In this document: positions 1 to 64,000 of the stretch, piece after piece | Layout: every line of letters starts with the position of its first letter | How positions within the stretch are numbered: the stretch's first letter is position 1 | Source: Alphaproteobacteria bacterium | Lineage (GTDB): Bacteria; Pseudomonadota; Alphaproteobacteria; UBA828 | Assembly (NCBI GenBank): GCA_965214705.1 | Contig: CBDCCI010000002.1 | Location: forward strand, 2,080,001-2,144,000 | Length of the DNA stretch: 64,000 bases | Reading direction: 5' to 3' | Notes under the pieces: generated by a model | The model's database searches: none | Seen by the model: the letters and a program-made list of their open reading frames with translations, nothing else | What the model was told of the DNA's origin: nothing | Translations under genes and position numbers: made by a program

Positions 1-1521
1 CTTGGCGGTGAGCTTCAGCGGGCGGATTCGGTTTTCCACCAGGTTCGAGTCGATCTCGACGCGGCCGTCGTGCAGGAACTCCAGCAGCCCGTCCCACTGG
101 TTGGCGATATAGGTGAGCTTCTCGCCGAGACGCGAGCGCGGTGAGACCCGCGAGCGCTGTTCGTCGAGCCAGACACCGAAGGCGTTCACGATCGGCGCCG
201 ACTCCTCCCAGCGGATCGCCTGACGCGTCGCCGGCGGCTCGCCCCGGATCTTCTCCTCGATCGCATAGAGCGTCGCGATCCGCTTCAGGCCAGCCAGCGC
301 GATCGGCGAGGCGCTCGAGTCGTACACCTCTTTCAGCTTGCGCCTGACGTGCGCCCAGCACAGAGCCCGCGTCACGGGGCCGCCGGGCCGGTCCGGCCGC
401 GCCAGGATGTTGTGGCCCGAGTAGGCGTCGAGCTGCACCGTCCCCGAAAAGCCCTTCAAGAGCCTGGCGCCATACTTGCCGCCGCGACCGGGCTCATAGC
501 GATAGACAACGCCCGGCGGGTCGGCGCCGCTCCAGTGGCGCTCGTCGCGCACAAGGGTCCACATGTAGCCCGTCTTCGTCTTGCCCCGGCCCGGGTCGAG
601 AACGCGGATCGTGGTCTCGTCCAGACCCAGGTGATCCGACTTCTTCAGCTCATCCTTCAGGCAAGCGACCACGGGGCGCAGGTGAAACGACGCCTGCCCC
701 ACCCACGTCGCCAGCGTCGCACGGTGAACCTCGATCCCCGAGCGCTCGTAAATCTGCGACTGACGGTAGAGCGGGCAATGATCGCCGTACTTCGCGATCA
801 GCACCTGCGCCAGAAGAGCCTCGGTGGGAAGGCCGCCCTCCACCAGAGAGGCGGGCGCCGACGCCTGCACCACCCCGCCGCCCTTGCACTTGTTGCAGGC
901 GTAGCGGGGGCGCACGGTCTCGATGACGGTGAACTTCGCCGGCTCATAGTCCAGCCGCTCGCTGCGGTCCTCGCCGATCTTCGTCATCTCGCCGCAGCCG
1001 CAGGGGCACATGATCGTGTCCGGCTCGATCACCTCCTCGCGCCGGTCGACCTGGGGCCCGAAGCGCACCCCGCTGCGCGACCCCCGGGAAGAGCGCCGCC
1101 GGCGCTTGCCGCCAGCCCCCTCGTCCTGCTCCTGGTCATCTGCCTCGGGCCGACCGCCGGCTTCAGCGATCGCCGCCCAAAACTCCTCGAACGTAAGCTG
1201 GCGCTCGTCCTCGTTGAGCTTCTCGGAGCGCGGACCGAACAGCGCCTTCCTGAGCTCCTTGTTGAGATGCTCAAGCCGGCTGATCTGCTCCGCGCTGTGC
1301 GCGTTCTCGGCCTCCAGCCGTGCCGCCCGCGCTTCCGCCGTCTGCCTCGCCGCCTCCGCCGCGCCGCGTGCCTGCTCCGCTTCGCATAGGGCTGCTTCGG
1401 TCGCACGGCGCGCCGCGCGCTCCTCGGCAAGCTCCGCCTGCAGGGTCGCCAGCGCCGCCGAAACCACCGCAGGCGACGGCGAACCGGCGCTGCTGAGGGG
1501 TGAGGGCGTGACCTTCGGCAT
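1..1521 (-). CDS. tnpC: IS66 transposase TnpC (3'-truncated by the window edge)
   Basis: ATG at 1521; coiled-coil LRKALFGPRSEKL, zinc finger CPCGCG...YACNKC; frame open to position 1 (absent from the ORF track because it has no stop). Confidence 0.9.
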   Translation of the reverse strand, partial: MPKVTPSPLSSAGSPSPAVVSAALATLQAELAEERAARRATEAALCEAEQARGAAEAARQTAEARAARLEAENAHSAEQISRLEHLNKELRKALFGPRSEKLNEDERQLTFEEFWAAIAEAGGRPEADDQEQDEGAGGKRRRRSSRGSRSGVRFGPQVDRREEVIEPDTIMCPCGCGEMTKIGEDRSERLDYEPAKFTVIETVRPRYACNKCKGGGVVQASAPASLVEGGLPTEALLAQVLIAKYGDHCPLYRQSQIYERSGIEVHRATLATWVGQASFHLRPVVACLKDELKKSDHLGLDETTIRVLDPGRGKTKTGYMWTLVRDERHWSGADPPGVVYRYEPGRGGKYGARLLKGFSGTVQLDAYSGHNILARPDRPGGPVTRALCWAHVRRKLKEVYDSSASPIALAGLKRIATLYAIEEKIRGEPPATRQAIRWEESAPIVNAFGVWLDEQRSRVSPRSRLGEKLTYIANQWDGLLEFLHDGRVEIDSNLVENRIRPLKLTAK

Positions 1522-1614
1522 GGCCGATCCCTTAATCCGATTCGCCAATGCGTGACCAGGGAAAAGTGCAGGCGGGACCTCGACAAAAATCTGCGGACCC
1601 GCCTGCGTCTCGCC

Positions 1615-1965
1615 TCACTCCGCCGCCAGCGGGCGGCGAACCGGGCGGGCCTTCACCCGGCGCCAGTCGAGGCCCTCGAAGAGAGCCTCGAACTGGCCCT
1701 TCGTAAGGCGAATCACACCGTCCTCGATCCGGGGCCAGGCGAAGCGGCCTTGCTCCAGACGCTTGTAGGTCATCACCAGACCGGTCCCGTCCCAGGTGAG
1801 AAGCTTGAGCCTGTCCCCGCGGCGCGAGCGGAAGATCACGATCACCCCGGAATAGATATCGAGGTCCAGCTCCCTCGCCGCCGTCGCCGCAAGCGCGTCG
1901 TGGCCGCGACGAAAATCAACCGGACGCGTCGCCAACACGATGCGAAGCGAGGGCACCGCGATCAT
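1615..1965 (-). CDS. tnpB: IS66 accessory protein TnpB
   Basis: PVDFRRGHDAL...FRSRRGDRLKLLTWDGTGLVMTYKRLEQGRFAWP signature. Confidence 0.95.
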   Translation of the reverse strand: MIAVPSLRIVLATRPVDFRRGHDALAATAARELDLDIYSGVIVIFRSRRGDRLKLLTWDGTGLVMTYKRLEQGRFAWPRIEDGVIRLTKGQFEALFEGLDWRRVKARPVRRPLAAE

Positions 1966-2600
1966 GACGACGCACGACCCAGGCCCGAGGCCACAGCCAC
2001 GATCCGATCGACCGCGCTCTCCACCGGAAGGCGAACGACGACGCCCAGCGCCTCAATCGCGACCGTCCGCTCGGACGCAGACCCGTCAACTACAACCGGA
2101 ATATAGGGGGGCGAAGACCCGGCTCCCTGCCGATCGCCACCAGCGTCACTCGCCGCCTGGCGACGCCAGGTGCGCAGCGTCTTCTCGCTGATGCCGTGAC
2201 GGCGGGCAACTGCCGATATCGATGCATCCGGGCGCTCGCTCTCCGCAACAATCCGCGCCTTCACATCAGCCGGCCAAGGCCGGCCACGCCGCTTCCCGGA
2301 AGCCGCTGACCGACTGCGCCACTGACGAAGAGTTTGTGCGCTGATGCCGTGGCGAGCCGCGACCTCCTTCTGCACAACTCCCGGCCTGTCGCTCTCCGCG
2401 ACGATCCGTGCCTTCTCCTCGGCGGACCATGACCGCCGAGTGTGATCAGCCGGAACAGTTGCCGTAGATGGGGCTGCGGCAGATGGGGCGGCCTCTTCAG
2501 GCGCTCGCGCCTCGACCGAGTGACCGCCGAACTCGTGGCCACGCAGAAAATCCAAATCCTTCATCGCGATGCCTCCTCCAAGGCTCCTTGCCAAGGCCAA
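1962..2600 (-). CDS. tnpA: IS66 TnpA-like HTH protein (two HTH repeats)
   Basis: Two copies of RRxW..x[10 protein letters not shown].....VA.RHGIS..TLR.WR; start codon uncertain. Confidence 0.85.
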
Positions 2601-2654
2601 GAGTCAGCCGCGAAATCAGATGCGTTGGAAGTATGGGGCCTCGATACCGCTTAC

Positions 2655-3139
2655 GCTACACCCATGATTACGTCCGTCACGGAACCACGACGCTGTTTGC
2701 CGCCCTGGACGTGGCCTCCGGCAAGGTGATCGGCAAATGCAGCAAACGCCGTCGCCATCAGGAGTTCCTCGCCTTCCTGCGGATCATCGACCGGGAAACG
2801 CCGCCCGAACTCGACATCCACCTTGTCCTGGACAACTATGCCACCCACAAGCATCCCAAGGTCTGCGCTTGGCTGGCCAAGCGACCTCGCTACCATCTTC
2901 ACTTCACGCCCACCTCCGCCTCCTGGCTCAACCAGGTGGAACGCTGGTTCGGCCTGATCGGCCAACGCGCCATCAAGCGCGGCTCGTTCCACAGCGTCCC
3001 CCAGTTGGTCGAGACCATCGAGACCTTCATCGCCAAATACAACCAATCCGCAGCCCCTTTCGTGTGGGTCGCAACGGCCGAGTCCATCTTCGAAAAACTC
3101 CAACGCCTATCTACGCGTATCTGCGGGACAGGACACTAG
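2655..3139 (+). pseudogene. IS630-family transposase, C-terminal part
   Basis: [45 protein letters not shown] motifs; ends ...GGACACTAG; 5' part cut off by IS66. Confidence 0.9.
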
Positions 3140-3245
3140 TGCACGATAGTTTGCGGCACAGACCACGGCGTCCGATTCCCGCAGCGATGCTGAAGATGCG
3201 AACGCTTGCGGTGGACGTGCTACTTACGGATAAGGAGGTTGCACC

Positions 3246-4013
3246 TTGCAGATTGAATGGGCGTTCAAGGGGAGCGAATTGGCGGAATATGATGCCTTGC
3301 TCGATTGCTATCCTGAACAGGAATTCGACTCGCCGACTCGGTCAACGATAGCCTTGCTGGAGTATTGGCGGTTTCCCAAACAGCGTGTGCGGGAGCTGAC
3401 CGAGGCACTGGGACTTCCTGTACCTCCCCAAGTTCAGCTGAACTTCGAGCACATGGAGTACCCTCCGAGAGGCCGTCGTAGGAAGCCATCGTGTACGGAC
3501 TTGATGGTGTCCTCGCCAGAGTTCGCCGTGGCCATTGAGGCGAAGTGGACTGAGCCTCGGTACGCCGTCGTCGAGGATTGGCTCGGCGACTCAACGAACC
3601 GGGGGGAGGTCCTGCGGGGTTGGTGCGACTTGTTGGAACTGCGCGCTGCACACCGAATAGCGGAAGGAGACTTGCACGGATTGCCATACCAGATGGTCCA
3701 TCGAGCAGCCTCTGCATGCCACCAAAAAGACGTGTCGAACTGCTGGCTCGTTTATCTAATGTTCGAAACGGCGGTAGAGACGCGTTCGGAATACCTGGCT
3801 GATCTCACTCACCTCCGTGATGTGCTGGGCGCGCAATCATCACTGGGAATAGCACTGGCGGAGTGCAGTATCGAACAGTCGCCATTCCTAATCGAACTTC
3901 GTAGACAATGGAACACAGGTGAACGTCATCTCCGCGGGCCCGTGCTTCAGCGGCTGAAGAGCGGTGGCTTTCTACGCGCTCGACTCGAAAGGGTGCATCG
4001 TCTATCCGCCTGA
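3246..4013 (+). CDS. PD-(D/E)XK nuclease-like protein (DUF6946-like)
   Basis: TDLMV...VAIEAKWTEP motif; AGGAGG RBS upstream; lower GC than flanks. Confidence 0.6.
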   Translation: MQIEWAFKGSELAEYDALLDCYPEQEFDSPTRSTIALLEYWRFPKQRVRELTEALGLPVPPQVQLNFEHMEYPPRGRRRKPSCTDLMVSSPEFAVAIEAKWTEPRYAVVEDWLGDSTNRGEVLRGWCDLLELRAAHRIAEGDLHGLPYQMVHRAASACHQKDVSNCWLVYLMFETAVETRSEYLADLTHLRDVLGAQSSLGIALAECSIEQSPFLIELRRQWNTGERHLRGPVLQRLKSGGFLRARLERVHRLSA

Positions 4014-5072
4014 ATCTAACGCGAGGACGAGCTTGTTCCTGCCCGATAGCAAGACTTGACCGTGCCGCGGGCGCGCGCCAGCGCACTGTCTCTCCCGGAT
4101 GTGGCGGTGGGGCCCTCCCCTTAGTTATGTCAGGGGGCTGGCCCCGCGCCGGGCGTAAGCGAGGCCCCCCTGGCCGCGCAACGAATTGGTGGGCGCTGCG
4201 GCAAGCTCCCCCACATCGTAGCGCAAGTGGCGGAACGAGTGCAGCCGGCCTCCGTCTCGCCTCGACCGTGCCGTTGCTCTACTCGAAGCGCGCGTCGTTC
4301 AGCCGCCAGTATACGGACGTGTCCTTCAGTGGGGAGGCGTCTTCGATGAGATCCCACGGTTGCGTGCCGTCGCCCGCCCGCGCGCTGGCATTGGCCCCTG
4401 CGTTCAGCAACGCCTCAGTCACTGCCGCAGCTTGGCGGCTCCGCACCGCAAAGTGCAGAGGCGTCAATCCATGCTCGTCTCGCGCTTCGAGATCGGCCCC
4501 AGCATTCACTAATGCCGTTATCACCTCTAACCTGCTCCCGGCCGCCGCCCAGTGCAACGGCGTATGGCCCTTGACAGCTCGCGCTTCGATATCGGCCCCG
4601 GCGTTCACCAATGCAGTGATCACCCCCGGCCTGCTTCCAACAACTGCCCAGTGCAAAGGCGTATACCCAGCCTCGTCTCGTACTTCGAGATTGGCTCCGG
4701 CGTTCGCCAATGCCGCAATTGCCTCTGTTGATACTAGAATTGAGTGGCTTGCCGCTACTTGCAAGGTTAAGGGTTGGGCAGGCTCTCTCTCGAGAGCCTG
4801 CCCAACCCTTTTGAACGAAGCCGCGGGCCACGAGAGGCGAAGTTGAGCTATGTGGAAAGTGCGCTGATGTCAGCGTCAGGCGGCATCCACCGGCAGCAGA
4901 GTTGCGCATAAAATCGACGCTCGCGCCGGTCTTTCGGCAGGCATGCGGGCGCACGCTGCGAGGACTGAGCGGGGTGTGAGCCGAGGGCTGTCAGCCCGGC
5001 TCAAGCGGAGACAGGTTCGGTCGTGCGTCGGCGCTTTGGCGCCGTTGCGCGGGGCCGAAGCGAGCGGGCGTC

Positions 5073-6314
5073 TCACGGTTTCCCCCTGTGGGTCGGCGGC
5101 AGCGCCGGCGGGCCGCGCGTCGAGCGGGGCTCATGGCGGCGGCGGATTTCGCGGACGAGGCGCATGACGCCGCCGCAGTGGGGGCAGGCCACGGGCGCGG
5201 TGCCGATCTCGGGCTCTTCGTCGGGCTCGGCCCGAGCGCCGTCCACGCTTCCCTCGGGGGCGGCGCAGCCGAGGGCGCCGAGAGCCTGGCGTGCTCTCTC
5301 CAGCGTGCTGGCGCGGCAGCCGTTGGCGAGGATGCCGAAGTAGCGAATGCGGTGCATGCCGTCCGGCAGGACGTGCCTCAGGAAGCGGCGGATGAACTCG
5401 TCGGCGCTCACGGTGGCGATGCCGTAGCGCGGCTTTCTCTGCCCCGGCGCCTTGGGCTTTCGGTGGCGGAAGGAGACCGTCTCGCCGTCGAAGGAGACGA
5501 TGCGGCTGTCGGAGATGGCGATCCTGTGCGTGTAGTGCGAGAGGTACCGGAAGACCTGCTCAGGCCCGCGGAAGGGCCGCTTGGCGTAGACCACCCAGTC
5601 CCTGGCCCGGGCGGCGGCAAGCGTGGCGTGGAACTCGCCGGGATTGGCGAGGTGGGCGACGGTGCCGTGGAACTCCAGGTCCCCCCGGCCGTGGGCGCGG
5701 GCGAGCTCCTCGAGGAAGAGGCGGCGGAACAGGCTGCCGAGGACCTTGACGGGGGCGAGGAAGGTGGTGCTCCCCGTCTTCCACTCGCCACTGTCTACGT
5801 CGAAGCCCGCGTTGGGCACGACCACGTGCAGGTGCGGGTGGAAGCGGAGCTTCTGATCCCAGGTATGGAGGACCGCGGTGCCGCCGATGCGCATGCCGCC
5901 GTGGCGGGGATCGGCGGCGATGGTGCGCAGGGTCTCGGCGACGGCCCGGAAGAGGATGTCGAACACCACCCTGCGGTTGCAGAAGGCAATGGCGGCAACC
6001 TCCTTGGGCAGGGTGAAGACCACATGGAAGTAGGGCACCGGCAGGATGTCCCCGGCGCGCTCCTCGCTCCAGAGGTTGGCGGCGAGACCCTGGCAGGTGG
6101 GGCAGTGGCGGTTGCGGCAGGAGTTGAAGAGCGGATGCTCGCGCCCGCAGCCCTCGCAGGCGTACATGTGGCCGCCGAGCACGGCGGTGCGGCACGCCTC
6201 GATGGCGCCCATGACCTTGAGCCGGGCGGCGTCGATGCGCCCTTTGTGGCGCTCACGGAAAGCGGCGCCGGCGCGGCGGAAGATCTCCGCCACGCCCGCG
6301 CGTTCGGCCTCCAC
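5073..6314 (-). CDS. IS91-family HUH/Y2 transposase
   Basis: Zn domain CRTAVLGGH...CEGC...SCRNRHCPTCQ; HUH motif HPHLH; Y2 motif YLSHY. Confidence 0.93.
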   Translation of the reverse strand: MEAERAGVAEIFRRAGAAFRERHKGRIDAARLKVMGAIEACRTAVLGGHMYACEGCGREHPLFNSCRNRHCPTCQGLAANLWSEERAGDILPVPYFHVVFTLPKEVAAIAFCNRRVVFDILFRAVAETLRTIAADPRHGGMRIGGTAVLHTWDQKLRFHPHLHVVVPNAGFDVDSGEWKTGSTTFLAPVKVLGSLFRRLFLEELARAHGRGDLEFHGTVAHLANPGEFHATLAAARARDWVVYAKRPFRGPEQVFRYLSHYTHRIAISDSRIVSFDGETVSFRHRKPKAPGQRKPRYGIATVSADEFIRRFLRHVLPDGMHRIRYFGILANGCRASTLERARQALGALGCAAPEGSVDGARAEPDEEPEIGTAPVACPHCGGVMRLVREIRRRHEPRSTRGPPALPPTHRGKP

Positions 6315-6320
6315 GCGCCG

Positions 6321-7199
6321 TCAGTTGCGCAACGCTGCGAAGCCTGAGATCGGGTGGTCGAGGCCCTCGAACATCTTGCCGGTGACGCGGGCGTAGTGAC
6401 GGGTCGTGTTCGCGCTTCGATGGCCGAGCATGTCCCGGATCACCTCGATATCGCCGCCGCGCTCGAGGAGATGGGTCGCCGCCGAATGGCGCAGGCAATG
6501 GAAGGTGTAGCTGCGGTCGAGCTCGGCAATGTCGCGCGCCCTCCTGAAGGCGGCCTGCAAGGTCTCCGTTGCGATGGGCCTGTCGAGCGAGACGCCGTAG
6601 AAGAGCCAGTTCGTCGGACGCGGCCAGATGTTCCTGTAGTAGACGCGCAAGTAGTGGATGACGATGTCCGGCAACGGTGCCATTCTCTCGGTGCCGCCTT
6701 TGCCGGAGGGGATGTGCAGCAGCTTCTTCTCCGACAGGATGTCGCCGACCTTGATGGCCAAGGTCTCGGAGATGCGGAGCCCGCCGCCATAGCCGGTGAC
6801 AATGGCAGCACGGTGGCGGAGGTCGGGTGTCGCAAGGATGAGGTGCTCGACCTCCTGCTCCGACATGTAGCGCGGCAGCTTGCCGGGCTTCTTGCGGGAG
6901 CGCAGGCCGGCGACATGGTCAGGCCAGCCGAGTGTGTCGATGTAGAGGAAGTTCAGCGCGGCGAAGGAGACGTTGGTCGTGCCCGGACTGAGCCCCTTGT
7001 CGATCCGCCCCAGGTACCACTGGCGCACCTGCTCGGCGTCGAGCTCGTCCGGCGAGGCGTCGTAGTACCTGGCCAGGTTCTTGATCTCGCAGATGTAGGC
7101 CTTGGACGTGCTCGCGGCCAGATTGGCGATGCGGAGCTGCTCCTCCATGCGCTGGCGAAGAGGGGTGACGGTGTTCGTGTCGCACGCGGTCCCGGTCAT
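6321..7199 (-). CDS. Tyrosine recombinase/integrase
   Basis: GGGLRISE, HCLRHSAATHLL, LGH...TTRHY catalytic motifs; likely start MTGTAC. Confidence 0.93.
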   Translation of the reverse strand: MTGTACDTNTVTPLRQRMEEQLRIANLAASTSKAYICEIKNLARYYDASPDELDAEQVRQWYLGRIDKGLSPGTTNVSFAALNFLYIDTLGWPDHVAGLRSRKKPGKLPRYMSEQEVEHLILATPDLRHRAAIVTGYGGGLRISETLAIKVGDILSEKKLLHIPSGKGGTERMAPLPDIVIHYLRVYYRNIWPRPTNWLFYGVSLDRPIATETLQAAFRRARDIAELDRSYTFHCLRHSAATHLLERGGDIEVIRDMLGHRSANTTRHYARVTGKMFEGLDHPISGFAALRN

Positions 7200-7841
7200 T
7201 ATCGATCTCCCTGGATCGCGACGGCGCGCCGCCGGACCGATCCGGCGACGGTCCGTCGCAGGGGTCGATACTAACCACTGGTGATCGGGAGGCTGCTGGG
7301 GATCCGCCACCCGACGGGCGGAGCGCCACTGACGCAACCGGGAAGCGAACGCACAGAACAAACGGCACCCGCGACGCCTCGGAAATGAATGAACTCTACG
7401 CCGCTAACTCCGCGTAGCGGCTTCGTTCAAAGGCGTTTTCCCAGCTTCGTCTCGTACCTCGAGATTGGCCCCACCGTTTATCAATTCAGCAATCAGTACC
7501 GCTGCTTTATTGGCGTATAGCGCCAAGTGCAGTGGCGTCTGCCCGGTCTTGTCCCGTGCTTCGAGATTGGCCCCGGCGCTCACCAGTGTGGCAATCACCT
7601 CTGGTGAACTTAGTGCTGAGCGTACCGCGACGTGCAAAGGCGTCCGCCCATCCTTGTCCCGTGCTTCGAGATCGGCTCCGGCGTCTGCCAATGCGGCAAT
7701 CACCTCTGGTGAACTTAGTGCTGAGCGTACTGCGACGTGCAAAGGCGTCCGCTCGTCCTTGTCTAGTGTTTCGAGATTAGCTCCGGCGTTCGCCAACGCG
7801 GCCACCATGTCAGGTGAGTTTGGTCGAGAGCGTACCGCGAC

Positions 7842-8053
7842 GGGTGTAGTTCTCGTATGGCGATGATTGACTCGGCTTGATCCATGAGTTCCTGCGGTGC
7901 GGAGCATCCTCACCTCCCGGTGACGCCCACTGTCGTGACAAAAGCCCGCCCTGGAACGGGCGATTGTCACGAAACTACGATTTCGCCTGTTTGCCTCGAC
8001 CCATGAACCACGTTGTATCAATGGCTTACGATTGCCATACGAGAACTACACCC
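7842..8053. mobile_element. 212-bp MITE
   Basis: Perfect 20-bp terminal IR GGGTGTAGTTCTCGTATGGC; 8-bp TSD ACCGCGAC (7834-7841, 8054-8061). Confidence 0.9.
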
Positions 8054-8919
8054 ACCGCGACATGCAAAGGCGTCCGCCCATTCTTGTCCCGTGCTTCAAG
8101 GTCTGCCCCGGCGTTCACCAACGCGGCTACCACGGTAGGTGTCTTGCTTCGGTATGCCGCCATGTGTAGTGGCGTCTTTCCATACTTGTCCCGTGCTTCG
8201 AGATCGGCCCCGGCGTTTGCCAATGTCGTGACCACCGCAGCTGTCTTGCTGAAGGCCGCCGCCACGAGCAAGGGAGTCCAACCATTGCTTGTTCGGAATT
8301 CGAGCTGAGCGCCAGCGCTCAGCAATGCCGCGATCACGCCCGGCCTCACGCTGTAGGCCGCTGCCCAGTGCAGAGGCGTCTGGTTTAACTCACCTCCGGC
8401 TTCGAGCACGGCGCCGGCTGCTAGGCAGCGAGGCACATCGGCCGCCTCAGCATTCGAAAAAAATTGCTTTGTGTTCCAGTCGTCGCAGGACGCTTGCGCG
8501 CCGACCGCCCCAATCGGAGCAACCCACAGGCCGAGCGCAGCACCAGCTGCGATCAGACTCCTCCGCGTCACATGCTCCACCGCTGCAATGCCGATGCCCG
8601 ACTATGCAGTATTGGCGGGCGGGCGTCCATAAGAGAGTGGGGTCTGCGCTCACTCGCCGGCGTCGCCGACGGCCTCTTCGATCCACCGCGCCCACAACCT
8701 GGCCGTCCAGGCCGGGCATTGTCGACTTGCCGCAGCCCGATCCGAGGTTTCAGTCTCACCGGAAATCACGCGAGCGCGGGATCACGCGCTGGTTGCGCGG
8801 GTGACGGGCGGGCGCTGCGGCAAGCCGCTTCCCGCTGCGCGCCCCAGCCTCGGTGCGGTCCGGCGACGGCCGCGCGCTCGCCTGATCCGGAGTCAGCAGG
8901 TCGAGCCAGTGGGTCAGGA

Positions 8920-9480
8920 TCAAGGTGCGCAGCATCGCGCCGTGCTCCGCCGGCACGTCGCCGTTAGCGGCCCCCTGCGGGTGGCGTCGAGGTTGACCTC
9001 GAAGCCGGGACCACCGGACGCGGCCGGGGTCAGCCGCCAGCCAATGCGGTAATCCCGCGCCGCGCCGGAGAGCCCGAAGCCGGCGTCCGGCGTGCCGGTG
9101 AACGCATCGCCAAACGAGGGCAGCCCGTAGCCGATATCGCCCTCAAGACGGCTTGGCGCCTCGAAGCGCCCGTCGCCGCTGCCGTCAGGGGCCAGCCCGG
9201 CCAGCGTCTCGCGTAAGAGCAGCGCGTCCATGCTGCCCGCGGGCGAGGTGGCCCAGGATTGGCGCAGCGTGGCCGAGACGCCGCGGCCGATCGCCGACCG
9301 CCGCGGGTCGAAGGCGAGCGCGGCGCCCGCTCCCAACTCGCGGAAGCCCGACACCTCGTGCGCGATCAGCCCACGCGCCTTGAGATCGCGCGCGAGGCCA
9401 GCATTGGGATCGGAGAAGACGAGCCCGCCGCCGAGATCCGCGCCGAAGTCCGCCTGATGCCAATTCGCGGCCCAGAAGCC
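8920..9480 (-). pseudogene. C-terminal beta-barrel remnant of a large autotransporter/adhesin
   Basis: FGADLGGGLVFSDP...RLEGDIGYGL...FGLSGAARDYRIGWRL alternating beta-strand pattern; no N-terminal part; boundaries approximate. Confidence 0.6.
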
Positions 9481-9601
9481 GATGCCGCCAGGGCGGCCGT
9501 GGAACGACGAAACGATCCACAAGTTATCGCGGTAGGGAACCGGGTTGCCCCGGTCCCCCCGCACAGATCCGGACGGGCGCTGTTCGCATCCGGCTCCTCC
9601 C

Positions 9602-11038
9602 TCAGGTCCTGACGACAAGCCGCTGGTTCGGCCACGGATGACGGATGCTGGCCTTGGGCCAGTGGGCAGCAGTGAGGGGATTGATATCCTCCCACGCGGT
9701 GCGGTCCCGTTGGGACCTTCGCCGCAGGGCACGCATGAGCAGCCGTTTGCATTGGTGCACGAACCGCACCAGATAGCGGCCGCTCCCGGGTACGCCGTAG
9801 TAGTTGAGCCAGCCGTCGATGACCCTTCCCAGCCACTTCGCTGTCTCGTGCCGGTTGTCGTGCCAGCGCTTGCGCAGCCTTTCCGCGATCCCCCGCAGAG
9901 TGCGGTTGACCCGTTTCCGGGATGGCCTGCGGCCGACCCTGAACCGTCCCTTCCTCGACTGGTCGCAGAAGTGCGTCATGCCAAGGAAGTCGAACGTCTC
10001 CGGCTTGCCCTGCCCCCGTGTCCGGCGGTTCGCTTTCGCGTAGCGGCCGAATTCGATGAGCCGGGTCTTGCCCGGATGCAGTTCCAGTCCGTACTGGGCC
10101 AGCCTCTCGCCGAGGTCCCGGAGGAAACGCTTCGCGTCGCCCTCGTGCTGGAAGCCGCACACAAAATCATCGGCGTATCGCACGATGATTGTGTCGCCTC
10201 CTGCCGTCCGTTTGCGCCATGTGTTGTGGAACCAGTCGTCGAGCACGTAATGCAGGTAAACGTTGGCGAGGCAGGGTGAGATTATCCCACCCTGCGGAAC
10301 GCCCCTGCCGGTGTCCGTCCAGTCGGTCCCTTCCATGACGCCGGCGTTCAGCCACTTGACGATCAGCCGCATGACCCGCGTGTCTCCGATGCGCCTTTCG
10401 AGCATCCCGACCAGGTGGTCCCGCCCGAGATTGTCGAAGAACCCGCGGATGTCGGCGTCAACGACCCAGTTGACCTTCCGCCGTTCCATTCCAACCGCCA
10501 CGGCGTCGAGCGCGTTATGCGTCCCCCGCCCCGGCCGGAAGCCGTAGCTGAAGCCGAGGAACTCCGTCTCGTAGATCGGCACCAGAATCGTATCCGTCAC
10601 CGCCCGCTGGAGTATCTTGTCCTCCAGCGAGGCGATGCCGAGCGGTCGTTGTCCCCCGTCCTCTTTGGGTATGTAGACCCGCCGCGACGGCGGCGCCCGA
10701 TACGCCCCCCTGTGCACACGCCCGTGCAGGTCGACCAAGCGATCTTCCAGCCCGTCGGCGTATGCCTCCCACGTGACGCCGTCCACCCCCGCTGCCGCGT
10801 CCTTTCTCAGCGAATGGTACGCGTCGCGCAGGCAGTCAACCGTCACATGGTGGAGGAGCGCCACGAGACACTCATCCGGGTTCCTCTTTGCAGCCTGTCG
10901 TATCCGGTCGGCCGCCTGTGACTCGCTTCCCCGCTTCTGCGCGCGGCGCGAGCTTTGGCCTTTCGGATTGCCCTTGGGTCCGCCCCTTCGCTCCCCCGGC
11001 TCCGCCGGCCCCGAGGGGCCGTTGTTCGCCGGCTTCAT
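9602..11038 (-). CDS. ltrA: Group II intron reverse transcriptase/maturase of intron A (intact from ATG 11038; alternative start 17936 lies across intron B)
   Basis: AAGVDG, RPLGI, GVPQGG..SP, RYADD; no endonuclease domain; resembles bacterial class E. Confidence 0.93.
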   Translation of the reverse strand: MKPANNGPSGPAEPGERRGGPKGNPKGQSSRRAQKRGSESQAADRIRQAAKRNPDECLVALLHHVTVDCLRDAYHSLRKDAAAGVDGVTWEAYADGLEDRLVDLHGRVHRGAYRAPPSRRVYIPKEDGGQRPLGIASLEDKILQRAVTDTILVPIYETEFLGFSYGFRPGRGTHNALDAVAVGMERRKVNWVVDADIRGFFDNLGRDHLVGMLERRIGDTRVMRLIVKWLNAGVMEGTDWTDTGRGVPQGGIISPCLANVYLHYVLDDWFHNTWRKRTAGGDTIIVRYADDFVCGFQHEGDAKRFLRDLGERLAQYGLELHPGKTRLIEFGRYAKANRRTRGQGKPETFDFLGMTHFCDQSRKGRFRVGRRPSRKRVNRTLRGIAERLRKRWHDNRHETAKWLGRVIDGWLNYYGVPGSGRYLVRFVHQCKRLLMRALRRRSQRDRTAWEDINPLTAAHWPKASIRHPWPNQRLVVRT

Positions 11039-13264
11039 TGCTGTCGGGTCGGAGGAGGCGCCCCGCGAGGCTAGCCTCCGTCCGCCGCTCAAACGGCCCG
11101 TACGGTTTTCCCGTAAGCCGCTTTCACAAAGCCCAAGTTGGCACTTTTCCGCTGCCTGTGTTCCCTATTGGTTTGATTCAACGCGATATTTTTCTCGGTC
11201 GATTCCAACATGGCCCCACATTTTGTGAGATTCTGTCAGCTCATCAGACGGGTCCTCGTGCGGTGGATGGCGGGGTCCACGCCCGCCGCCGAGGAGATTG
11301 CGGCAACCTCGGCGGCCGGGCGCGTGTCCTGGCGGTTGACGATCAAGGTGCCGTCGGTCTGGCGCAGGCGCGTGGTGATCCGCACCCAGGTCCGCATGCT
11401 CTCGCGGATCGACGCCCAGCACTTGTGGATGCCGCGCGCGGCCAGCCGGGTACGGATCAGATGCACGGCGTGGTAGGCCAGCACGGCGATCAGCAGGTGG
11501 GCCGCGATGCGCCGGTCGAGCTGGTGCCAGATCGGGCGAAGGCCGAGCTCGGATTTCAGGCTCCGGAATGTCGCCTCGATATCCGTGATCCGCCAGTACG
11601 TCCGCAGGACCGTCTCGATGTCCCAGTCGACGTGGCTGGTGCGCAGCACATAGGCACCGGCGCCCTCATCGGCCTCGTCGTATCGCGGCCTGCGCTTGAA
11701 GCGCACGGCGGTGGCATTGGGGCCGGTTTTCGCCCTCTCGACCGTGATCTCGTAGTGCCTGGCGACGGCGGAGAAGCGCTGCTTGAGGCGGCCTATGCTC
11801 TCCAGCACCTTGTCGTAGCGCTTGAGGCGGCCCTTGACCGGGAGGCCGCCGTGGAGCCTTTCCAGCGCCGCCTCGAAGCGGTTCCGCCTCAGGCCGATGA
11901 TCGCGTTCTCGGCCTTCTTCTTGCCCTCGCTGACGACGTAGAGCCGCGCCTCGCCGTCCTCGCTGGCAAGCCGCCAGGCCCGCACCTCGTGGCGCGCGCT
12001 GGTGATCAGCAGGGCCTCGGGTCCGCCCTCGGGCGGCGCAGGCCTGGCACCGCGGCTGACCGCGATCCAGTCGTAGCCCTGCTCGCCCAGCCACGCGATG
12101 TTTTTCTCGGTGGCGATGCCCGCGTCCATGACCACCGTGGGCTTCGGCGCCGTGCCGCCGCACACCGCCTCGAGCCGCGCCAGCGCCTCGTGCAGCGTGC
12201 CCGGCTCGCTCACGTTGCCCGGCAGGATCTCGCAACTGCGCGGGAAGCCCGCGCCGTCGAGCGCCAGCGCCAGCGTGATGAGGGGACAGTCGTCGCGCTT
12301 CTGCTTGGAGCGCCCGAACCTGGGAAGCTCGCCGCCCGTGTGGCCGTGGTAGTGGACGTTGGTGAGATCGTAGAAGGCGATCGTCTCGGGCAGGTCGAGC
12401 AGTGCGCGCTCACGGTTGAACAGCTCCCGCTGGATGGCGGCGCGGTGGCGCCAGAGCAGGTCGCCGATGCGGTAGAGCGTCTTGCGCCGCAGCGCCTTGC
12501 GGTCGCCCTCCAGGCCCAGGAGCTCGGCGGCCGCGCTGTCGTGGCGGAGCCAGCGGCTGGTATCACGCTCGCTGGCGGGATGGACCATCCTGGCGACGAT
12601 CAGCGCGCTGGCGATGCGCCCGTCGCGGCCCTTGATGTCGAGGCCGTGGAGGATTTCGGCGAAGCCGAGGGCGTCGAGGGCCTTGAGGCACAGGCGCTCG
12701 CAGCCGACCGTGCGCGGGTTCTCGTGCTCCAGGGTATCGAGGTCGACGGTGGCGATGTCGGGCTTGCGCGCCTCTTCCTGCATCGCCTCGACGCGGAACC
12801 CCCTGGCCCTGAGCTTGGCGACGATGTCCTCGGCTGCGGCCCGCACATCCGCCTCGCCCTCGAACAGCGGCGGCTTGCCGTGAAGCAGCGCCTCGGCGAG
12901 TTCGGTGACGGCCTTCCACTTCTCGCGCGGCACCGGATAGTCGGTGCCGAGATTGAGCAGCGTCCTGTGGCGCACCTTGTCGCCGACGCGCTGGGCGAGC
13001 ACGAGGCGATGGCTTCGGACCGGCTGGCCGGCCTTGAACGAAGCCGCTACGCGGAGTTAGCGGCGTAGAGTTCATTCATTTCCGAGGCGTCGCGGGTGCC
13101 GTTTGTTCTGTGCGTTCGCTTCCCGGTTGCGTCAGTGGCGCTCCGCCCGTCGGGTGGCGGATCCCCAGCAGCCTCCCGATCACCAGTGGTTAGTATCGAC
13201 CCCTGCGACGGACCGTCGCCGGATCGGTCCGGCGGCGCGCCGTCGCGATCCAGGGAGATCGATA

Positions 13265-14143
13265 ATGACCGGGACCGCGTGCGACACGAACACCGTCACC
13301 CCTCTTCGCCAGCGCATGGAGGAGCAGCTCCGCATCGCCAATCTGGCCGCGAGCACGTCCAAGGCCTACATCTGCGAGATCAAGAACCTGGCCAGGTACT
13401 ACGACGCCTCGCCGGACGAGCTCGACGCCGAGCAGGTGCGCCAGTGGTACCTGGGGCGGATCGACAAGGGGCTCAGTCCGGGCACGACCAACGTCTCCTT
13501 CGCCGCGCTGAACTTCCTCTACATCGACACACTCGGCTGGCCTGACCATGTCGCCGGCCTGCGCTCCCGCAAGAAGCCCGGCAAGCTGCCGCGCTACATG
13601 TCGGAGCAGGAGGTCGAGCACCTCATCCTTGCGACACCCGACCTCCGCCACCGTGCTGCCATTGTCACCGGCTATGGCGGCGGGCTCCGCATCTCCGAGA
13701 CCTTGGCCATCAAGGTCGGCGACATCCTGTCGGAGAAGAAGCTGCTGCACATCCCCTCCGGCAAAGGCGGCACCGAGAGAATGGCACCGTTGCCGGACAT
13801 CGTCATCCACTACTTGCGCGTCTACTACAGGAACATCTGGCCGCGTCCGACGAGCTGGCTCTTCTACGGCGTCTCGCTCGACAGGCCCATCGCAACGGAG
13901 ACCTTGCAGGCCGCCTTCAGGAGGGCGCGCGACATTGCCGAGCTCGACCGCAGCTACACCTTCCATTGCCTGCGCCATTCGGCGGCGACCCATCTCCTCG
14001 AGCGCGGCGGCGATATCGAGGTGATCCGGGACATGCTCGGCCATCGAAGCGCGAACACGACCCGTCACTACGCCCGCGTCACCGGCAAGATGTTCGAGGG
14101 CCTCGACCACCCGATCTCAGGCTTCGCAGCGTTGCGCAACTGA
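13265..14143 (+). CDS. Tyrosine recombinase/integrase
   Basis: Copy of 6321-7199. Confidence 0.93.
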   Translation: MTGTACDTNTVTPLRQRMEEQLRIANLAASTSKAYICEIKNLARYYDASPDELDAEQVRQWYLGRIDKGLSPGTTNVSFAALNFLYIDTLGWPDHVAGLRSRKKPGKLPRYMSEQEVEHLILATPDLRHRAAIVTGYGGGLRISETLAIKVGDILSEKKLLHIPSGKGGTERMAPLPDIVIHYLRVYYRNIWPRPTSWLFYGVSLDRPIATETLQAAFRRARDIAELDRSYTFHCLRHSAATHLLERGGDIEVIRDMLGHRSANTTRHYARVTGKMFEGLDHPISGFAALRN

Positions 14144-14149
14144 CGGCGC

Positions 14150-15391
14150 GTGGAGGCCGAACGCGCGGGCGTGGCGGAGATCTTCCGCCGCGCCGGCGCC
14201 GCTTTCCGTGAGCGCCACAAAGGGCGCATCGACGCCGCCCGGCTCAAGGTCATGGGCGCCATCGAGGCGTGCCGCACCGCCGTGCTCGGCGGCCACATGT
14301 ACGCCTGCGAGGGCTGCGGGCGCGAGCATCCGCTCTTCAACTCCTGCCGCAACCGCCACTGCCCCACCTGCCAGGGTCTCGCCGCCAACCTCTGGAGCGA
14401 GGAGCGCGCCGGGGACATCCTGCCGGTGCCCTACTTCCATGTGGTCTTCACCCTGCCCAAGGAGGTTGCCGCCATTGCCTTCTGCAACCGCAGGGTGGTG
14501 TTCGACATCCTCTTCCGGGCCGTCGCCGAGACCCTGCGCACCATCGCCGCCGATCCCCGCCACGGCGGCATGCGCATCGGCGGCACCGCGGTCCTCCATA
14601 CCTGGGATCAGAAGCTCCGCTTCCACCCGCACCTGCACGTGGTCGTGCCCAACGCGGGCTTCGACGTAGACAGTGGCGAGTGGAAGACGGGGAGCACCAC
14701 CTTCCTCGCCCCCGTCAAGGTCCTCGGCAGCCTGTTCCGCCGCCTCTTCCTCGAGGAGCTCGCCCGCGCCCACGGCCGGGGGGACCTGGAGTTCCACGGC
14801 ACCCTCGCCCACCTCGCCAATCCCGGCGAGTTCCACGCCACGCTTGCCGCCGCCCGGGCCAGGGACTGGGTGGTCTACGCCAAGCGGCCCTTCCGCGGGC
14901 CTGAGCAGGTCTTCCGGTACCTCTCGCACTACACGCACAGGATCGCCATCTCCGACAGCCGCATCGTCTCCTTCGACGGCGAGACGGTCTCCTTCCGCCA
15001 CCGAAAGCCCAAGGCGCCGGGGCAGAGAAAGCCGCGCTACGGCATCGCCACCGTGAGCGCCGACGAGTTCATCCGCCGCTTCCTGAGGCACGTCCTGCCG
15101 GACGGCATGCACCGCATTCGCTACTTCGGCATCCTCGCCAACGGCTGCCGCGCCAGCACGCTGGAGAGAGCACGCCAGGCTCTCGGCGCCCTCGGCTGCG
15201 CCGCCCCCGAGGGAAGCGTGGACGGCGCTCGGGCCGAGCCCGACGAAGAGCCCGAGATCGGCACCGCGCCCGTGGCCTGCCCCCACTGCGGCGGCGTCAT
15301 GCGCCTCGTCCGCGAAATCCGCCGCCGCCATGAGCCCCGCTCGACGCGCGGCCCGCCGGCGCTGCCGCCGACCCACAGGGGGAAACCGTGA
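14150..15391 (+). CDS. IS91-family HUH/Y2 transposase
   Basis: Copy of 5073-6314. Confidence 0.93.
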   Translation: MEAERAGVAEIFRRAGAAFRERHKGRIDAARLKVMGAIEACRTAVLGGHMYACEGCGREHPLFNSCRNRHCPTCQGLAANLWSEERAGDILPVPYFHVVFTLPKEVAAIAFCNRRVVFDILFRAVAETLRTIAADPRHGGMRIGGTAVLHTWDQKLRFHPHLHVVVPNAGFDVDSGEWKTGSTTFLAPVKVLGSLFRRLFLEELARAHGRGDLEFHGTLAHLANPGEFHATLAAARARDWVVYAKRPFRGPEQVFRYLSHYTHRIAISDSRIVSFDGETVSFRHRKPKAPGQRKPRYGIATVSADEFIRRFLRHVLPDGMHRIRYFGILANGCRASTLERARQALGALGCAAPEGSVDGARAEPDEEPEIGTAPVACPHCGGVMRLVREIRRRHEPRSTRGPPALPPTHRGKP

Positions 15392-15653
15392 GACGCCCGC
15401 TCGCTTCGGCCCCGCGCAACGGCGCCAAAGCGCCGACGCACGACCGAACCTGTCTCCGCTTGAGCCGGGCTGACAGCCCTCGGCTCACACCCCGCTCAGT
15501 CCTCGCAGCGTGCGCCCGCATGCCTGCCGAAAGACCGGCGCGAGCGTCGATTTTATGCGCAACTCTGCTGCCGGTGGATGCCGCCTGACGCTGACATCAG
15601 CGCACTTTCCACATAGCTCAACTTCGCCTCTCGTGGCCCGCGGCTTCGTTCAA

Positions 15654-15695
15654 AAGGGTTGGGCAGGCTCTCGAGAGAGAGCCTGCCCAACCCTT
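15654..15695. repeat. Perfect 19-bp-stem hairpin at the end of the recombinase/IS91 element (also at 4769-4810)
   Basis: AAGGGTTGGGCAGGCTCTC-GAGA-GAGAGCCTGCCCAACCCTT. Confidence 0.9.
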
Positions 15696-15968
15696 AACCT
15701 TTTGTCGGTGTGTGTCCTGGTTGCCTTGATGTACATGGCGGCGCCGTTTCTGCGATGCCTGTTTCGCATACACGGCGTTCGCGGCATCTGGCAAGAGGGA
15801 TATCGACTCAACTCCAAAGTCCTGGCCCCACAATTGGCTTCCAGGACCACGAATGGCAAATGTGGGTCTCAGGTGTCCTCCAACCCCAACATCTAGTGGT
15901 TCAGCGCCGCAAAACTGGCTCGAACAGGCTCGGCTGGTCGGAAAAAGTGCCAACTTGGGAAAGGTGTC

Positions 15969-17279
15969 TCAACGAAGGTTCAAGGACGGAACCAGTGAGA
16001 TCAGGCGAACAAGCCCGTATTCGTCGATCAGCTTGCGCTCCGGCAACTGTTTCCAGCCAGCGTTGCGCCAGCGCTTGCGACGATGCGACCAGAGCCGCCG
16101 CACGATCCAGCCGTCAAGCTGGTGGAAGAGCCCGCGGACGTGGGCCTTGCAATAGTATTGGCCCCATCCCCGAATGATCGGGTTGATCTCGTCAATCAGC
16201 TCCTGCGTGCTGACAGGAGCCTTGCGCCGGGTACGCTGGCGAATCTGGTCCTTGAAGTGCCGGATGGATTTCTCACGCGGAACCGCGTAGCGCGCTCCCC
16301 CGCGAACCCCGCTCTTGATCTTGGAGGACGACAGCCGGAGAGGCCGCTCGCCCTGCTTGATCTTGTAGCCGAGGAACTCAAACCCGTGCCTGACATGGAC
16401 AATGCGGGTCTTCCCGGCGTTGAGGGACACACCCAGCTTTGCCAGAATCCGCCTGGCCGTCTCCAGTGCTGCGCGGGCTTCCCCGCGTGTGCGGCACGTG
16501 ATCAGCCAATCATCGGCGTATCGCGTTAGTCGATAGCCGCGACGACGCATTTCCCAATCGAACGGGGTCAGCAAGATATTGCTGAGCAGCGGTGAAACGA
16601 TGCCGCCCTGCGGAGTGCCCTGTTCGGTCGGCAGCCTCTTACCGTCGGCCACCACCCCGGCCGTGAGCATCTGCCTGAGCAGACCTAATACCCGGCCATC
16701 CGAGACTCGCTGGTTGACGAGTTCGAGGAGCTTTTCGTGGTCCACGGACCCGAAAAAGTCTTTCAAATCCGCATCGAGAACCCACTCGTTGCCCTCGTCC
16801 AGTTCCCTCCATATCTTGCGTAACGCTCCATGGGCAGACCTTCCTTGCCGGTACCCGTAGTTGGCATCGTCGAACACCGGCTCGAAGATCGGTTCCAGCC
16901 GGTTCAGCAGCGCCTGCTGGCACACCCGGTCGTAGATTGTCGGGATGCCGAGCGGGCGGAACTTCCCCGGCTGGCCCGCCTTGGGGATCAGGCATTGGAG
17001 AACCGGCTGCGGGTGATACTCACCGTCCCGCAACTCCCGGTGCAGGCGATCGAGATTTGCATCCAGCGATGCCTCGAACGCCGCTAAATCCTCTCCGTCC
17101 ACGCCACCGGCACCCCGGTTGCGCTTCACCTTTTCCCAGGCCACCTCAAGGTTCTTCCGCTTGTACACCTTGTCCACCAGTGAGTGGACCTTCCTGTCAC
17201 CCGCCGGGTTGATCCAGTCGATGAGTCTCCTCGGGCCATGATGTCCGGGTCTTTCGCTCAAGGAACTTGTCCGCGTCAT
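15969..17279 (-). CDS. ltrA: Group II intron reverse transcriptase/maturase of intron B
   Basis: KVHSLVDKVY, GAGGVDG, GTPQGGIVSP, RYADD; no endonuclease domain; resembles class F/g1. Confidence 0.93.
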   Translation of the reverse strand: MTRTSSLSERPGHHGPRRLIDWINPAGDRKVHSLVDKVYKRKNLEVAWEKVKRNRGAGGVDGEDLAAFEASLDANLDRLHRELRDGEYHPQPVLQCLIPKAGQPGKFRPLGIPTIYDRVCQQALLNRLEPIFEPVFDDANYGYRQGRSAHGALRKIWRELDEGNEWVLDADLKDFFGSVDHEKLLELVNQRVSDGRVLGLLRQMLTAGVVADGKRLPTEQGTPQGGIVSPLLSNILLTPFDWEMRRRGYRLTRYADDWLITCRTRGEARAALETARRILAKLGVSLNAGKTRIVHVRHGFEFLGYKIKQGERPLRLSSSKIKSGVRGGARYAVPREKSIRHFKDQIRQRTRRKAPVSTQELIDEINPIIRGWGQYYCKAHVRGLFHQLDGWIVRRLWSHRRKRWRNAGWKQLPERKLIDEYGLVRLISLVPSLNLR

Positions 17280-18772
17280 GGTCCTTACTCACTCATCGCT
17301 GTCTCTCGCCGACCACCTCTGCCAACCGACTTCCCCGGCCCACACGGCCGCCGCTCGCGCGGTCACCCGGCTTTCGCCGGGCTTCAGGTACTATTCGGTT
17401 GTCCGATTGCTCGCCGCGCATCCTTTCCCATTTCGCCTTTCGGCTTATAGGGTCCGTTATCCCGGTGCCACCCGGGAACGCGGCGAGCCCTCCTGGGGTC
17501 ACGTCCAGATCTTCCGTACCGTGCCGCTCGCAAACACCTTGGTGCGACGGGTGGGTAAGAACGCCTTCGCCGCCATAGTGCCGGCTCGACCTTGCCCCGT
17601 CTTTGGCCGACCGATTCATCATGGGGTGGCCCCCTCGATTACGGCCCGGTACTTCTCCGCAAGCCCTTCAGATTCCACCTCGCGGTGGACACCCTGCCTT
17701 CCGGTTGTCTTTCGACAGTGGACCAACTTAGCTCCTCCCTTGGCTGTCTCCGCCGTTTCCGGCTTCGTGCCCGTTTAGAGTTTCGCTTATCGGCTCACTC
17801 CGGCCAGTGAGGAATTACCCCCACTTTTGGATATGGCGCCCCTTACCCGAGCGCCAGTGGGACTTGAACCCACCTGATCTGGGCGCTGCCCAGCACACAC
17901 TATGGGCGAATCTGATTTCTTCGAACCGTACATCATTGGGTTGCGGTATAGCTCCTTTCCTTAGCGGCCCCGCACGACCGCGGGGCAGTTCGAAGACCTC
18001 CCAGGTCCCGGTGGACTGCTTCGGCACGTGCCATGGTTCTTAGACCCCGCAGAGCCCCTGCTCGCCTCACCAAAACGGCTCACAGGGTGTTGCCTTCGGC
18101 TAATCTGACAGCCTCGGCACCCCGGTTGAATCAGGTTTCGTGGCTCAATAGCCCGGCCCGTGCCTGCCGCTTCCCAACGCTTCGCCTGCCGCCTCGCGAC
18201 GACCGGCGCATGGGTCGCGGAGAAAGTGGTCGGTTCACCTCTCTTTCTGCCGGGACTTCCACCCGGCGACATTCCACCAGTTTGCCTGGCGCACCAGACT
18301 TCCTGACCTCATGGCCTTGGCGATGCGGATCGGTGCGTCGCGAACTCGTTGAAATCCCCGCTTTCTTCCCGTTTCAGGCCAGATTTTAGTTGATCGTCAC
18401 GGCGGAGGATGCTATTTTAAGGTGATGCATATTTGGTGGTCCGAACCATGCCCGTCACCCTCCCGATTTGCCCCCCAGAAGCGGTTCCGATCGGCAACAG
18501 CTGCTTCGCCGTCCTGATTTCCGACGACACCTTCACCTACTTCTCCAATCTCGTTCCGTTCGACAGCCACCCCGCCGATGACCGTGCCGCCATGCTCATG
18601 CGGATTGGCCGGCTCGCGGTGGTCAGCGATATCGCGCAACGGGATCTGGTCGACGCGTTCGGTGTCTCGCGCGCGACCGTGCTGCGCGCGCGGGCGGCGC
18701 TACCTGGCCGAGGGTGAAGCGGCGTTTCTGAAACCCCGGCGCGGTCGCGGGCCGTCGGTATTCACACCGGAA

Positions 18773-18935
18773 GGCTTATCCCTCTGGCTCCGGTTCCCCA
18801 ACATGTTGTACCGGCCACCTCGGCGGCGGTATCCGACACGGTCGCAGTTCCTTCCGTGTCTCAATGGGTTGCCCGTAAAGTGCCCAGCGATCCGGCACCC
18901 CACATATGGAGAAGCCGGATGTAAGGGGATAAGCC
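18773..18935. mobile_element. 163-bp MITE
   Basis: Terminal IR GGCTTATCCC with further imperfect pairing; 12-bp TSD TTCACACCGGAA (18761-18772, 18936-18947). Confidence 0.85.
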
Positions 18936-20594
18936 TTCACACCGGAACTGGCCGAGAAGGCGACAGCGTTGCTGGAAGCGGGCCTGAGCGGCTCTGCGGT
19001 GGCCCGGGTTCTGGGCGTGTCCGTCGGTCAACAAGTGGCGCCGGCAGGGGCTGATCGGCAAGCCGGCGCAGGAGCCTGGGGGTTCAGCGCCGGGTCCGAC
19101 GCCCGATGCGCTTGAGCCGCGCGAACGGTGCCTCGACGATGACGCTGCCCCCGGGTCCGAGACGGCACGACCGGAAGCGCAGCGCTCGACGGAACCGGCG
19201 CAGAGCCACTCACCAGGCCCCATCGACGCCGGGCCGCAGACCGATCGCACCGCACGCGACCGGCGCGACCGGCAGGCGCCGATGGGGCGCGCGACCTGCG
19301 ATGTTTCGGGCCGGGTGCTGGCCAGCTGCGGGCAGGCGGGGCCGGTCGATCCGCAGTTCGGCAGCGCCGCCCGCGGGGTGCGCTCAGGTGGCGTTCTCAC
19401 CGCCCTGCCGGCTCTGCTCAAGGAAGGCCTGCCGGCCGCGACCGAGGTCCTGCCACCGCTGCCGAAGGGCTATTACGGCCTGAACACGATCCTGCTCTTC
19501 CTGGCCTTCATGACCCTGGCGCGGGTGCGCAATCCCGAGAGCCTGCGCTACCAGCCGCCGGGCGAATGGGGCGCCATTCTCGGCCTCGACCGCTGCCCCG
19601 AGGTCAAGACGCTGCGGCGCAAGATCGCGCTGATCGCCAACGACGAGGCCGGCGTGCGGGCCTGGCAGCTCGCCCTTGCCAGGCGCTGGCAGGCCGACGA
19701 GCCGGAGCTCTGGGCGACGCTGGCCGTCGACGGGCACGTCAAGGTCTACGCCGGCCGCAAGGGACGCCTGCCGAAACACTTCGTCTCGCGCCAGAAGCTG
19801 TGCCTGCCGGCCAGCGCCAGCTACTGGATCAATGCCCTGGGCGGCAAGCCCCTGCTCTGTCTGCACAAGACGCTGGATCCGAAGATGGTGGCCGCCATCG
19901 AAGCCGACGTGGTGCCGGCGCTGCAGGAGCTCGGGATCGTCGACGCTCAGGCGCCGGATCTGACCGCAGAGGCGCCCGGCCACCCCGCGCTCACCCTGGT
20001 CTTCGACCGCGAGGGCTGGAGCCCGGAGCTGTTCCGCCGGCTGGCGAGGCGCGGCATCGCCTGCCTGACCTGGCACAAGAACTTCAGCGGCGAGGATTGG
20101 CCGGTCGAGGACTTCAGCGCGACGACCGTTCCCATTCACGGACCGGCGACGAGCGGCACCGCCACCTTGCGGCTGGCCGAAAAGCCGGTGACGTTGCCGA
20201 ACGGCTTCAGGGTGCGCCAGATCCGCCGCCTGCTGGACAACGGCCGCCAGATCCCCTTCATCGTCACCGATCCGCACAAACCGATGGGCGAGGCCGCAGG
20301 CGCCATGGTCTCGCGCTGGTCGCAGGAAAACTTCTTCAAGTACATGCGCGACGAGTTCAACCTCGACGCCCTGCCGACCCACCAACTCGAGCCGCTCGCT
20401 CCCGACACCATGGTGTTGGCGATCACGCAAAAGCGCGCGTATTCGCTCATTTTGACAGCCTGATGTGGTGGAGCGTTGATCGGCGTGGCGCCGATCTGCA
20501 GTGCTGAGCGCGGTCCGGCTTGTGGTGTTGGTCGTCGTGATCGCGGTGGTGCGAGAGCGGCCCTGCAGGTTTGGCTGAGGGACCCTGTTGTTTT

Positions 20595-21515
20595 TCAGTC
20601 GATGAGCCGATCGTCGGTCTCGAGCATATTGCCTTCGAGGTCACGCCTGCGCATGTCGTTCCAGTCGTCACCGTCGAGGGCGGGCCGCACGCGGACGACC
20701 CTGCTGTCGCTTCGGAACAGCCGCTCGGCGGCGTCATCGCCGCCAGGGGTAGCGTCGTAGGCACAGAAGATGCGGCGGGGGTTCCAGTCCTCGATCCACG
20801 CGGGGAGGCTTGGAGTGACGGCGGCGATGGAGACCACGGCACATTCCCTGAGTTCGGCGGGCATGAGCTGGAGGGAGAGGGCGGACAGGGCGTCGATGGC
20901 GCTCTTTGCGATGAGCACGGAGTGCGGCCAGTCGAGCTCCCACGATATCCAGAAGCCCCCGCGGGCGAGCGGGGATGGGGCAGCTTCGCCGGCGCCGGCA
21001 GCCGCTCCGCACCGGCCGCCGGTGGGGACGATCTCGGCGCCGGTCGCGACCCCTGCGGCGTCTCGACAGACGAACACGGCATTGGCGTTGCGGTCGGCGT
21101 GGACCAGGCGGAGGTCGCGGCACAGGGTGAGGAGCACGGGCGAGAGACCGCGCTCGTCGACGAGGTGGCGTTCCACTGCGGGCCAGTGCCGCTCCTGCGG
21201 ATGCGGCAGCCGTGGGCAGGGGCACTGCGGGGGGCGCCGGGAAAGGCCCGGCAGTTTCGCGAGGAAGGCCAGGGCGTCGGGCACGGTGCAGCGTTGGGCA
21301 TGGACCACCAGGTCGACGGCCCCGGCGCCGCCCTCGCCGCGCAGATGGTCGTAGAACATGAAGCGGTTGATGGTGACGACCGATCCAAGACGCCTCCAGC
21401 GATCGGCGTCGTCGGGATCGCGGCGGTAGCCGAGGGCGCGGGCGACGTCTTCGAGGGGACAGCCGCGCAGCCCCTCTGCCCGCAGCCGCCGCTCCCATGG
21501 GCGTAGCTGGCGCAC
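20595..21515 (-). CDS. DUF3991/Toprim primase-like protein (IS21 passenger)
   Basis: [10 protein letters not shown]...FYDH...GGAGAVDLV primase-like N-domain; HLVDERGLS; KSAIDALS; CAYDAT..GDDAA; DDWND. Confidence 0.7.
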
Positions 21516-21527
21516 GGCTGCGCCGCC

Positions 21528-22322
21528 TCAGTCGTCCCCGGTGTCCTGCGGGTCGCCGGATCGCCGGCGCCCTTTCTCCTGGCGCCGGCGGCGGCGCTCT
21601 GTGCTGCGCTGCTTCTGGCGCTCCTCGGCCTCCTTGCGGCGGTATGAATCGCCGTCGATGGCGATGATCTCGGCGTTGTGGACGAGGCGGTCGACCAGGG
21701 CCACGACGCAGGCGGCGTTGGGGAAGGCCTCGCCCCACTCGGCGAACGGCCGGTTGGTCGTGATAATCGTGGAGTTCTGCTGGGTGCGGCTTGAGACGAT
21801 GCTGAACAGCAGGTCGGCGTGGCGGTTGCTGTAGGAGAGGTATCCCACCTCGTCGATCACCAGCAGTTGCTGGCGGGCGTAGAAGCGCAGCTTTCGCTGG
21901 AGCAGGGTGTCGGAGTCGATGGCGGCGAGCTCGCCGAGCATGCTGGCAGCGGTGGCGAAGCGCACGGTATGGCCCTCGAGGACGGCGCGGTGGGCGATAT
22001 TGGCGGCGATCGTCGATTTGCCGACGCCGTTGGGGCCGACCAGGACGACGTTGGCGGCCTCCTTGAGGAAGTCGAGGCCCATGAGGTCCTCGACGGCCAT
22101 GCGGTCGCAGCGGCGGGGCCAGTCCCAGTTGAAGTCGGCGAGCGGCTTGAAGTCACCGAGCCGGGCATCGGCGAGGCGGCGCTTGAGGCTTCGGGCGCGT
22201 CTCTCGTCTTCTTCCCAGGCGATGAGCGTGGTCAGCCAGTCGCACTCGCCGACCTCGTCCCAGTGTGCGATGAGGCCGTGCAGGCCGAGGGCACGGGCCC
22301 GGTCCTTGAGGGTGTCGGTCAT
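21528..22322 (-). CDS. istB: IS21 helper ATPase IstB
   Basis: GPNGVGKS Walker [10 protein letters not shown] Walker [15 protein letters not shown]. Confidence 0.95.
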
Positions 22323-23824
22323 TCTTCGCTGTCCTCCTCCTCGCCCTCGCCCGCCAGCCCGTCGTAATCCGTCAGGTCGTGGTCGCGGACGGCGATGTCG
22401 CGGACCTTCGGATCGTCGGGCAGATCGACCGGGATGGGCGGCGGCTTGTCCTGCTGTTCGCGGCGCCTCGTCAGGCTCAGGCGCACGGCGTTGGGATGGG
22501 GGACGCCGCGCTTGAGCGCCTCGTCGATGCCGGCCTCGAGCTCGGCGGCGCCATACTCGTCGAGGAGGCGCAAGAGGGCGGCGACGATGGAGCCGAGATG
22601 GCCGCCGCGTTTGGCGGCCTCGTCGAGCAGGCGCTCGCTGTTCGGCGCAGCCTTGATCAGACGATCCTGCCCGCGAAGGCGCCGGGCGTGACGCTTTTTC
22701 TTGGCCAACTCGGCGATGTGCTCGGGGATCTCGATGCAGGCGCCCTTGTCGAAGCTGCGCGGATGGGTGGCAATGACGTCCGTGCCGTCGAGGATGCGGA
22801 CCTCGTCCAGCGTCGCGATCACGACAAGGGTGTGCCGCGCATGGGTGTGGGGGACGCTGTAGTCGTTGAGATCGAACCGGGCGTAAGGCGTCTTGCCGAT
22901 GACGACCTCGACCCGTTCGTCGACGGGGAAGCGGTCGCCGGGCAAGGCCATGAGAGAGCTGCGTTCCTTCTCGAAGGCCTCGCGCACGGTGATGGAGCGA
23001 TCCTCGGGCCAGGGGCGGTCGGCGGCGATGCCCTCGCACCAGGCCTCGGCCTGGGCGTTGAGGTCGTCGATGTCGCGCCACTCCCGGGCGGCGAAGAAGC
23101 TGGCGCGTACATAGCGTATGGCCCGCTCGACGCGCCCTTTTTCGTTGCCGCGCGCGATCGCGACAGGCCGTGCCAGCACGCGGTAGTGGGCGGCGAAGTC
23201 GAGGTACCGGGGATTGAAGTGGACAGCGCTCCCGCGGCGCTCGAGCACGACGCTCTTCAGGTTGTCGCACCAGATCTCGCGCGGCACCCCCTGCCAGGCC
23301 TCGAAGGCGTCGATATGGCCGCGCAGGAAGTTGTTCATCCCTGCGCCCAGGTAGAAGCGCAGGAAGATGCGGCGCGAGTAGCTGAGCACCATCACGAAGC
23401 CCATCAACGGGCGCTCCGCGCGCCCGATCCTGACCTTGCCGAAGTGGGCCCAATCGACCTGGGCCTGCTCGCCGGGAAGGGTCTTCAGCCGCAGATAGGC
23501 CTCGGCTTCAGGCTTCGGCCGCAGGGAGGCGATCACACGACGGAAGTGGCTCTGGCTCCCCCGGTAGCCGCGCCCGCACACCATCTCGTAGAGCCGGCTG
23601 GCCGGCAGCGTCGGGTATTTCTTCAGTGTCTGGCGGATGAAGGGGATGAAGGGATCGAGCTTCGAGGGCCGCGGCTTGTGCTGCCGAGGCTCCTCGGCGT
23701 CCCTGATCGCGCGCCGCACGGTGCCGTGATGGACGCCGAGCTGACGCGCGATCGTGCCGATCTTCCACTTCTCGGCGTGATACAGCCGCAGGATCTCCGC
23801 TCTCGTCTCCTTGTCTGTGGTCAT
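22319..23824 (-). CDS. istA: IS21 transposase IstA
   Basis: N-terminal HTH, PGEQAQVDW, DNLKS, KGRVER. Confidence 0.95.
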   Translation of the reverse strand: MTTDKETRAEILRLYHAEKWKIGTIARQLGVHHGTVRRAIRDAEEPRQHKPRPSKLDPFIPFIRQTLKKYPTLPASRLYEMVCGRGYRGSQSHFRRVIASLRPKPEAEAYLRLKTLPGEQAQVDWAHFGKVRIGRAERPLMGFVMVLSYSRRIFLRFYLGAGMNNFLRGHIDAFEAWQGVPREIWCDNLKSVVLERRGSAVHFNPRYLDFAAHYRVLARPVAIARGNEKGRVERAIRYVRASFFAAREWRDIDDLNAQAEAWCEGIAADRPWPEDRSITVREAFEKERSSLMALPGDRFPVDERVEVVIGKTPYARFDLNDYSVPHTHARHTLVVIATLDEVRILDGTDVIATHPRSFDKGACIEIPEHIAELAKKKRHARRLRGQDRLIKAAPNSERLLDEAAKRGGHLGSIVAALLRLLDEYGAAELEAGIDEALKRGVPHPNAVRLSLTRRREQQDKPPPIPVDLPDDPKVRDIAVRDHDLTDYDGLAGEGEEEDSEE

Positions 23825-23825
23825 C

Positions 23826-24272
23826 TCACCCCTCTCGTGCCGGGTGGCGCACCGTGCGCAGGCCCGGATGAACGAACACCGCGCAGAAGCGGCCGCAGAT
23901 GCTGCAGCGGAAGCCCCCGGCGGGCTCCTCGTCCCCGAAGGGGCGTGTTCCGCGGCGCGTCCCTGGCGTCCGTGGCACGACAACACGGCGGTGCGCGCGC
24001 GTCGAAGGGTGATGCGTCACTTTCCGCCCGCAGCCCTCATCCTGAAGCGCCCTGCAGCGCTGCCGGTCCCGATAGCGTCTCTGGCGCTCCGCGTGCTTGC
24101 GGCGCCCCGGGCGCCCGTCCTGGTAGCGCCGCCCGGCGAGACGCTGCGACTCTCGGCGCGCGCTCTCGCTGCACTCCCTGGAGCAGTAGTGATTGCCGCG
24201 GTCGCAGCGGGGGCAGAGAACAACCTGCCGATGACACTGCGGGCAGTTGAAGATGCGGCCGAAGTTCCTCAT
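23826..24272 (-). CDS. Cys-rich zinc-finger protein upstream of istA
   Basis: CPQC...CPRCDRGNHYCSREC and C-terminal CSIC; inside the IS21 ends. Confidence 0.65.
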   Translation of the reverse strand: MRNFGRIFNCPQCHRQVVLCPRCDRGNHYCSRECSESARRESQRLAGRRYQDGRPGRRKHAERQRRYRDRQRCRALQDEGCGRKVTHHPSTRAHRRVVVPRTPGTRRGTRPFGDEEPAGGFRCSICGRFCAVFVHPGLRTVRHPAREG

Positions 24273-25300
24273 CGCGGCGGTCGATGAGAACGGGCTCGAC
24301 CCCCGCAGAATCCAGCACAATACTGTGCATCTGGGCCGTGTCTGGCATGGCTCGGGGGTGCGGCGTCGGCTGTTGCGATCAGGCAAACGGGGCCGGCGCC
24401 GCATCGTTCTCAGCGGCCCGAGTCTACCCCCGGCGATCTCGATGTCAGGTGCGCAACGCTGCCGACGGCAAGCCCGCCGGACCTCAAAATCGGCAGGTCG
24501 CCTGGCCCAGCTTCCACACGACCGGCCGAAGGCCTGTGGACAAGTGGACAGCCGCTCCGCGCCTGACCACTTCCCCACAGGCCCAACAGCAACAAGCGCT
24601 CAAATCAGTGCGGACAAAAAACCCGTCAACTACATCGCCACCAAAATCACGCGCCCTAAATGAGCGAATACGCGCGGGTCTAGACGGTCACCAACACCAT
24701 GGTCGTCAACCCGCTCCGGCGGGCCTACGACAAGGCAATCCGCAGCGCCGAACGCCGGCTCGCCCGCCTGCGCAACCGGATCGCCGGCGCGGCCAGGAAA
24801 AAGAGGCCGACGGCGCAGCTCAGGAGCGAGGTCAGGGACCTCGAGGGCGCCCTCGAGATCGCCAAGGCCAGCCGCAGGAACGTGCCGAAGCACTGTCGAG
24901 CCGGCGACCTCGACGAAGACCGACAGCTCGATGCCCTGCCCTCACGCGACCGTCTCCTCCTCGACGTCATCCGCATGATCGCCTACCGCGCCGAAACCCG
25001 CATGATGCTCCCCGTCATGCAGGGACAAGGCAAGAAGCCTCATCCCCGGAAACTGCTTCAGGCTCTCATGGCCGCCGATGCCGACGTCCTGCCGGACCCC
25101 GCCAACGGCGTTCTCCGGGTCCATATTCTCGGCCTCGCAAATGACGCCTGCGACCGCCAGATCGATGCCCTCCTGAACGAGCTCAACGCCACCGAAACCG
25201 TCTTCCCCGGGACCGAACTGCGCATGGTCTACGAGGTCGCCGCAGCTCCGGAATCCACGTAAACCGCGTCACCCCAAATCAGCAGAGGTCAGGAAGTCTG

Positions 25301-27209
25301 GTGCGCCAGGCAAACTGGTGGAATGTCGCCGGGTGGAAGTCCCGGCAGAAAGAGAGGTGAACCGACCACTTTCTCCGCGACCCATGCGCCGGTCGTCGCG
25401 AGGCGGCAGGCGAAGCGTTGGGAAGCGGCAGGCACGGGCCGGGCTATTGAGCCACGAAACCTGATTCAACCGGGGTGCCGAGGCTGTCAGATTAGCCGAA
25501 GGCAACACCCTGTGAGCCGTTTTGGTGAGGCGAGCAGGGGCTCTGCGGGGTCTAAGAACCATGGCACGTGCCGAAGCAGTCCACCGGGACCTGGGAGGTC
25601 TTCGAACTGCCCCGCGGTCGTGCGGGGCCGCTAAGGAAAGGAGCTATACCGCAACCCAATGATGTACGGTTCGAAGAAATCAGATTCGCCCATAGTAGCA
25701 ATGAAGCCGGCGAACAACGGCCCCTCGGGGCCGGCGGAGCCGGGGGAGCGAAGGGGCGGACCCAAGGGCAATCCGAAAGGCCAAAGCTCGCGCCGCGCGC
25801 AGAAGCGGGGAAGCGAGTCACAGGCGGCCGACCGGATACGACAGGCTGCAAAGAGGAACCCGGATGAGTGTCTCGTGGCGCTCCTCCACCATGTGACGGT
25901 TGACTGCCTGCGCGACGCGTACCATTCGCTGAGAAAGGACGCGGCAGCGGGGGTGGACGGCGTCACGTGGGAGGCATACGCCGACGGGCTGGAAGATCGC
26001 TTGGTCGACCTGCACGGGCGTGTGCACAGGGGGGCGTATCGGGCGCCGCCGTCGCGGCGGGTCTACATACCCAAAGAGGACGGGGGACAACGACCGCTCG
26101 GCATCGCCTCGCTGGAGGACAAGATACTCCAGCGGGCGGTGACGGATACGATTCTGGTGCCGATCTACGAGACGGAGTTCCTCGGCTTCAGCTACGGCTT
26201 CCGGCCGGGGCGGGGGACGCATAACGCGCTCGACGCCGTGGCGGTTGGAATGGAACGGCGGAAGGTCAACTGGGTCGTTGACGCCGACATCCGCGGGTTC
26301 TTCGACAATCTCGGGCGGGACCACCTGGTCGGGATGCTCGAAAGGCGCATCGGAGACACGCGGGTCATGCGGCTGATCGTCAAGTGGCTGAACGCCGGCG
26401 TCATGGAAGGGACCGACTGGACGGACACCGGCAGGGGCGTTCCGCAGGGTGGGATAATCTCACCCTGCCTCGCCAACGTTTACCTTACGTGCTCGACGAC
26501 TGGTTCCACAACACATGGCGCAAACGGACGGCAGGAGGCGACACAATCATCGTGCGATACGCCGATGATTTTGTGTGCGGCTTCCAGCACGAGGGCGACG
26601 CGAAGCGTTTCCTCCGGGACCTCGGCGAGAGGCTGGCCCAGTACGGACTGGAACTGCATCCGGGCAAGACCCGGCTCATCGAATTCGGCCGCTACGCGAA
26701 AGCGAACCGCCGGACACGGGGGCAGGGCAAGCCGGAGACGTTCGACTTCCTTGGCATGACGCACTTCTGCGACCAGTCGAGGAAGGGACGGTTCAGGGTC
26801 GGCCGCAGGCCATCCCGGAAACGGGTCAACCGCACTCTGCGGGGGATCGCGGAAAGGCTGCGCAAGCGCTGGCACGACAACCGGCACGAGACAGCGAAGT
26901 GGCTGGGAAGGGTCATCGACGGCTGGCTCAACTACTACGGCGTACCCGGGAGCGGCCGCTATCTGGTGCGGTTCGTGCACCAATGCAAACGGCTGCTCAT
27001 GCGTGCCCTGCGGCGAAGGTCCCAACGGGACCGCACCGCGTGGGAGGATATCAATCCCCTCACTGCTGCCCACTGGCCCAAGGCCAGCATCCGTCATCCG
27101 TGGCCGAACCAGCGGCTTGTCGTCAGGACCTGAGGGAGGAGCCGGATGCGAACAGCGCCCGTCCGGATCTGTGCGGGGGGACCGGGGCAACCCGGTTCCC
27201 TACCGCGAT
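25301..27209 (+). mobile_element. Group II intron A, copy 2 (1909 nt)
   Basis: GTGCG start; ...TACCGCGAT end; EBS2 CCTGAT (25460-25465) and EBS1 CAGATT (25488-25493). Confidence 0.93.
25659..27133 (+). pseudogene. ltrA: Intron A RT/maturase with a 4-bp frameshifting deletion
   Basis: Copy 1 GTTTACCTGCATTACGTG versus copy 2 GTTTACCTTACGTG at ~26485; the 4-nt length difference between copies agrees. Confidence 0.9.
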
Positions 27210-27797
27210 AAGTTCAGCATCGCGCCCGGCGTTCGCGACCACCCTTGGGGATGATGGCTCTCCATCATCTCCCGCCACAAGCACTTGTCTGCAGAATCGC
27301 CGACCGGCTGCAGCGTCATCTCCTGTGGCGCAAGCAAGTGAAGCACAACCCACCGAAATCACTCAATACATTTCGGGCCAGACAATTAGAAGCCGGCAGC
27401 CCTTCTGAAGTGCATTTTGACGAGGTCCGGGCCCGATTGACCCGCTGTCTTTTCCGTATTAGCAGTAGGAACTCCTTTCCACCACCGTGGAAAGGTGAGA
27501 CGCGGCGAAACGTACAAGGGAATACACTATGCAAAGACCGGCCGCACGTCATGTTGCAACTTTCGCGGCGAACCTCGCAAAATTTGCCAGAGCGGTCGTC
27601 ATCGTCTCGCTAGCCGTCAGCACTTTCCCGAGCTTGCCGAATGCGGAAGGGGTGCCAATAGGGATGTACCCTTGCGAGGGTTCGTGCCCTCCCTAAACAG
27701 GATACAGTGTCGAGGCCTCCCGGACAGAGAGCAACTGAGAAAGCTCCAGTAGGTCCGCAAAGCTGCCGCTGTCGTAAACATCGTCAAGATCTCCATA

Positions 27798-29299
27798 GAG
27801 CCACTTGCAAAACTCCCAGGCGCGGTCTGCTTTTCCCGAGAGCCCGTCGTGAAGACATTGACGGCCGGAACGTAACATGAACATCGGGACGAGCGGACGT
27901 CGCTGGCTGCCGCCGGGTCGCCGATTCGCCGCAAACCGATGCCCATGCGGGCGCATTTTGGACCCGCCGTCGCGATGCGGACGTGGCTTTTTGCGCCTCC
28001 GCCGAGGGAGGCGTGCCGGCGTGACAGGGACGGAGGCGCCGCTCAGGCCAGGAGGCGCATCAGCTGGTCGACCGTCAGCACCAGGATGCCGAACATCAGG
28101 TGGCAATGAACCTTGGCATGGCCGCGCACGCGGACATGGCGGCCCCCGCAGTTGTCCTTCAGCCCACCGTTGATGCGCTCGATGTTCGAGCGCTCGTTGT
28201 AGCGCTCGTCCGCCGGGTGGCGGTGACCGACGCCTCTCTGCGCCCTGGCCTCGCGCGCCAGCTCCTCCTTGTACTCCTTATCGCGAGGGTTGATGTCGAT
28301 GATCGGGACGTGGCCCAGCAGGTAGCTGTGCCAGCCGATCTCGGGCGCGTCATAGGCTGAGTCCATGAGGTCGTACAGATTGGTGACGCGGTCGGCGGTC
28401 ATACTCGCCAGCGGGATCGCGGCCTGGCTGTCGTGCAGCGAGGCGGACGTCAGGATGCAACTGATCGGGATGCCGCCATCGGCGGCGTCGATGTGCAGCT
28501 TGTAACCGATCCACGATGTGGTATGGCCCTTGGCGTTCCGCTTGGTGCCGACGTCGCAGGCTTTCGGCAGGTCGTCGAGCATCTGGGGCAAGCTCATCGT
28601 GAGCTGGCGTTTCACGCGGCGCTCCTCCTTGGGCCGCTCCTCGCCCTTGCGCGGGCGGCCGCGCTTGCGCTTCGGCTTCTCCGCCTTGGGCCTGGGCTGA
28701 GGCTTCTCGCGCGCCTCGATCGCCGTCGAGTCGCGCGAGACGTGCCCGACCAGATGGTCTCCGAGGGTCTGCTTGATCAGCGCCTCATGCACCCGTTCGG
28801 GCAACGCCCCCTCGGAGAACTCCGCGAAGGCCCGCGAGAAGGTCGCCTCGCTCGGGATCTCCCCGCGCCAGGTCCAGCCGCACAGATGCCGCAACGTCTT
28901 GTCGGCCTCAAGGCGCTCGATCAGGGCGCGCGTCGTCGGAACGTCGAACACCGCCTTGGCGATGAAGGCGCGGGCCAAGGCCGCCCGATCCTCGACCGGC
29001 CGACCGGGCAGGCCATGGAAATGGGGAAGGAAGCTCTCGACCCGCGCAAGCTCAAGCACGGTGACGAAGCGCCGGTACCTCTCGCCGAGCGGCCCGAGCT
29101 CCTCCTCAAGCCACGGGAAAAGATCCGCTTGAATGCGATGCCAGAATCCGGATAGTGTCTTTCCCAGCGACATGGGGCCGCCCTCTCCGTCGACGTTGTC
29201 CGAAACCCGACAGGAACAGAGAGCGGTCCCGATTTCCAGGACAATCTGACCGCCACGGCGGCAAAATCCCGCTCAAATGCGGAATTCTGCAAGTGGCTC
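27798..29299 (-). mobile_element. IS5/IS1182-like insertion sequence, 1502 bp
   Basis: IR GAGCCACTTGCA(A/G)AA(C/T)TCC 17/19; 4-bp TSD CATA (27794-27797, 29300-29303). Confidence 0.85.
28043..29173 (-). CDS. DDE transposase (DUF772 + DDE_Tnp_1-like)
   Basis: PSEATFSR, SRDSTAI, GYKLH, LMDSAYD, YNERSNIERIN. Confidence 0.9.
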   Translation of the reverse strand: MSLGKTLSGFWHRIQADLFPWLEEELGPLGERYRRFVTVLELARVESFLPHFHGLPGRPVEDRAALARAFIAKAVFDVPTTRALIERLEADKTLRHLCGWTWRGEIPSEATFSRAFAEFSEGALPERVHEALIKQTLGDHLVGHVSRDSTAIEAREKPQPRPKAEKPKRKRGRPRKGEERPKEERRVKRQLTMSLPQMLDDLPKACDVGTKRNAKGHTTSWIGYKLHIDAADGGIPISCILTSASLHDSQAAIPLASMTADRVTNLYDLMDSAYDAPEIGWHSYLLGHVPIIDINPRDKEYKEELAREARAQRGVGHRHPADERYNERSNIERINGGLKDNCGGRHVRVRGHAKVHCHLMFGILVLTVDQLMRLLA

Positions 29300-29431
29300 C
29301 ATAGTGAAGGAATTCCACGATGACAAACATCGACTGGGTGCAACGAGTCGAGGACGCGTTAAAGCATCTGGGCGAGGAATTCGAAATGAATGAGCTAGCT
29401 TACTTAGCGCTAACTCTTGAGTAACTTCTCT

Positions 29432-30856
29432 CTAAGCCGTTGACATAGAGGCATTTGTGTTTTTGTTGTCGTCGTCGATCTCGACCAGTTGGAAGCCGAG
29501 CTTCTTGGCCTGTCGACGGAGCGAAGAGAACTTTCGGTCCAGGCGTCGGCTCTCGTAGACCTCCATCCCCTTCTCGGCATATTGCTGGCCGCGGGTCACC
29601 ATCAGGTAGATCAGGCAGGCGAGTTCTCGGGCGGTGGCGACAACGGCTACGCTGGTGTCCATCCGGGCGAGGCGGCTGCGGTGCTTGGCGCCGATGAAGG
29701 TTTGGCTGGTGCGAGCGGTCATGGCCGCCATGCGCAGTGCCTGGCCAACGCGGTTGACCACCTTGGGCCCCCGGCCCGGCAACGGTTTGCCGCCGCTGAT
29801 CCTGGTCCCAGGCGCCAGCCCCAGCCAGGAACTGAAGTGCTGTGCGGAGGGAAAGGCGGAGAAGTCAGGACCGATCTCGGCGGCGATCACCAGGGCAGTG
29901 TTGACGCCGACGGTGGGGATTGCGGTGAGATCGACCCCCATCATCTTATGCAGCGCCATAGCCATGGCCTTATCCTGCCCGCGGAGCGCCCTGCCGCTGC
30001 TGCTTGGGGTCTCGTTCGACGCCGTGCCCGATGATCCGACACTGGGAGTGTCCTCGGGCGTACCCTCATCCGTCGGATCGTCCGGCGGGGTCAGGTGCTC
30101 AACCTCCGCCATGATCCGCGCCTCGCAGTCCGCGATCTGCTGCTCCAGAAAGTCGTAGCGCTGCATCGCCTGCTCAAGCGCGAACAGGTGCTCCTCGCGC
30201 CAAGTGCCCTCCAGGCTCGCGGCAATCGTGTCGGCGCTGGCCTTGATCCGCCTGTCGCGAAGCGACGCCAGCCGCCCGGGGTCGCGCTCGCCGGCGATGA
30301 TCGCCCGCAGGATGCGCTCACCCGTCTTCCCCATGATATCGCTGATCACCGAGTCCAGACGCACGTTCATCTGGGTCAGCGCCTTCTGCATATGCAGCAC
30401 GCAGCGAGAGCGGTCCTCGATCAACTGCTTCGCCTGGCGCATGAAGGAGCGCAACGGGCAGATCGCGTCGCCCGGCCGGAAGGCGCCGCGCAGAAGGCCG
30501 TAGGACATCAGCTGCCAGATCCACTGGCAGTCCAGCACATCGCTCTTGCGCCCGCCGATCTGCTTCGTCATCCGGGGCGGCACAAGCATCACCTCGAAGC
30601 CGGCTCGATCCAGGACCTCGTAAACCGGGATCCAGTAGACCGAGGTCGACTCCATCGCCACCTTCGTCACACCGCACGACTTCAGCCACTCGGCCATCGC
30701 ATCCAGGTCGCGCGTGAACGCGCCGAACTCCCTCACCGGTTCCTCGGCTCGCTCCGGATCCACCGCCACGAAGTGCCGGTCCTTGCCGATGTCGATCCCG
30801 GCGCAATTCGGGTGCACTACCTTGAGGCGCTGCCTCCTTCTCCGCTTGCGCGCCAT
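29432..30856 (-). CDS. IS110 DEDD recombinase/transposase
   Basis: GIDIG, MESTS, KSDVLD, GLAPGTRISGG; start MARKRRR. Confidence 0.95.
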   Translation of the reverse strand: MARKRRRRQRLKVVHPNCAGIDIGKDRHFVAVDPERAEEPVREFGAFTRDLDAMAEWLKSCGVTKVAMESTSVYWIPVYEVLDRAGFEVMLVPPRMTKQIGGRKSDVLDCQWIWQLMSYGLLRGAFRPGDAICPLRSFMRQAKQLIEDRSRCVLHMQKALTQMNVRLDSVISDIMGKTGERILRAIIAGERDPGRLASLRDRRIKASADTIAASLEGTWREEHLFALEQAMQRYDFLEQQIADCEARIMAEVEHLTPPDDPTDEGTPEDTPSVGSSGTASNETPSSSGRALRGQDKAMAMALHKMMGVDLTAIPTVGVNTALVIAAEIGPDFSAFPSAQHFSSWLGLAPGTRISGGKPLPGRGPKVVNRVGQALRMAAMTARTSQTFIGAKHRSRLARMDTSVAVVATARELACLIYLMVTRGQQYAEKGMEVYESRRLDRKFSSLRRQAKKLGFQLVEIDDDNKNTNASMSTA

Positions 30857-30879
30857 CGAGAGCCCTCCCAAACTCCGTT

Positions 30880-31050
30880 GACGTTGCGGGTGGGGAGGAA
30901 CCGCGGCGAAGTCTCAATCTCTTGAACGAGGTCACGGGCGAACCCGCGCCATCAGTGACAGAAGCCGATCACGGTTCGGGCCAAGCTTCCAAACGGGTGC
31001 CCTCGCACGCCACTGAAGGGACGGCCTCGTCTGCCCTACCCGCTACCACT
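30880..31050 (-). ncRNA. Putative IS110 bridge RNA
   Basis: Nested stems (31034-31043 with 30886-30895; 31009-31016 with 30952-30959); 7-nt matches to target and donor that include the core; boundaries approximate. Confidence 0.7.
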
Positions 31051-31913
31051 TCACGCTTCAACCGTCGAAGACTCAACCCCAGTCGAAGACTCTACCCCCA
31101 GTTACTTCAGCGACTGAGCCGCTGCGCCGCAGTGGTGGTGGCTTCCAAGGCAGAGAAGCAGGTAATCGACCGCTTGGCATTCAGGCTCCATCGAGAATGC
31201 GGCAACGACCACATTGCCATAGCGCGAGAGTTTACCGTTCGAAAGAAGATACAACGCGTGGATCTTGCAATTGTTGAAAACAAGATGCCTCGCTTGTTCT
31301 TGGAAGCAAAAGCTATGCAGAGCTTCAATGTGAACTTGCCCGAGGAGGGGCGAGGGTATCCCGCGGCTATACGGGAAGATAAAGCAAAGCTAAAAGCGTA
31401 TAAGCCGCCAAGAGATCACACGAACCTCGACAAAGTCGTACTTCACCTAACCACTCACACTTCAAGTAAACCCGCCAAAAAATGGGATGGAGTTGTCAAG
31501 TATGCTGCACGCATTAGGAACTACAGACCCCAAAGTATTGACGAGCTAAAGAATAAACTAGATCAACAGCTGCCCAAGAAAACATTTCCCGTCTGCGCCT
31601 CTGGAGATATCCGAGGGGGTTGTGCATTCAGCATGAACGTGACCATTCATTTTCGCCTCTTCGGTCCCTACTGACTGTTGGCATGCGCTGTTGGCACGCA
31701 CTCAGAACTTGCCACCAACGAGGTACTAAACGGTCATGTCTAGTAACTGCCCAGGTTGTCTGATTTGTTATTTTGGGCAGTGAGTTGAGGGGCGGTTCGC
31801 TCGGAATTGGCGCGAAGGGCTTGACGGGAATTTCGGGAAATGATTCAACAACGACATGAGCAATCCCGAGTCGCCACACGGCCCTTCACCGGGGGCATCG
31901 CCCGAAACGCCCG

Positions 31914-32485
31914 TGCAAAATCTGGCCGCATTTGACCGTAGTTCTGGCGACATCTGACCGCGATTCCGGCGGCACTTGACCGTCGGAAGCCGGGTCTCGG
32001 GCCCGGCCCGATCGCCCTGCGGGCGCCATCGACATCCGTGTTCCCAGGCGCGCCGATCCTCTCCCGGCTCAGCCTCATCGATCCATCGATCGACTCGAGG
32101 AGGCAGGGCCCCAATGAAGAGGATCGACACCATGAGCATCAGGGACATCCTTCGGCACCATCACGACCTGGGCTTGCCCCGGGCGGAGATCGCGGTGGCC
32201 GTGAGCGTGAGCGCGGGGACAGTATCGAACGTCCTGGAGCGCGCGCAGGCGGCGGGTCTGTCATGGCCATTGCCGTCCGACCTCGACGATGACGGGCTGC
32301 GCGCGCGCCTGTATCCGCCGGCGCCGCGCGAGAGCGGGTATGCACAGCCGGACTGGGATGATGTGCTCCGTGAGCTTCGAGCCAAGCGCAAGCGGCGCCG
32401 GGTCCGTGTGACGCGCCGCAAGCTCTGGGAGGAGTATCGCGACGAGGCCCAGGCCCAGGGCGGGAAGGCGTACAGCTACAGATCC
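31914..32485 (+). pseudogene. istA: Truncated IS21 (IS408-like) left end and istA N-terminus (ATG 32114)
   Basis: TG start followed by three ~22-bp TC(T/C)GGC...TGACCG repeats; AAGLSWPLP...RARLYP...PDW...LWEEY. Confidence 0.8.
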
Positions 32486-32657
32486 TATAAGGCGACTCGG
32501 AGACCGGCGCTACGGTGCCGTCCTCTCTAGCTTTCATCAGGAGATAGGAATGTCCTCCACAAATGTGCAATCATCAGGCAGGTGGGTGGGGCGGTCAGCG
32601 CGCGTGCGTGCCTTCTCCCCGGTTCCCTTCCGGTTAGAATTGGTTCCTTCCGGTTCG

Positions 32658-32720
32658 GTGGACTCTGTGTCCGGTATCTTGGACAGAGAGTCCGGAGTCC
32701 GGGACACAGTGTCCGGTATC
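32658..32720. repeat. 21-bp-period iteron-like repeats inside the replication gene
   Basis: Minus strand ATACCGGACACTGTGTCCCGG / ACTCCGGACTCTCTGTCCAAG / ATACCGGACACAGAGTCCACC, plus one more CCGGACAC near 32755. Confidence 0.7.
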
Positions 32721-32806
32721 GTTGGCGGAGAAGACGGTGCTTCACCGGGCTCCGTGTCCGGCTTCGGGTGCAAGCTCAGGCGGTAGGCCTTGCCCCGGCC
32801 TCGAGC

Positions 32807-35154
32807 CTCTCAACTACCCACTGTTGAGTCAGTTCCATGTTTGATCATGTCCAGGTCCTTCAAGGCACGGTAGGTGAGGGTGGCGTGTCGCAGGTAGACG
32901 TAGCCCTTCCAGAGCAGTTGGGTTCCCGGCAGGGGCTGCCGTTTTCGTGGATCGAAGCCGGCGAACCTGGCGACATCGATGACGAAGGTGCGGATGTCCG
33001 GGGGCTTGTCGGGCGGCGGACGGGCGCGAACCATGCCGTAGGCCATCAGCCTGATGTAGAGGATGGCGATTTCGTCGTCCGAGACGACGTGGTTGGCCGG
33101 GGTGTCCGGCTTGTCGCGCGCGATGCGTTCGAGATCGAAGACGTGGCAGGCGGTGATGGCATCGAAGGCGACACACTTTCGCAGGTCGTCGGCGTGGTCG
33201 AGCTTTCGGTCCTCGACGCGGGTGCCGGTCTTCAGAACCTTGAAGTACTCCTCGATGGTCCATCGGCGCTCGTACCAGGTGACGACGGTCTGGGCGGTCT
33301 CGGCGTCGGCGCTGCCCTCGGTGCTCAGCAGCAGCCAGTTGAGCGGGTCCTTGCCGGCGGGCGGGTCGGGTTCGGTCGCGGACACGACGAGCATGTCGAC
33401 CGGCTCCCGGCTCTCGGCGTCGCGCGGTGGCGCCAGACTGACCCTGGCGGCGCGCAGCTCCAGCGTTGCCGTGCGCCTGGACCGCGCCCGCTTGCCGCCG
33501 CAGGCGCCGATCTCCACGGTCTTGCCGGCAAGGCGCGGGAGAGCGGCGACATGCTCCCACACGCTCTCCTCCTCGCCGCTCTCAAGGATCACCCGCCGCT
33601 GTGCCGACCGGCGCGCGCGCACCAGCAGCGCCGCGCCTTGCGATGCGGCCCTGGTGAGCAACGCCCAGATGTCGCCCTCCCGGTCGCAGACCGTGACCAC
33701 CCGCGTCGCAGGGCAGGCGCGGGCCAACTCCTGCGCCCGCTCGTGCCCGCGCAGCCAGCGTTCACTCTCGATTTCCCTGTCGTCGCCGTCGCGGAAGCTC
33801 GCATCAAGGGCGAACACGCCGAGCGGCCGCCCGGCCGCGTTGAGCGCCAGACCCACATGCGCCACCAGTCCGCACGTGCCCTTGCCGCCGCCGCCCACCC
33901 CGACGAGGCCTTCGGTCGCTTTGAGCCCGTCGTAGTTCAGCGTGGTGGTGTCCTGGATCGCGAGAACGATGTCCTCAAGCTGGCAGCGCTCCACCATCGT
34001 TGCCCGGTGCGGCTCCAGGATGTGCTCCATGCTCACCTTCCCGCTCGACAGCAGCCGGTAGGCCGCCTTGCGCTCCGGCCGGGCCGGAAAGATCGCCGGG
34101 ATCGCGGCCCCCGGGCGCTCCAGCCACGCCCGTCCCATGCGCTCGATCCGATCGCGGACCCGGCCGTCAGGATGCGTGCTGCGCGCATATTCCCGCCCCG
34201 CCCAGTCCGTGTCCTCGTCCATGTGCAACGCCGGCGCCGCACGGATGTCCCGGGCCGGCTCGGCGCACAAGATGGCCTGCCAATCCGCCGCCAGCGGCTT
34301 CATCCACACCGTCCGCGCCGCCCCGGCGGCGGACCCCGGCGGCTGGCCCGAGGTGTGCTGGGAACAGCACCGCCAGCCCGCCGCCCGGTAGCAGGTGCCG
34401 GCATGCTCGGGGCCGACATAGCTGTAGGCCAGGACCGGCCGCGCCCTGTAGGCCGTCTCCCAGTCCGCCGCCACGCGCCCGGCCGCCAGCTCCAGCACCC
34501 GCGAGGCCAGACCGTGGACGCGCACGCCGGGCAGAAGCAGGAAGCGATGGTTGTTGATCAGGAGCGGCAGGTTCAAAGCCCGCGCGTCCGCCGACCAGCC
34601 GATAAAGTCGTCGCGCGCCTTCTGGTGCCAGCTCGCGGCGCAAAACCCGATGCCGCCGAGGCGGCCGTGAAGCGAGGAACGCACCCAGTAGCGCAGCTGC
34701 CCGCCCGGAGCCCGCGCCCAGCCTTGCGGGTGGTGCGTCGCAATCATCGCTTGCCACAGTTGCCGCTCGGCATCGCCGTCGACCGGCTCCAGTGTCACCG
34801 AGCCCAGATCCGCAAGCCGGCAGCGAAGCGAAAGGTCGGGGTAGGCTTCGATGGGCGCACTCTCGCGACGCCCCCGGCCGAACGCCGCCCGCGCCGCCGG
34901 CAGCGCGAGCCCGAGCTTGTCCGCCAGAACCGGCAGAGCCTTGCGCGCGGACGCAAGACAGTGCTCGCCCCGATCGCCGGTCCAGTCCTCAAGCGCGCAG
35001 AGATCGCGGGCAAGAGAACTGCGAGTGCGGCCCTCCTCCAGGACCGCCTTGCTCAACCACTCGATCGTGTCGGCGTGAAACTGGTGAAGGCCAACTTGCA
35101 TGGCACGACATGTAGCCCACACCACTCATTGAGTCAACTGTGGACCGGTGTGAG
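32807..35154 (-). mobile_element. IS4-family (IS50/Tn5-like) element
   Basis: Imperfect 25-bp IR (18/25); 9-bp TSD GCCTCGAGC (32798-32806, 35155-35163). Confidence 0.88.
32810..35125 (-). CDS. IS4 transposase with N-terminal DUF4338 (DruA-like) domain
   Basis: N-terminal GQLRYWV...WHQKARDDFIGW...NNHRFLLLP...GTCYRAAGW; C-terminal AIQDTT, VCDREGD, YERRWTIEEYFKVLKTG. Confidence 0.85.
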   Translation of the reverse strand: MVWATCRAMQVGLHQFHADTIEWLSKAVLEEGRTRSSLARDLCALEDWTGDRGEHCLASARKALPVLADKLGLALPAARAAFGRGRRESAPIEAYPDLSLRCRLADLGSVTLEPVDGDAERQLWQAMIATHHPQGWARAPGGQLRYWVRSSLHGRLGGIGFCAASWHQKARDDFIGWSADARALNLPLLINNHRFLLLPGVRVHGLASRVLELAAGRVAADWETAYRARPVLAYSYVGPEHAGTCYRAAGWRCCSQHTSGQPPGSAAGAARTVWMKPLAADWQAILCAEPARDIRAAPALHMDEDTDWAGREYARSTHPDGRVRDRIERMGRAWLERPGAAIPAIFPARPERKAAYRLLSSGKVSMEHILEPHRATMVERCQLEDIVLAIQDTTTLNYDGLKATEGLVGVGGGGKGTCGLVAHVGLALNAAGRPLGVFALDASFRDGDDREIESERWLRGHERAQELARACPATRVVTVCDREGDIWALLTRAASQGAALLVRARRSAQRRVILESGEEESVWEHVAALPRLAGKTVEIGACGGKRARSRRTATLELRAARVSLAPPRDAESREPVDMLVVSATEPDPPAGKDPLNWLLLSTEGSADAETAQTVVTWYERRWTIEEYFKVLKTGTRVEDRKLDHADDLRKCVAFDAITACHVFDLERIARDKPDTPANHVVSDDEIAILYIRLMAYGMVRARPPPDKPPDIRTFVIDVARFAGFDPRKRQPLPGTQLLWKGYVYLRHATLTYRALKDLDMIKHGTDSTVGS

Positions 35155-35466
35155 GCCTCGAGCCCGACGGGCGATCAGTCCGGCCGCCTCGAGCGCTTCC
35201 AGGTGCCGGCGCACCGATCGCTCGTTCATCTCGGTCTCGGCCGCGATGGTCTCAATCGCGGGAAACGGATCGGTGCCGGTCTCGTCGTTGTGATGGTCGG
35301 CGAGCGACAGAAGCACGAGCTTCGCCATGGGCGAGCCAACGCGCTGCCTGAACGCCCAGGTCATCGCGCGAACGCTCACGGAACGAATCCGGCTTGTTTC
35401 CGCACGCGCGTGCGGTTATCCGGGGTTCCGGAGAAGGGCGGGAGGCGGCCAAGTGATTGAAATAAA

Positions 35467-35511
35467 TGGTCGGAGTGAGTGGATTTGAACCACCGACCCC
35501 CGCCTCCCGAA
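35467..35511 (-). repeat. att core: 45-bp duplicate of the tRNA-Pro 3' end
   Basis: Identical to 47594-47638. Confidence 0.95.
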
Positions 35512-35612
35512 CACCTATCCATACCGTTTGTTCTCGCTATAGTCGCCGCTTTTGCGCCGTTTCGTTCTCATTCGCGCCCGTTCACGAGGCAGGTTTCTGC
35601 CCCATGGGGCAG

Positions 35613-36653
35613 TTATGACGCCCTTCCCGGGCGCCGGCCCATCGCCTCGACGGCGCTCTCCATATGCGCCGGGTGATGGTGCCCGTAGGTCGACTCGAGC
35701 ATGTCCACAGTCAGGCCGAAGAAGCCCGCCGCGTGCCAGCGATCGGCGCCGTTCTGCATCGCCCACGTGATCGCGGTGTGCCGTAGATCGTGCTTGGTCG
35801 CATGAGCGATGCCCGACTCGTTGAGCGCCGTTCGCCATGCTGTCTTGAGGCTCGCGACGCGCGCCCCCTTCACTTCCACGACGTGACGGGCGCCGAGTCG
35901 TTCCCACCGCTGCAGGTGCGCGAGGAGTCGGCGCGGCACTGGCACGGGCGGGGTCCGTTTCGTGGTCTCGACTTCGCCAGCCGCGCGGCGGTAGAGAACG
36001 CCCTTGTCAGTGTCCACCCATCCGCCGGACGTGTTCGGCATGTACTGGAGTCGCAAGATCGATTCCGTTCTCGTGCCGGTGTAGAGGGCTACAAGGATGA
36101 ACCGGGCAAGGTGCCGAGCCTTGGGGTTGCGGTAGGCAGCCCGGATCAACTTTGCCGCTTCCCCCCGGCTTAGCCAGCGATCACGGGGTGCTGGCTTGGC
36201 CGGGAGACGGACGCGGGGCGCCGACGTGATGTAGCCCTCCGCGTGGCAGTGATTGATCGCCGCCGCTAGGGTGCCTAGCTCTTTTCGGATCGTGCCGGGC
36301 GCCCGGTTGCGAGCCTTGCCGTATCGCCGGCAGACCTCGCCAGTGATCGTCGATAGGGGCAGCGGCCCCAAGATCGGCACTAGAGCCCGGATGCAATCGC
36401 CGATCCGGGCGGGGTCTTTGACGTGTGGCGCCCGTTCACGTGCGTAGATGTCGAGCGCTCGAGCGACCGTCACCCGATCCGGTGCACTTGGGCCGGTGGG
36501 CCGGTCTCGTTGTGCGATGTACGCCGCAAGGGCTTGCTCAGCTTCGCTGCGCTCGCCAGTGCCTGTTGACACTCGGTGCTCGCCGTCGCGGATGATGAAG
36601 ACGCTCCGGTCCGCGCGGTATTGGAGGCGCGCTCCTTTGCTTGGTCTCGACAT
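35613..36653 (-). CDS. int: Phage integrase (tyrosine recombinase)
   Basis: LYTGTR, HDLRHTAITW, YGHH. Confidence 0.93.
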   Translation of the reverse strand: MSRPSKGARLQYRADRSVFIIRDGEHRVSTGTGERSEAEQALAAYIAQRDRPTGPSAPDRVTVARALDIYARERAPHVKDPARIGDCIRALVPILGPLPLSTITGEVCRRYGKARNRAPGTIRKELGTLAAAINHCHAEGYITSAPRVRLPAKPAPRDRWLSRGEAAKLIRAAYRNPKARHLARFILVALYTGTRTESILRLQYMPNTSGGWVDTDKGVLYRRAAGEVETTKRTPPVPVPRRLLAHLQRWERLGARHVVEVKGARVASLKTAWRTALNESGIAHATKHDLRHTAITWAMQNGADRWHAAGFFGLTVDMLESTYGHHHPAHMESAVEAMGRRPGRAS

Positions 36654-36808
36654 AGCCTCACAAGCTCCTCTAGGTCGTTCGGGTCGATGCGGATGGCCCG
36701 GCCCATCCTCACCAACAAACCGTGCTCCTCGGCTGCCCTACGAAGGGCAGCGCGCGGCACGCCAAGCAAGGAGGCGGCTTCGGCGATGGTGAGGAGGCGG
36801 CCCGGCAT
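36470..36808 (-). CDS. Excisionase-like HTH protein
   Basis: LLTIAEAASLLGV...IRIDPNDLE; overlaps the int start. Confidence 0.8.
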   Translation of the reverse strand: MPGRLLTIAEAASLLGVPRAALRRAAEEHGLLVRMGRAIRIDPNDLEELVRLCRDQAKERASNTARTGASSSSATASTECQQALASAAKLSKPLRRTSHNETGPPAQVHRIG

Positions 36809-36812
36809 CGAG

Positions 36813-37187
36813 CTACTGCATCAACGGCGCAATCGCTTCGCGATCTACCTTTGGAGGCGTCAACGTGATCGGATCGCGTCCGTCGATCTGGACGATGTAA
36901 CCGCCGTCATCCGTCTGTCTTGCGCCGACCGCATCGACGCCAACCATTCGCAGGGCATCGACGGCGCCCGTCATGACGGCCTTGTCCATCAACGCTTGCA
37001 CTTGGTCGAGCGGCAACAGGCGACCTTCGCAACGTTCGATCATTAGAGCGAGTCCACCCGAGAGAACGTCCTGCACGGACAGCCGCACATTGCCCGGCGT
37101 GGCCCGCTCAAATGCGTCAATGGCTTGGTCGATCAGGTCGCTGCGCGCCCGGCACGTACGAAATTTCGGCGCTTCACGCTTGGGCAT
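36813..37187 (-). CDS. Hypothetical protein
   Basis: AGGAGG RBS; co-oriented with xis and int. Confidence 0.65.
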   Translation of the reverse strand: MPKREAPKFRTCRARSDLIDQAIDAFERATPGNVRLSVQDVLSGGLALMIERCEGRLLPLDQVQALMDKAVMTGAVDALRMVGVDAVGARQTDDGGYIVQIDGRDPITLTPPKVDREAIAPLMQ

Positions 37188-37191
37188 AGAA

Positions 37192-37240
37192 CCCTCCTAA
37201 TAGGATTATACAAGTATGTAGCATTTTTTATCGTATTGTA
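37192..37240 (-). promoter_or_regulatory. AT-rich promoter for the orf-xis-int operon
   Basis: TATAAT (37205-37210, minus strand) followed by AGGAGG. Confidence 0.6.
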
Positions 37241-37459
37241 TCAACTCCGCTGTTCGGCACGACGAAGGTAGGCGGCACGATTGCGAACAGCCGGCTCTGT
37301 CCGGCCAAGCTCCCGCGCCAGCCATCGCCAATCTGGGTGCGCAAGGTCGAGGCGCGCCCGCACCGCGTCATCTTCTGCCCGCGTCCAGTGCCGCAGGTTC
37401 GGATTGCCCGAGCGGCCGGGTCGCCAGCGTGGCGAGTAAGCGCGTTGCGTCTCTCTCAT
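37241..37459 (-). CDS. Small Myb/HTH-like DNA-binding protein
   Basis: WTRAEDDAV...WRWLARELGRTEPAVRNR; overlaps the portal stop. Confidence 0.65.
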   Translation of the reverse strand: MRETQRAYSPRWRPGRSGNPNLRHWTRAEDDAVRARLDLAHPDWRWLARELGRTEPAVRNRAAYLRRAEQRS

Positions 37460-38529
37460 GCTTCATCCCCCGCAATCAGCCCCGACGTGGCCAACGCTTC
37501 GTTCACTGCAACGCCCCCGGCCACCAACTTTTGAAACGCCTGCGCACGCCCGGCCAAGTCGAGTGGATACGAGTCGAAGCGCAACTTGATCGGCGTTTCG
37601 AGCTTCGCGGCAAGCTCATACTCAAGCTGCCTCGCGAGCGGCAGCACGGTCCCAAGGTGCCACTGCCGTAGCGCCTCACGTTTGCTCGTGCCGTCCGAGG
37701 CGTCGAACAGCGCCGGGCTGCATCCGCACGCCGCCAGCATTCGGGCGAACGCTTGGTCTGCCAAGTTCACCTGAGCTTCGGGAGCGGCCGGCCCAAGTCG
37801 ACTCGGACGCCAATCGCGGTGCGGCGCCGCAGCCTGCCCGTCTCCCCACGCCGCCGCCGTCGTCTCGACCAGCAGCGCCTTGCCTCGCGCCTTGCCGATA
37901 TCGAGCTTGAGCTTGGCGAGCGGGTCTTCGTCTTCGTCGCCGTCGCCGCCGTCCTGCGGAATGGATACCAGCTGTGCCAGCGGTCCGCCGGCTTCGTCGG
38001 CAAGAGAGCGCTCGACTTCGCTTTGCAGCCGCGCCGTCGTGGATGCCCAACTCGTCGGCGCGAGGCCGTGATACGGCCGTGCCGTCGAAGTTCCCCATGT
38101 GCAGAAAACGACGGATGCCATGGGTAGGCGCCAAGTGAAAGAACCGTCCGGCCCGTAGGCCGTCGCCGTCACTGTCCAAACGTTCGGATAAACCCCGCCC
38201 GACCAATACCACGTGCTGCACGGCACCAGGTCGACGCGGCCCATGTCGCCCATGCGGATCGCGTGGAGCGTTTCGCCGACGCGGACCAAATCACGCCCCA
38301 TCCGGCCCAGGACGGTCGGCGTGATCGATTCCTGCGCCCAGGCTTCCCCGACTACCTCGGCACTCGCAAAGGCTCTGCTGAGCGCCCCCGCGGCCGCCTC
38401 GATGGCAGCGGTGGAGCTTGCATCCGCAATGGTGGCGGACGCCTGCGACGCGGCCAACTGCATGAGTGCGTCGGTGTAGCCGCTTGCAGACTGGCGGGCT
38501 TCGGGCTTCGGCTGCCACGGCCAGCGCAT
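37456..38529 (-). CDS. Phage portal protein
   Basis: MRWPW start, AAIEAAAGALSRAFAS, HGLAP, TVLPLARQLEYEL..KL, VNEA; position in the head cluster. Confidence 0.8.
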   Translation of the reverse strand: MRWPWQPKPEARQSASGYTDALMQLAASQASATIADASSTAAIEAAAGALSRAFASAEVVGEAWAQESITPTVLGRMGRDLVRVGETLHAIRMGDMGRVDLVPCSTWYWSGGVYPNVWTVTATAYGPDGSFTWRLPMASVVFCTWGTSTARPYHGLAPTSWASTTARLQSEVERSLADEAGGPLAQLVSIPQDGGDGDEDEDPLAKLKLDIGKARGKALLVETTAAAWGDGQAAAPHRDWRPSRLGPAAPEAQVNLADQAFARMLAACGCSPALFDASDGTSKREALRQWHLGTVLPLARQLEYELAAKLETPIKLRFDSYPLDLAGRAQAFQKLVAGGVAVNEALATSGLIAGDEA

Positions 38530-38894
38530 CAACCGATCGCTCCCGCGCGGCGCACCTTCCACGGCGCTAAGAGCGCCTTCGCCCCAGAGTGCCGAAACGC
38601 CATGCCGTGATTGGCAGCGTGCTCGAAGCGAACTTCGCCCACTTGCTCCGCACGCACCCCGCCAAATTCAGACTGCGCTAGGTAGCCTGCGAAGCGGATT
38701 ACGGCTTCATCCTTGATCGCCTGCGGAGCGCCGGGCGCTTCCTTTTCGACGAACGCCCCCGCCATGGCGCCAAGCGAACTGGCGCGCTCATCGTCTTCGG
38801 CCGCGCCCGCCACCGCGGCCTTGAGGCGAGCGATTGCAGCCGACGATGCAACCGGCGTGGTAGGCCACGGGCTTAGCGCCTGCGCTACAGCCAT
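38529..38894 (-). CDS. Head-tail connector (gp6-like)
   Basis: APQAIKDEAVIRFAGYL...ALLAPWKVRR. Confidence 0.7.
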   Translation of the reverse strand: MAVAQALSPWPTTPVASSAAIARLKAAVAGAAEDDERASSLGAMAGAFVEKEAPGAPQAIKDEAVIRFAGYLAQSEFGGVRAEQVGEVRFEHAANHGMAFRHSGAKALLAPWKVRRAGAIG

Positions 38895-39364
38895 AGCCGG
38901 CGCTTCCCGCGCTTGCGCTCGCGAACTTCAACTGGCGTGCGGTAGCTCCCGGAGTCGACCAGCGCCGCGCCCAACAGACGCGCCGCGCGGACTTCGCGAA
39001 GCCCGCCCCGCACCCCTTCATGGACGGCCCGGAACTCGACAGATAGACCCGTCATGGTGCCGTTCTTCACCATGGTCGCCGCGTCGCGCCCGCGCTGCGT
39101 ATCGGGAAGCGCCACGTCTATACGAACCTCGCGACCGTCCACGGTCGGCGTAAAGCGCATGATCGGCGCTTGCCGATTGTGCTGTTCGTTCAAGATCACG
39201 CCTTCGTCTGGCCACGACAGGGCGCCGTCCGCGAACACTTCCGCGCGATCCTTCGCACGCTCGCCATAGGTCATCAGAACGCCCCGCAACCGACCGGGCG
39301 ACTGGCGGGTTTCGTCGGCGCGAAGCTCGACTGCGCACCGTAGCTCCCGAGTCTCTCGCGTCAT
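38885..39364 (-). CDS. HK97-type prohead protease
   Basis: EVFADGAL, LNEQHN, GLSVEF, ALVDSGSY. Confidence 0.88.
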   Translation of the reverse strand: MTRETRELRCAVELRADETRQSPGRLRGVLMTYGERAKDRAEVFADGALSWPDEGVILNEQHNRQAPIMRFTPTVDGREVRIDVALPDTQRGRDAATMVKNGTMTGLSVEFRAVHEGVRGGLREVRAARLLGAALVDSGSYRTPVEVRERKRGKRRLWL

Positions 39365-39798
39365 GTGCCGCGCCTCCGATACCAGCGGCCGATTGCCTGC
39401 GCGCAATCATCGGAAAGTTCACCCGTGGCAGGGTCCGCAAGGCGCGCCGACACCACGTCTTCGCCTGGATCAACGATCCGTTCCGTTGCCCCGGCGCCAA
39501 GTCGGCCTAGAAGCTCGCGACGGCGTTCGGGGTCGCCGTCCGAATTCGTGGCGATGACATCAATCTCGCGAGCGGTTGCGCCGGTAATAATCGCGCGCCG
39601 CGCGTACTCTGCGAGTGGTAGCAACCGTTCATCGCGAAGCGGATAGCGCCCGTTCGGCCCGCGCGTGTCGCCAGTCAAAGCCGCGTAGATGCTTTGGAAG
39701 TCCGCGATGACAACTAGGCCAGCGTGTTCCTCGAACAGCTGCCTTGCGAGCGCCGATTTACCAGCGCCGGCCGGCCCCGAAAGCAGGATCGACGCCAT
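39361..39798 (-). CDS. Small P-loop NTPase/kinase-like protein
   Basis: ILLSGPAGAGKS; coupled to the capsid and protease genes. Confidence 0.75.
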   Translation of the reverse strand: MASILLSGPAGAGKSALARQLFEEHAGLVVIADFQSIYAALTGDTRGPNGRYPLRDERLLPLAEYARRAIITGATAREIDVIATNSDGDPERRRELLGRLGAGATERIVDPGEDVVSARLADPATGELSDDCAQAIGRWYRRRGT

Positions 39799-39804
39799 AG
39801 CCGA

Positions 39805-41067
39805 TCAAGCGACGAACTTGACCCTGACGAAATTCGACGCCCTCGGAAGTGCGAAGCCCCACAAATAATTCAACGTCAGCGCGACTTCGCCCTTAGCAGC
39901 GCCGCCATACGGGTCACGGATCAGCTGGCCGGAGTCCCACACGGCAGCGACGGCCGCACCCTCGATTCCGCGCGCAAGACCGACGAAGCCACCAAAGTCA
40001 TTGGCGTCCGTGGCGGTCTCGATCTCGCCGCGCGTCACCCAGGAAAGGCCGAAGCGCCGCAGGAACTCCGCAATGGTCGTATCGACGCTCGCTCCCGTGT
40101 TCGCGAGGGTGTGGCTCCAAAGCGTGTTCGCTCCGACGGCAAGCACGGTACGCAGGTCGGACGGCGCCATGGCAGCCTTACCGTCGATCAACTCGGCGAA
40201 GGCTTTGAGCACGCTCGATCCCTTCACTTTGTTCGCTTGCGTGATGGTCTTTTCGGTCAGGCCGGCCGCAGTGGTCAGGCCGGTGATGTCCGCCGTCGCC
40301 TCGTTGGCGCCGTCATCGCCCAGGAAAATCGCTCGGTCGATGCCCTCGGTAAGCGCCATGCGCAGGTCGCGTTGCAGCGCGTCCTCAAGTCCCGGAATGC
40401 GGGCCGCATCCTCTAGCGTGAAGACCGCGCGAACGGCGTTACGGGTCGGCTTGATTTCCGTGACCCCGATGGTCCATGCCGCGTCGGCCACCGCTTCCGT
40501 CCTGCCCCGCTGCGCCGCCGACGCGCCGGCCGTGGTAACGGGGTGCGAACTCACACCCGGCTCGACCGACTCCATCGTGACTCCGACTGATGCGGCGGCC
40601 GTGCCGGCAAAGAGCCTGTCAATCCACCGACGCGGCCGGGTCGCCGTGTCAGTGTCGGTCGTGGCGCGTTCCTCAGCCCCCGCCAGCAAGTGAAGCGGGA
40701 AACGGTCGGCACCCATCTCCAGCGCTTGGTTGAACTCGGCCTCGGCACCCGCGACGGCGCGCATTTCCATGGCTGCCGATACATAGTTGCCCAGGCGTAC
40801 TCGGGAGCGCAGTTCGCGAAGCTCGCGGGCTTCCGCGTCCGGCTCACCCGCCGTCGCCCGCTCGCGCTGCTCGGCTTCCTCTTGTTCGACCTCGCGCATT
40901 GCTTGGCGTAGATCGCGCTCCAAGTCTGGTATACCGGCTTCGAGTCGATCAAATTCGGCGCTCTGTTCCTCGGAGCGGTTTTCAATCAGGCCCAACTCTG
41001 CCATGCGCCCGCGCTCTTTGGACTGACGCTCACGAAGTTCGCGGAGTTTCTTTTGTGTTTTCGTCAT
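39805..41067 (-). CDS. Major capsid protein (HK97-like, coiled-coil delta domain)
   Basis: 420 aa from MTKTQ; N-terminal coiled coil; EGIDRAIFLGDDG; LIRDPYGGAAKGEVAL. Confidence 0.85.
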   Translation of the reverse strand: MTKTQKKLRELRERQSKERGRMAELGLIENRSEEQSAEFDRLEAGIPDLERDLRQAMREVEQEEAEQRERATAGEPDAEARELRELRSRVRLGNYVSAAMEMRAVAGAEAEFNQALEMGADRFPLHLLAGAEERATTDTDTATRPRRWIDRLFAGTAAASVGVTMESVEPGVSSHPVTTAGASAAQRGRTEAVADAAWTIGVTEIKPTRNAVRAVFTLEDAARIPGLEDALQRDLRMALTEGIDRAIFLGDDGANEATADITGLTTAAGLTEKTITQANKVKGSSVLKAFAELIDGKAAMAPSDLRTVLAVGANTLWSHTLANTGASVDTTIAEFLRRFGLSWVTRGEIETATDANDFGGFVGLARGIEGAAVAAVWDSGQLIRDPYGGAAKGEVALTLNYLWGFALPRASNFVRVKFVA

Positions 41068-41075
41068 GTTTCCCT

Positions 41076-41474
41076 CTATTGCAAAATGCCGGGCGCGGGC
41101 GAAGCGCCTTCGGTCGGTGGGGACAAAATGATTTTCTTGCCGCAAAGCCGCACAATGATGGTTTGTTCTTCGGGGCACGCTGCAATCTCGAAGTCGTCCG
41201 CGACTGCATCGCAATGTTTAAGAACCTTAGCTAACGAATCGCATGTCAGTTCGAACGTTTTGACGCCAAGTATCTCCGCCATGCGTTTTTTCGAAAAAAC
41301 CACTGAATCGTGTTCGGGGTCAAGAACTTCACAAAACAATTCCAGTGCAGCCGCCACAACTTGCGTGCGCGCTATTGTTGGACTTCCTGGCGTGGATTCT
41401 TTGAGAAGTTTCCGCGCCCGGTCCAACGCTGCCGCGCCATCTCGGTTCAAATGGACAACTTTCGTGCGAGCCAT
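41076..41474 (-). CDS. Hypothetical protein, possible ribbon-helix-helix N-terminus
   Basis: KVVHLNRDGAAALDRA...TQVVAAALE; lower GC. Confidence 0.5.
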   Translation of the reverse strand: MARTKVVHLNRDGAAALDRARKLLKESTPGSPTIARTQVVAAALELFCEVLDPEHDSVVFSKKRMAEILGVKTFELTCDSLAKVLKHCDAVADDFEIAACPEEQTIIVRLCGKKIILSPPTEGASPAPGILQ

Positions 41475-41539
41475 GACCCCGGACTAACACGAGAGTCTAT
41501 GGTTGTCCACAAGCGTTATATTGCGCTATATTATGGAAT

Positions 41540-41565
41540 AAACCTACGAGCGGGCCGTAGGTTTT
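41540..41565. terminator. Hairpin terminator downstream of HNH
   Basis: AAACCTACG-AGCGGGC-CGTAGGTTTT. Confidence 0.55.
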
Positions 41566-41574
41566 GTCTTAGGC

Positions 41575-41856
41575 TTAGGTCGTGAGTTCTCTTACTAAGC
41601 GGCGCCATTCCTCACGAGCCGGGTCCGCCTCAATTCCGCGCTCACTCGCCGTCTTGGCGATGTGGCAGGACCGACAGAGTGTCTGTAGATTCGCCAGATC
41701 GTAGGGAGCGCCGCCCCGGTCGAGCGGCACCACATGGTCGGCCTCGAGTCGCCCGGTCCGACCGCACGTGACGCAGCGCCAGCCGTCGCGCTCGAAGACG
41801 TCGCGACGGACAGCCTGCCAGCGGCGGCCGGGGAGGCGGGCATGGTGATGGCTCAT
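41575..41856 (-). CDS. Phage HNH endonuclease
   Basis: WQAVRRDVFERDGWRCVTC...DHVVP...NLQTLCRSCHIAKT. Confidence 0.92.
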   Translation of the reverse strand: MSHHHARLPGRRWQAVRRDVFERDGWRCVTCGRTGRLEADHVVPLDRGGAPYDLANLQTLCRSCHIAKTASERGIEADPAREEWRRLVRELTT

Positions 41857-41863
41857 GCTATAG

Positions 41864-43477
41864 CCCGGATTATTCGTGGCGGGTCTGATTTTGGGGTGGC
41901 GGACGTAGCGTAAGCCGTTGCCATCGGGTAGGAATTCGTTGTCGAGGCGTCTTCCTCTCCGAACAACGAAAAAGCCACGCCCGCCATGACCGACGATAGC
42001 CTTCTCCCCTTCGATCTGCCAAGCGTCCAACGCAAGAGGGTGAGCGCCGCCTTCGACGGCGGCCTGATCTCGTCTGACGGCGGCCTGGTCCTGTTGCGCG
42101 AGGCGGAGCGCAGTTTACGTCTGGCCGAGACCCTGGCGGGCTGCATCCGCGACCGGCGCAATCAGGCGCAGGTGGTCCACCCGCTCTCCGCCATGCTGCG
42201 CTTTCGCATGCTGGCCATCGCCTGCGGTTACGAGGATGGCGACGACTGCGACGCGCTGCGCACGGACCCGCTGTTCAAGCTGGCCTCAGGCAAGGCGCCG
42301 GAAAGCAGCCGCGACCTGTGTTCTCAACCGACCATGAGCCGCCTGGAGAACGCGCCGTCTCGCATCGAGGTGGCGCGCATGACGGCCGCCCTGGTCGATC
42401 TCTTCTGCCGCTCCTTCTCAGCCCCACCTGCCGCCATCACGCTGGATATCGACGACACCTGCGATGCCGTGCACGGGCACCAGCAGCTGTCGCTGTTCAA
42501 CGCTCATTACGACACGCGCTGCTTCCTCCCCGTCCACGTCTATCATGTCGAGAGCGGCAAGCCGGTGGCGGTTCTCCTGCGTCCGGGCAAGACGCCGTCG
42601 GGGCCCGAGGTCCGCACCCTCATCAAGCATCTGGTCGGCCGCATCCGCCGCCACTGGCCGCACACCCGGATCGTCTTCCGGGGAGATGCGCACTACGGCC
42701 GCCCGCAAGCCATGGCCTGGTGCGAGGAGAACGGCGTCGACTACATCTTCGGCCTCGCGGGCAACCGCGCGCTCAACGCCTTGGCCTACGAGGTGGCCGA
42801 CGACCTCAAGGTCCGCCGCGCCGAGGCCGGCGCGGACAGGATGCGCAGCTTCGCCGCCTTCGCCTACGCCGCCCGCTCCTGGAGCCGCGAACGCCGGGTC
42901 GTTGCCCGGCTCGAGGCGACGACGCGCGGCTTCGACGCGCGCTATATCGTCACCTCGCTCAAGGGCGAGCCCCGCCGTCTCTACGAAGACATCTACTGTG
43001 CCCGAGGCCAGGCCGAAAACCTGATCAAGATGCACAAGGGCCAGCTCGCCTCGGACCGCACCTCCTGCCAGAGCCCGCTCGCCAACCAGCTCAGGCTGGT
43101 GCTCCACACCGCAGCCTACTGGATGATGCTCGCGCTGCGCGACGCCATTCCCCGCACGGCGCCGCTCGCCCGTGCAGAGTTCGCAACCCTCAGGCTGCGC
43201 CTCCTCAAGATCGGCACCCGCGTCATCGAGAAGGCCACCCGCGTCCGCATCCACTTCACCTCGGCCTGCCCGGACGCCGCTCTCTTCCGACTGCTCGCAG
43301 GCCGCCTCGCCGCAGCAGGCCCCTGAGCGCCGGGGCGATGTGCCCCGACAACCCAGGCTCGTTCAACCCTCAACCCAATAGCGACCCATCCTCAGATCCC
43401 GGCGCCAAACCGCGTCAGGCCACGACGCGACCCGACAACCCAGCCTCAACCGCAAGGTTCTCCGTGAATAAGTCGGG
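41864..43477 (+). mobile_element. IS1380-family element, 1614 bp
   Basis: IR CCCGGATTATTCGTGG / CCGTGAATAAGTCGGG; 4-bp TSD ATAG (41860-41863, 43478-43481). Confidence 0.92.
41986..43326 (+). CDS. IS1380 transposase
   Basis: FDGGLISSDGG, GYEDGDD, LDIDDT, YCARGQAEN. Confidence 0.95.
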   Translation: MTDDSLLPFDLPSVQRKRVSAAFDGGLISSDGGLVLLREAERSLRLAETLAGCIRDRRNQAQVVHPLSAMLRFRMLAIACGYEDGDDCDALRTDPLFKLASGKAPESSRDLCSQPTMSRLENAPSRIEVARMTAALVDLFCRSFSAPPAAITLDIDDTCDAVHGHQQLSLFNAHYDTRCFLPVHVYHVESGKPVAVLLRPGKTPSGPEVRTLIKHLVGRIRRHWPHTRIVFRGDAHYGRPQAMAWCEENGVDYIFGLAGNRALNALAYEVADDLKVRRAEAGADRMRSFAAFAYAARSWSRERRVVARLEATTRGFDARYIVTSLKGEPRRLYEDIYCARGQAENLIKMHKGQLASDRTSCQSPLANQLRLVLHTAAYWMMLALRDAIPRTAPLARAEFATLRLRLLKIGTRVIEKATRVRIHFTSACPDAALFRLLAGRLAAAGP

Positions 43478-43550
43478 ATAGTTCCCGTCCTGCCAAGATC
43501 TCCATCTCGGGGGGATGTACTGTGCACTCTTTTTGAGTTAGGTCATCATC

Positions 43551-44114
43551 ATGGTCAATTGGCAAATCTTGGCGACGGTGGCAGCGCCCATAATCACTCT
43601 CTTTGTTGGTGCCTGGATTGACCGTCGGTTCGAAAGTCGTCCCAGATTATTGACCCACTGGGGTCACGTCTCTTCTTTCAACTACACGAACCAAGATGGT
43701 TCTATAACCCAAGTGAACACCCATGCCGTTGTGCTCAGGAACGCAGGAAGACGAGCGGCAACAAACGTGCGAATGAGTCACCACTATTTGCCATCGTTTA
43801 GTGTTTGGCCGGCTGTTCAATATAATGTAGAGGATATACCGAATTCAGGTCAAGATATTGTTGTGCCAATACTAGTTCCAAACCAACAGTTAACCGTATC
43901 GTATCTATACTTTCCGCCAGTTACTTACGACCGAGTCAATAACGGCGTGAAGTGCGATCAAGGTTTCGCCATTGGGATACCAGTCTTGCTGCGACGGCAG
44001 TATCCCAATTGGGTCAAATACTTTGCGGCCATACTATTGATTGCTGGGGCCTCGACGCTGGTATATGGCCTTTTTGAGCTAGGCCAGTTGGTCGCCGGGC
44101 TGATTTCGGGCTGA
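43551..44114 (+). CDS. Membrane protein (cargo), N- and C-terminal TM helices
   Basis: Hydrophobic termini; low GC; opposite strand to the head genes. Confidence 0.75.
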   Translation: MVNWQILATVAAPIITLFVGAWIDRRFESRPRLLTHWGHVSSFNYTNQDGSITQVNTHAVVLRNAGRRAATNVRMSHHYLPSFSVWPAVQYNVEDIPNSGQDIVVPILVPNQQLTVSYLYFPPVTYDRVNNGVKCDQGFAIGIPVLLRRQYPNWVKYFAAILLIAGASTLVYGLFELGQLVAGLISG

Positions 44115-44188
44115 TGGACTCTGGTTGGTCGCCCTCTATGCTGGCAAGGAACCGCTATGCTCCACGCTCAACCTAATATGCCTGTGGT

Positions 44189-45703
44189 TCAGCCCGCCAA
44201 GCCTCGATAGCGCCAACTCCGCTTCGGACGCTCACCCCGCCGTACGCCTTCCGCAACAGCCAAGATCGCAGCAGCAGCAGCGTCATCGCGCGCCCGCCGC
44301 CGCCGCCCGCCTTCGCTGCCCTTCGCCAGCTTCTCGTTCGCGGCCGGATCGGCAACCGTTGTCGCCTCCGCCAGCGCCGCACGAAGTAGTAGGGAGCGCC
44401 CCGGCGAGACGCACCCCTCCAATACAGCGCGCCGGAATGCCCTCACGTCTTCGGCGCCATCCTTGAAGCCTTGCCCGCGCGGCTGGAATGCCGCTTGCGG
44501 AAAGTGTGCTCGGTCTAGCGCCTGCCTTAGATCAGTCTCCCGGTAGCGGTCAGCAGCAATCGATGACGGCCGGCCCCACCGTGCCAGCACTTCAGATAGC
44601 AGCGCCTCGACGCTCACGGCCCGGCCGGCCGTCACGATCAACTCGCCCCTGTTCGCCATGTCGAGATAGAGCCGCCCCACGCCGTCACGGAGTCCGCGCT
44701 CGCTCAAGTTCGGATGTTCTGGGAACGCGGCTACCGCCTCCAGCCGCCCCGTCGCCGGCCAATAGCCCGCCGCCGCCGACATTGCGGCCCCGTCGCCCAG
44801 GTCCATGCCGAGCGCGTAGGGGCCGCTTCTCTCCGGCATGTCATCGGTCTCGACGCTTGCCCATGTCCCTGCGGTCAACAGCGTGTTCCGCACCACGTCG
44901 GAGACGCCTTGATTCAGTCGCAGCGCTCGGAACGTGGCGAGCAATGCGGGGTCGCGGCGCGCTTCGTCCGCTTCGTCACAGATCGTTTCGGCCAAGTCTG
45001 GCATATGGTCGAGCGCCGGATTCGCCTTGCGCCATGTCCGCTTTCGAAACGGCGGATCGTCCTTTCGCGCCGCGTGGCATTGGGCATAGTCGGCGCCGCC
45101 CGCCAGCATCTTCGCAAACCAGTGTTCATCGTCCGCAGGGCGCGTGCCAAGCGCCACGAAGCGACTCCCCGGTATCTTGCCCCGCGCCGTCTTGAGCGCT
45201 GCCAGCATCGCGTCACGGCTCGTGTGCGGCCATTGCGCCGGCTCATCGGCAAGAATCAATACCGGCGCCAGCCCGTGAGCGCGGCGCGGATCACTTCCGA
45301 TACAACGCGCCTTTGCGCCCGTCTCGCGACACTCTAATAGCGCTACATTTTGGCTGTCTTGAATGCGCCAGCGCTTCGGTTGCGCCTCCAAATACGGCCA
45401 CATAAAAGCGAGGATGTGTTCGAAAACAATGCGCGCTTGTGCGAAGGCCGAAGCGACAATTGTAACTTCGCCGCGCATTTGCATGAGAGGCCCGTCCAAA
45501 CACGCCGTCGCAATGCCCGCAACCAGAGTTGACTTACCGTTGCCGCGCGCGATTGCCAGCGCAGCCGAGCGCACGCCGGGACGGAAAGCCCCCCGAACAA
45601 AGCGACGTTCCCAAGGTAGTACGGAGAAGGGTTGCCCCACGTGGCATCCCTGAGACACCACGAGTCGGGAAAGCCAGGTCTCAAGGGCGTCTGTTTGTGT
45701 CAT
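44189..45703 (-). CDS. terL: Terminase large subunit
   Basis: IARGNGKST Walker A, ILADEP Walker B, WRKANP, GMDLG and DDAAAA nuclease motifs. Confidence 0.93.
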   Translation of the reverse strand: MTQTDALETWLSRLVVSQGCHVGQPFSVLPWERRFVRGAFRPGVRSAALAIARGNGKSTLVAGIATACLDGPLMQMRGEVTIVASAFAQARIVFEHILAFMWPYLEAQPKRWRIQDSQNVALLECRETGAKARCIGSDPRRAHGLAPVLILADEPAQWPHTSRDAMLAALKTARGKIPGSRFVALGTRPADDEHWFAKMLAGGADYAQCHAARKDDPPFRKRTWRKANPALDHMPDLAETICDEADEARRDPALLATFRALRLNQGVSDVVRNTLLTAGTWASVETDDMPERSGPYALGMDLGDGAAMSAAAGYWPATGRLEAVAAFPEHPNLSERGLRDGVGRLYLDMANRGELIVTAGRAVSVEALLSEVLARWGRPSSIAADRYRETDLRQALDRAHFPQAAFQPRGQGFKDGAEDVRAFRRAVLEGCVSPGRSLLLRAALAEATTVADPAANEKLAKGSEGGRRRRARDDAAAAAILAVAEGVRRGERPKRSWRYRGLAG

Positions 45704-45758
45704 CGACACGCCACCCCACGGTCCCCGCGACAACGAGCCATCCGAGCGGTGCCATCGA

Positions 45759-46166
45759 TCAACGGATGATCTTGATGCCCAGCGACTTGAGCAAGCGCCC
45801 CGTGAACTCCAATGGATTCGACGGCTGTTTCCATGGTCGATTTCGAGGATCGCTAAAGGCGCGAACTTCGCGGTCCATCGCCCACAACATGACCCTGCCA
45901 ATGGCTTTCGCGTCGACGACTGTTACTGCGCCGTCCACAACGCGACGCGCGATCTCGCGGCGAACGTCATCAAGCGCCGTCGCAATGGCTTTGCGAAGTG
46001 CCGGCCGTTCGGGAATGCCGGCCTGCGGTAGCCCGAACTCGTTCACAATCGCGTCGATGGCAGCCTCACCGAAGACACCGACTTGAACGGCACGCGGCAT
46101 CGCCGCTTGCTTCGCCTGCGCTTGCCTCAGATACCGTTGCAGATTGTGTCCGCCCGTCACTGACAT
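45759..46166 (-). CDS. Neck/virion morphogenesis protein
   Basis: VQVGV...NEFG...IPERPALR...PLEFTGRLLKS. Confidence 0.7.
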   Translation of the reverse strand: MSVTGGHNLQRYLRQAQAKQAAMPRAVQVGVFGEAAIDAIVNEFGLPQAGIPERPALRKAIATALDDVRREIARRVVDGAVTVVDAKAIGRVMLWAMDREVRAFSDPRNRPWKQPSNPLEFTGRLLKSLGIKIIR

Positions 46167-46170
46167 GCGT

Positions 46171-46566
46171 TCACTCCCCTTGCGGTTGCGGCTCGATCCG
46201 CTCCGCAAGCGCCGTGTCGTACCCTTGCCAGCGCTCGACCACGCGCACCCTGTAGCGCGTGCCGTCGTAGAGGATGACATCGCCCACCGTCCCATCCCCG
46301 GCGGCTTGCAGCGGGGTCACCGTCCAAAAGACAATCGCGCCACTAAGCCGAATGCCCCCCTCTTCGACGTAGCGTTGAAACTGGGTCCAAGTCTTTGGCC
46401 CGCCAGGAGGCTGCGCCGTTACTCTGATCGGGGTTTCGACAGCTGCGCCAGGAACCCACTCGCCAAATGCGTTGCGGCTTCCGACACCCTCGCGAATCAA
46501 AGTCGCCGATGTTCCGAACGTCGCGCCTGTAATGCGAGAGCGCACGCTAAGGGGTCTTGTTCTCAT
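46171..46566 (-). CDS. Head-closure/head-tail adaptor-like protein
   Basis: GEWVPG...AQP...GDVILYDGTRYRVRVVERW. Confidence 0.65.
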   Translation of the reverse strand: MRTRPLSVRSRITGATFGTSATLIREGVGSRNAFGEWVPGAAVETPIRVTAQPPGGPKTWTQFQRYVEEGGIRLSGAIVFWTVTPLQAAGDGTVGDVILYDGTRYRVRVVERWQGYDTALAERIEPQPQGE

Positions 46567-47123
46567 TGCCCGTCCACAACCGTTCTTTGTGACTCTGCCG
46601 GCCCTTTGATTTCGATGTTGACGTGCTCCGCCGTCCCCACGTCTTGCGATGCAGGCTCGCGATATCTGTAAAGAACTATCAAGTCCAAAGCGGCCCGTTC
46701 CTCAAAATGATCGGAAATTATCTCATCCAATTGACGGGCAACAATAGGGCCGTCCAAACGAAAGCCCGCGCGATCTGCAGCTTGTTTCGCGGTTTCGGTA
46801 TCAACCCAAGACATGAAGTTTCGCGCTGCCGTCCGCGCGCCAATGCTTTCCGAGGTTTCTTCGCGAAAGAATTGAATGCTTAGCCTCGCTCTATGAGTTG
46901 TTACGGAATCGATGATTGTATTTTCCGCGTCCCCCGGTTGTACGCGATATTTCTCAAGTGCTGGCCCGTCCAATTGAGCGTCGATTACCAGCACGCTCGC
47001 ATACGGAGTTGACGGGCGACGGCCATTATCATTACCCGGAATGACAAGCTCCGCAGGAATGCCGCTTCCCTGCGCTACGAAGGCGCGGACGCGGCGCTGT
47101 ACAACTTGCGGCATCATGTCCAA
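46563..47123 (-). CDS. Neck/tail-terminator-like protein
   Basis: VIPGNDNGRRPSTPYAS...LSIQF...FEERAALDL. Confidence 0.6.
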   Translation of the reverse strand: MDMMPQVVQRRVRAFVAQGSGIPAELVIPGNDNGRRPSTPYASVLVIDAQLDGPALEKYRVQPGDAENTIIDSVTTHRARLSIQFFREETSESIGARTAARNFMSWVDTETAKQAADRAGFRLDGPIVARQLDEIISDHFEERAALDLIVLYRYREPASQDVGTAEHVNIEIKGPAESQRTVVDGQ

Positions 47124-47593
47124 ATCCTCGCGCTGTTCCGCGCTAGAGCGCTTGACAAATTAGGGCAGATTCCTACCCTTTCCGCTCTAGGCAGGCCCGG
47201 TCAGGGAGCCTAGTCCCCCGATCAAGGGGAGCCCGGCGCGTCACCGCTGGGCCGCGTAATCGGTGCCCTTCACCGCTCACCATCGGCGCCCGGCGGGAGA
47301 TCAACCCCGCCGGGTCCGCTTATTGCCGGCGCTTGCCGTGGATATCGTCGAGACTGACGAGCACCGGGTCGCCAGGGTCGCGCGGGCGCAACTCCGCACG
47401 GGTGAGGTTCTCAGCGTTGCCCGGATTTTCGCGGATGGACGCGCGACCGCCCCCGCTCGCAGCTACTTTCCCAGCGCCACCGCCAAGGCGCACCGGCGCG
47501 CGTCCCGCCGGCCGAATGGTGGATTTCTGCCCCATGGGGCAGTTATTCGGCGATGGGGAGGGGAACGGGAGGCGGCTAAGTGCTTGAAATGAT

Positions 47594-47670
47594 TGGTCGG
47601 AGTGAGTGGATTTGAACCACCGACCCCCGCCTCCCGAAGACGGTGCTCTACCAGGCTGAGCTACACTCCG
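47594..47670 (-). tRNA. tRNA-Pro(CGG)
   Basis: CGGAGTGTAGCTCAGCCTGGTAGAGC...TT-CGG-GA...GGTTCAAATCC...CCGACCA, 77 nt cloverleaf. Confidence 0.97.
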
Positions 47671-47794
47671 ACCGAGGGTGCGCGCAGGCGGTGCAATCCC
47701 GGCCCTCGCGCGCGCTCCTTATAGCCCCAGGCGCCGGGAGCCGGCAAGCAATGTCGCAATCGCCTTGCGAATTAGACCCCATGAGAGACGGGCC

Positions 47795-49198
47795 TCACAG
47801 CGCCGGCCGCTTGTCCGCCCACGGGCGCGCCTGCTCGAAGGCGCGGGCTGCCTGGAGCACGGTCAGATCGGCGAAGCGCTTGCCCACGATCTGCAGCCCG
47901 ACCGGGAGCCCCGCATCGGTGAAGCCGCAGGGCACCGAGGCGGCCGGGTTCTGGCTGAAGTTGAAGGGGTAGGAAAACTCGGCCCACACGATCCAGTCCC
48001 ACGGATGGGACGGCCAGTGCTCGGGCTGCAGCCGCTCGGCCGGGAACGCCGCCACGGAGACGGCCGGCGTGAGCAGCAGGTCCCACTCCTCGAAGAAGCG
48101 GTGCACCGCCTCGACGTAAGCGAGCTTGCGCGCCCGCGTCTCCAGGTAGGTCGCGCCCGTCACGCCGTCGGCCGCGCGGATGCAGGCGACGAGGCCGGGG
48201 TCCATACGCTCCTCGAACTCGTCAAGCAATGGGCGGTAGGCGTGGAGGTGGATCGGCCACAGCATGCGGATGATTTCCGGCCCCTCCGGGCCGAAGGGCA
48301 GCGCCGGGCTCTCCACCGTGCAGCCCAGCGATTGGAACGCCTCGGCCGCGCTCTGCACCAGCGCCGCGACGTCCGCGTCGACCCGTGCATGCCCGAGGTC
48401 CGGACTGAAGGCGACCTTGAGGCCATCGATCCCGTCGTCGAGCCTGGCCGGGTAGTCGGCGGGCGGCGCCTCCAGGCTGGTGTGGTCCCACGGGTGCGAG
48501 CCTGCCATCGCCCTCAGCATTAACGCGGCATCGCCCACGGTGCGGGTCATGGGCCCCACGTGGGAGACCTGATCGTTGTTCGGCACCGGCCAGTTGGGTA
48601 CCCGCCCGTAGGTCGGCTTGAGGCCGAAGATGCCGCTGAAGTGCGAGGGCATGCGGATCGAGCCGGCGCCGTCCGAGCCCTGGTGCAGCGGCCCGTAGCC
48701 TGCCGCCGCGGCAGCCCCGGCGCCCGCCGAGGAGGCGCCCGCGTTGTAGCCCTCCTTCCACGGGTTCGACGTGATGCCGGTGAGCGGGCTGTTGCTCACG
48801 CCGGACCAGCCGAATTCCGACGTGGTGGTCTTGCCGAGGACGATGGCGCCGGCCTCCTCCAGCCGCGGAATCACCGGCGCGTCCAAAGTCGGCACGTGGT
48901 CCCTCAGCGAGTGCGAGCCGCGCTCGGTGGGAATCCCGGCGGTCTCGGTCAGGTCCTTGGTAGTGACGGGCAGGCCGAAGAGCGCGCCTTCGGCCACGCC
49001 CTTCATCAGCGCGGCCTCTGCGCGCCCTGCGGCCTCCCGCGCGCGTTCGGCAGTCAGCGTCGAGAAGGCGTTGATGCGGGGCTCGCAGGCCTCGATGCGG
49101 GCCAGTACCGCGTCGATCAGCTCGACCGGCGAGAGCTCCTTGCGCCGGATCAGGGGGCTGAGCTCGGTGGCGGGCGTGAAGCAAAGATCATCGGTCAC
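47795..49198 (-). CDS. Amidase signature family protein
   Basis: GASSAGAG, GSDGAGSIRMP. Confidence 0.92.
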   Translation of the reverse strand: MTDDLCFTPATELSPLIRRKELSPVELIDAVLARIEACEPRINAFSTLTAERAREAAGRAEAALMKGVAEGALFGLPVTTKDLTETAGIPTERGSHSLRDHVPTLDAPVIPRLEEAGAIVLGKTTTSEFGWSGVSNSPLTGITSNPWKEGYNAGASSAGAGAAAAAGYGPLHQGSDGAGSIRMPSHFSGIFGLKPTYGRVPNWPVPNNDQVSHVGPMTRTVGDAALMLRAMAGSHPWDHTSLEAPPADYPARLDDGIDGLKVAFSPDLGHARVDADVAALVQSAAEAFQSLGCTVESPALPFGPEGPEIIRMLWPIHLHAYRPLLDEFEERMDPGLVACIRAADGVTGATYLETRARKLAYVEAVHRFFEEWDLLLTPAVSVAAFPAERLQPEHWPSHPWDWIVWAEFSYPFNFSQNPAASVPCGFTDAGLPVGLQIVGKRFADLTVLQAARAFEQARPWADKRPAL

Positions 49199-49258
49199 CG
49201 GCAACTCCTCGGCAGTCGTGGCTTGGGACGCGGATCATGGAGGCTGCAAGCACCTGTG

Positions 49259-50377
49259 TCATCCCGCTCCGTCAACCAGCGTCTCGCGCAGAACGTCCTC
49301 GTCGAGTTCGACGCCGAGGCCTGGGCGATCCGGCAGCGCAAGCCACCCCTCGTCGTCGACCTTGATCGGCTCCTTGAGGCCGAAGTCGCGCCGCGCCGGT
49401 ACCCAGTCCGGCGGATCGAAGGGGAACTCCAGGTAGGGTGCGCCGCCGACGCCAACCGTCAGCTGCGCGTTGGCCAGGAGGCCTAGACCGCTCCCCCAGG
49501 TGTGCGGCGTGAACATCAAGCCGGCCTCGCGCGCGGCCGCGGCGATGCGCGCGCATCCCGTGATGCCGCCGACGAAAACACAGTCCGGCTGCAGCACGTC
49601 GAGGCAGCCGCGCTCGATCAGGGTGCGGAACTCGTGGGCTTCGCGGGTCACTTCGCCGCCTGCGATCCTGACTCTAGTCTCGGCCCGCAGCGCCGCCATG
49701 CCGGCGTAGTCGCCCCGATGCAGCGGCTCCTCCATCCAGTAGACGTCGAGCTCGGCCAGCGCATGCGCCACTGTGCGGGCGGTCGCGAGCTCCCACGGCG
49801 GCGCGGTGTCCCAGGACATGCGCCATGCTTGGTTGCAATCGACCATCAGGTCGATGTCGGACCCCACGGCGTCGCGCACGGCAGCGGCGCGCGCGATATC
49901 CCGGCGCCAGTCATCGGTGGAAAAGCGCAGCTTGATGGCCTTGAAGCCACGGGCGACGAGCCCTCGCGCAGTCTCGCGGCTCGCGGCCTCGTCGCGCCGC
50001 AGCGCCGTGGAGGCATAGGCCCGCACCCGGCCATCCGTGCCGCCCAGCAGCCGAAACACCGGCTCGCCCTCGATCTTGCCGCGCAGGTCCCAGAGCGCGA
50101 GGTCGAGCGGCCACCAGCGCCCGTAGTGGAAGCAGAGATTGTCGAGCACGGCGTGGTGGCGCTCCATGTCGCGGGGGTCGCGGCCGAGAAACAGGTCGGC
50201 GTGCTCGGCGAACCCTCCCATCGAGTCCCCCGCCGCCACGCCTTCGAGCCCCTGGTCAGTGCGCACGCGAACGAGGTTGATCGTGAAGCTCTCGCGCGGC
50301 CTGCTGTCCCACGAGACCGGCACGGGCGGGGCGAGCGGGATGCGGTGGTGCGTGATGTCGATTGCGGCGATCTTCAT
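49259..50377 (-). CDS. Mandelate racemase/muconate lactonizing enzyme family protein
   Basis: DLALWDL, KAIKLR, MVDCN, WMEEP, AGGE. Confidence 0.92.
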   Translation of the reverse strand: MKIAAIDITHHRIPLAPPVPVSWDSRPRESFTINLVRVRTDQGLEGVAAGDSMGGFAEHADLFLGRDPRDMERHHAVLDNLCFHYGRWWPLDLALWDLRGKIEGEPVFRLLGGTDGRVRAYASTALRRDEAASRETARGLVARGFKAIKLRFSTDDWRRDIARAAAVRDAVGSDIDLMVDCNQAWRMSWDTAPPWELATARTVAHALAELDVYWMEEPLHRGDYAGMAALRAETRVRIAGGEVTREAHEFRTLIERGCLDVLQPDCVFVGGITGCARIAAAAREAGLMFTPHTWGSGLGLLANAQLTVGVGGAPYLEFPFDPPDWVPARRDFGLKEPIKVDDEGWLALPDRPGLGVELDEDVLRETLVDGAG

Positions 50378-50397
50378 GGAGGAATGGAACGGGGCGA

Positions 50398-50823
50398 TCA
50401 GAGAAGATCGCGCAGCACGGGGATCAGTGGCGCGTCGGCCGGCGGCATGGGGTATTCGCGGAGCCGCGCCGGCCGCACCCAGCGGAGCTCCTGCCCCTCC
50501 TTCGGCGTCACAAAGCCGTTCCATATCCGGCAGACGTAGAGAGGCATCAGAAGGTGGAAGTCTTCGTAGCTGTGCGAGGCGAAGGCGAGAGGTGCGAGGC
50601 AGCTCTGCTCCGTATCGATCCCGAGCTCCTCGCGGAGCTCACGGATCAGCGCCTGCTCTGGCGTCTCTCCGGGCGCGACCTTGCCGCCGGGGAACTCCCA
50701 GAGCCCTGCCATGGCCTTGCCGGGCGGGCGACGCGCCAGCAGCACCCGGCCGTCCGCATCGACCAGCGCGACCGCCGCCACCAGGACAAGAGGACGCGCC
50801 CCATCAGGTGCGGTAGTCGGCAT
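50398..50823 (-). CDS. mutT: 8-oxo-dGTP diphosphatase (Nudix)
   Basis: WEFPGGKV..GET..QALIRELREELG; next to argJ. Confidence 0.92.
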   Translation of the reverse strand: MPTTAPDGARPLVLVAAVALVDADGRVLLARRPPGKAMAGLWEFPGGKVAPGETPEQALIRELREELGIDTEQSCLAPLAFASHSYEDFHLLMPLYVCRIWNGFVTPKEGQELRWVRPARLREYPMPPADAPLIPVLRDLL

Positions 50824-52039
50824 TAATCTCGATGTAACCGTGGGTCAGATCGCAGGTCCAGACGGTCGCCGTGCCGGGGCCTGCGCCAGTTTCGACGGCG
50901 ATCTCGACCTCCTGTCCCTTCATGTGGCGGGCCGCCGCCGGCTCGTCGAAGGCGGGGTCGGCCACACCGTCCTTGGCCGCGCGCTCGCCGCCGAGCCAGA
51001 TCGAGAGCCGCTCCTGGTCGAAGGGCACGCCGGCCCGTCCCACCACCGCGACGATCCGCCCCCAATTGGGGTCCTCGCCGGCGATCGCCGTCTTCACCAG
51101 CGGCGAGTTGGCGATGGCGAGCCCGAGCTTGCGGGCTGCCGCCTCGGAGGCCGCGCCGCGCACCGTGATCGAGACGAGTTTCTGGGCCCCCTCCCCGTCC
51201 CGCACGATCTGTTGGGCGAGATCGGTCAGCACCGCCTCCAGCGCGGCGCGGAACCCTTGCAGCCGCGGGTCGCCGGCGCGCGCGACCGGCCTGTGCCGCG
51301 CAGCGCCCGTGGCGAAGAGCAGACAGGTGTCGTTGGTCGAGGTGTCGCCGTCCACCGTGATGGCGTTGAACGAGCGGTTCACGCCGCGCCGAACCAGAGG
51401 CCCCAGCGCCGCCGCCGGCAGGTTCGCGTCGGTGAACACGTAGGCCAGCATGGTGCCCATGTTGGGCGCGATCATGCCGGAGCCCTTGGCAATGCCAGCG
51501 ATAACCACCGGCACGCCGTCGATCTCGGCCTTGGCCGAGGCGCCCTTGGGGAAGGTGTCCGTGGTCATGATTGCGGCGGCGGCCTCGGGCCAGGCGTCGT
51601 CGGCGAGGCGGGCGTGAAGCGGGATCAACGCGGCGGTCAGCTTTTCCGCCGGCAGCTGCTCCCCAATTACCCCGGTCGAGCTGACGTAGACCTCGTCCGC
51701 CCGGCAGCCGACGAGCGCTGCTGCCGCCTCCGCGGTCCGGCGCACGGCGGCGTGGCCCTGGTCCCCGGTCGCGGCGTTCGCATTGCCCGCATTGACCACC
51801 AGCGCTCGCGCAGTGCCGTCGCCCTCCCCGAGCAGCGCGCGGCACCAGAGCACCGGCGGCGCGGCGGTGTGCGAGCGGGTCAGCGTGCCGGCGACAGTCG
51901 TCCCTGGCGCGAAGGACGCGAGCAAGAGATCGGGCCGGCCCTTGTAGCGCAGCCGCGCCTCGGCGGCGGCGAGCAGCACGCCCGGAACCGGCGGCAAATC
52001 TGGGAAGCGCGCGGGTGCAAGGGGGGATATCGCGGTCAT
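50804..52039 (-). CDS. argJ: Bifunctional ornithine acetyltransferase/N-acetylglutamate synthase
   Basis: NAGNANA, IMTTDT, KGSGMIAPNMGTML, DTSTND. Confidence 0.97.
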   Translation of the reverse strand: MTAISPLAPARFPDLPPVPGVLLAAAEARLRYKGRPDLLLASFAPGTTVAGTLTRSHTAAPPVLWCRALLGEGDGTARALVVNAGNANAATGDQGHAAVRRTAEAAAALVGCRADEVYVSSTGVIGEQLPAEKLTAALIPLHARLADDAWPEAAAAIMTTDTFPKGASAKAEIDGVPVVIAGIAKGSGMIAPNMGTMLAYVFTDANLPAAALGPLVRRGVNRSFNAITVDGDTSTNDTCLLFATGAARHRPVARAGDPRLQGFRAALEAVLTDLAQQIVRDGEGAQKLVSITVRGAASEAAARKLGLAIANSPLVKTAIAGEDPNWGRIVAVVGRAGVPFDQERLSIWLGGERAAKDGVADPAFDEPAAARHMKGQEVEIAVETGAGPGTATVWTCDLTHGYIEINADYRT

Positions 52040-52193
52040 CGACCTCTCCTGATGGCGGGCCGCGCCAAACATACAAGCAGAGCCGGAGCGATACGAATAC
52101 CGCGCCGCGTTGACAGGACCCGAGCGCACGCCTATCTCTCGGTTACTGGCGTCGCTGCATGCGGCGGCGGGCGACGGTTGTCGGGATGATGCC

Positions 52194-54992
52194 ATGCTTC
52201 AAGGCCTTTCCAAGAAACTCTTCGGCACAGTCAATGAGCGCATCGTCAAGGCCCATGCCGCGCAGATCGGCGCCATCAACGGCCTCGAGAAGTCGTTGGA
52301 GGCGCTGAGCGACGAGGAACTCCGCGACAAGACGCCTGCGTTCAGGAAGCGGATCGAGAACGGCGAGACCCTGGAAGACCTGCTCGTCGAGGCCTTCGCC
52401 GTCACGCGCGAGGCCGCGAAGCGCACGCTCGGCCAGCGCCACTACGACGTGCAGCTCGTCGGCGGCATCGTCCTGCACCAGGGCAGGGTCGCCGAGATGG
52501 CGACCGGCGAGGGCAAGACCTTGGTGGCGACGCTGCCGGTCTATCTCAACGCCCTCGAAGGCAAGGGCGTGCACGTCATCACGGTGAACGACTACCTGGC
52601 CCAGCGCGACGCCGCCTGGATGGGCGAGATCTATCAGTTCCTGGGCCTCAAGGTCGGCTGCATCGTGCATGGCCTGAATGACGATCAGCGACGCGAGCAG
52701 TACGGCGCCGACGTTACCTACGGCACCAACAACGAGTTCGGCTTTGACTATCTGCGCGACAACATGAAGTTCACGCTGGAGACCATGGTCCAGCGCCCCT
52801 TCAACTTCGCCATCGTGGACGAGGTCGACAGCATCCTGATCGACGAGGCGCGCACGCCGCTGATCATCTCGGGGCCGTCCGAGGACAGCTCGGAGATGTA
52901 CCAGAAGGTCGACCAGGTGATCCCCGAGCTTCTCGAGGGCGATTTCGAGATCGACGAGAAAGCCCGCGCGGCGACGCTTACCGACGAAGGGGCCGAGAGG
53001 GTCGAAGCGCTGCTGGCCAAGCACGACCTCTTGAAGAGCCCCAACCTCTACGACATCGAGAACGTCTCGGTCGTGCACCACCTGAATCAGGCGGTCCGCG
53101 CCCACAAGATGTTCGAGCGCGATACCGACTACATCGTCAACGACGGACGCGTCGTCATCATCGACGAGTTCACCGGGCGCATGATGCCGGGGCGCCGCTT
53201 CTCCGAAGGGCTGCACCAGGCGCTCGAGGCCAAGGAGCACGTGCGGGTCCAGCAGGAGAACCAGACGCTGGCCTCGATCACCTTCCAGAACTATTTCCGC
53301 ATGTACCCCAAGCTCGCCGGCATGACCGGCACCGCGGCGACCGAGGCCGCCGAGCTCGGCGACATTTACCGCCTCGACGTGATCCAGATTCCGACCAACG
53401 AGCCCTGCATCCGGGAAGACCGGGACGACGAGGTCTATCGCACTGCAGACGAGAAGTGGAACGCGATCTTAGAGCTTCTGCAGGACTGCCAGAAGCGGGG
53501 CCAGCCGGTGCTCGTGGGCACGACCAGCATCGAGAAGTCCGAGCTCCTCTCCGAGCGGCTGAAGAAGGAATCGGTTCCGCACAACGTGCTCAACGCCCGC
53601 TATCACGAGCAGGAAGCGCACATCATTGCGCAGGCCGGCCGTGTCGGCGCGCTCACCATCGCGACCAACATGGCGGGCCGCGGCACAGACATTCAGCTGG
53701 GCGGCAACATCGAGTTCCGCATCGCCGACGAGCTTGGAGAAGAGGAAGACGAGGTCGCGAAGGAGCGGGCCGCCGCCAACATCCGTGCCGAAGTCGCGGC
53801 CGGGCGCGAGAAGGTGCTCGCAGCCGGCGGGCTGCTGGTGGTCGGCAGCGAGCGCCACGAGGCCAGGCGCATCGACAACCAGCTACGCGGCCGCTCCGGT
53901 CGACAGGGCGACCCCGGTGCTTCGCTCTTCTTCCTCTCGCTGGAAGACGACCTCATGCGCATTTTCGGCTCCGAGCGCATGGACTCGATGCTCTCCAAGC
54001 TCGGGCTGAAGGATGGCGAGGCGATCGTCCATCCGTGGATCAACAAGGCGCTCGAAAAGGCGCAGCAGAAGGTGGAGGCGCGCAACTACGAGATCCGCAA
54101 GAACCTTCTGAAGTTCGACGACGTGATGAACGACCAGCGCTCGGTGGTCTACGAGCAGCGCAAGGACCTGATGCGCACGGACGATGTTTCGGAAACGGTC
54201 GTCGACATGCGTCATGAGGTGGTCGAAGCGATCGTCGACGATCACATCCCGGAGAAGGCCTATCCTGAGCAGTGGGACCTGGACGGTATGCACGACTCAT
54301 GCCGGCGGCTGCTCGGCATCGACCTGCCGATCAAGGACTGGGCCAAGGAAGAGGGTATCGCCGACGAGGAGATTCGCGATCGAATCGTCAAGGAAGCGGA
54401 TGTCCACGCCGCCGCCAAGCTCGCGACTTACGGTTCCGAGGTCTGGCGTCTCGCCGAAAAGAGCCTGCTTCTGCAAATCCTCGATCAAAGTTGGAAGGAC
54501 CACCTGCTGACCCTGGATCACCTGCGCCAGGGAATCGGCCTCAGGGCCTACGGCCAGCGCGATCCGCTCAACGAATACAGAGGCGAAGCCTTCAGCATGT
54601 TCGAGAACATGCTCGCAAGCCTCAGGGAACAGACGACTCAACTGCTCAGCCACGTCGAGCTCAGGCTTCAGGGCCCCGACGAGGAGGAGTCGCCCGTGCC
54701 CGAGCGGACTGCACCGCAAATGCAGGAAACCCGCCGCGACCCCGCGCTCGCCGCCGCGGGAGCGGGAGCGATGGCCGAGGAGGCGCCTGCCCTGGCGGCC
54801 GCCGGCGGTGGCCGCGCGCCGGTGCGGCGCGAGGCAGCTCAACCGGCTCAGGCGGCAGCGGGCGGCAGCACGGTTCGACGCGCTGCGTTCGACCCGAGCA
54901 ATCCTGAGACCTGGGGCAGAGTCGGCCGCAACGCCCCCTGCCCCTGCGGCTCCGGCCTCAAGTACAAGCGCTGCCACGGCAAGCTCGCCTGA
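52194..54992 (+). CDS. secA: Preprotein translocase SecA
   Basis: [34 protein letters not shown]-terminal CPCGSG.KYKRCHG. Confidence 0.99.
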
Positions 54993-55049
54993 GCGGCCGG
55001 GGCCTCGTCCTCTCGCATAAAGCCTGGCCTGCGGTCTGCGGGCAGCGAT

Positions 55050-55658
55050 TCAGATGATGATGCCGCCGAGCAGGCGGCGCCATTTGCTCTCGTGGTCGGT
55101 GCCCAGCACGAGGTCGGGATCGGCGTCGATCACCGCCCAGTCGCCCCGCGCGAGCTCGCTCTCGAGCTGCGACGGCCCCCAGCCGGAATAACCGAAGATC
55201 AGCAGGCTGCGGCGCGGCCCATGACCGAACGCCACGTCGACCAGCACCTCGAGGTTGGTGGTGAGCGCGAACGCGCCAGAGAGCACCCTGGTTCCGCGGA
55301 TCGCGTACTCGGCCGAGTGCAGCAGGAAGCCGATTTCCGGCTGAACCGGGCCGCCGTAATGCAGGGTTATGGGGCCGCTGCGCAGTGCGTCCAGGCCCTC
55401 ATCGTCGAGGTCGATGCCAAGCCGATCGAGAAGTCCCTCGATCGGCGCGGTGCTGATCGGCTTGTTGACGACCAGTCCGAACGCGCCGTTCTCGTCGTGA
55501 TCGACGAGATAGATCACGGTCTCCTGGAAGCGCGGGTCGGGCATGTGCTCGCTTGCGACCAGCACCCGACCGGCCAGCCACGAGTCGGCCTGCGCAGCGC
55601 CCGCTGCAGCGCCTGCTGCCAGGAACACGATCAGGCTGAGGGTTCGCAACAAGCGCAC
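55050..55658 (-). CDS. YqgE/AlgH family protein
   Basis: DPRF.ETVIY, GGPV, GYSGWG.SQLESE; start uncertain. Confidence 0.88.
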   Translation of the reverse strand: MRLLRTLSLIVFLAAGAAAGAAQADSWLAGRVLVASEHMPDPRFQETVIYLVDHDENGAFGLVVNKPISTAPIEGLLDRLGIDLDDEGLDALRSGPITLHYGGPVQPEIGFLLHSAEYAIRGTRVLSGAFALTTNLEVLVDVAFGHGPRRSLLIFGYSGWGPSQLESELARGDWAVIDADPDLVLGTDHESKWRRLLGGIII

Positions 55659-55668
55659 GGCGTGGCCC

Positions 55669-56358
55669 TCAGGCGACGCCCAGCAAGGGAGGAAGCTCCG
55701 CGAGAGTCTTGATCTCGGCGTCGGGCGCCTCCGGGATACGCTCTTGCCCTTGACCGAAGCGGTTGCACCAGGCGACACGGAAGCCGAAGGCCGCCGCACC
55801 ATTGGCATCCCAGGCGTTGGACGACTGGAAGCTCACCTTGGCCGGAGGCACGCCGAGTCGATCCACCACCAGTTGGTAGACCGAAGGATGAGGCTTGAAG
55901 ATGCCGACCTCCTCGACGGAGAGCACGGCGTCGAGACTGTCACCGATTCCTGCAGCCTCGACCGCCGCCTCCAGCATCTCGGGCTCGCCGTTCGAGAGGA
56001 TGGCGGTCTTGAGCCCGTGCGCCCTGAGCGTCGCCAGCGTCTCCGGCACCTCCGGGTAGGCGTCCAGGGTGCGGTAGGCCTCCATCAGCTTGGCGCGCAG
56101 CGCGTCGTCCTCGATACCGAGCTCCCCCATGGAGAAGTCGAGCGCGTCGCCCGTGACCTGCCAGAACCCTGTGTAGCGGCCCATCAGGCTGCGCAGCCAG
56201 GTGTACTGGAGCTGCTTGTGACGCCAGAGCTCGGCGAGCGGAGCGGCCTTGTCGCCGAGCGCCGCCACGTGGCGACCGGCCGCCGCGTTATAGTCGAACA
56301 GCGTGCCGTAGGCGTCGAAGACGCAGGCCGCGATATCGCCGAAGCGTGGATGGGCCAT
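55669..56358 (-). CDS. Haloacid dehalogenase type II
   Basis: FDAYGTLFD, LSNG, FKP, SSNAWD. Confidence 0.93.
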   Translation of the reverse strand: MAHPRFGDIAACVFDAYGTLFDYNAAAGRHVAALGDKAAPLAELWRHKQLQYTWLRSLMGRYTGFWQVTGDALDFSMGELGIEDDALRAKLMEAYRTLDAYPEVPETLATLRAHGLKTAILSNGEPEMLEAAVEAAGIGDSLDAVLSVEEVGIFKPHPSVYQLVVDRLGVPPAKVSFQSSNAWDANGAAAFGFRVAWCNRFGQGQERIPEAPDAEIKTLAELPPLLGVA

Positions 56359-56458
56359 GCCCCTCTTCCTCCCGATACCTCCCGATCATACCAGAGCGCC
56401 GGGAGGCGTGCGGACGGGAGGCTCCGCCCGTTGCGCGCCCTACTCGCCTGCTCTTGGC

Positions 56459-56677
56459 CTACTTGTGGCGGAAGATGATGCGGCCCTTCGACAGATCGTA
56501 GGGCGTCATCTCGACATCGACCCGGTCGCCGACGAGCACGCGGATGCGGAACTTGCGCATCTTGCCCGCCGGGCGCGCGATGATCTCGTGGCCGTTGTCG
56601 AGCGCCACGCGGAACATCGTGTCCGGCAGCTTCTCGCGAACCGTGCCGGAAAACTCGAGCAAGTCCTCTTTGGCCAT
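56459..56677 (-). CDS. infA: Translation initiation factor IF-1
   Basis: [10 protein letters not shown]...[29 protein letters not shown]. Confidence 0.98.
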
Positions 56678-56975
56678 AGGCGAAGGCGCTGCTTTTCGAT
56701 TCAAAGGGCGACGGGCCGAATTGCGGGACTTCTGAGCCACGCCAACGACCGTCGGGGCCGGGTTGTTGCATAGCGGGGCCGCTTTGTTAAGCGCCATTCG
56801 GACTACACGCGGAGGCAACCGCTTGTCGTAAGGATAGGAAATGCTCGCTGCACGTTTGGCAGGCGAGACCGGGATGCTATTGTGCGCGCGCGAAACGCAG
56901 CCGAACCTGGTCCTTGTGGAACTGCTCGGCCGCCGCTCGCGCGTCTGGGAGAATTCATCGGAGCGGGCACATCGG

Positions 56976-58070
56976 ATGGCGGAGGTACGCCTCTCGGGGC
57001 TGACCAAGAGCTATGGCTCGGTGCATGCACTGCGCGGCGTGGACCTTGAGGTCGACGACGGCGAGTTCTTCGTGCTGTTCGGCCCGAGCGCGGCCGGAAA
57101 GACGACCACGCTCCGCGTCATCGCGGGCCTCGAGAGGCCGGACGCCGGCACGCTCATGGTGGACGGGCACGATCTCGCGGGCGTGCCGGTCAAGCGGCGC
57201 GACATGGCGATGGTCTTCCAGAGCTTCGCCCTCTACCCCCACCTGACGACGTTCCAGAACCTCGCGTACCCGCTGCGCGAGATGAAGATGCGGCGTGCCG
57301 AGATCGACAGCCGCGTGCGCGAGACCGCGGAGCTGCTGCGCATCACCCACACGCTCGACCGCAGGCCGGCTTCGCTCAGCGGTGGCGAGCAGCAGCGGCT
57401 CGCCATCGGGCGCGCCATCATCCGCCGTCCGCGGCTCTTCCTCTTTGACGAGCCGCTCACCAACCTCGATGCCAAGCTCCGCCACGACATGCGGGCCGAG
57501 TTCAAGCGCCTCCATCGGGAGCTTGGCACGACCACGATATACGCGACGCCGGATCAGCTGGAGGCGCTCAGCATCGGCGAGCGCATCGCCGTGATCCAGC
57601 ACGGGCAGATCACCCAGGTCGATACCCCCGACCGGCTCTATGCCAAGCCGGTCGACCGCCACGTCGCCTCGCTGATCGGCGACCCGCCCATCAATCTGGT
57701 CAAGGGCACGCTCAAGCTGGGCGGCAACACAGGGCCTGCCATCGAGCTGCCGTTCATGGAGCTGGACGGCAATCCGTGGCACGACAGATTGCAGGCGCTA
57801 GATGCCGGCACCGAACTTCTGGTCGGCATCAGGCCGCACGACCTTTCGCTGGTCGAGGAGAACGGAGACGGCGTGCCGGCGACGATCGAGATTACCGAGC
57901 CCCAGGGCGACATCACGATTCTCGACCTTTCGGCGGCCGGCGTACCGCTCCGCATGGTGGTGGCGGAAGCGACGGGCGCCCGCTATACAGCCGGCGACAG
58001 CGTGCGCATTGCGCTCGCCGGCGCCGATACACGACTTTTCCTGAGCGACTCCGGCACCATGGTGGCGTAG
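56976..58070 (+). CDS. Sugar ABC transporter ATP-binding protein
   Basis: [21 protein letters not shown]. Confidence 0.93.
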
Positions 58071-58160
58071 GATGCGGCGCGCCCGCCGGAGCGGCCGGCC
58101 GACACGATCGACGGCAGGCACCGCCGCGGTTCGCGAGTAGACCGAGTGAGGGAGACAAGC

Positions 58161-59594
58161 ATGAGACTCATGACAAAGGGCAAGGCGGCACTGCTCGCCG
58201 GCGCGGTGGCGCTGGTCGGCTCCGCAATGTGGGGAGGCCCCGCCCAGGCCGAGGACATCACCATCAACATGGCTGCGCCCGACTGGCCGCCGACGCGCAT
58301 CATGCAGGACATGGCGAACGCGAGCTACAATGCGCCGAGCGGCAACAACGTGAAGCTCGTGATCGACTTCATCCCGTGGCCCGACTACTACACGCGGCTC
58401 GCGGCCTCGCTGACCTCGGGCGAGGAGAAGTACCAGATGGCGGTCAGCGACAGTCAGTGGCTGGGCGCCAACATCGAGGGCGGCTACTACATGAAGATCA
58501 ACGAGTTCATCGATGCCGACCCCGGTCTGCAGGCGGTGTTCGAGGATCTTCATCCCAACCTCGTCGCGTCCTATTCCACCTATCCGCATCGCACGGAGAA
58601 CTACTACGGCTTCCCGCAGATGCCGGACGTGCTGGTGGTTTATTACCGCCAGGACCTGTTCTGCCATGAAGGCGAGATGGCCGCGTTCAAGGAGAAGTAC
58701 GGCTACGACCTGCCGTGCTCGCCCGAGGAACAGAACGAAGTCCATTGGGGCCAGGTGCGTGACTTCGGCGAGTTCTTCCGTCGCAGCTCCGGCGAGTCGC
58801 TGGGCGGCGAGACCCTGAACGACGATTTCTACGGGATCGCCTACCAGGCCGGTAAGGGCTACGACTTCTCCAGCATGCAGATCAACGGCTTCATCTGGCA
58901 GCATGGCGGCAGCATCTGGGACGAGACCCAGGAGCCCGAGGGCCAGGCCATCGGCGTCGTGAACTCCGACGTCGCGGTCGAGGCGTTCGAGCACTATCTC
59001 TCGCTGACCGAGTTCATGCCGCCGGTGGTCCAGACCGGCACCATGGACATCTTCAAGGTCGACGAGTTGTTCCGCGAGGGCAAGGTGGCCTGGATCATCC
59101 AGTGGATCGGCTTCGGCGAGTCCGCGATCGCGCCGGAACTCTCGAAGGTCCACGACAAGGTCAACTTCGCGCGGATGCCGGGTCTGCTGGTGGGCGACGA
59201 GATCGTGCGCTGGTCCAACATCGGCGGGCAGCCCTTCGTGCTGACCACCTGGAACAGCGACACGGTGATCAAGGAGGCACTCGACTTCTGCAAGTGGTGG
59301 CTGTCGACCCCGGTGCAGCACGAGTTCGCCTCGCGTGGCGGGCAGAGCGGGCTCCAGAGCGTCTACACCACGCCCGAATACATGGAGTATCGGCCGTGGA
59401 ACCACGCCTTCGGCCCGAGCCTCGACTGGCAGAGGGACGTCTGGCACATCCCCGAGTTCTTCGAGCTGCTGGTGCAGCAGCAGGAAGAGTTCGACAAGGC
59501 GATTACCGGCCAGATCTCCGCCAAGGAGGCGCTGGACAACATCGCCGTCTTCCAGGATGAGCTCCTGCGCGAAGCAGGACGCATCGAGGACTAG
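58161..59594 (+). CDS. Sugar ABC transporter substrate-binding protein
   Basis: Signal peptide; family-1 SBP character; operon context. Confidence 0.9.
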   Translation: MRLMTKGKAALLAGAVALVGSAMWGGPAQAEDITINMAAPDWPPTRIMQDMANASYNAPSGNNVKLVIDFIPWPDYYTRLAASLTSGEEKYQMAVSDSQWLGANIEGGYYMKINEFIDADPGLQAVFEDLHPNLVASYSTYPHRTENYYGFPQMPDVLVVYYRQDLFCHEGEMAAFKEKYGYDLPCSPEEQNEVHWGQVRDFGEFFRRSSGESLGGETLNDDFYGIAYQAGKGYDFSSMQINGFIWQHGGSIWDETQEPEGQAIGVVNSDVAVEAFEHYLSLTEFMPPVVQTGTMDIFKVDELFREGKVAWIIQWIGFGESAIAPELSKVHDKVNFARMPGLLVGDEIVRWSNIGGQPFVLTTWNSDTVIKEALDFCKWWLSTPVQHEFASRGGQSGLQSVYTTPEYMEYRPWNHAFGPSLDWQRDVWHIPEFFELLVQQQEEFDKAITGQISAKEALDNIAVFQDELLREAGRIED

Positions 59595-59610
59595 CGATCG
59601 AGGCGGTAAC

Positions 59611-59647
59611 GGGGGCGGCTCCGCATAAGGGGCCGCCCCCTTTCCTT
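59611..59647 (+). terminator. Stem-loop after the SBP gene
   Basis: GGGGGCGGCTCC-GCATAA-GGGGCCGCCCCC-TTTCCTT. Confidence 0.6.
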
Positions 59648-59691
59648 CCCACCGATTGCCCGGAACATAGAGATTGACCGGCCCCTGACGC

Positions 59692-60612
59692 ATGGCCGTC
59701 ACCACGTATCACGCCGAGCACGGTACGCTGCTGGAGCGCTTCTTCGAGCGCAACCGCGGGCCGCTCCTGGTCTCGCCGGCGCTCGCCGTGCTTTTCATCA
59801 TGAACATCTTTCCGCTGCTCTGGTCGTTCGGCCTGAGCTTCTATCGGTATCGGGCGAACCGTATCAAAGAGCCGGAATTCGTCTGGTTTAAGAATTACCA
59901 GAAGGTGCTGACCGACCCGGTGGTCTGGGAGCGCTTCCAGACCACGGCCATCGTGGTGACGGTCGACGTGTTGCTGCAGCTCGTGGTGGGCTTCCTGCTG
60001 GCGCTGCTCTTCGAGAAGACCTTCCCCGGACGCCGCGTGCTGCTCATGCTGGTGTTGACGCCGATGATGCTGAGCTTCGTCGCGGTCGGCGCCTTCTTCC
60101 GCTACTACTACGAGCCGACCTTCGGTCTCCTGAGCCAGGGGATCAAGGCGATCACGGGCGAACCCTTCATATTGCTGGGCTCCGAGGTCGGCGCGCTCGC
60201 CGGCATCATCTTCGCCGACGTCTGGATGTGGTCGCCCTTCGTGATGCTGCTGGTGCTGGCCGGCCTCGTCAGCGTGCCCAAGCACCTCTACGAGGCTGCC
60301 GAGATCGACCGGGCCTCGTGGTGGCGGCGGTTCTGGACGATCACCTTCCCCTACATCCGGGGCCTGCTGCTGCTGGCGATCCTGTTTCGCACCATCGAGG
60401 CGTTCAAGCTGTTCGACATCGTGTTCCTGATCACCGAGGGCGGGCCCGGCACCTCGACGGAGACCATCGCCGTCTACGTCTACCGGGTGGCCTTCCAGTA
60501 TTTCAAGACCAGCCAGTCGGCGGCGCTCGGCTATATTCTGCTCTTCGTGGTGATCGTGCTGACCAACCTCTATCTCTTCTTCGTCAGACGACGGGACGTG
60601 GAGGATCAATAG
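59692..60612 (+). CDS. Sugar ABC transporter permease
   Basis: EAAEIDRAS motif; multiple TM helices. Confidence 0.93.
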   Translation: MAVTTYHAEHGTLLERFFERNRGPLLVSPALAVLFIMNIFPLLWSFGLSFYRYRANRIKEPEFVWFKNYQKVLTDPVVWERFQTTAIVVTVDVLLQLVVGFLLALLFEKTFPGRRVLLMLVLTPMMLSFVAVGAFFRYYYEPTFGLLSQGIKAITGEPFILLGSEVGALAGIIFADVWMWSPFVMLLVLAGLVSVPKHLYEAAEIDRASWWRRFWTITFPYIRGLLLLAILFRTIEAFKLFDIVFLITEGGPGTSTETIAVYVYRVAFQYFKTSQSAALGYILLFVVIVLTNLYLFFVRRRDVEDQ

Positions 60613-60615
60613 GTC

Positions 60616-61485
60616 ATGGCGCGCAGACGGCGTGAAATCGGCAAAGCAGGCTGGGGGCGGACCGCGTTCTCGACGGTCATAAGCTTCATCTATTTCTTCC
60701 CGGTGCTGTGGATCATCCTGACCGCGTTCAAGAGCCACACCGACGCGCTCTCCACCCCGCCCAAGTTCATCTTCACGCCGACGCTTGACAACTTCGTCAG
60801 CGTCTTCGCCCGCGCCTACGAGCGCGGCGGCGCGGCGGTGGACACCCACTTCGATCTCTTCTTCTTCAACTCCATCTTCATCGCCGGCGCCTCGGTCGGG
60901 GTCGCGCTCATCATCGGCACAATCGCGGCCTACGGCTTCTCGCGCTGGCCGCTCCGGGGCAACGAGACCTACCTCTTCATCATCCTCACGACGCGGATGC
61001 TGCCGCCGATCATCGTCATCATTCCGATCTTCATCATGTTCCGTCTGAGCGGGCTCTCGGGCAGCTACATCGGCATCATCCTGCTCTACGCCGCCTTCAA
61101 CCTGCCCTTCACCATCTGGATGATGAAGAGCTTCTTCGACGAGATTCCGCGCGAGGTGGAAGACGCGGCGCGCATGGACGGCAGCTCGGAGATGAAGATC
61201 TTCTTCCGCATCTGCCTGCCGCAGGTGAAGGCCGGCATCGCGGCGACCGCCGTCTTCGGCCTGATCCTCACCTGGAACGAGTTTCTCTTCGCCCTGCTGC
61301 TCACCGGCCGCGACACGCGAACGGTGCCGGTCGCCATGGCGCAGACCATCGGCGGCGATATCGGCGTGCGCTGGGGGCTGCTGGCGGCGATCGAAACGCT
61401 GTTCCTGATCCCCGTGGTGTTCGTGACGTTCCTGCTGCAGAACCAGCTGCTGCGCGGCGTCACCTTCGGCACCATCAGGCGGTAG
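60616..61485 (+). CDS. Sugar ABC transporter permease
   Basis: EDAARMDGS motif; multiple TM helices. Confidence 0.93.
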   Translation: MARRRREIGKAGWGRTAFSTVISFIYFFPVLWIILTAFKSHTDALSTPPKFIFTPTLDNFVSVFARAYERGGAAVDTHFDLFFFNSIFIAGASVGVALIIGTIAAYGFSRWPLRGNETYLFIILTTRMLPPIIVIIPIFIMFRLSGLSGSYIGIILLYAAFNLPFTIWMMKSFFDEIPREVEDAARMDGSSEMKIFFRICLPQVKAGIAATAVFGLILTWNEFLFALLLTGRDTRTVPVAMAQTIGGDIGVRWGLLAAIETLFLIPVVFVTFLLQNQLLRGVTFGTIRR

Positions 61486-61492
61486 CGGGTCC

Positions 61493-62593
61493 ATGGCCGA
61501 TATCGAGCTGCGCAACCTAAGCAAGCATTTCGGCACGCTCGCCGCAGTCGACGACATCGACCTCGACGTGGAGGCCGGCGAGGTGGTGTGCCTGCTCGGG
61601 CCCTCCGGGTGCGGCAAGACCACGACGCTCCGCATGATCGCGGGGCTCGAGGACGCGACGGCGGGCGACATCTTCATCGCAGGTGCGCGGGTGAACGAGC
61701 TCGCGCCGCGCGATCGCGACATCGCCATGGTGTTCCAGTTCTACGCGCTCTATCCGAGCTTGACGGTGTCGGAGAACCTGGCCTTCCCCCTCCATGCCGA
61801 GCGCATCACCAAGGAGGAGATCGAGCGTCGGGTGAGGGAGATCGCAGGCCTGCTCGACCTCTCCCACGCGCTCGGCCGCGTCCCCGGCCGGCTCGCGGAG
61901 GGCGAGAAGCAGCGCGTCGCGGTCGGCCGGGCGGTCATCCGGGACCCGCAATGCTTCCTCTTCGACGAGCCTTTGAGCCGCCTCGACATCGCCGTGCGCC
62001 AGGAGATGCGCGGGCAGATCAAGCAGCTCCTCAACGGCCTGCACAAGGCGACCGTGATCGTGACCCACGACCAGATCGAGGCGCTCACCATCGCCGACCG
62101 GATCGCGGTGATGCGCGATGGCATCATCGAGCAGGTGGCGAGCCCGCACGACATCTTCGCCAAGCCCGCCAACGTCTTCGTCGCGGGCTTCATCGGCACG
62201 CCGCAGATGAACTTGGTCGAGGCCAACGTCATCGACGCGGACGAGGACACGGCGACCGTCAACATGCTGGGGCAAGAGGTGGCCCTGCCGCTGCATGCGG
62301 AGATCTCCCTGCAGGGCACCGTTGAGCGGCGCAATGCTCCGGTCACCGTAGGCGTGCGCCCGCGCGGACTGGCACCCGCATCCGAGGCCGGACCCACCAC
62401 GATCTCAGGCCAGATCGACCTGATCGAGCCGATGGGGGCGGAGACCCTGATCCATCTCCGCATCGGCGAGGACGACCTGCGCGTGGTGACGAGCCGTGGG
62501 CACCCGGCCGCGGTCGGCGAGACCATGCACGTGGCGCCGACGCCAGGGCAGGTCCATCTGTTCGACCACGACGGCGTGAGGATCGCCTCATGA
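61493..62593 (+). CDS. Sugar ABC transporter ATP-binding protein
   Basis: GPSGCGKTT, DEPL, VTHD; degenerate signature LAEGE. Confidence 0.93.
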   Translation: MADIELRNLSKHFGTLAAVDDIDLDVEAGEVVCLLGPSGCGKTTTLRMIAGLEDATAGDIFIAGARVNELAPRDRDIAMVFQFYALYPSLTVSENLAFPLHAERITKEEIERRVREIAGLLDLSHALGRVPGRLAEGEKQRVAVGRAVIRDPQCFLFDEPLSRLDIAVRQEMRGQIKQLLNGLHKATVIVTHDQIEALTIADRIAVMRDGIIEQVASPHDIFAKPANVFVAGFIGTPQMNLVEANVIDADEDTATVNMLGQEVALPLHAEISLQGTVERRNAPVTVGVRPRGLAPASEAGPTTISGQIDLIEPMGAETLIHLRIGEDDLRVVTSRGHPAAVGETMHVAPTPGQVHLFDHDGVRIAS

Positions 62594-62919
62594 GCGAGGC
62601 GCAGGTGGAGCCCCAGGAGGCACCGGCGCAGGAGAAGCCGGCACGGCGCAACATGTCCCGCCGCACGGCGCGGCTGATCGTGATCGCGATCATCGCGCTC
62701 TGCCTGCTCGCGCTCGTCTTCATCTTCCAGCCCGTCTACCGGCCGCTTTTCTCAGCCGGCTGCATCATGGTGGTGGCCGGAGGGCTCCTCTTCAATCTCA
62801 TCCCGTTTGCCAATACGCAGAACCCGGTGAGGCGGGTGGTGCGGGTCACCGCCATCGTCGGCGCCATCCTGCTCACCGCCGTGCTGGTCGCCCTCGGCTT
62901 CGTCGAGATCTTGCTCTAA
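62590..62919 (+). CDS. Small membrane protein
   Basis: Three hydrophobic segments; coupled to the ATPase gene. Confidence 0.75.
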   Translation: MSEAQVEPQEAPAQEKPARRNMSRRTARLIVIAIIALCLLALVFIFQPVYRPLFSAGCIMVVAGGLLFNLIPFANTQNPVRRVVRVTAIVGAILLTAVLVALGFVEILL

Positions 62920-62944
62920 AACCGGCACGCCGGAACTGCGCACG

Positions 62945-63409
62945 ATGACGAGAGACGACTACGTGGACCTGGTGGAGCGGCGCTACTTCGGCAGCGTCGC
63001 GCGAGCCGACATCCCGGCGGTGGTTGCCTGCTTCACCGACGACGCTTCGGTCACGATCTATCACGGCGATGCCGCGCCGCGCCTCTTCAAGGCCAAGCCC
63101 AGCGCCGGGGAAACGCCGCTGCCGCGCTTCTTCGAGCATCTGCTCGCCAACTACGAGCCCCAGTTCACCGAGTTCGTCCATTACGTGGACGTGGCCAACG
63201 AGCGCTGCGCCGCGATGTTTCTCGTGACGCTGACGCCAAAGCCCGGCTCGCCCTACCGCGACGCCGGTGTGCAACGCCTGCGCAACTGCAACTTCTTCCG
63301 CTGCCGGGACGGTCTCATCCACGAGATGACCATCTACTACAGCAATCCCGGCACCGCAGGCGGCACGGACGCCCACGGCTCCCGCCCCACCGGCTTTCCC
63401 CAGGCCTGA
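62945..63409 (+). CDS. SnoaL/NTF2-like protein
   Basis: LVERRYF...CFTDDA...DGLIHEMTIY. Confidence 0.8.
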   Translation: MTRDDYVDLVERRYFGSVARADIPAVVACFTDDASVTIYHGDAAPRLFKAKPSAGETPLPRFFEHLLANYEPQFTEFVHYVDVANERCAAMFLVTLTPKPGSPYRDAGVQRLRNCNFFRCRDGLIHEMTIYYSNPGTAGGTDAHGSRPTGFPQA

Positions 63410-63417
63410 CGCCGGGC

Positions 63418-64000
63418 CTAGCCCTCGCCGCTCCAGCCCTGCGGCGGGCGCGCGAACCAGACGTGGACCTGCCCGGTGCCCGCCGCGTTTTCGTAGTCGC
63501 TGACAAGCGTCCCGGGTGCGGTGCATGCGCGTCCACCCAGCGCGGCGATCATCATCAGGTAGTGGCCGAACAGGCCTTCCGGCTTGTGGGGGCGGAAGGC
63601 GTCCATGGAGTCGATGACCGCCGCGTGGTCGCCTTGCGCCCACCAGGCCAGACGCTCGAGGTCCGCGGCGCGCGCTTCGGGCGTGCGGATGTGGATCGGG
63701 TCCGAGGCTTCGTGCCGGTCGATTTCCGAGAGCGGCCAGAAGCGGTGGCTCATGCCCCCGCTCGCGAGCAGCACCACGCGCTCTTCCGACGCGATGATCG
63801 CCCGTCCGAGCGCGGCCCCCACCGCGAGAAAATCCTCGTCGCGCGCGGTCTGGCAGATGCTGACGGAGACCCACCGCTCGCCCCGGTTCAGGTAGTGGGC
63901 GAGGTTGACGGTGGGATAGTGGATCGGCAGGTGCGCGTCGTCGTTGGCAATGCAGGGTATGCCGGCGTGCTCGCGCACCACCGCCGCGATGCCCGCGGCC
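63418..64000 (-). CDS. LigB-family extradiol dioxygenase (HpaD-like), 5'-truncated by the window edge
   Basis: IHYPTVN, LLASGGMSHRFW, ENAAGTGQ. Confidence 0.85.
   Translation of the reverse strand, partial: AAGIAAVVREHAGIPCIANDDAHLPIHYPTVNLAHYLNRGERWVSVSICQTARDEDFLAVGAALGRAIIASEERVVLLASGGMSHRFWPLSEIDRHEASDPIHIRTPEARAADLERLAWWAQGDHAAVIDSMDAFRPHKPEGLFGHYLMMIAALGGRACTAPGTLVSDYENAAGTGQVHVWFARPPQGWSGEG

Follow-up and report, generated by a model that had tools for sequence, protein, structure and literature searches.

The window, the whole stretch of 64,000 nucleotides analyzed here, contains an insertion sequence (IS) that carries a copy of one group II intron, intron A, at each of its ends. The two introns face outward, and the 5-bp duplication of the IS lies beyond them. 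The features are listed below in window coordinates.

9521-9525: left copy of the duplication, AAGTT, beyond the left copy of intron A
9526-11042, minus strand: 3′ part of the left intron A copy (intron position 397 to the end), containing an intact RT/maturase frame
9602-11041, minus strand: P0001, this intact RT/maturase frame, with YADD, RVT_1 and GIIM and lacking an endonuclease domain
11043-17898, minus strand: 6856-bp insert in domain IV of left intron A, consisting of intron B, itself split
11043-11131 and 15960-17898, minus strand: the parts of intron B (B positions 1936-2024 and 1-1939, respectively)
11132-15959: insert splitting intron B, with an IS4-like DDE transposase and an IS91-like unit
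11236-13002, minus strand: the IS4-like DDE transposase
13103-14143 and 14150-15391, plus strand: integrase and Y2 transposase of the IS91-like unit
15969-17279: intron-encoded protein (IEP) of intron B
17899-18294, minus strand: 5′ part of the left intron A copy (positions 1-396), its 5′ GTGCG adjoining the left IR
18295-25300, plus strand: the carrier IS, with terminal inverted repeats (IRs) at 18295-18310 and 25285-25300 and a broken transposase with HTH domains and PF21804
about 18771-18937: MITE of 167 bp interrupting the IS
19282-20463 and 24699-25262: pieces of the IS transposase
about 20415-24690: IS21-family element interrupting the IS, with an IstB domain in 21528-23453 (minus strand)
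25301-27209, plus strand: right copy of intron A, uninterrupted, 1909 nt, with a frameshift in its ORF from the loss of 4 nt near 26484
25460-25465, plus strand: EBS2, CCUGAU, in an unpaired stretch of the Rfam structure, pairing with IR positions -13 to -8 (GTCAGG)
25488-25493, plus strand: EBS1, CAGAUU, in the 9-nt loop of a GGCU/AGCC hairpin of the Rfam structure, pairing with IR positions -6 to -1 (AGTCTG)
25659-26759 and 26384-27133: ORF pieces of the frameshifted right intron A copy
27137-27209, plus strand: domains V and VI of intron A (RF00029), domain VI with its bulged A, ending in ...AU
27210-27214: right copy of the duplication, AAGTT, its first A being the +1 base of the right intron A

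The carrier IS is 2544 bp long when uninterrupted and has perfect 16-bp terminal IRs. The source genome holds five full copies, four of them with 5-bp duplications, together with MITEs; terminal IRs, a duplication of fixed length and multiple copies are what is expected of a DDE-type IS. Its transposase matches Pfam PF21804 (1.3e-105), and no NCBIfam IS family matches above cut-off, the IS630 and IS481 models matching the HTH portion at sub-threshold scores. None of the 120 transposase homologues listed carries the name of an IS family, and a tblastn search of 72,556 plasmid records with the transposase gave no match. The label "ISNCY-like" proposed in the initial annotation is thereby left unconfirmed, the transposase having no similarity to that of ISRm17 (ISNCY) in BLASTP (E 0.1). 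Scanning for consensus promoters gave no hit at the left IS end, and no RNA run was among those listed as containing the stretch.

Intron A is a group II intron of 1909 nt that encodes an RT/maturase without an endonuclease domain. It has the ribozyme features of a mobile bacterial group II intron, namely a GTGCG start, domains D1-D4, D5, D6 with its bulged A and a 3′ AY, and the RT with its maturase (X) domain is encoded in domain IV. Both window copies match Rfam RF02005 (group-II-D1D4-6) at 154 bits (gathering score 49); the RF00029 match to D5-D6, at 34.2 bits, is under the gathering score of 40 and stops exactly at the predicted 3′ end, 27209. The IEP, of 479+ aa, matches RVT_1 (1.6e-34), GIIM and TIGR04416 (339.9 bits, cut-off 300) and has a YADD motif, and a domain profile search found no nuclease domain in it. 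The ORF of the right copy is frameshifted because four nucleotides, TGCA, that are present in the other copies are missing from it.

The intron start directly after the 16-bp IR, as originally reported, is borne out on both sides. GTGCG follows GAGGTCAGGAAGTCTG (the IR at 25285-25300) at 25301, and the right copy ends in ...CGCGAT, followed by AAGTT; on the left, the 5′ end at 18294 adjoins the IR at 18295-18310 and the 3′ end is at 9526. The description of two outward-facing copies holds for their ends and orientation, but the left copy is not continuous over 9526-18294, as had been implied: it is split by the 6856-bp insert, which was not mentioned. Between the two copies, the repeat finder gives the arms 17899-18310/25285-25696 (412 nt, 100%), 10254-11042/25697-26485 (789 nt, 100%) and 9513-10250/26485-27222 (738 nt, 99%).

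The exon-binding sites of intron A pair with the IS end. All 12 positions pair with the IR (six of six for EBS1 and six of six for EBS2, with one G-U pair each), for which the chance is about (3/8)^12 = 8e-6 with positions fixed by homology. At the EBS1 alignment columns, 7 of the 10 introns with a fully visible 5′ exon, intron A included, pair 6/6 with that exon, whereas 6% of 100 non-cognate EBS/exon combinations reach 6/6. A further homologue, L083, pairs 4/4 with the visible exon; pairing is poor in two others (L151 and L108). EBS2 columns reach 6/6 in 3 of 10 introns versus 2% of non-cognate combinations and pair weakly in most homologues, and EBS2 covaries with the 5′ exon between homologues L086 and L087. 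The assignments made in the initial annotation thus agree with homologues and with the Rfam model. Intron A accordingly shows EBS1/IBS1 and EBS2/IBS2 pairing with covariation among its relatives; its EBS3 was not located.

Placement at IS tips is confirmed throughout the 7.9-Mb source genome. Tabulating the 5′ exons, a check that had been suggested, placed all five intron A 5′ ends directly after an IR tip, on three IS copies. These three are independent insertions, each with its own flanks and its own duplication (AAGTT, ATGTT and AGGCT), which always lies outside the intron or introns, so that the layout first noted for AAGTT recurs at two further IS insertions; the chance of each matching 5-bp duplication is 1/1024. 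Two of the three IS copies have both tips filled. The third, C3:23898-26441, is occupied on one side: AGGCT touches the bare left IR, and the intron sits between the right IR and the other AGGCT. As this IS is occupied at one tip and has its duplication directly at the bare IR on the other, the IS came first, which proves that the introns arrived after IS transposition. IRs remain intact at the occupied tips, consistent with the earlier claim of insertion at the cut point without damage to the IS. Intron-free IS copies are also present, one with the duplication CATTT directly at its IRs. The first base of the 3′ exon is A in six of six cases, and the host DNA otherwise differs at every copy. 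A search of 21 genomes of the genus gave no empty orthologous site; the sequence of the left flank occurs in multiple copies.

Occupancy is uneven. Five of six tips are filled on the three IS copies most similar to one another, of which two differ by 1 nt in 2544. Of the 12 other tips with an exact or one-mismatch IR, found on older IS copies, fragments and MITEs, none is filled, and at least eight of these have A at +1. Since 8 of 11 unoccupied exact-IR tips have A at +1, either intron A no longer moves or its target is incompletely defined. In the source genome, no copy combines an intact ORF with an uninterrupted sequence: intron B is present in three at 396/397, one has an IS91-like insert at ~1466, one is frameshifted and one is a 3′ fragment.

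We consider it likely, with a probability of about 0.85, that intron A is a mobile, endonuclease-less intron that homes to the end of one IS, read outward. The placement, the order of arrival and the base-pairing are directly observed: IBS2 (-13 to -8) and IBS1 (-6 to -1) both lie entirely within the 16-bp terminal IR, the entry point is the phosphodiester that joins the last IS base to the first host base, and the 3′ exon contributes the A at +1 alone, probably as IBS3. Because both IRs are identical, each IS copy offers two sites, on opposite strands; filling both yields outward-facing introns around an intact IS, inside the IS's own 5-bp duplication, and every intron copy would represent a separate retrohoming event after IS transposition. 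Nascent strands at the replication fork would probably serve as primer for retrohoming, as in other endonuclease-less introns. Intron A presumably splices and may be active today. The specialization on IS ends proposed in the initial annotation is supported by the 5/5 genome-wide placement, the outside duplications, the one-sided copy and the EBS pairing in homologues.

A more intimate link between the two elements can be imagined, although we think it unlikely. The transposase would replace the missing endonuclease, with reverse splicing at the fresh IS-host junction, and the 5-nt gap that strand transfer leaves opposite the future duplication would provide, on the opposite strand ~5 nt downstream of the IS tip, a host 3′-OH to prime cDNA synthesis. 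The geometry fits, the insertion point being the very bond formed by strand transfer. The filling of 5/6 tips on the closest IS copies against 0/12 elsewhere is in its favor, but the numbers are small, and relatedness of the copies and variation in the distal 5′ exon confound the comparison. Both strand orientations are filled, as such coupling would allow; the GC skew of contig C3 assigns three introns to the lagging-template and two to the leading-template orientation, although the skew is noisy and the 3:2 split uninformative. The intron of the one-sided copy has the lagging-template orientation expected from ordinary fork priming, and the related endonuclease-less introns RmInt1 and RmInt2 retrohome on plasmids in the absence of any transposase (PMC4615759). 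The coupling, if true, would tie intron copying mechanistically to each transposition of the carrier IS.

Tip homing after transposition must also be weighed against two readings in which the introns did not home to each tip. The whole intron-IS-intron unit could be one composite transposon whose insertion makes the 5-bp duplication, which would suit the duplications that flank the entire sandwich at two of three loci and the long inverted repeats formed by the paired introns. This is very improbable: it fails at C3:23898, where a single intron is present and AGGCT lies at the bare IR opposite, and duplications lie directly at the IRs of intron-free IS copies, the intron 3′ end is unlike the IR, and nested inserts differ among intron copies. 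Even less credible is that the symmetry reflects an assembly artefact or homologous recombination between repeats. The region is rich in repeats, and contig C1 bears a 3′ fragment of intron A that resembles a recombination product. However, the five junctions are spread over three loci, each with its own flanks and a matching duplication, and recombination is unable to put a unique 5-bp duplication outside each pair. Moreover, short-read contigs of independent runs, with three organism labels and from three studies, enter intron A from the IR and join both IR contexts to the intron, and in one run (X7) the intron A end is followed by three different 3′ flanks.

Within 44 genomes of the family, intron A is absent outside the source genome (G000), the best match elsewhere being 76% identical; a sister species in the same genus (G032) has 245 IR matches identical to the tip and no intron A. 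Close relatives, with IEPs 64-89% identical, come mostly from MAGs of marine Alphaproteobacteria. They share the ribozyme architecture and EBS positions of intron A but have different 5′ exons, which lie at the end of a TnpB gene, in a Strawberry-notch-type helicase gene, within a DDE transposase ORF, in domain V of other introns and at an intergenic site. Tip targeting is therefore a retargeting specific to intron A, not a trait of its lineage. For L083, the tip expected from the EBS sequences differs slightly; its contig stops 4 nt upstream of the intron, and neither the transposase nor the predicted tip motif was found in its MAG. Another MAG (G048) encodes a transposase 59% identical to that of the carrier IS, with different IR tips, and its intron copies are all 5′-truncated. 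In JGI metagenome contigs, the exact IR-intron junction pattern occurs in no stretch, and a looser pattern occurs in six. One of these six has a GFA-family gene as its 5′ flank and three are probably not introns; a PF21804 transposase lies upstream in none of the six.

The initial annotation knew of no description of such an arrangement. IR targeting as such is known from RmInt2 of Sinorhizobium meliloti GR4, which uses both IRs of ISRm17 (PMC4615759, PMC5894124), a strategy that its authors already describe as doubling the number of targets; tip-exact targeting was not found in a literature search, which returned only the RmInt2/ISRm17 work. The two systems share two sites per IS on opposite strands, the reading of the target by EBS1 and EBS2, and placement of all copies at the IRs of one IS; RmInt2 has a U-A EBS3/IBS3 pair where intron A has A at +1. 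They differ in lineage. RmInt2 is a class D intron with 72% nucleotide identity to RmInt1, whereas intron A is not a class D, RmInt1-related intron; its IEP shows 35% amino-acid identity to an S. meliloti IEP of 419 aa, a protein of RmInt1's published length that may not be RmInt1 itself. They also differ in carrier, ISRm17 being of the ISNCY/ISDol1 group (PMC10194956) and its 444-aa transposase unrelated to the PF21804 transposase, which places the carrier IS outside that group.

The position relative to the IS differs as well. RmInt2 is described as located "within" the IRs and as requiring A+2 and A+7 (PMC4615759). When the published -16 to -10 motif, the -11 mismatch and A+1, A+2 and A+7 are matched to an ISRm17 copy, the RmInt2 site probably lies ~22 nt inside ISRm17, faces inward and splits the IS end; the S. 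meliloti pSymA record searched contains ISRm17 and no intron at its IR motif. Whereas the RmInt2 target (-16 to +7) would have its 3′ exon in the IS, intron A lies outside the IS and faces outward, leaving the IS whole and having arbitrary host DNA as its 3′ exon. Two further endonuclease-less group II introns also have an abundant IS as target, RmInt1 in ISRm2011-2 and Sr.md.I1 in an IS66-type transposase ORF, but their sites are inside the transposase gene, one per IS, and insertion blocks IS spread (PMC5894124, PMC4615759). IR homing is thus not new in kind; what is new is another intron lineage, another IS family, the IS-host junction as site, the outward-facing orientation and the intact IS. 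Class C (IIC) introns insert after terminator or attC stem-loops (PMC7923331). They recognize a DNA hairpin and are not known to have an EBS2. They resemble intron A in that insertion is directed by a short motif bordering another genetic unit and the demand on the 3′ exon is small; intron A differs in having EBS2 and in matching a different Rfam D1-D4 model.

Intron A offers a natural case in which one end of a transposon contains all 5′-exon determinants of a group II intron, with arbitrary DNA as the 3′ exon, and the target is therefore portable. The minimal 3′-exon information needed by endonuclease-less introns becomes simply testable with it, which is relevant to retargeting for gene-targeting tools, and whether transposition intermediates supply primers is a testable question that it raises. 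Each transposition of the IS would deposit two new homing sites anywhere in the genome, with the IS still able to move, in contrast to how RmInt1 and RmInt2 are seen in the literature, where the inserted intron restrains its host IS. This suggests a commensal or hitch-hiking relation of a retroelement with a DNA transposon.

Intron A, a 1909-nt group II intron, sits exactly at the tips of an insertion sequence (IS), as the initial annotation had claimed for the window. A genome-wide BLAST search with intron A located its 5' end five times and its 3' end six times; the 16-bp terminal inverted repeat (IR) of the IS directly precedes each of those 5' ends, on three IS copies. In the window, positions 2080001-2144000 of contig C3 in genome G000, the two elements form part of a nested stack.

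Elements of the stack in the window
9521-9525 and 27210-27214: target duplication AAGTT, with the nested mobile-element stack between the two copies
18294-17899 (intron positions 1-396) and 11042-9526 (remainder), minus strand: left copy of intron A, starting directly outside the IR and reading away from the IS
11043-17898: 6856-bp insert in the left copy of intron A, namely intron B (2024 nt), itself holding IS4-like and IS91-like elements
18295-25300: IS, the centre of the stack, with perfect 16-bp terminal inverted repeats
~18771-18937: 167-bp MITE in the transposase gene, with 37-nt imperfect terminal repeats, breaking the N-terminal HTH region
~20415-24690: IS21-family element with an IstB domain and 58-nt imperfect IRs, the second break of the transposase gene
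25301-27209: right copy of intron A, uninterrupted, starting directly outside the IR and reading away from the IS

The IR, read inward from either IS end, is CAGACTTCCTGACCTC. The transposase gene is disrupted twice in this IS copy, by the MITE and the IS21-family element; copies elsewhere in the genome that carry no interruption are 2544 bp long and encode a ~790-aa transposase that combines HTH domains at the N terminus with PF21804 ('Transposase_29', E 1.3e-105). For the MITE, 40 of 167 candidates were scored, and the matches listed include at least 26 other copies at 97-100% identity. On its left the stack borders on sequence (9026-9446) that is itself multi-copy: 66-74% matches cover most of its length in this genome and in several members of the genus, and genomes G034, G040 and G041 add dozens of shorter ones, so the IS landed in another repeated element. 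The IS91-like unit inside intron B (13103-15391) encodes a 346-aa tyrosine recombinase and a 413-aa Y2 transposase; it recurs in a different copy of intron A, at ~position 1466 (locus L159, 8452-11114), with equal ORF lengths at both sites. The transposase stop TAA (25260-25262) is CAA in two near-identical IS copies (compare locus L158, ~3004), and the frame therefore continues through the right IR into outside sequence, covering 111 codons of intron A in the CAA copies; the T-to-C variant is also present in read contigs.

The order of events can be read from the three occupied IS copies.

IS copies carrying intron A
Window copy: introns at both tips, duplication AAGTT
C3:2189360-2191903: introns at both tips, duplication ATGTT
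C3:23898-26441: intron at the right tip only, duplication AGGCT

In the one-sided copy, AGGCT adjoins the bare left IR and recurs on the right where the intron ends. This fixes the order, with IS insertion and the 5-bp duplication first and the intron second, its entry point being precisely the joint between the IS terminus and the duplication. The same copy rules out an intron-IS-intron sandwich moving as a unit. Two more IS copies, both full and 94% and 84% identical, are intron-free, one with a CATTT duplication directly at its IRs. The whole genome holds 16 exact and 2 one-mismatch IR tips, five of them occupied by intron A. An A follows all six 3' ends of the intron and stands at +1, the first 3'-exon base, in 8 of the 11 empty exact tips. 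The sixth 3' end belongs to a fragment (positions 397-1909; L161, G000:C1:1694283-1699510) behind an intron B copy with an unrelated 5' exon, which suggests recombination between intron B copies. Its 3' flank begins AGACT; at C3:520991, the same 5 nt stand immediately before the left IR of an IS copy. This may reflect an old rearrangement, or chance.

Both window copies of intron A match Rfam RF02005 (154 bits), and the intron starts with GTGCG. The D5-D6 model RF00029 matches 27137-27209, stopping on the last predicted intron base, at 34.2 bits, which is below its gathering score of 40. The domain IV ORF encodes an intron-encoded protein (IEP) with RVT_1, GIIM and YADD (TIGR04416, 340 bits). 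In the Rfam consensus structure, EBS1 (CAGAUU, 25488-25493) occupies a 9-nt hairpin loop and EBS2 (CCUGAU, 25460-25465) an unpaired stretch. The pairing noted in the initial annotation holds at 6/6 for each, EBS1 with -6 to -1 of the IR and EBS2 with -13 to -8, with one G-U pair apiece, and alignment of relatives backs both positions. These came from an IEP search of 185,579 species genomes (87 relatives, 77 distinct loci kept), and D1 was aligned for the ten with a placeable 5' end. Seven of 10 full-exon introns, intron A counted, show 6/6 pairing between the EBS1 columns and their cognate exon, and L083 shows 4/4 over its four visible exon bases; pairing is weaker in L084 and L108 (5/6) and L151 (4/6). 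Six per cent of 100 non-cognate combinations reach 6/6. The predicted EBS1 position is thus well validated by this comparison. For EBS2, pairing is 6/6 in three introns (intron A, L086 and L087), 5/6 in L149 and 3-4 of 5-6 among the others (non-cognate 6/6, 2%); its predicted position is validated by location and by one covarying pair, L086 and L087, which differ by compensating changes.

The best reading is EBS/IBS-guided retrohoming into the IR tip, the mechanism first proposed from the sequence and now supported by the EBS/IR pairing and by the IS-first order of the one-sided copy. It would be of the ordinary type, with all 5'-exon determinants in the IR and the A at +1 as the sole visible 3'-exon determinant. 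By analogy with the U-A EBS3/IBS3 pair given for RmInt2 in PMC4615759, intron A likely forms such a pair. Domain searches found no nuclease domain in the IEP, so priming of cDNA by nascent DNA at replication forks would be expected, as in RmInt1 and RmInt2. GC skew, a noisy measure here, puts the intron of the one-sided copy in the lagging-template orientation and divides the five copies 3:2. The right-hand intron points the same way as the transposase gene, and the two can be transcribed together. Retrohoming might instead be coupled to transposition, inserting at the strand-transfer bond and using the host 3'-OH of the staggered cut as primer. The insertion point is indeed the bond that transposase strand transfer creates. 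On the opposite strand the 3'-OH would lie 5 nt downstream, close to the position at which endonuclease-bearing introns make their priming nick. Tip occupancy is 5/6 for the three IS copies that most resemble one another versus 0/12 elsewhere. However, distal-exon differences, history or chance explain the occupancy contrast equally well, and we consider such coupling improbable.

Logan contigs of four sequencing runs (X1, X3, X5 and X7; three organism labels, three studies) were compared with 24700-27500. In all four, contigs that begin in or cross the IR run on into intron A. Loose ends upstream of 25285 join left-end IS interior to the same IR-intron junction, the left-tip arrangement; one past 25300 is the flank of an empty tip, those at 25696/25697 are intron B junctions, and X7 has three distinct sequences beyond the intron A 3' end. 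These are contigs, not single long molecules, from runs that may include the sample behind the genome, and their support extends to the junctions but not to the full 17.7-kb layout.

Three intron A copies carry intron B at 396/397, one has the IS91-like insert, one is frameshifted and one is a fragment, which makes activity today appear doubtful. The frameshift is a 4-nt deletion in the right-copy ORF, and the undeleted form occurs in short-read contigs of three runs. Intron B has 21 5' ends in the genome; at least 11 follow a conserved site ending ...CCATAGT, just before an internal Met of the IEP frame in intron A and related introns, making these twintrons, and the other 10 follow unrelated sites ending (A/G)TAGT. 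Since the site in intron A lies in domain IV, upstream of that Met, B-carrying copies might still function if B is spliced out, or even unspliced.

The novelty is narrower than in the initial annotation, which knew of no precedent. A literature search on IR-tip targeting found one close precedent: in S. meliloti GR4, all seven RmInt2 copies are placed 'within the inverted repeats' of ISRm17 by Martinez-Rodriguez et al. 2014 (PMC4615759), who also discuss the two sites per IS, on opposite strands, as doubling target number; Toro et al. 2018 (PMC5894124) restate the location. The concept of homing to IS inverted repeats is therefore already published. The present case differs in lineage, in IS family and probably in position and direction. 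The IEP of intron A shares 35% identity with a 419-aa one from S. meliloti, and ISRm17, listed as ISNCY/ISDol1 in PMC10194956, has a transposase unrelated to the PF21804 enzyme. The minimal RmInt2 target spans -16 to +7, with A+2 and A+7 selected (PMC4615759). On an ISRm17 copy in CP140947.1, a site ~22 nt into the left IR, in the inward reading, fits the -16 to -10 motif, the -11 mismatch and A+1, A+2 and A+7. Going by these motifs, RmInt2 would split the ISRm17 end and face inward, whereas intron A occupies the junction of IS and host, points outward and leaves the IS unbroken. The host DNA that forms the 3' exon of intron A differs from copy to copy.

The nearest relatives of intron A (IEP 84-89% identical), in marine alphaproteobacterial MAGs, have targets other than IS tips.

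Targets of intron A relatives
L082: end of a TnpB gene
L084: intergenic site
L086, L087: Strawberry-notch-type helicase gene
L088: inside a DDE transposase ORF
L090-L107, L131, L140 (OZ220465.1): ~20 copies of a 64%-identical relative in one alphaproteobacterial MAG, each lying either within domain V of a different intron or immediately after the 3' end of one, head-to-tail

Tip targeting is thus a retargeting specific to intron A. On a metagenome contig (L201, 36-96), a perfect 16-nt palindromic stem, its arms resembling the IR of this IS family, lies directly upstream of the start of an unrelated group II intron. Among 44 genomes of the family, no sequence outside the source genome exceeds 76% identity to intron A. 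A genome of the same genus (G032, 5.9 Mb) has 245 IR matches at ≤1 mismatch (124 forward, 121 reverse), or ~120 IS copies, one of them inserted inside a related intron (L054), and despite these ~120 copies it contains no intron A. With the IS abundant where the intron is absent, the IS is the older and more widespread partner, and intron A a recent arrival in this lineage.
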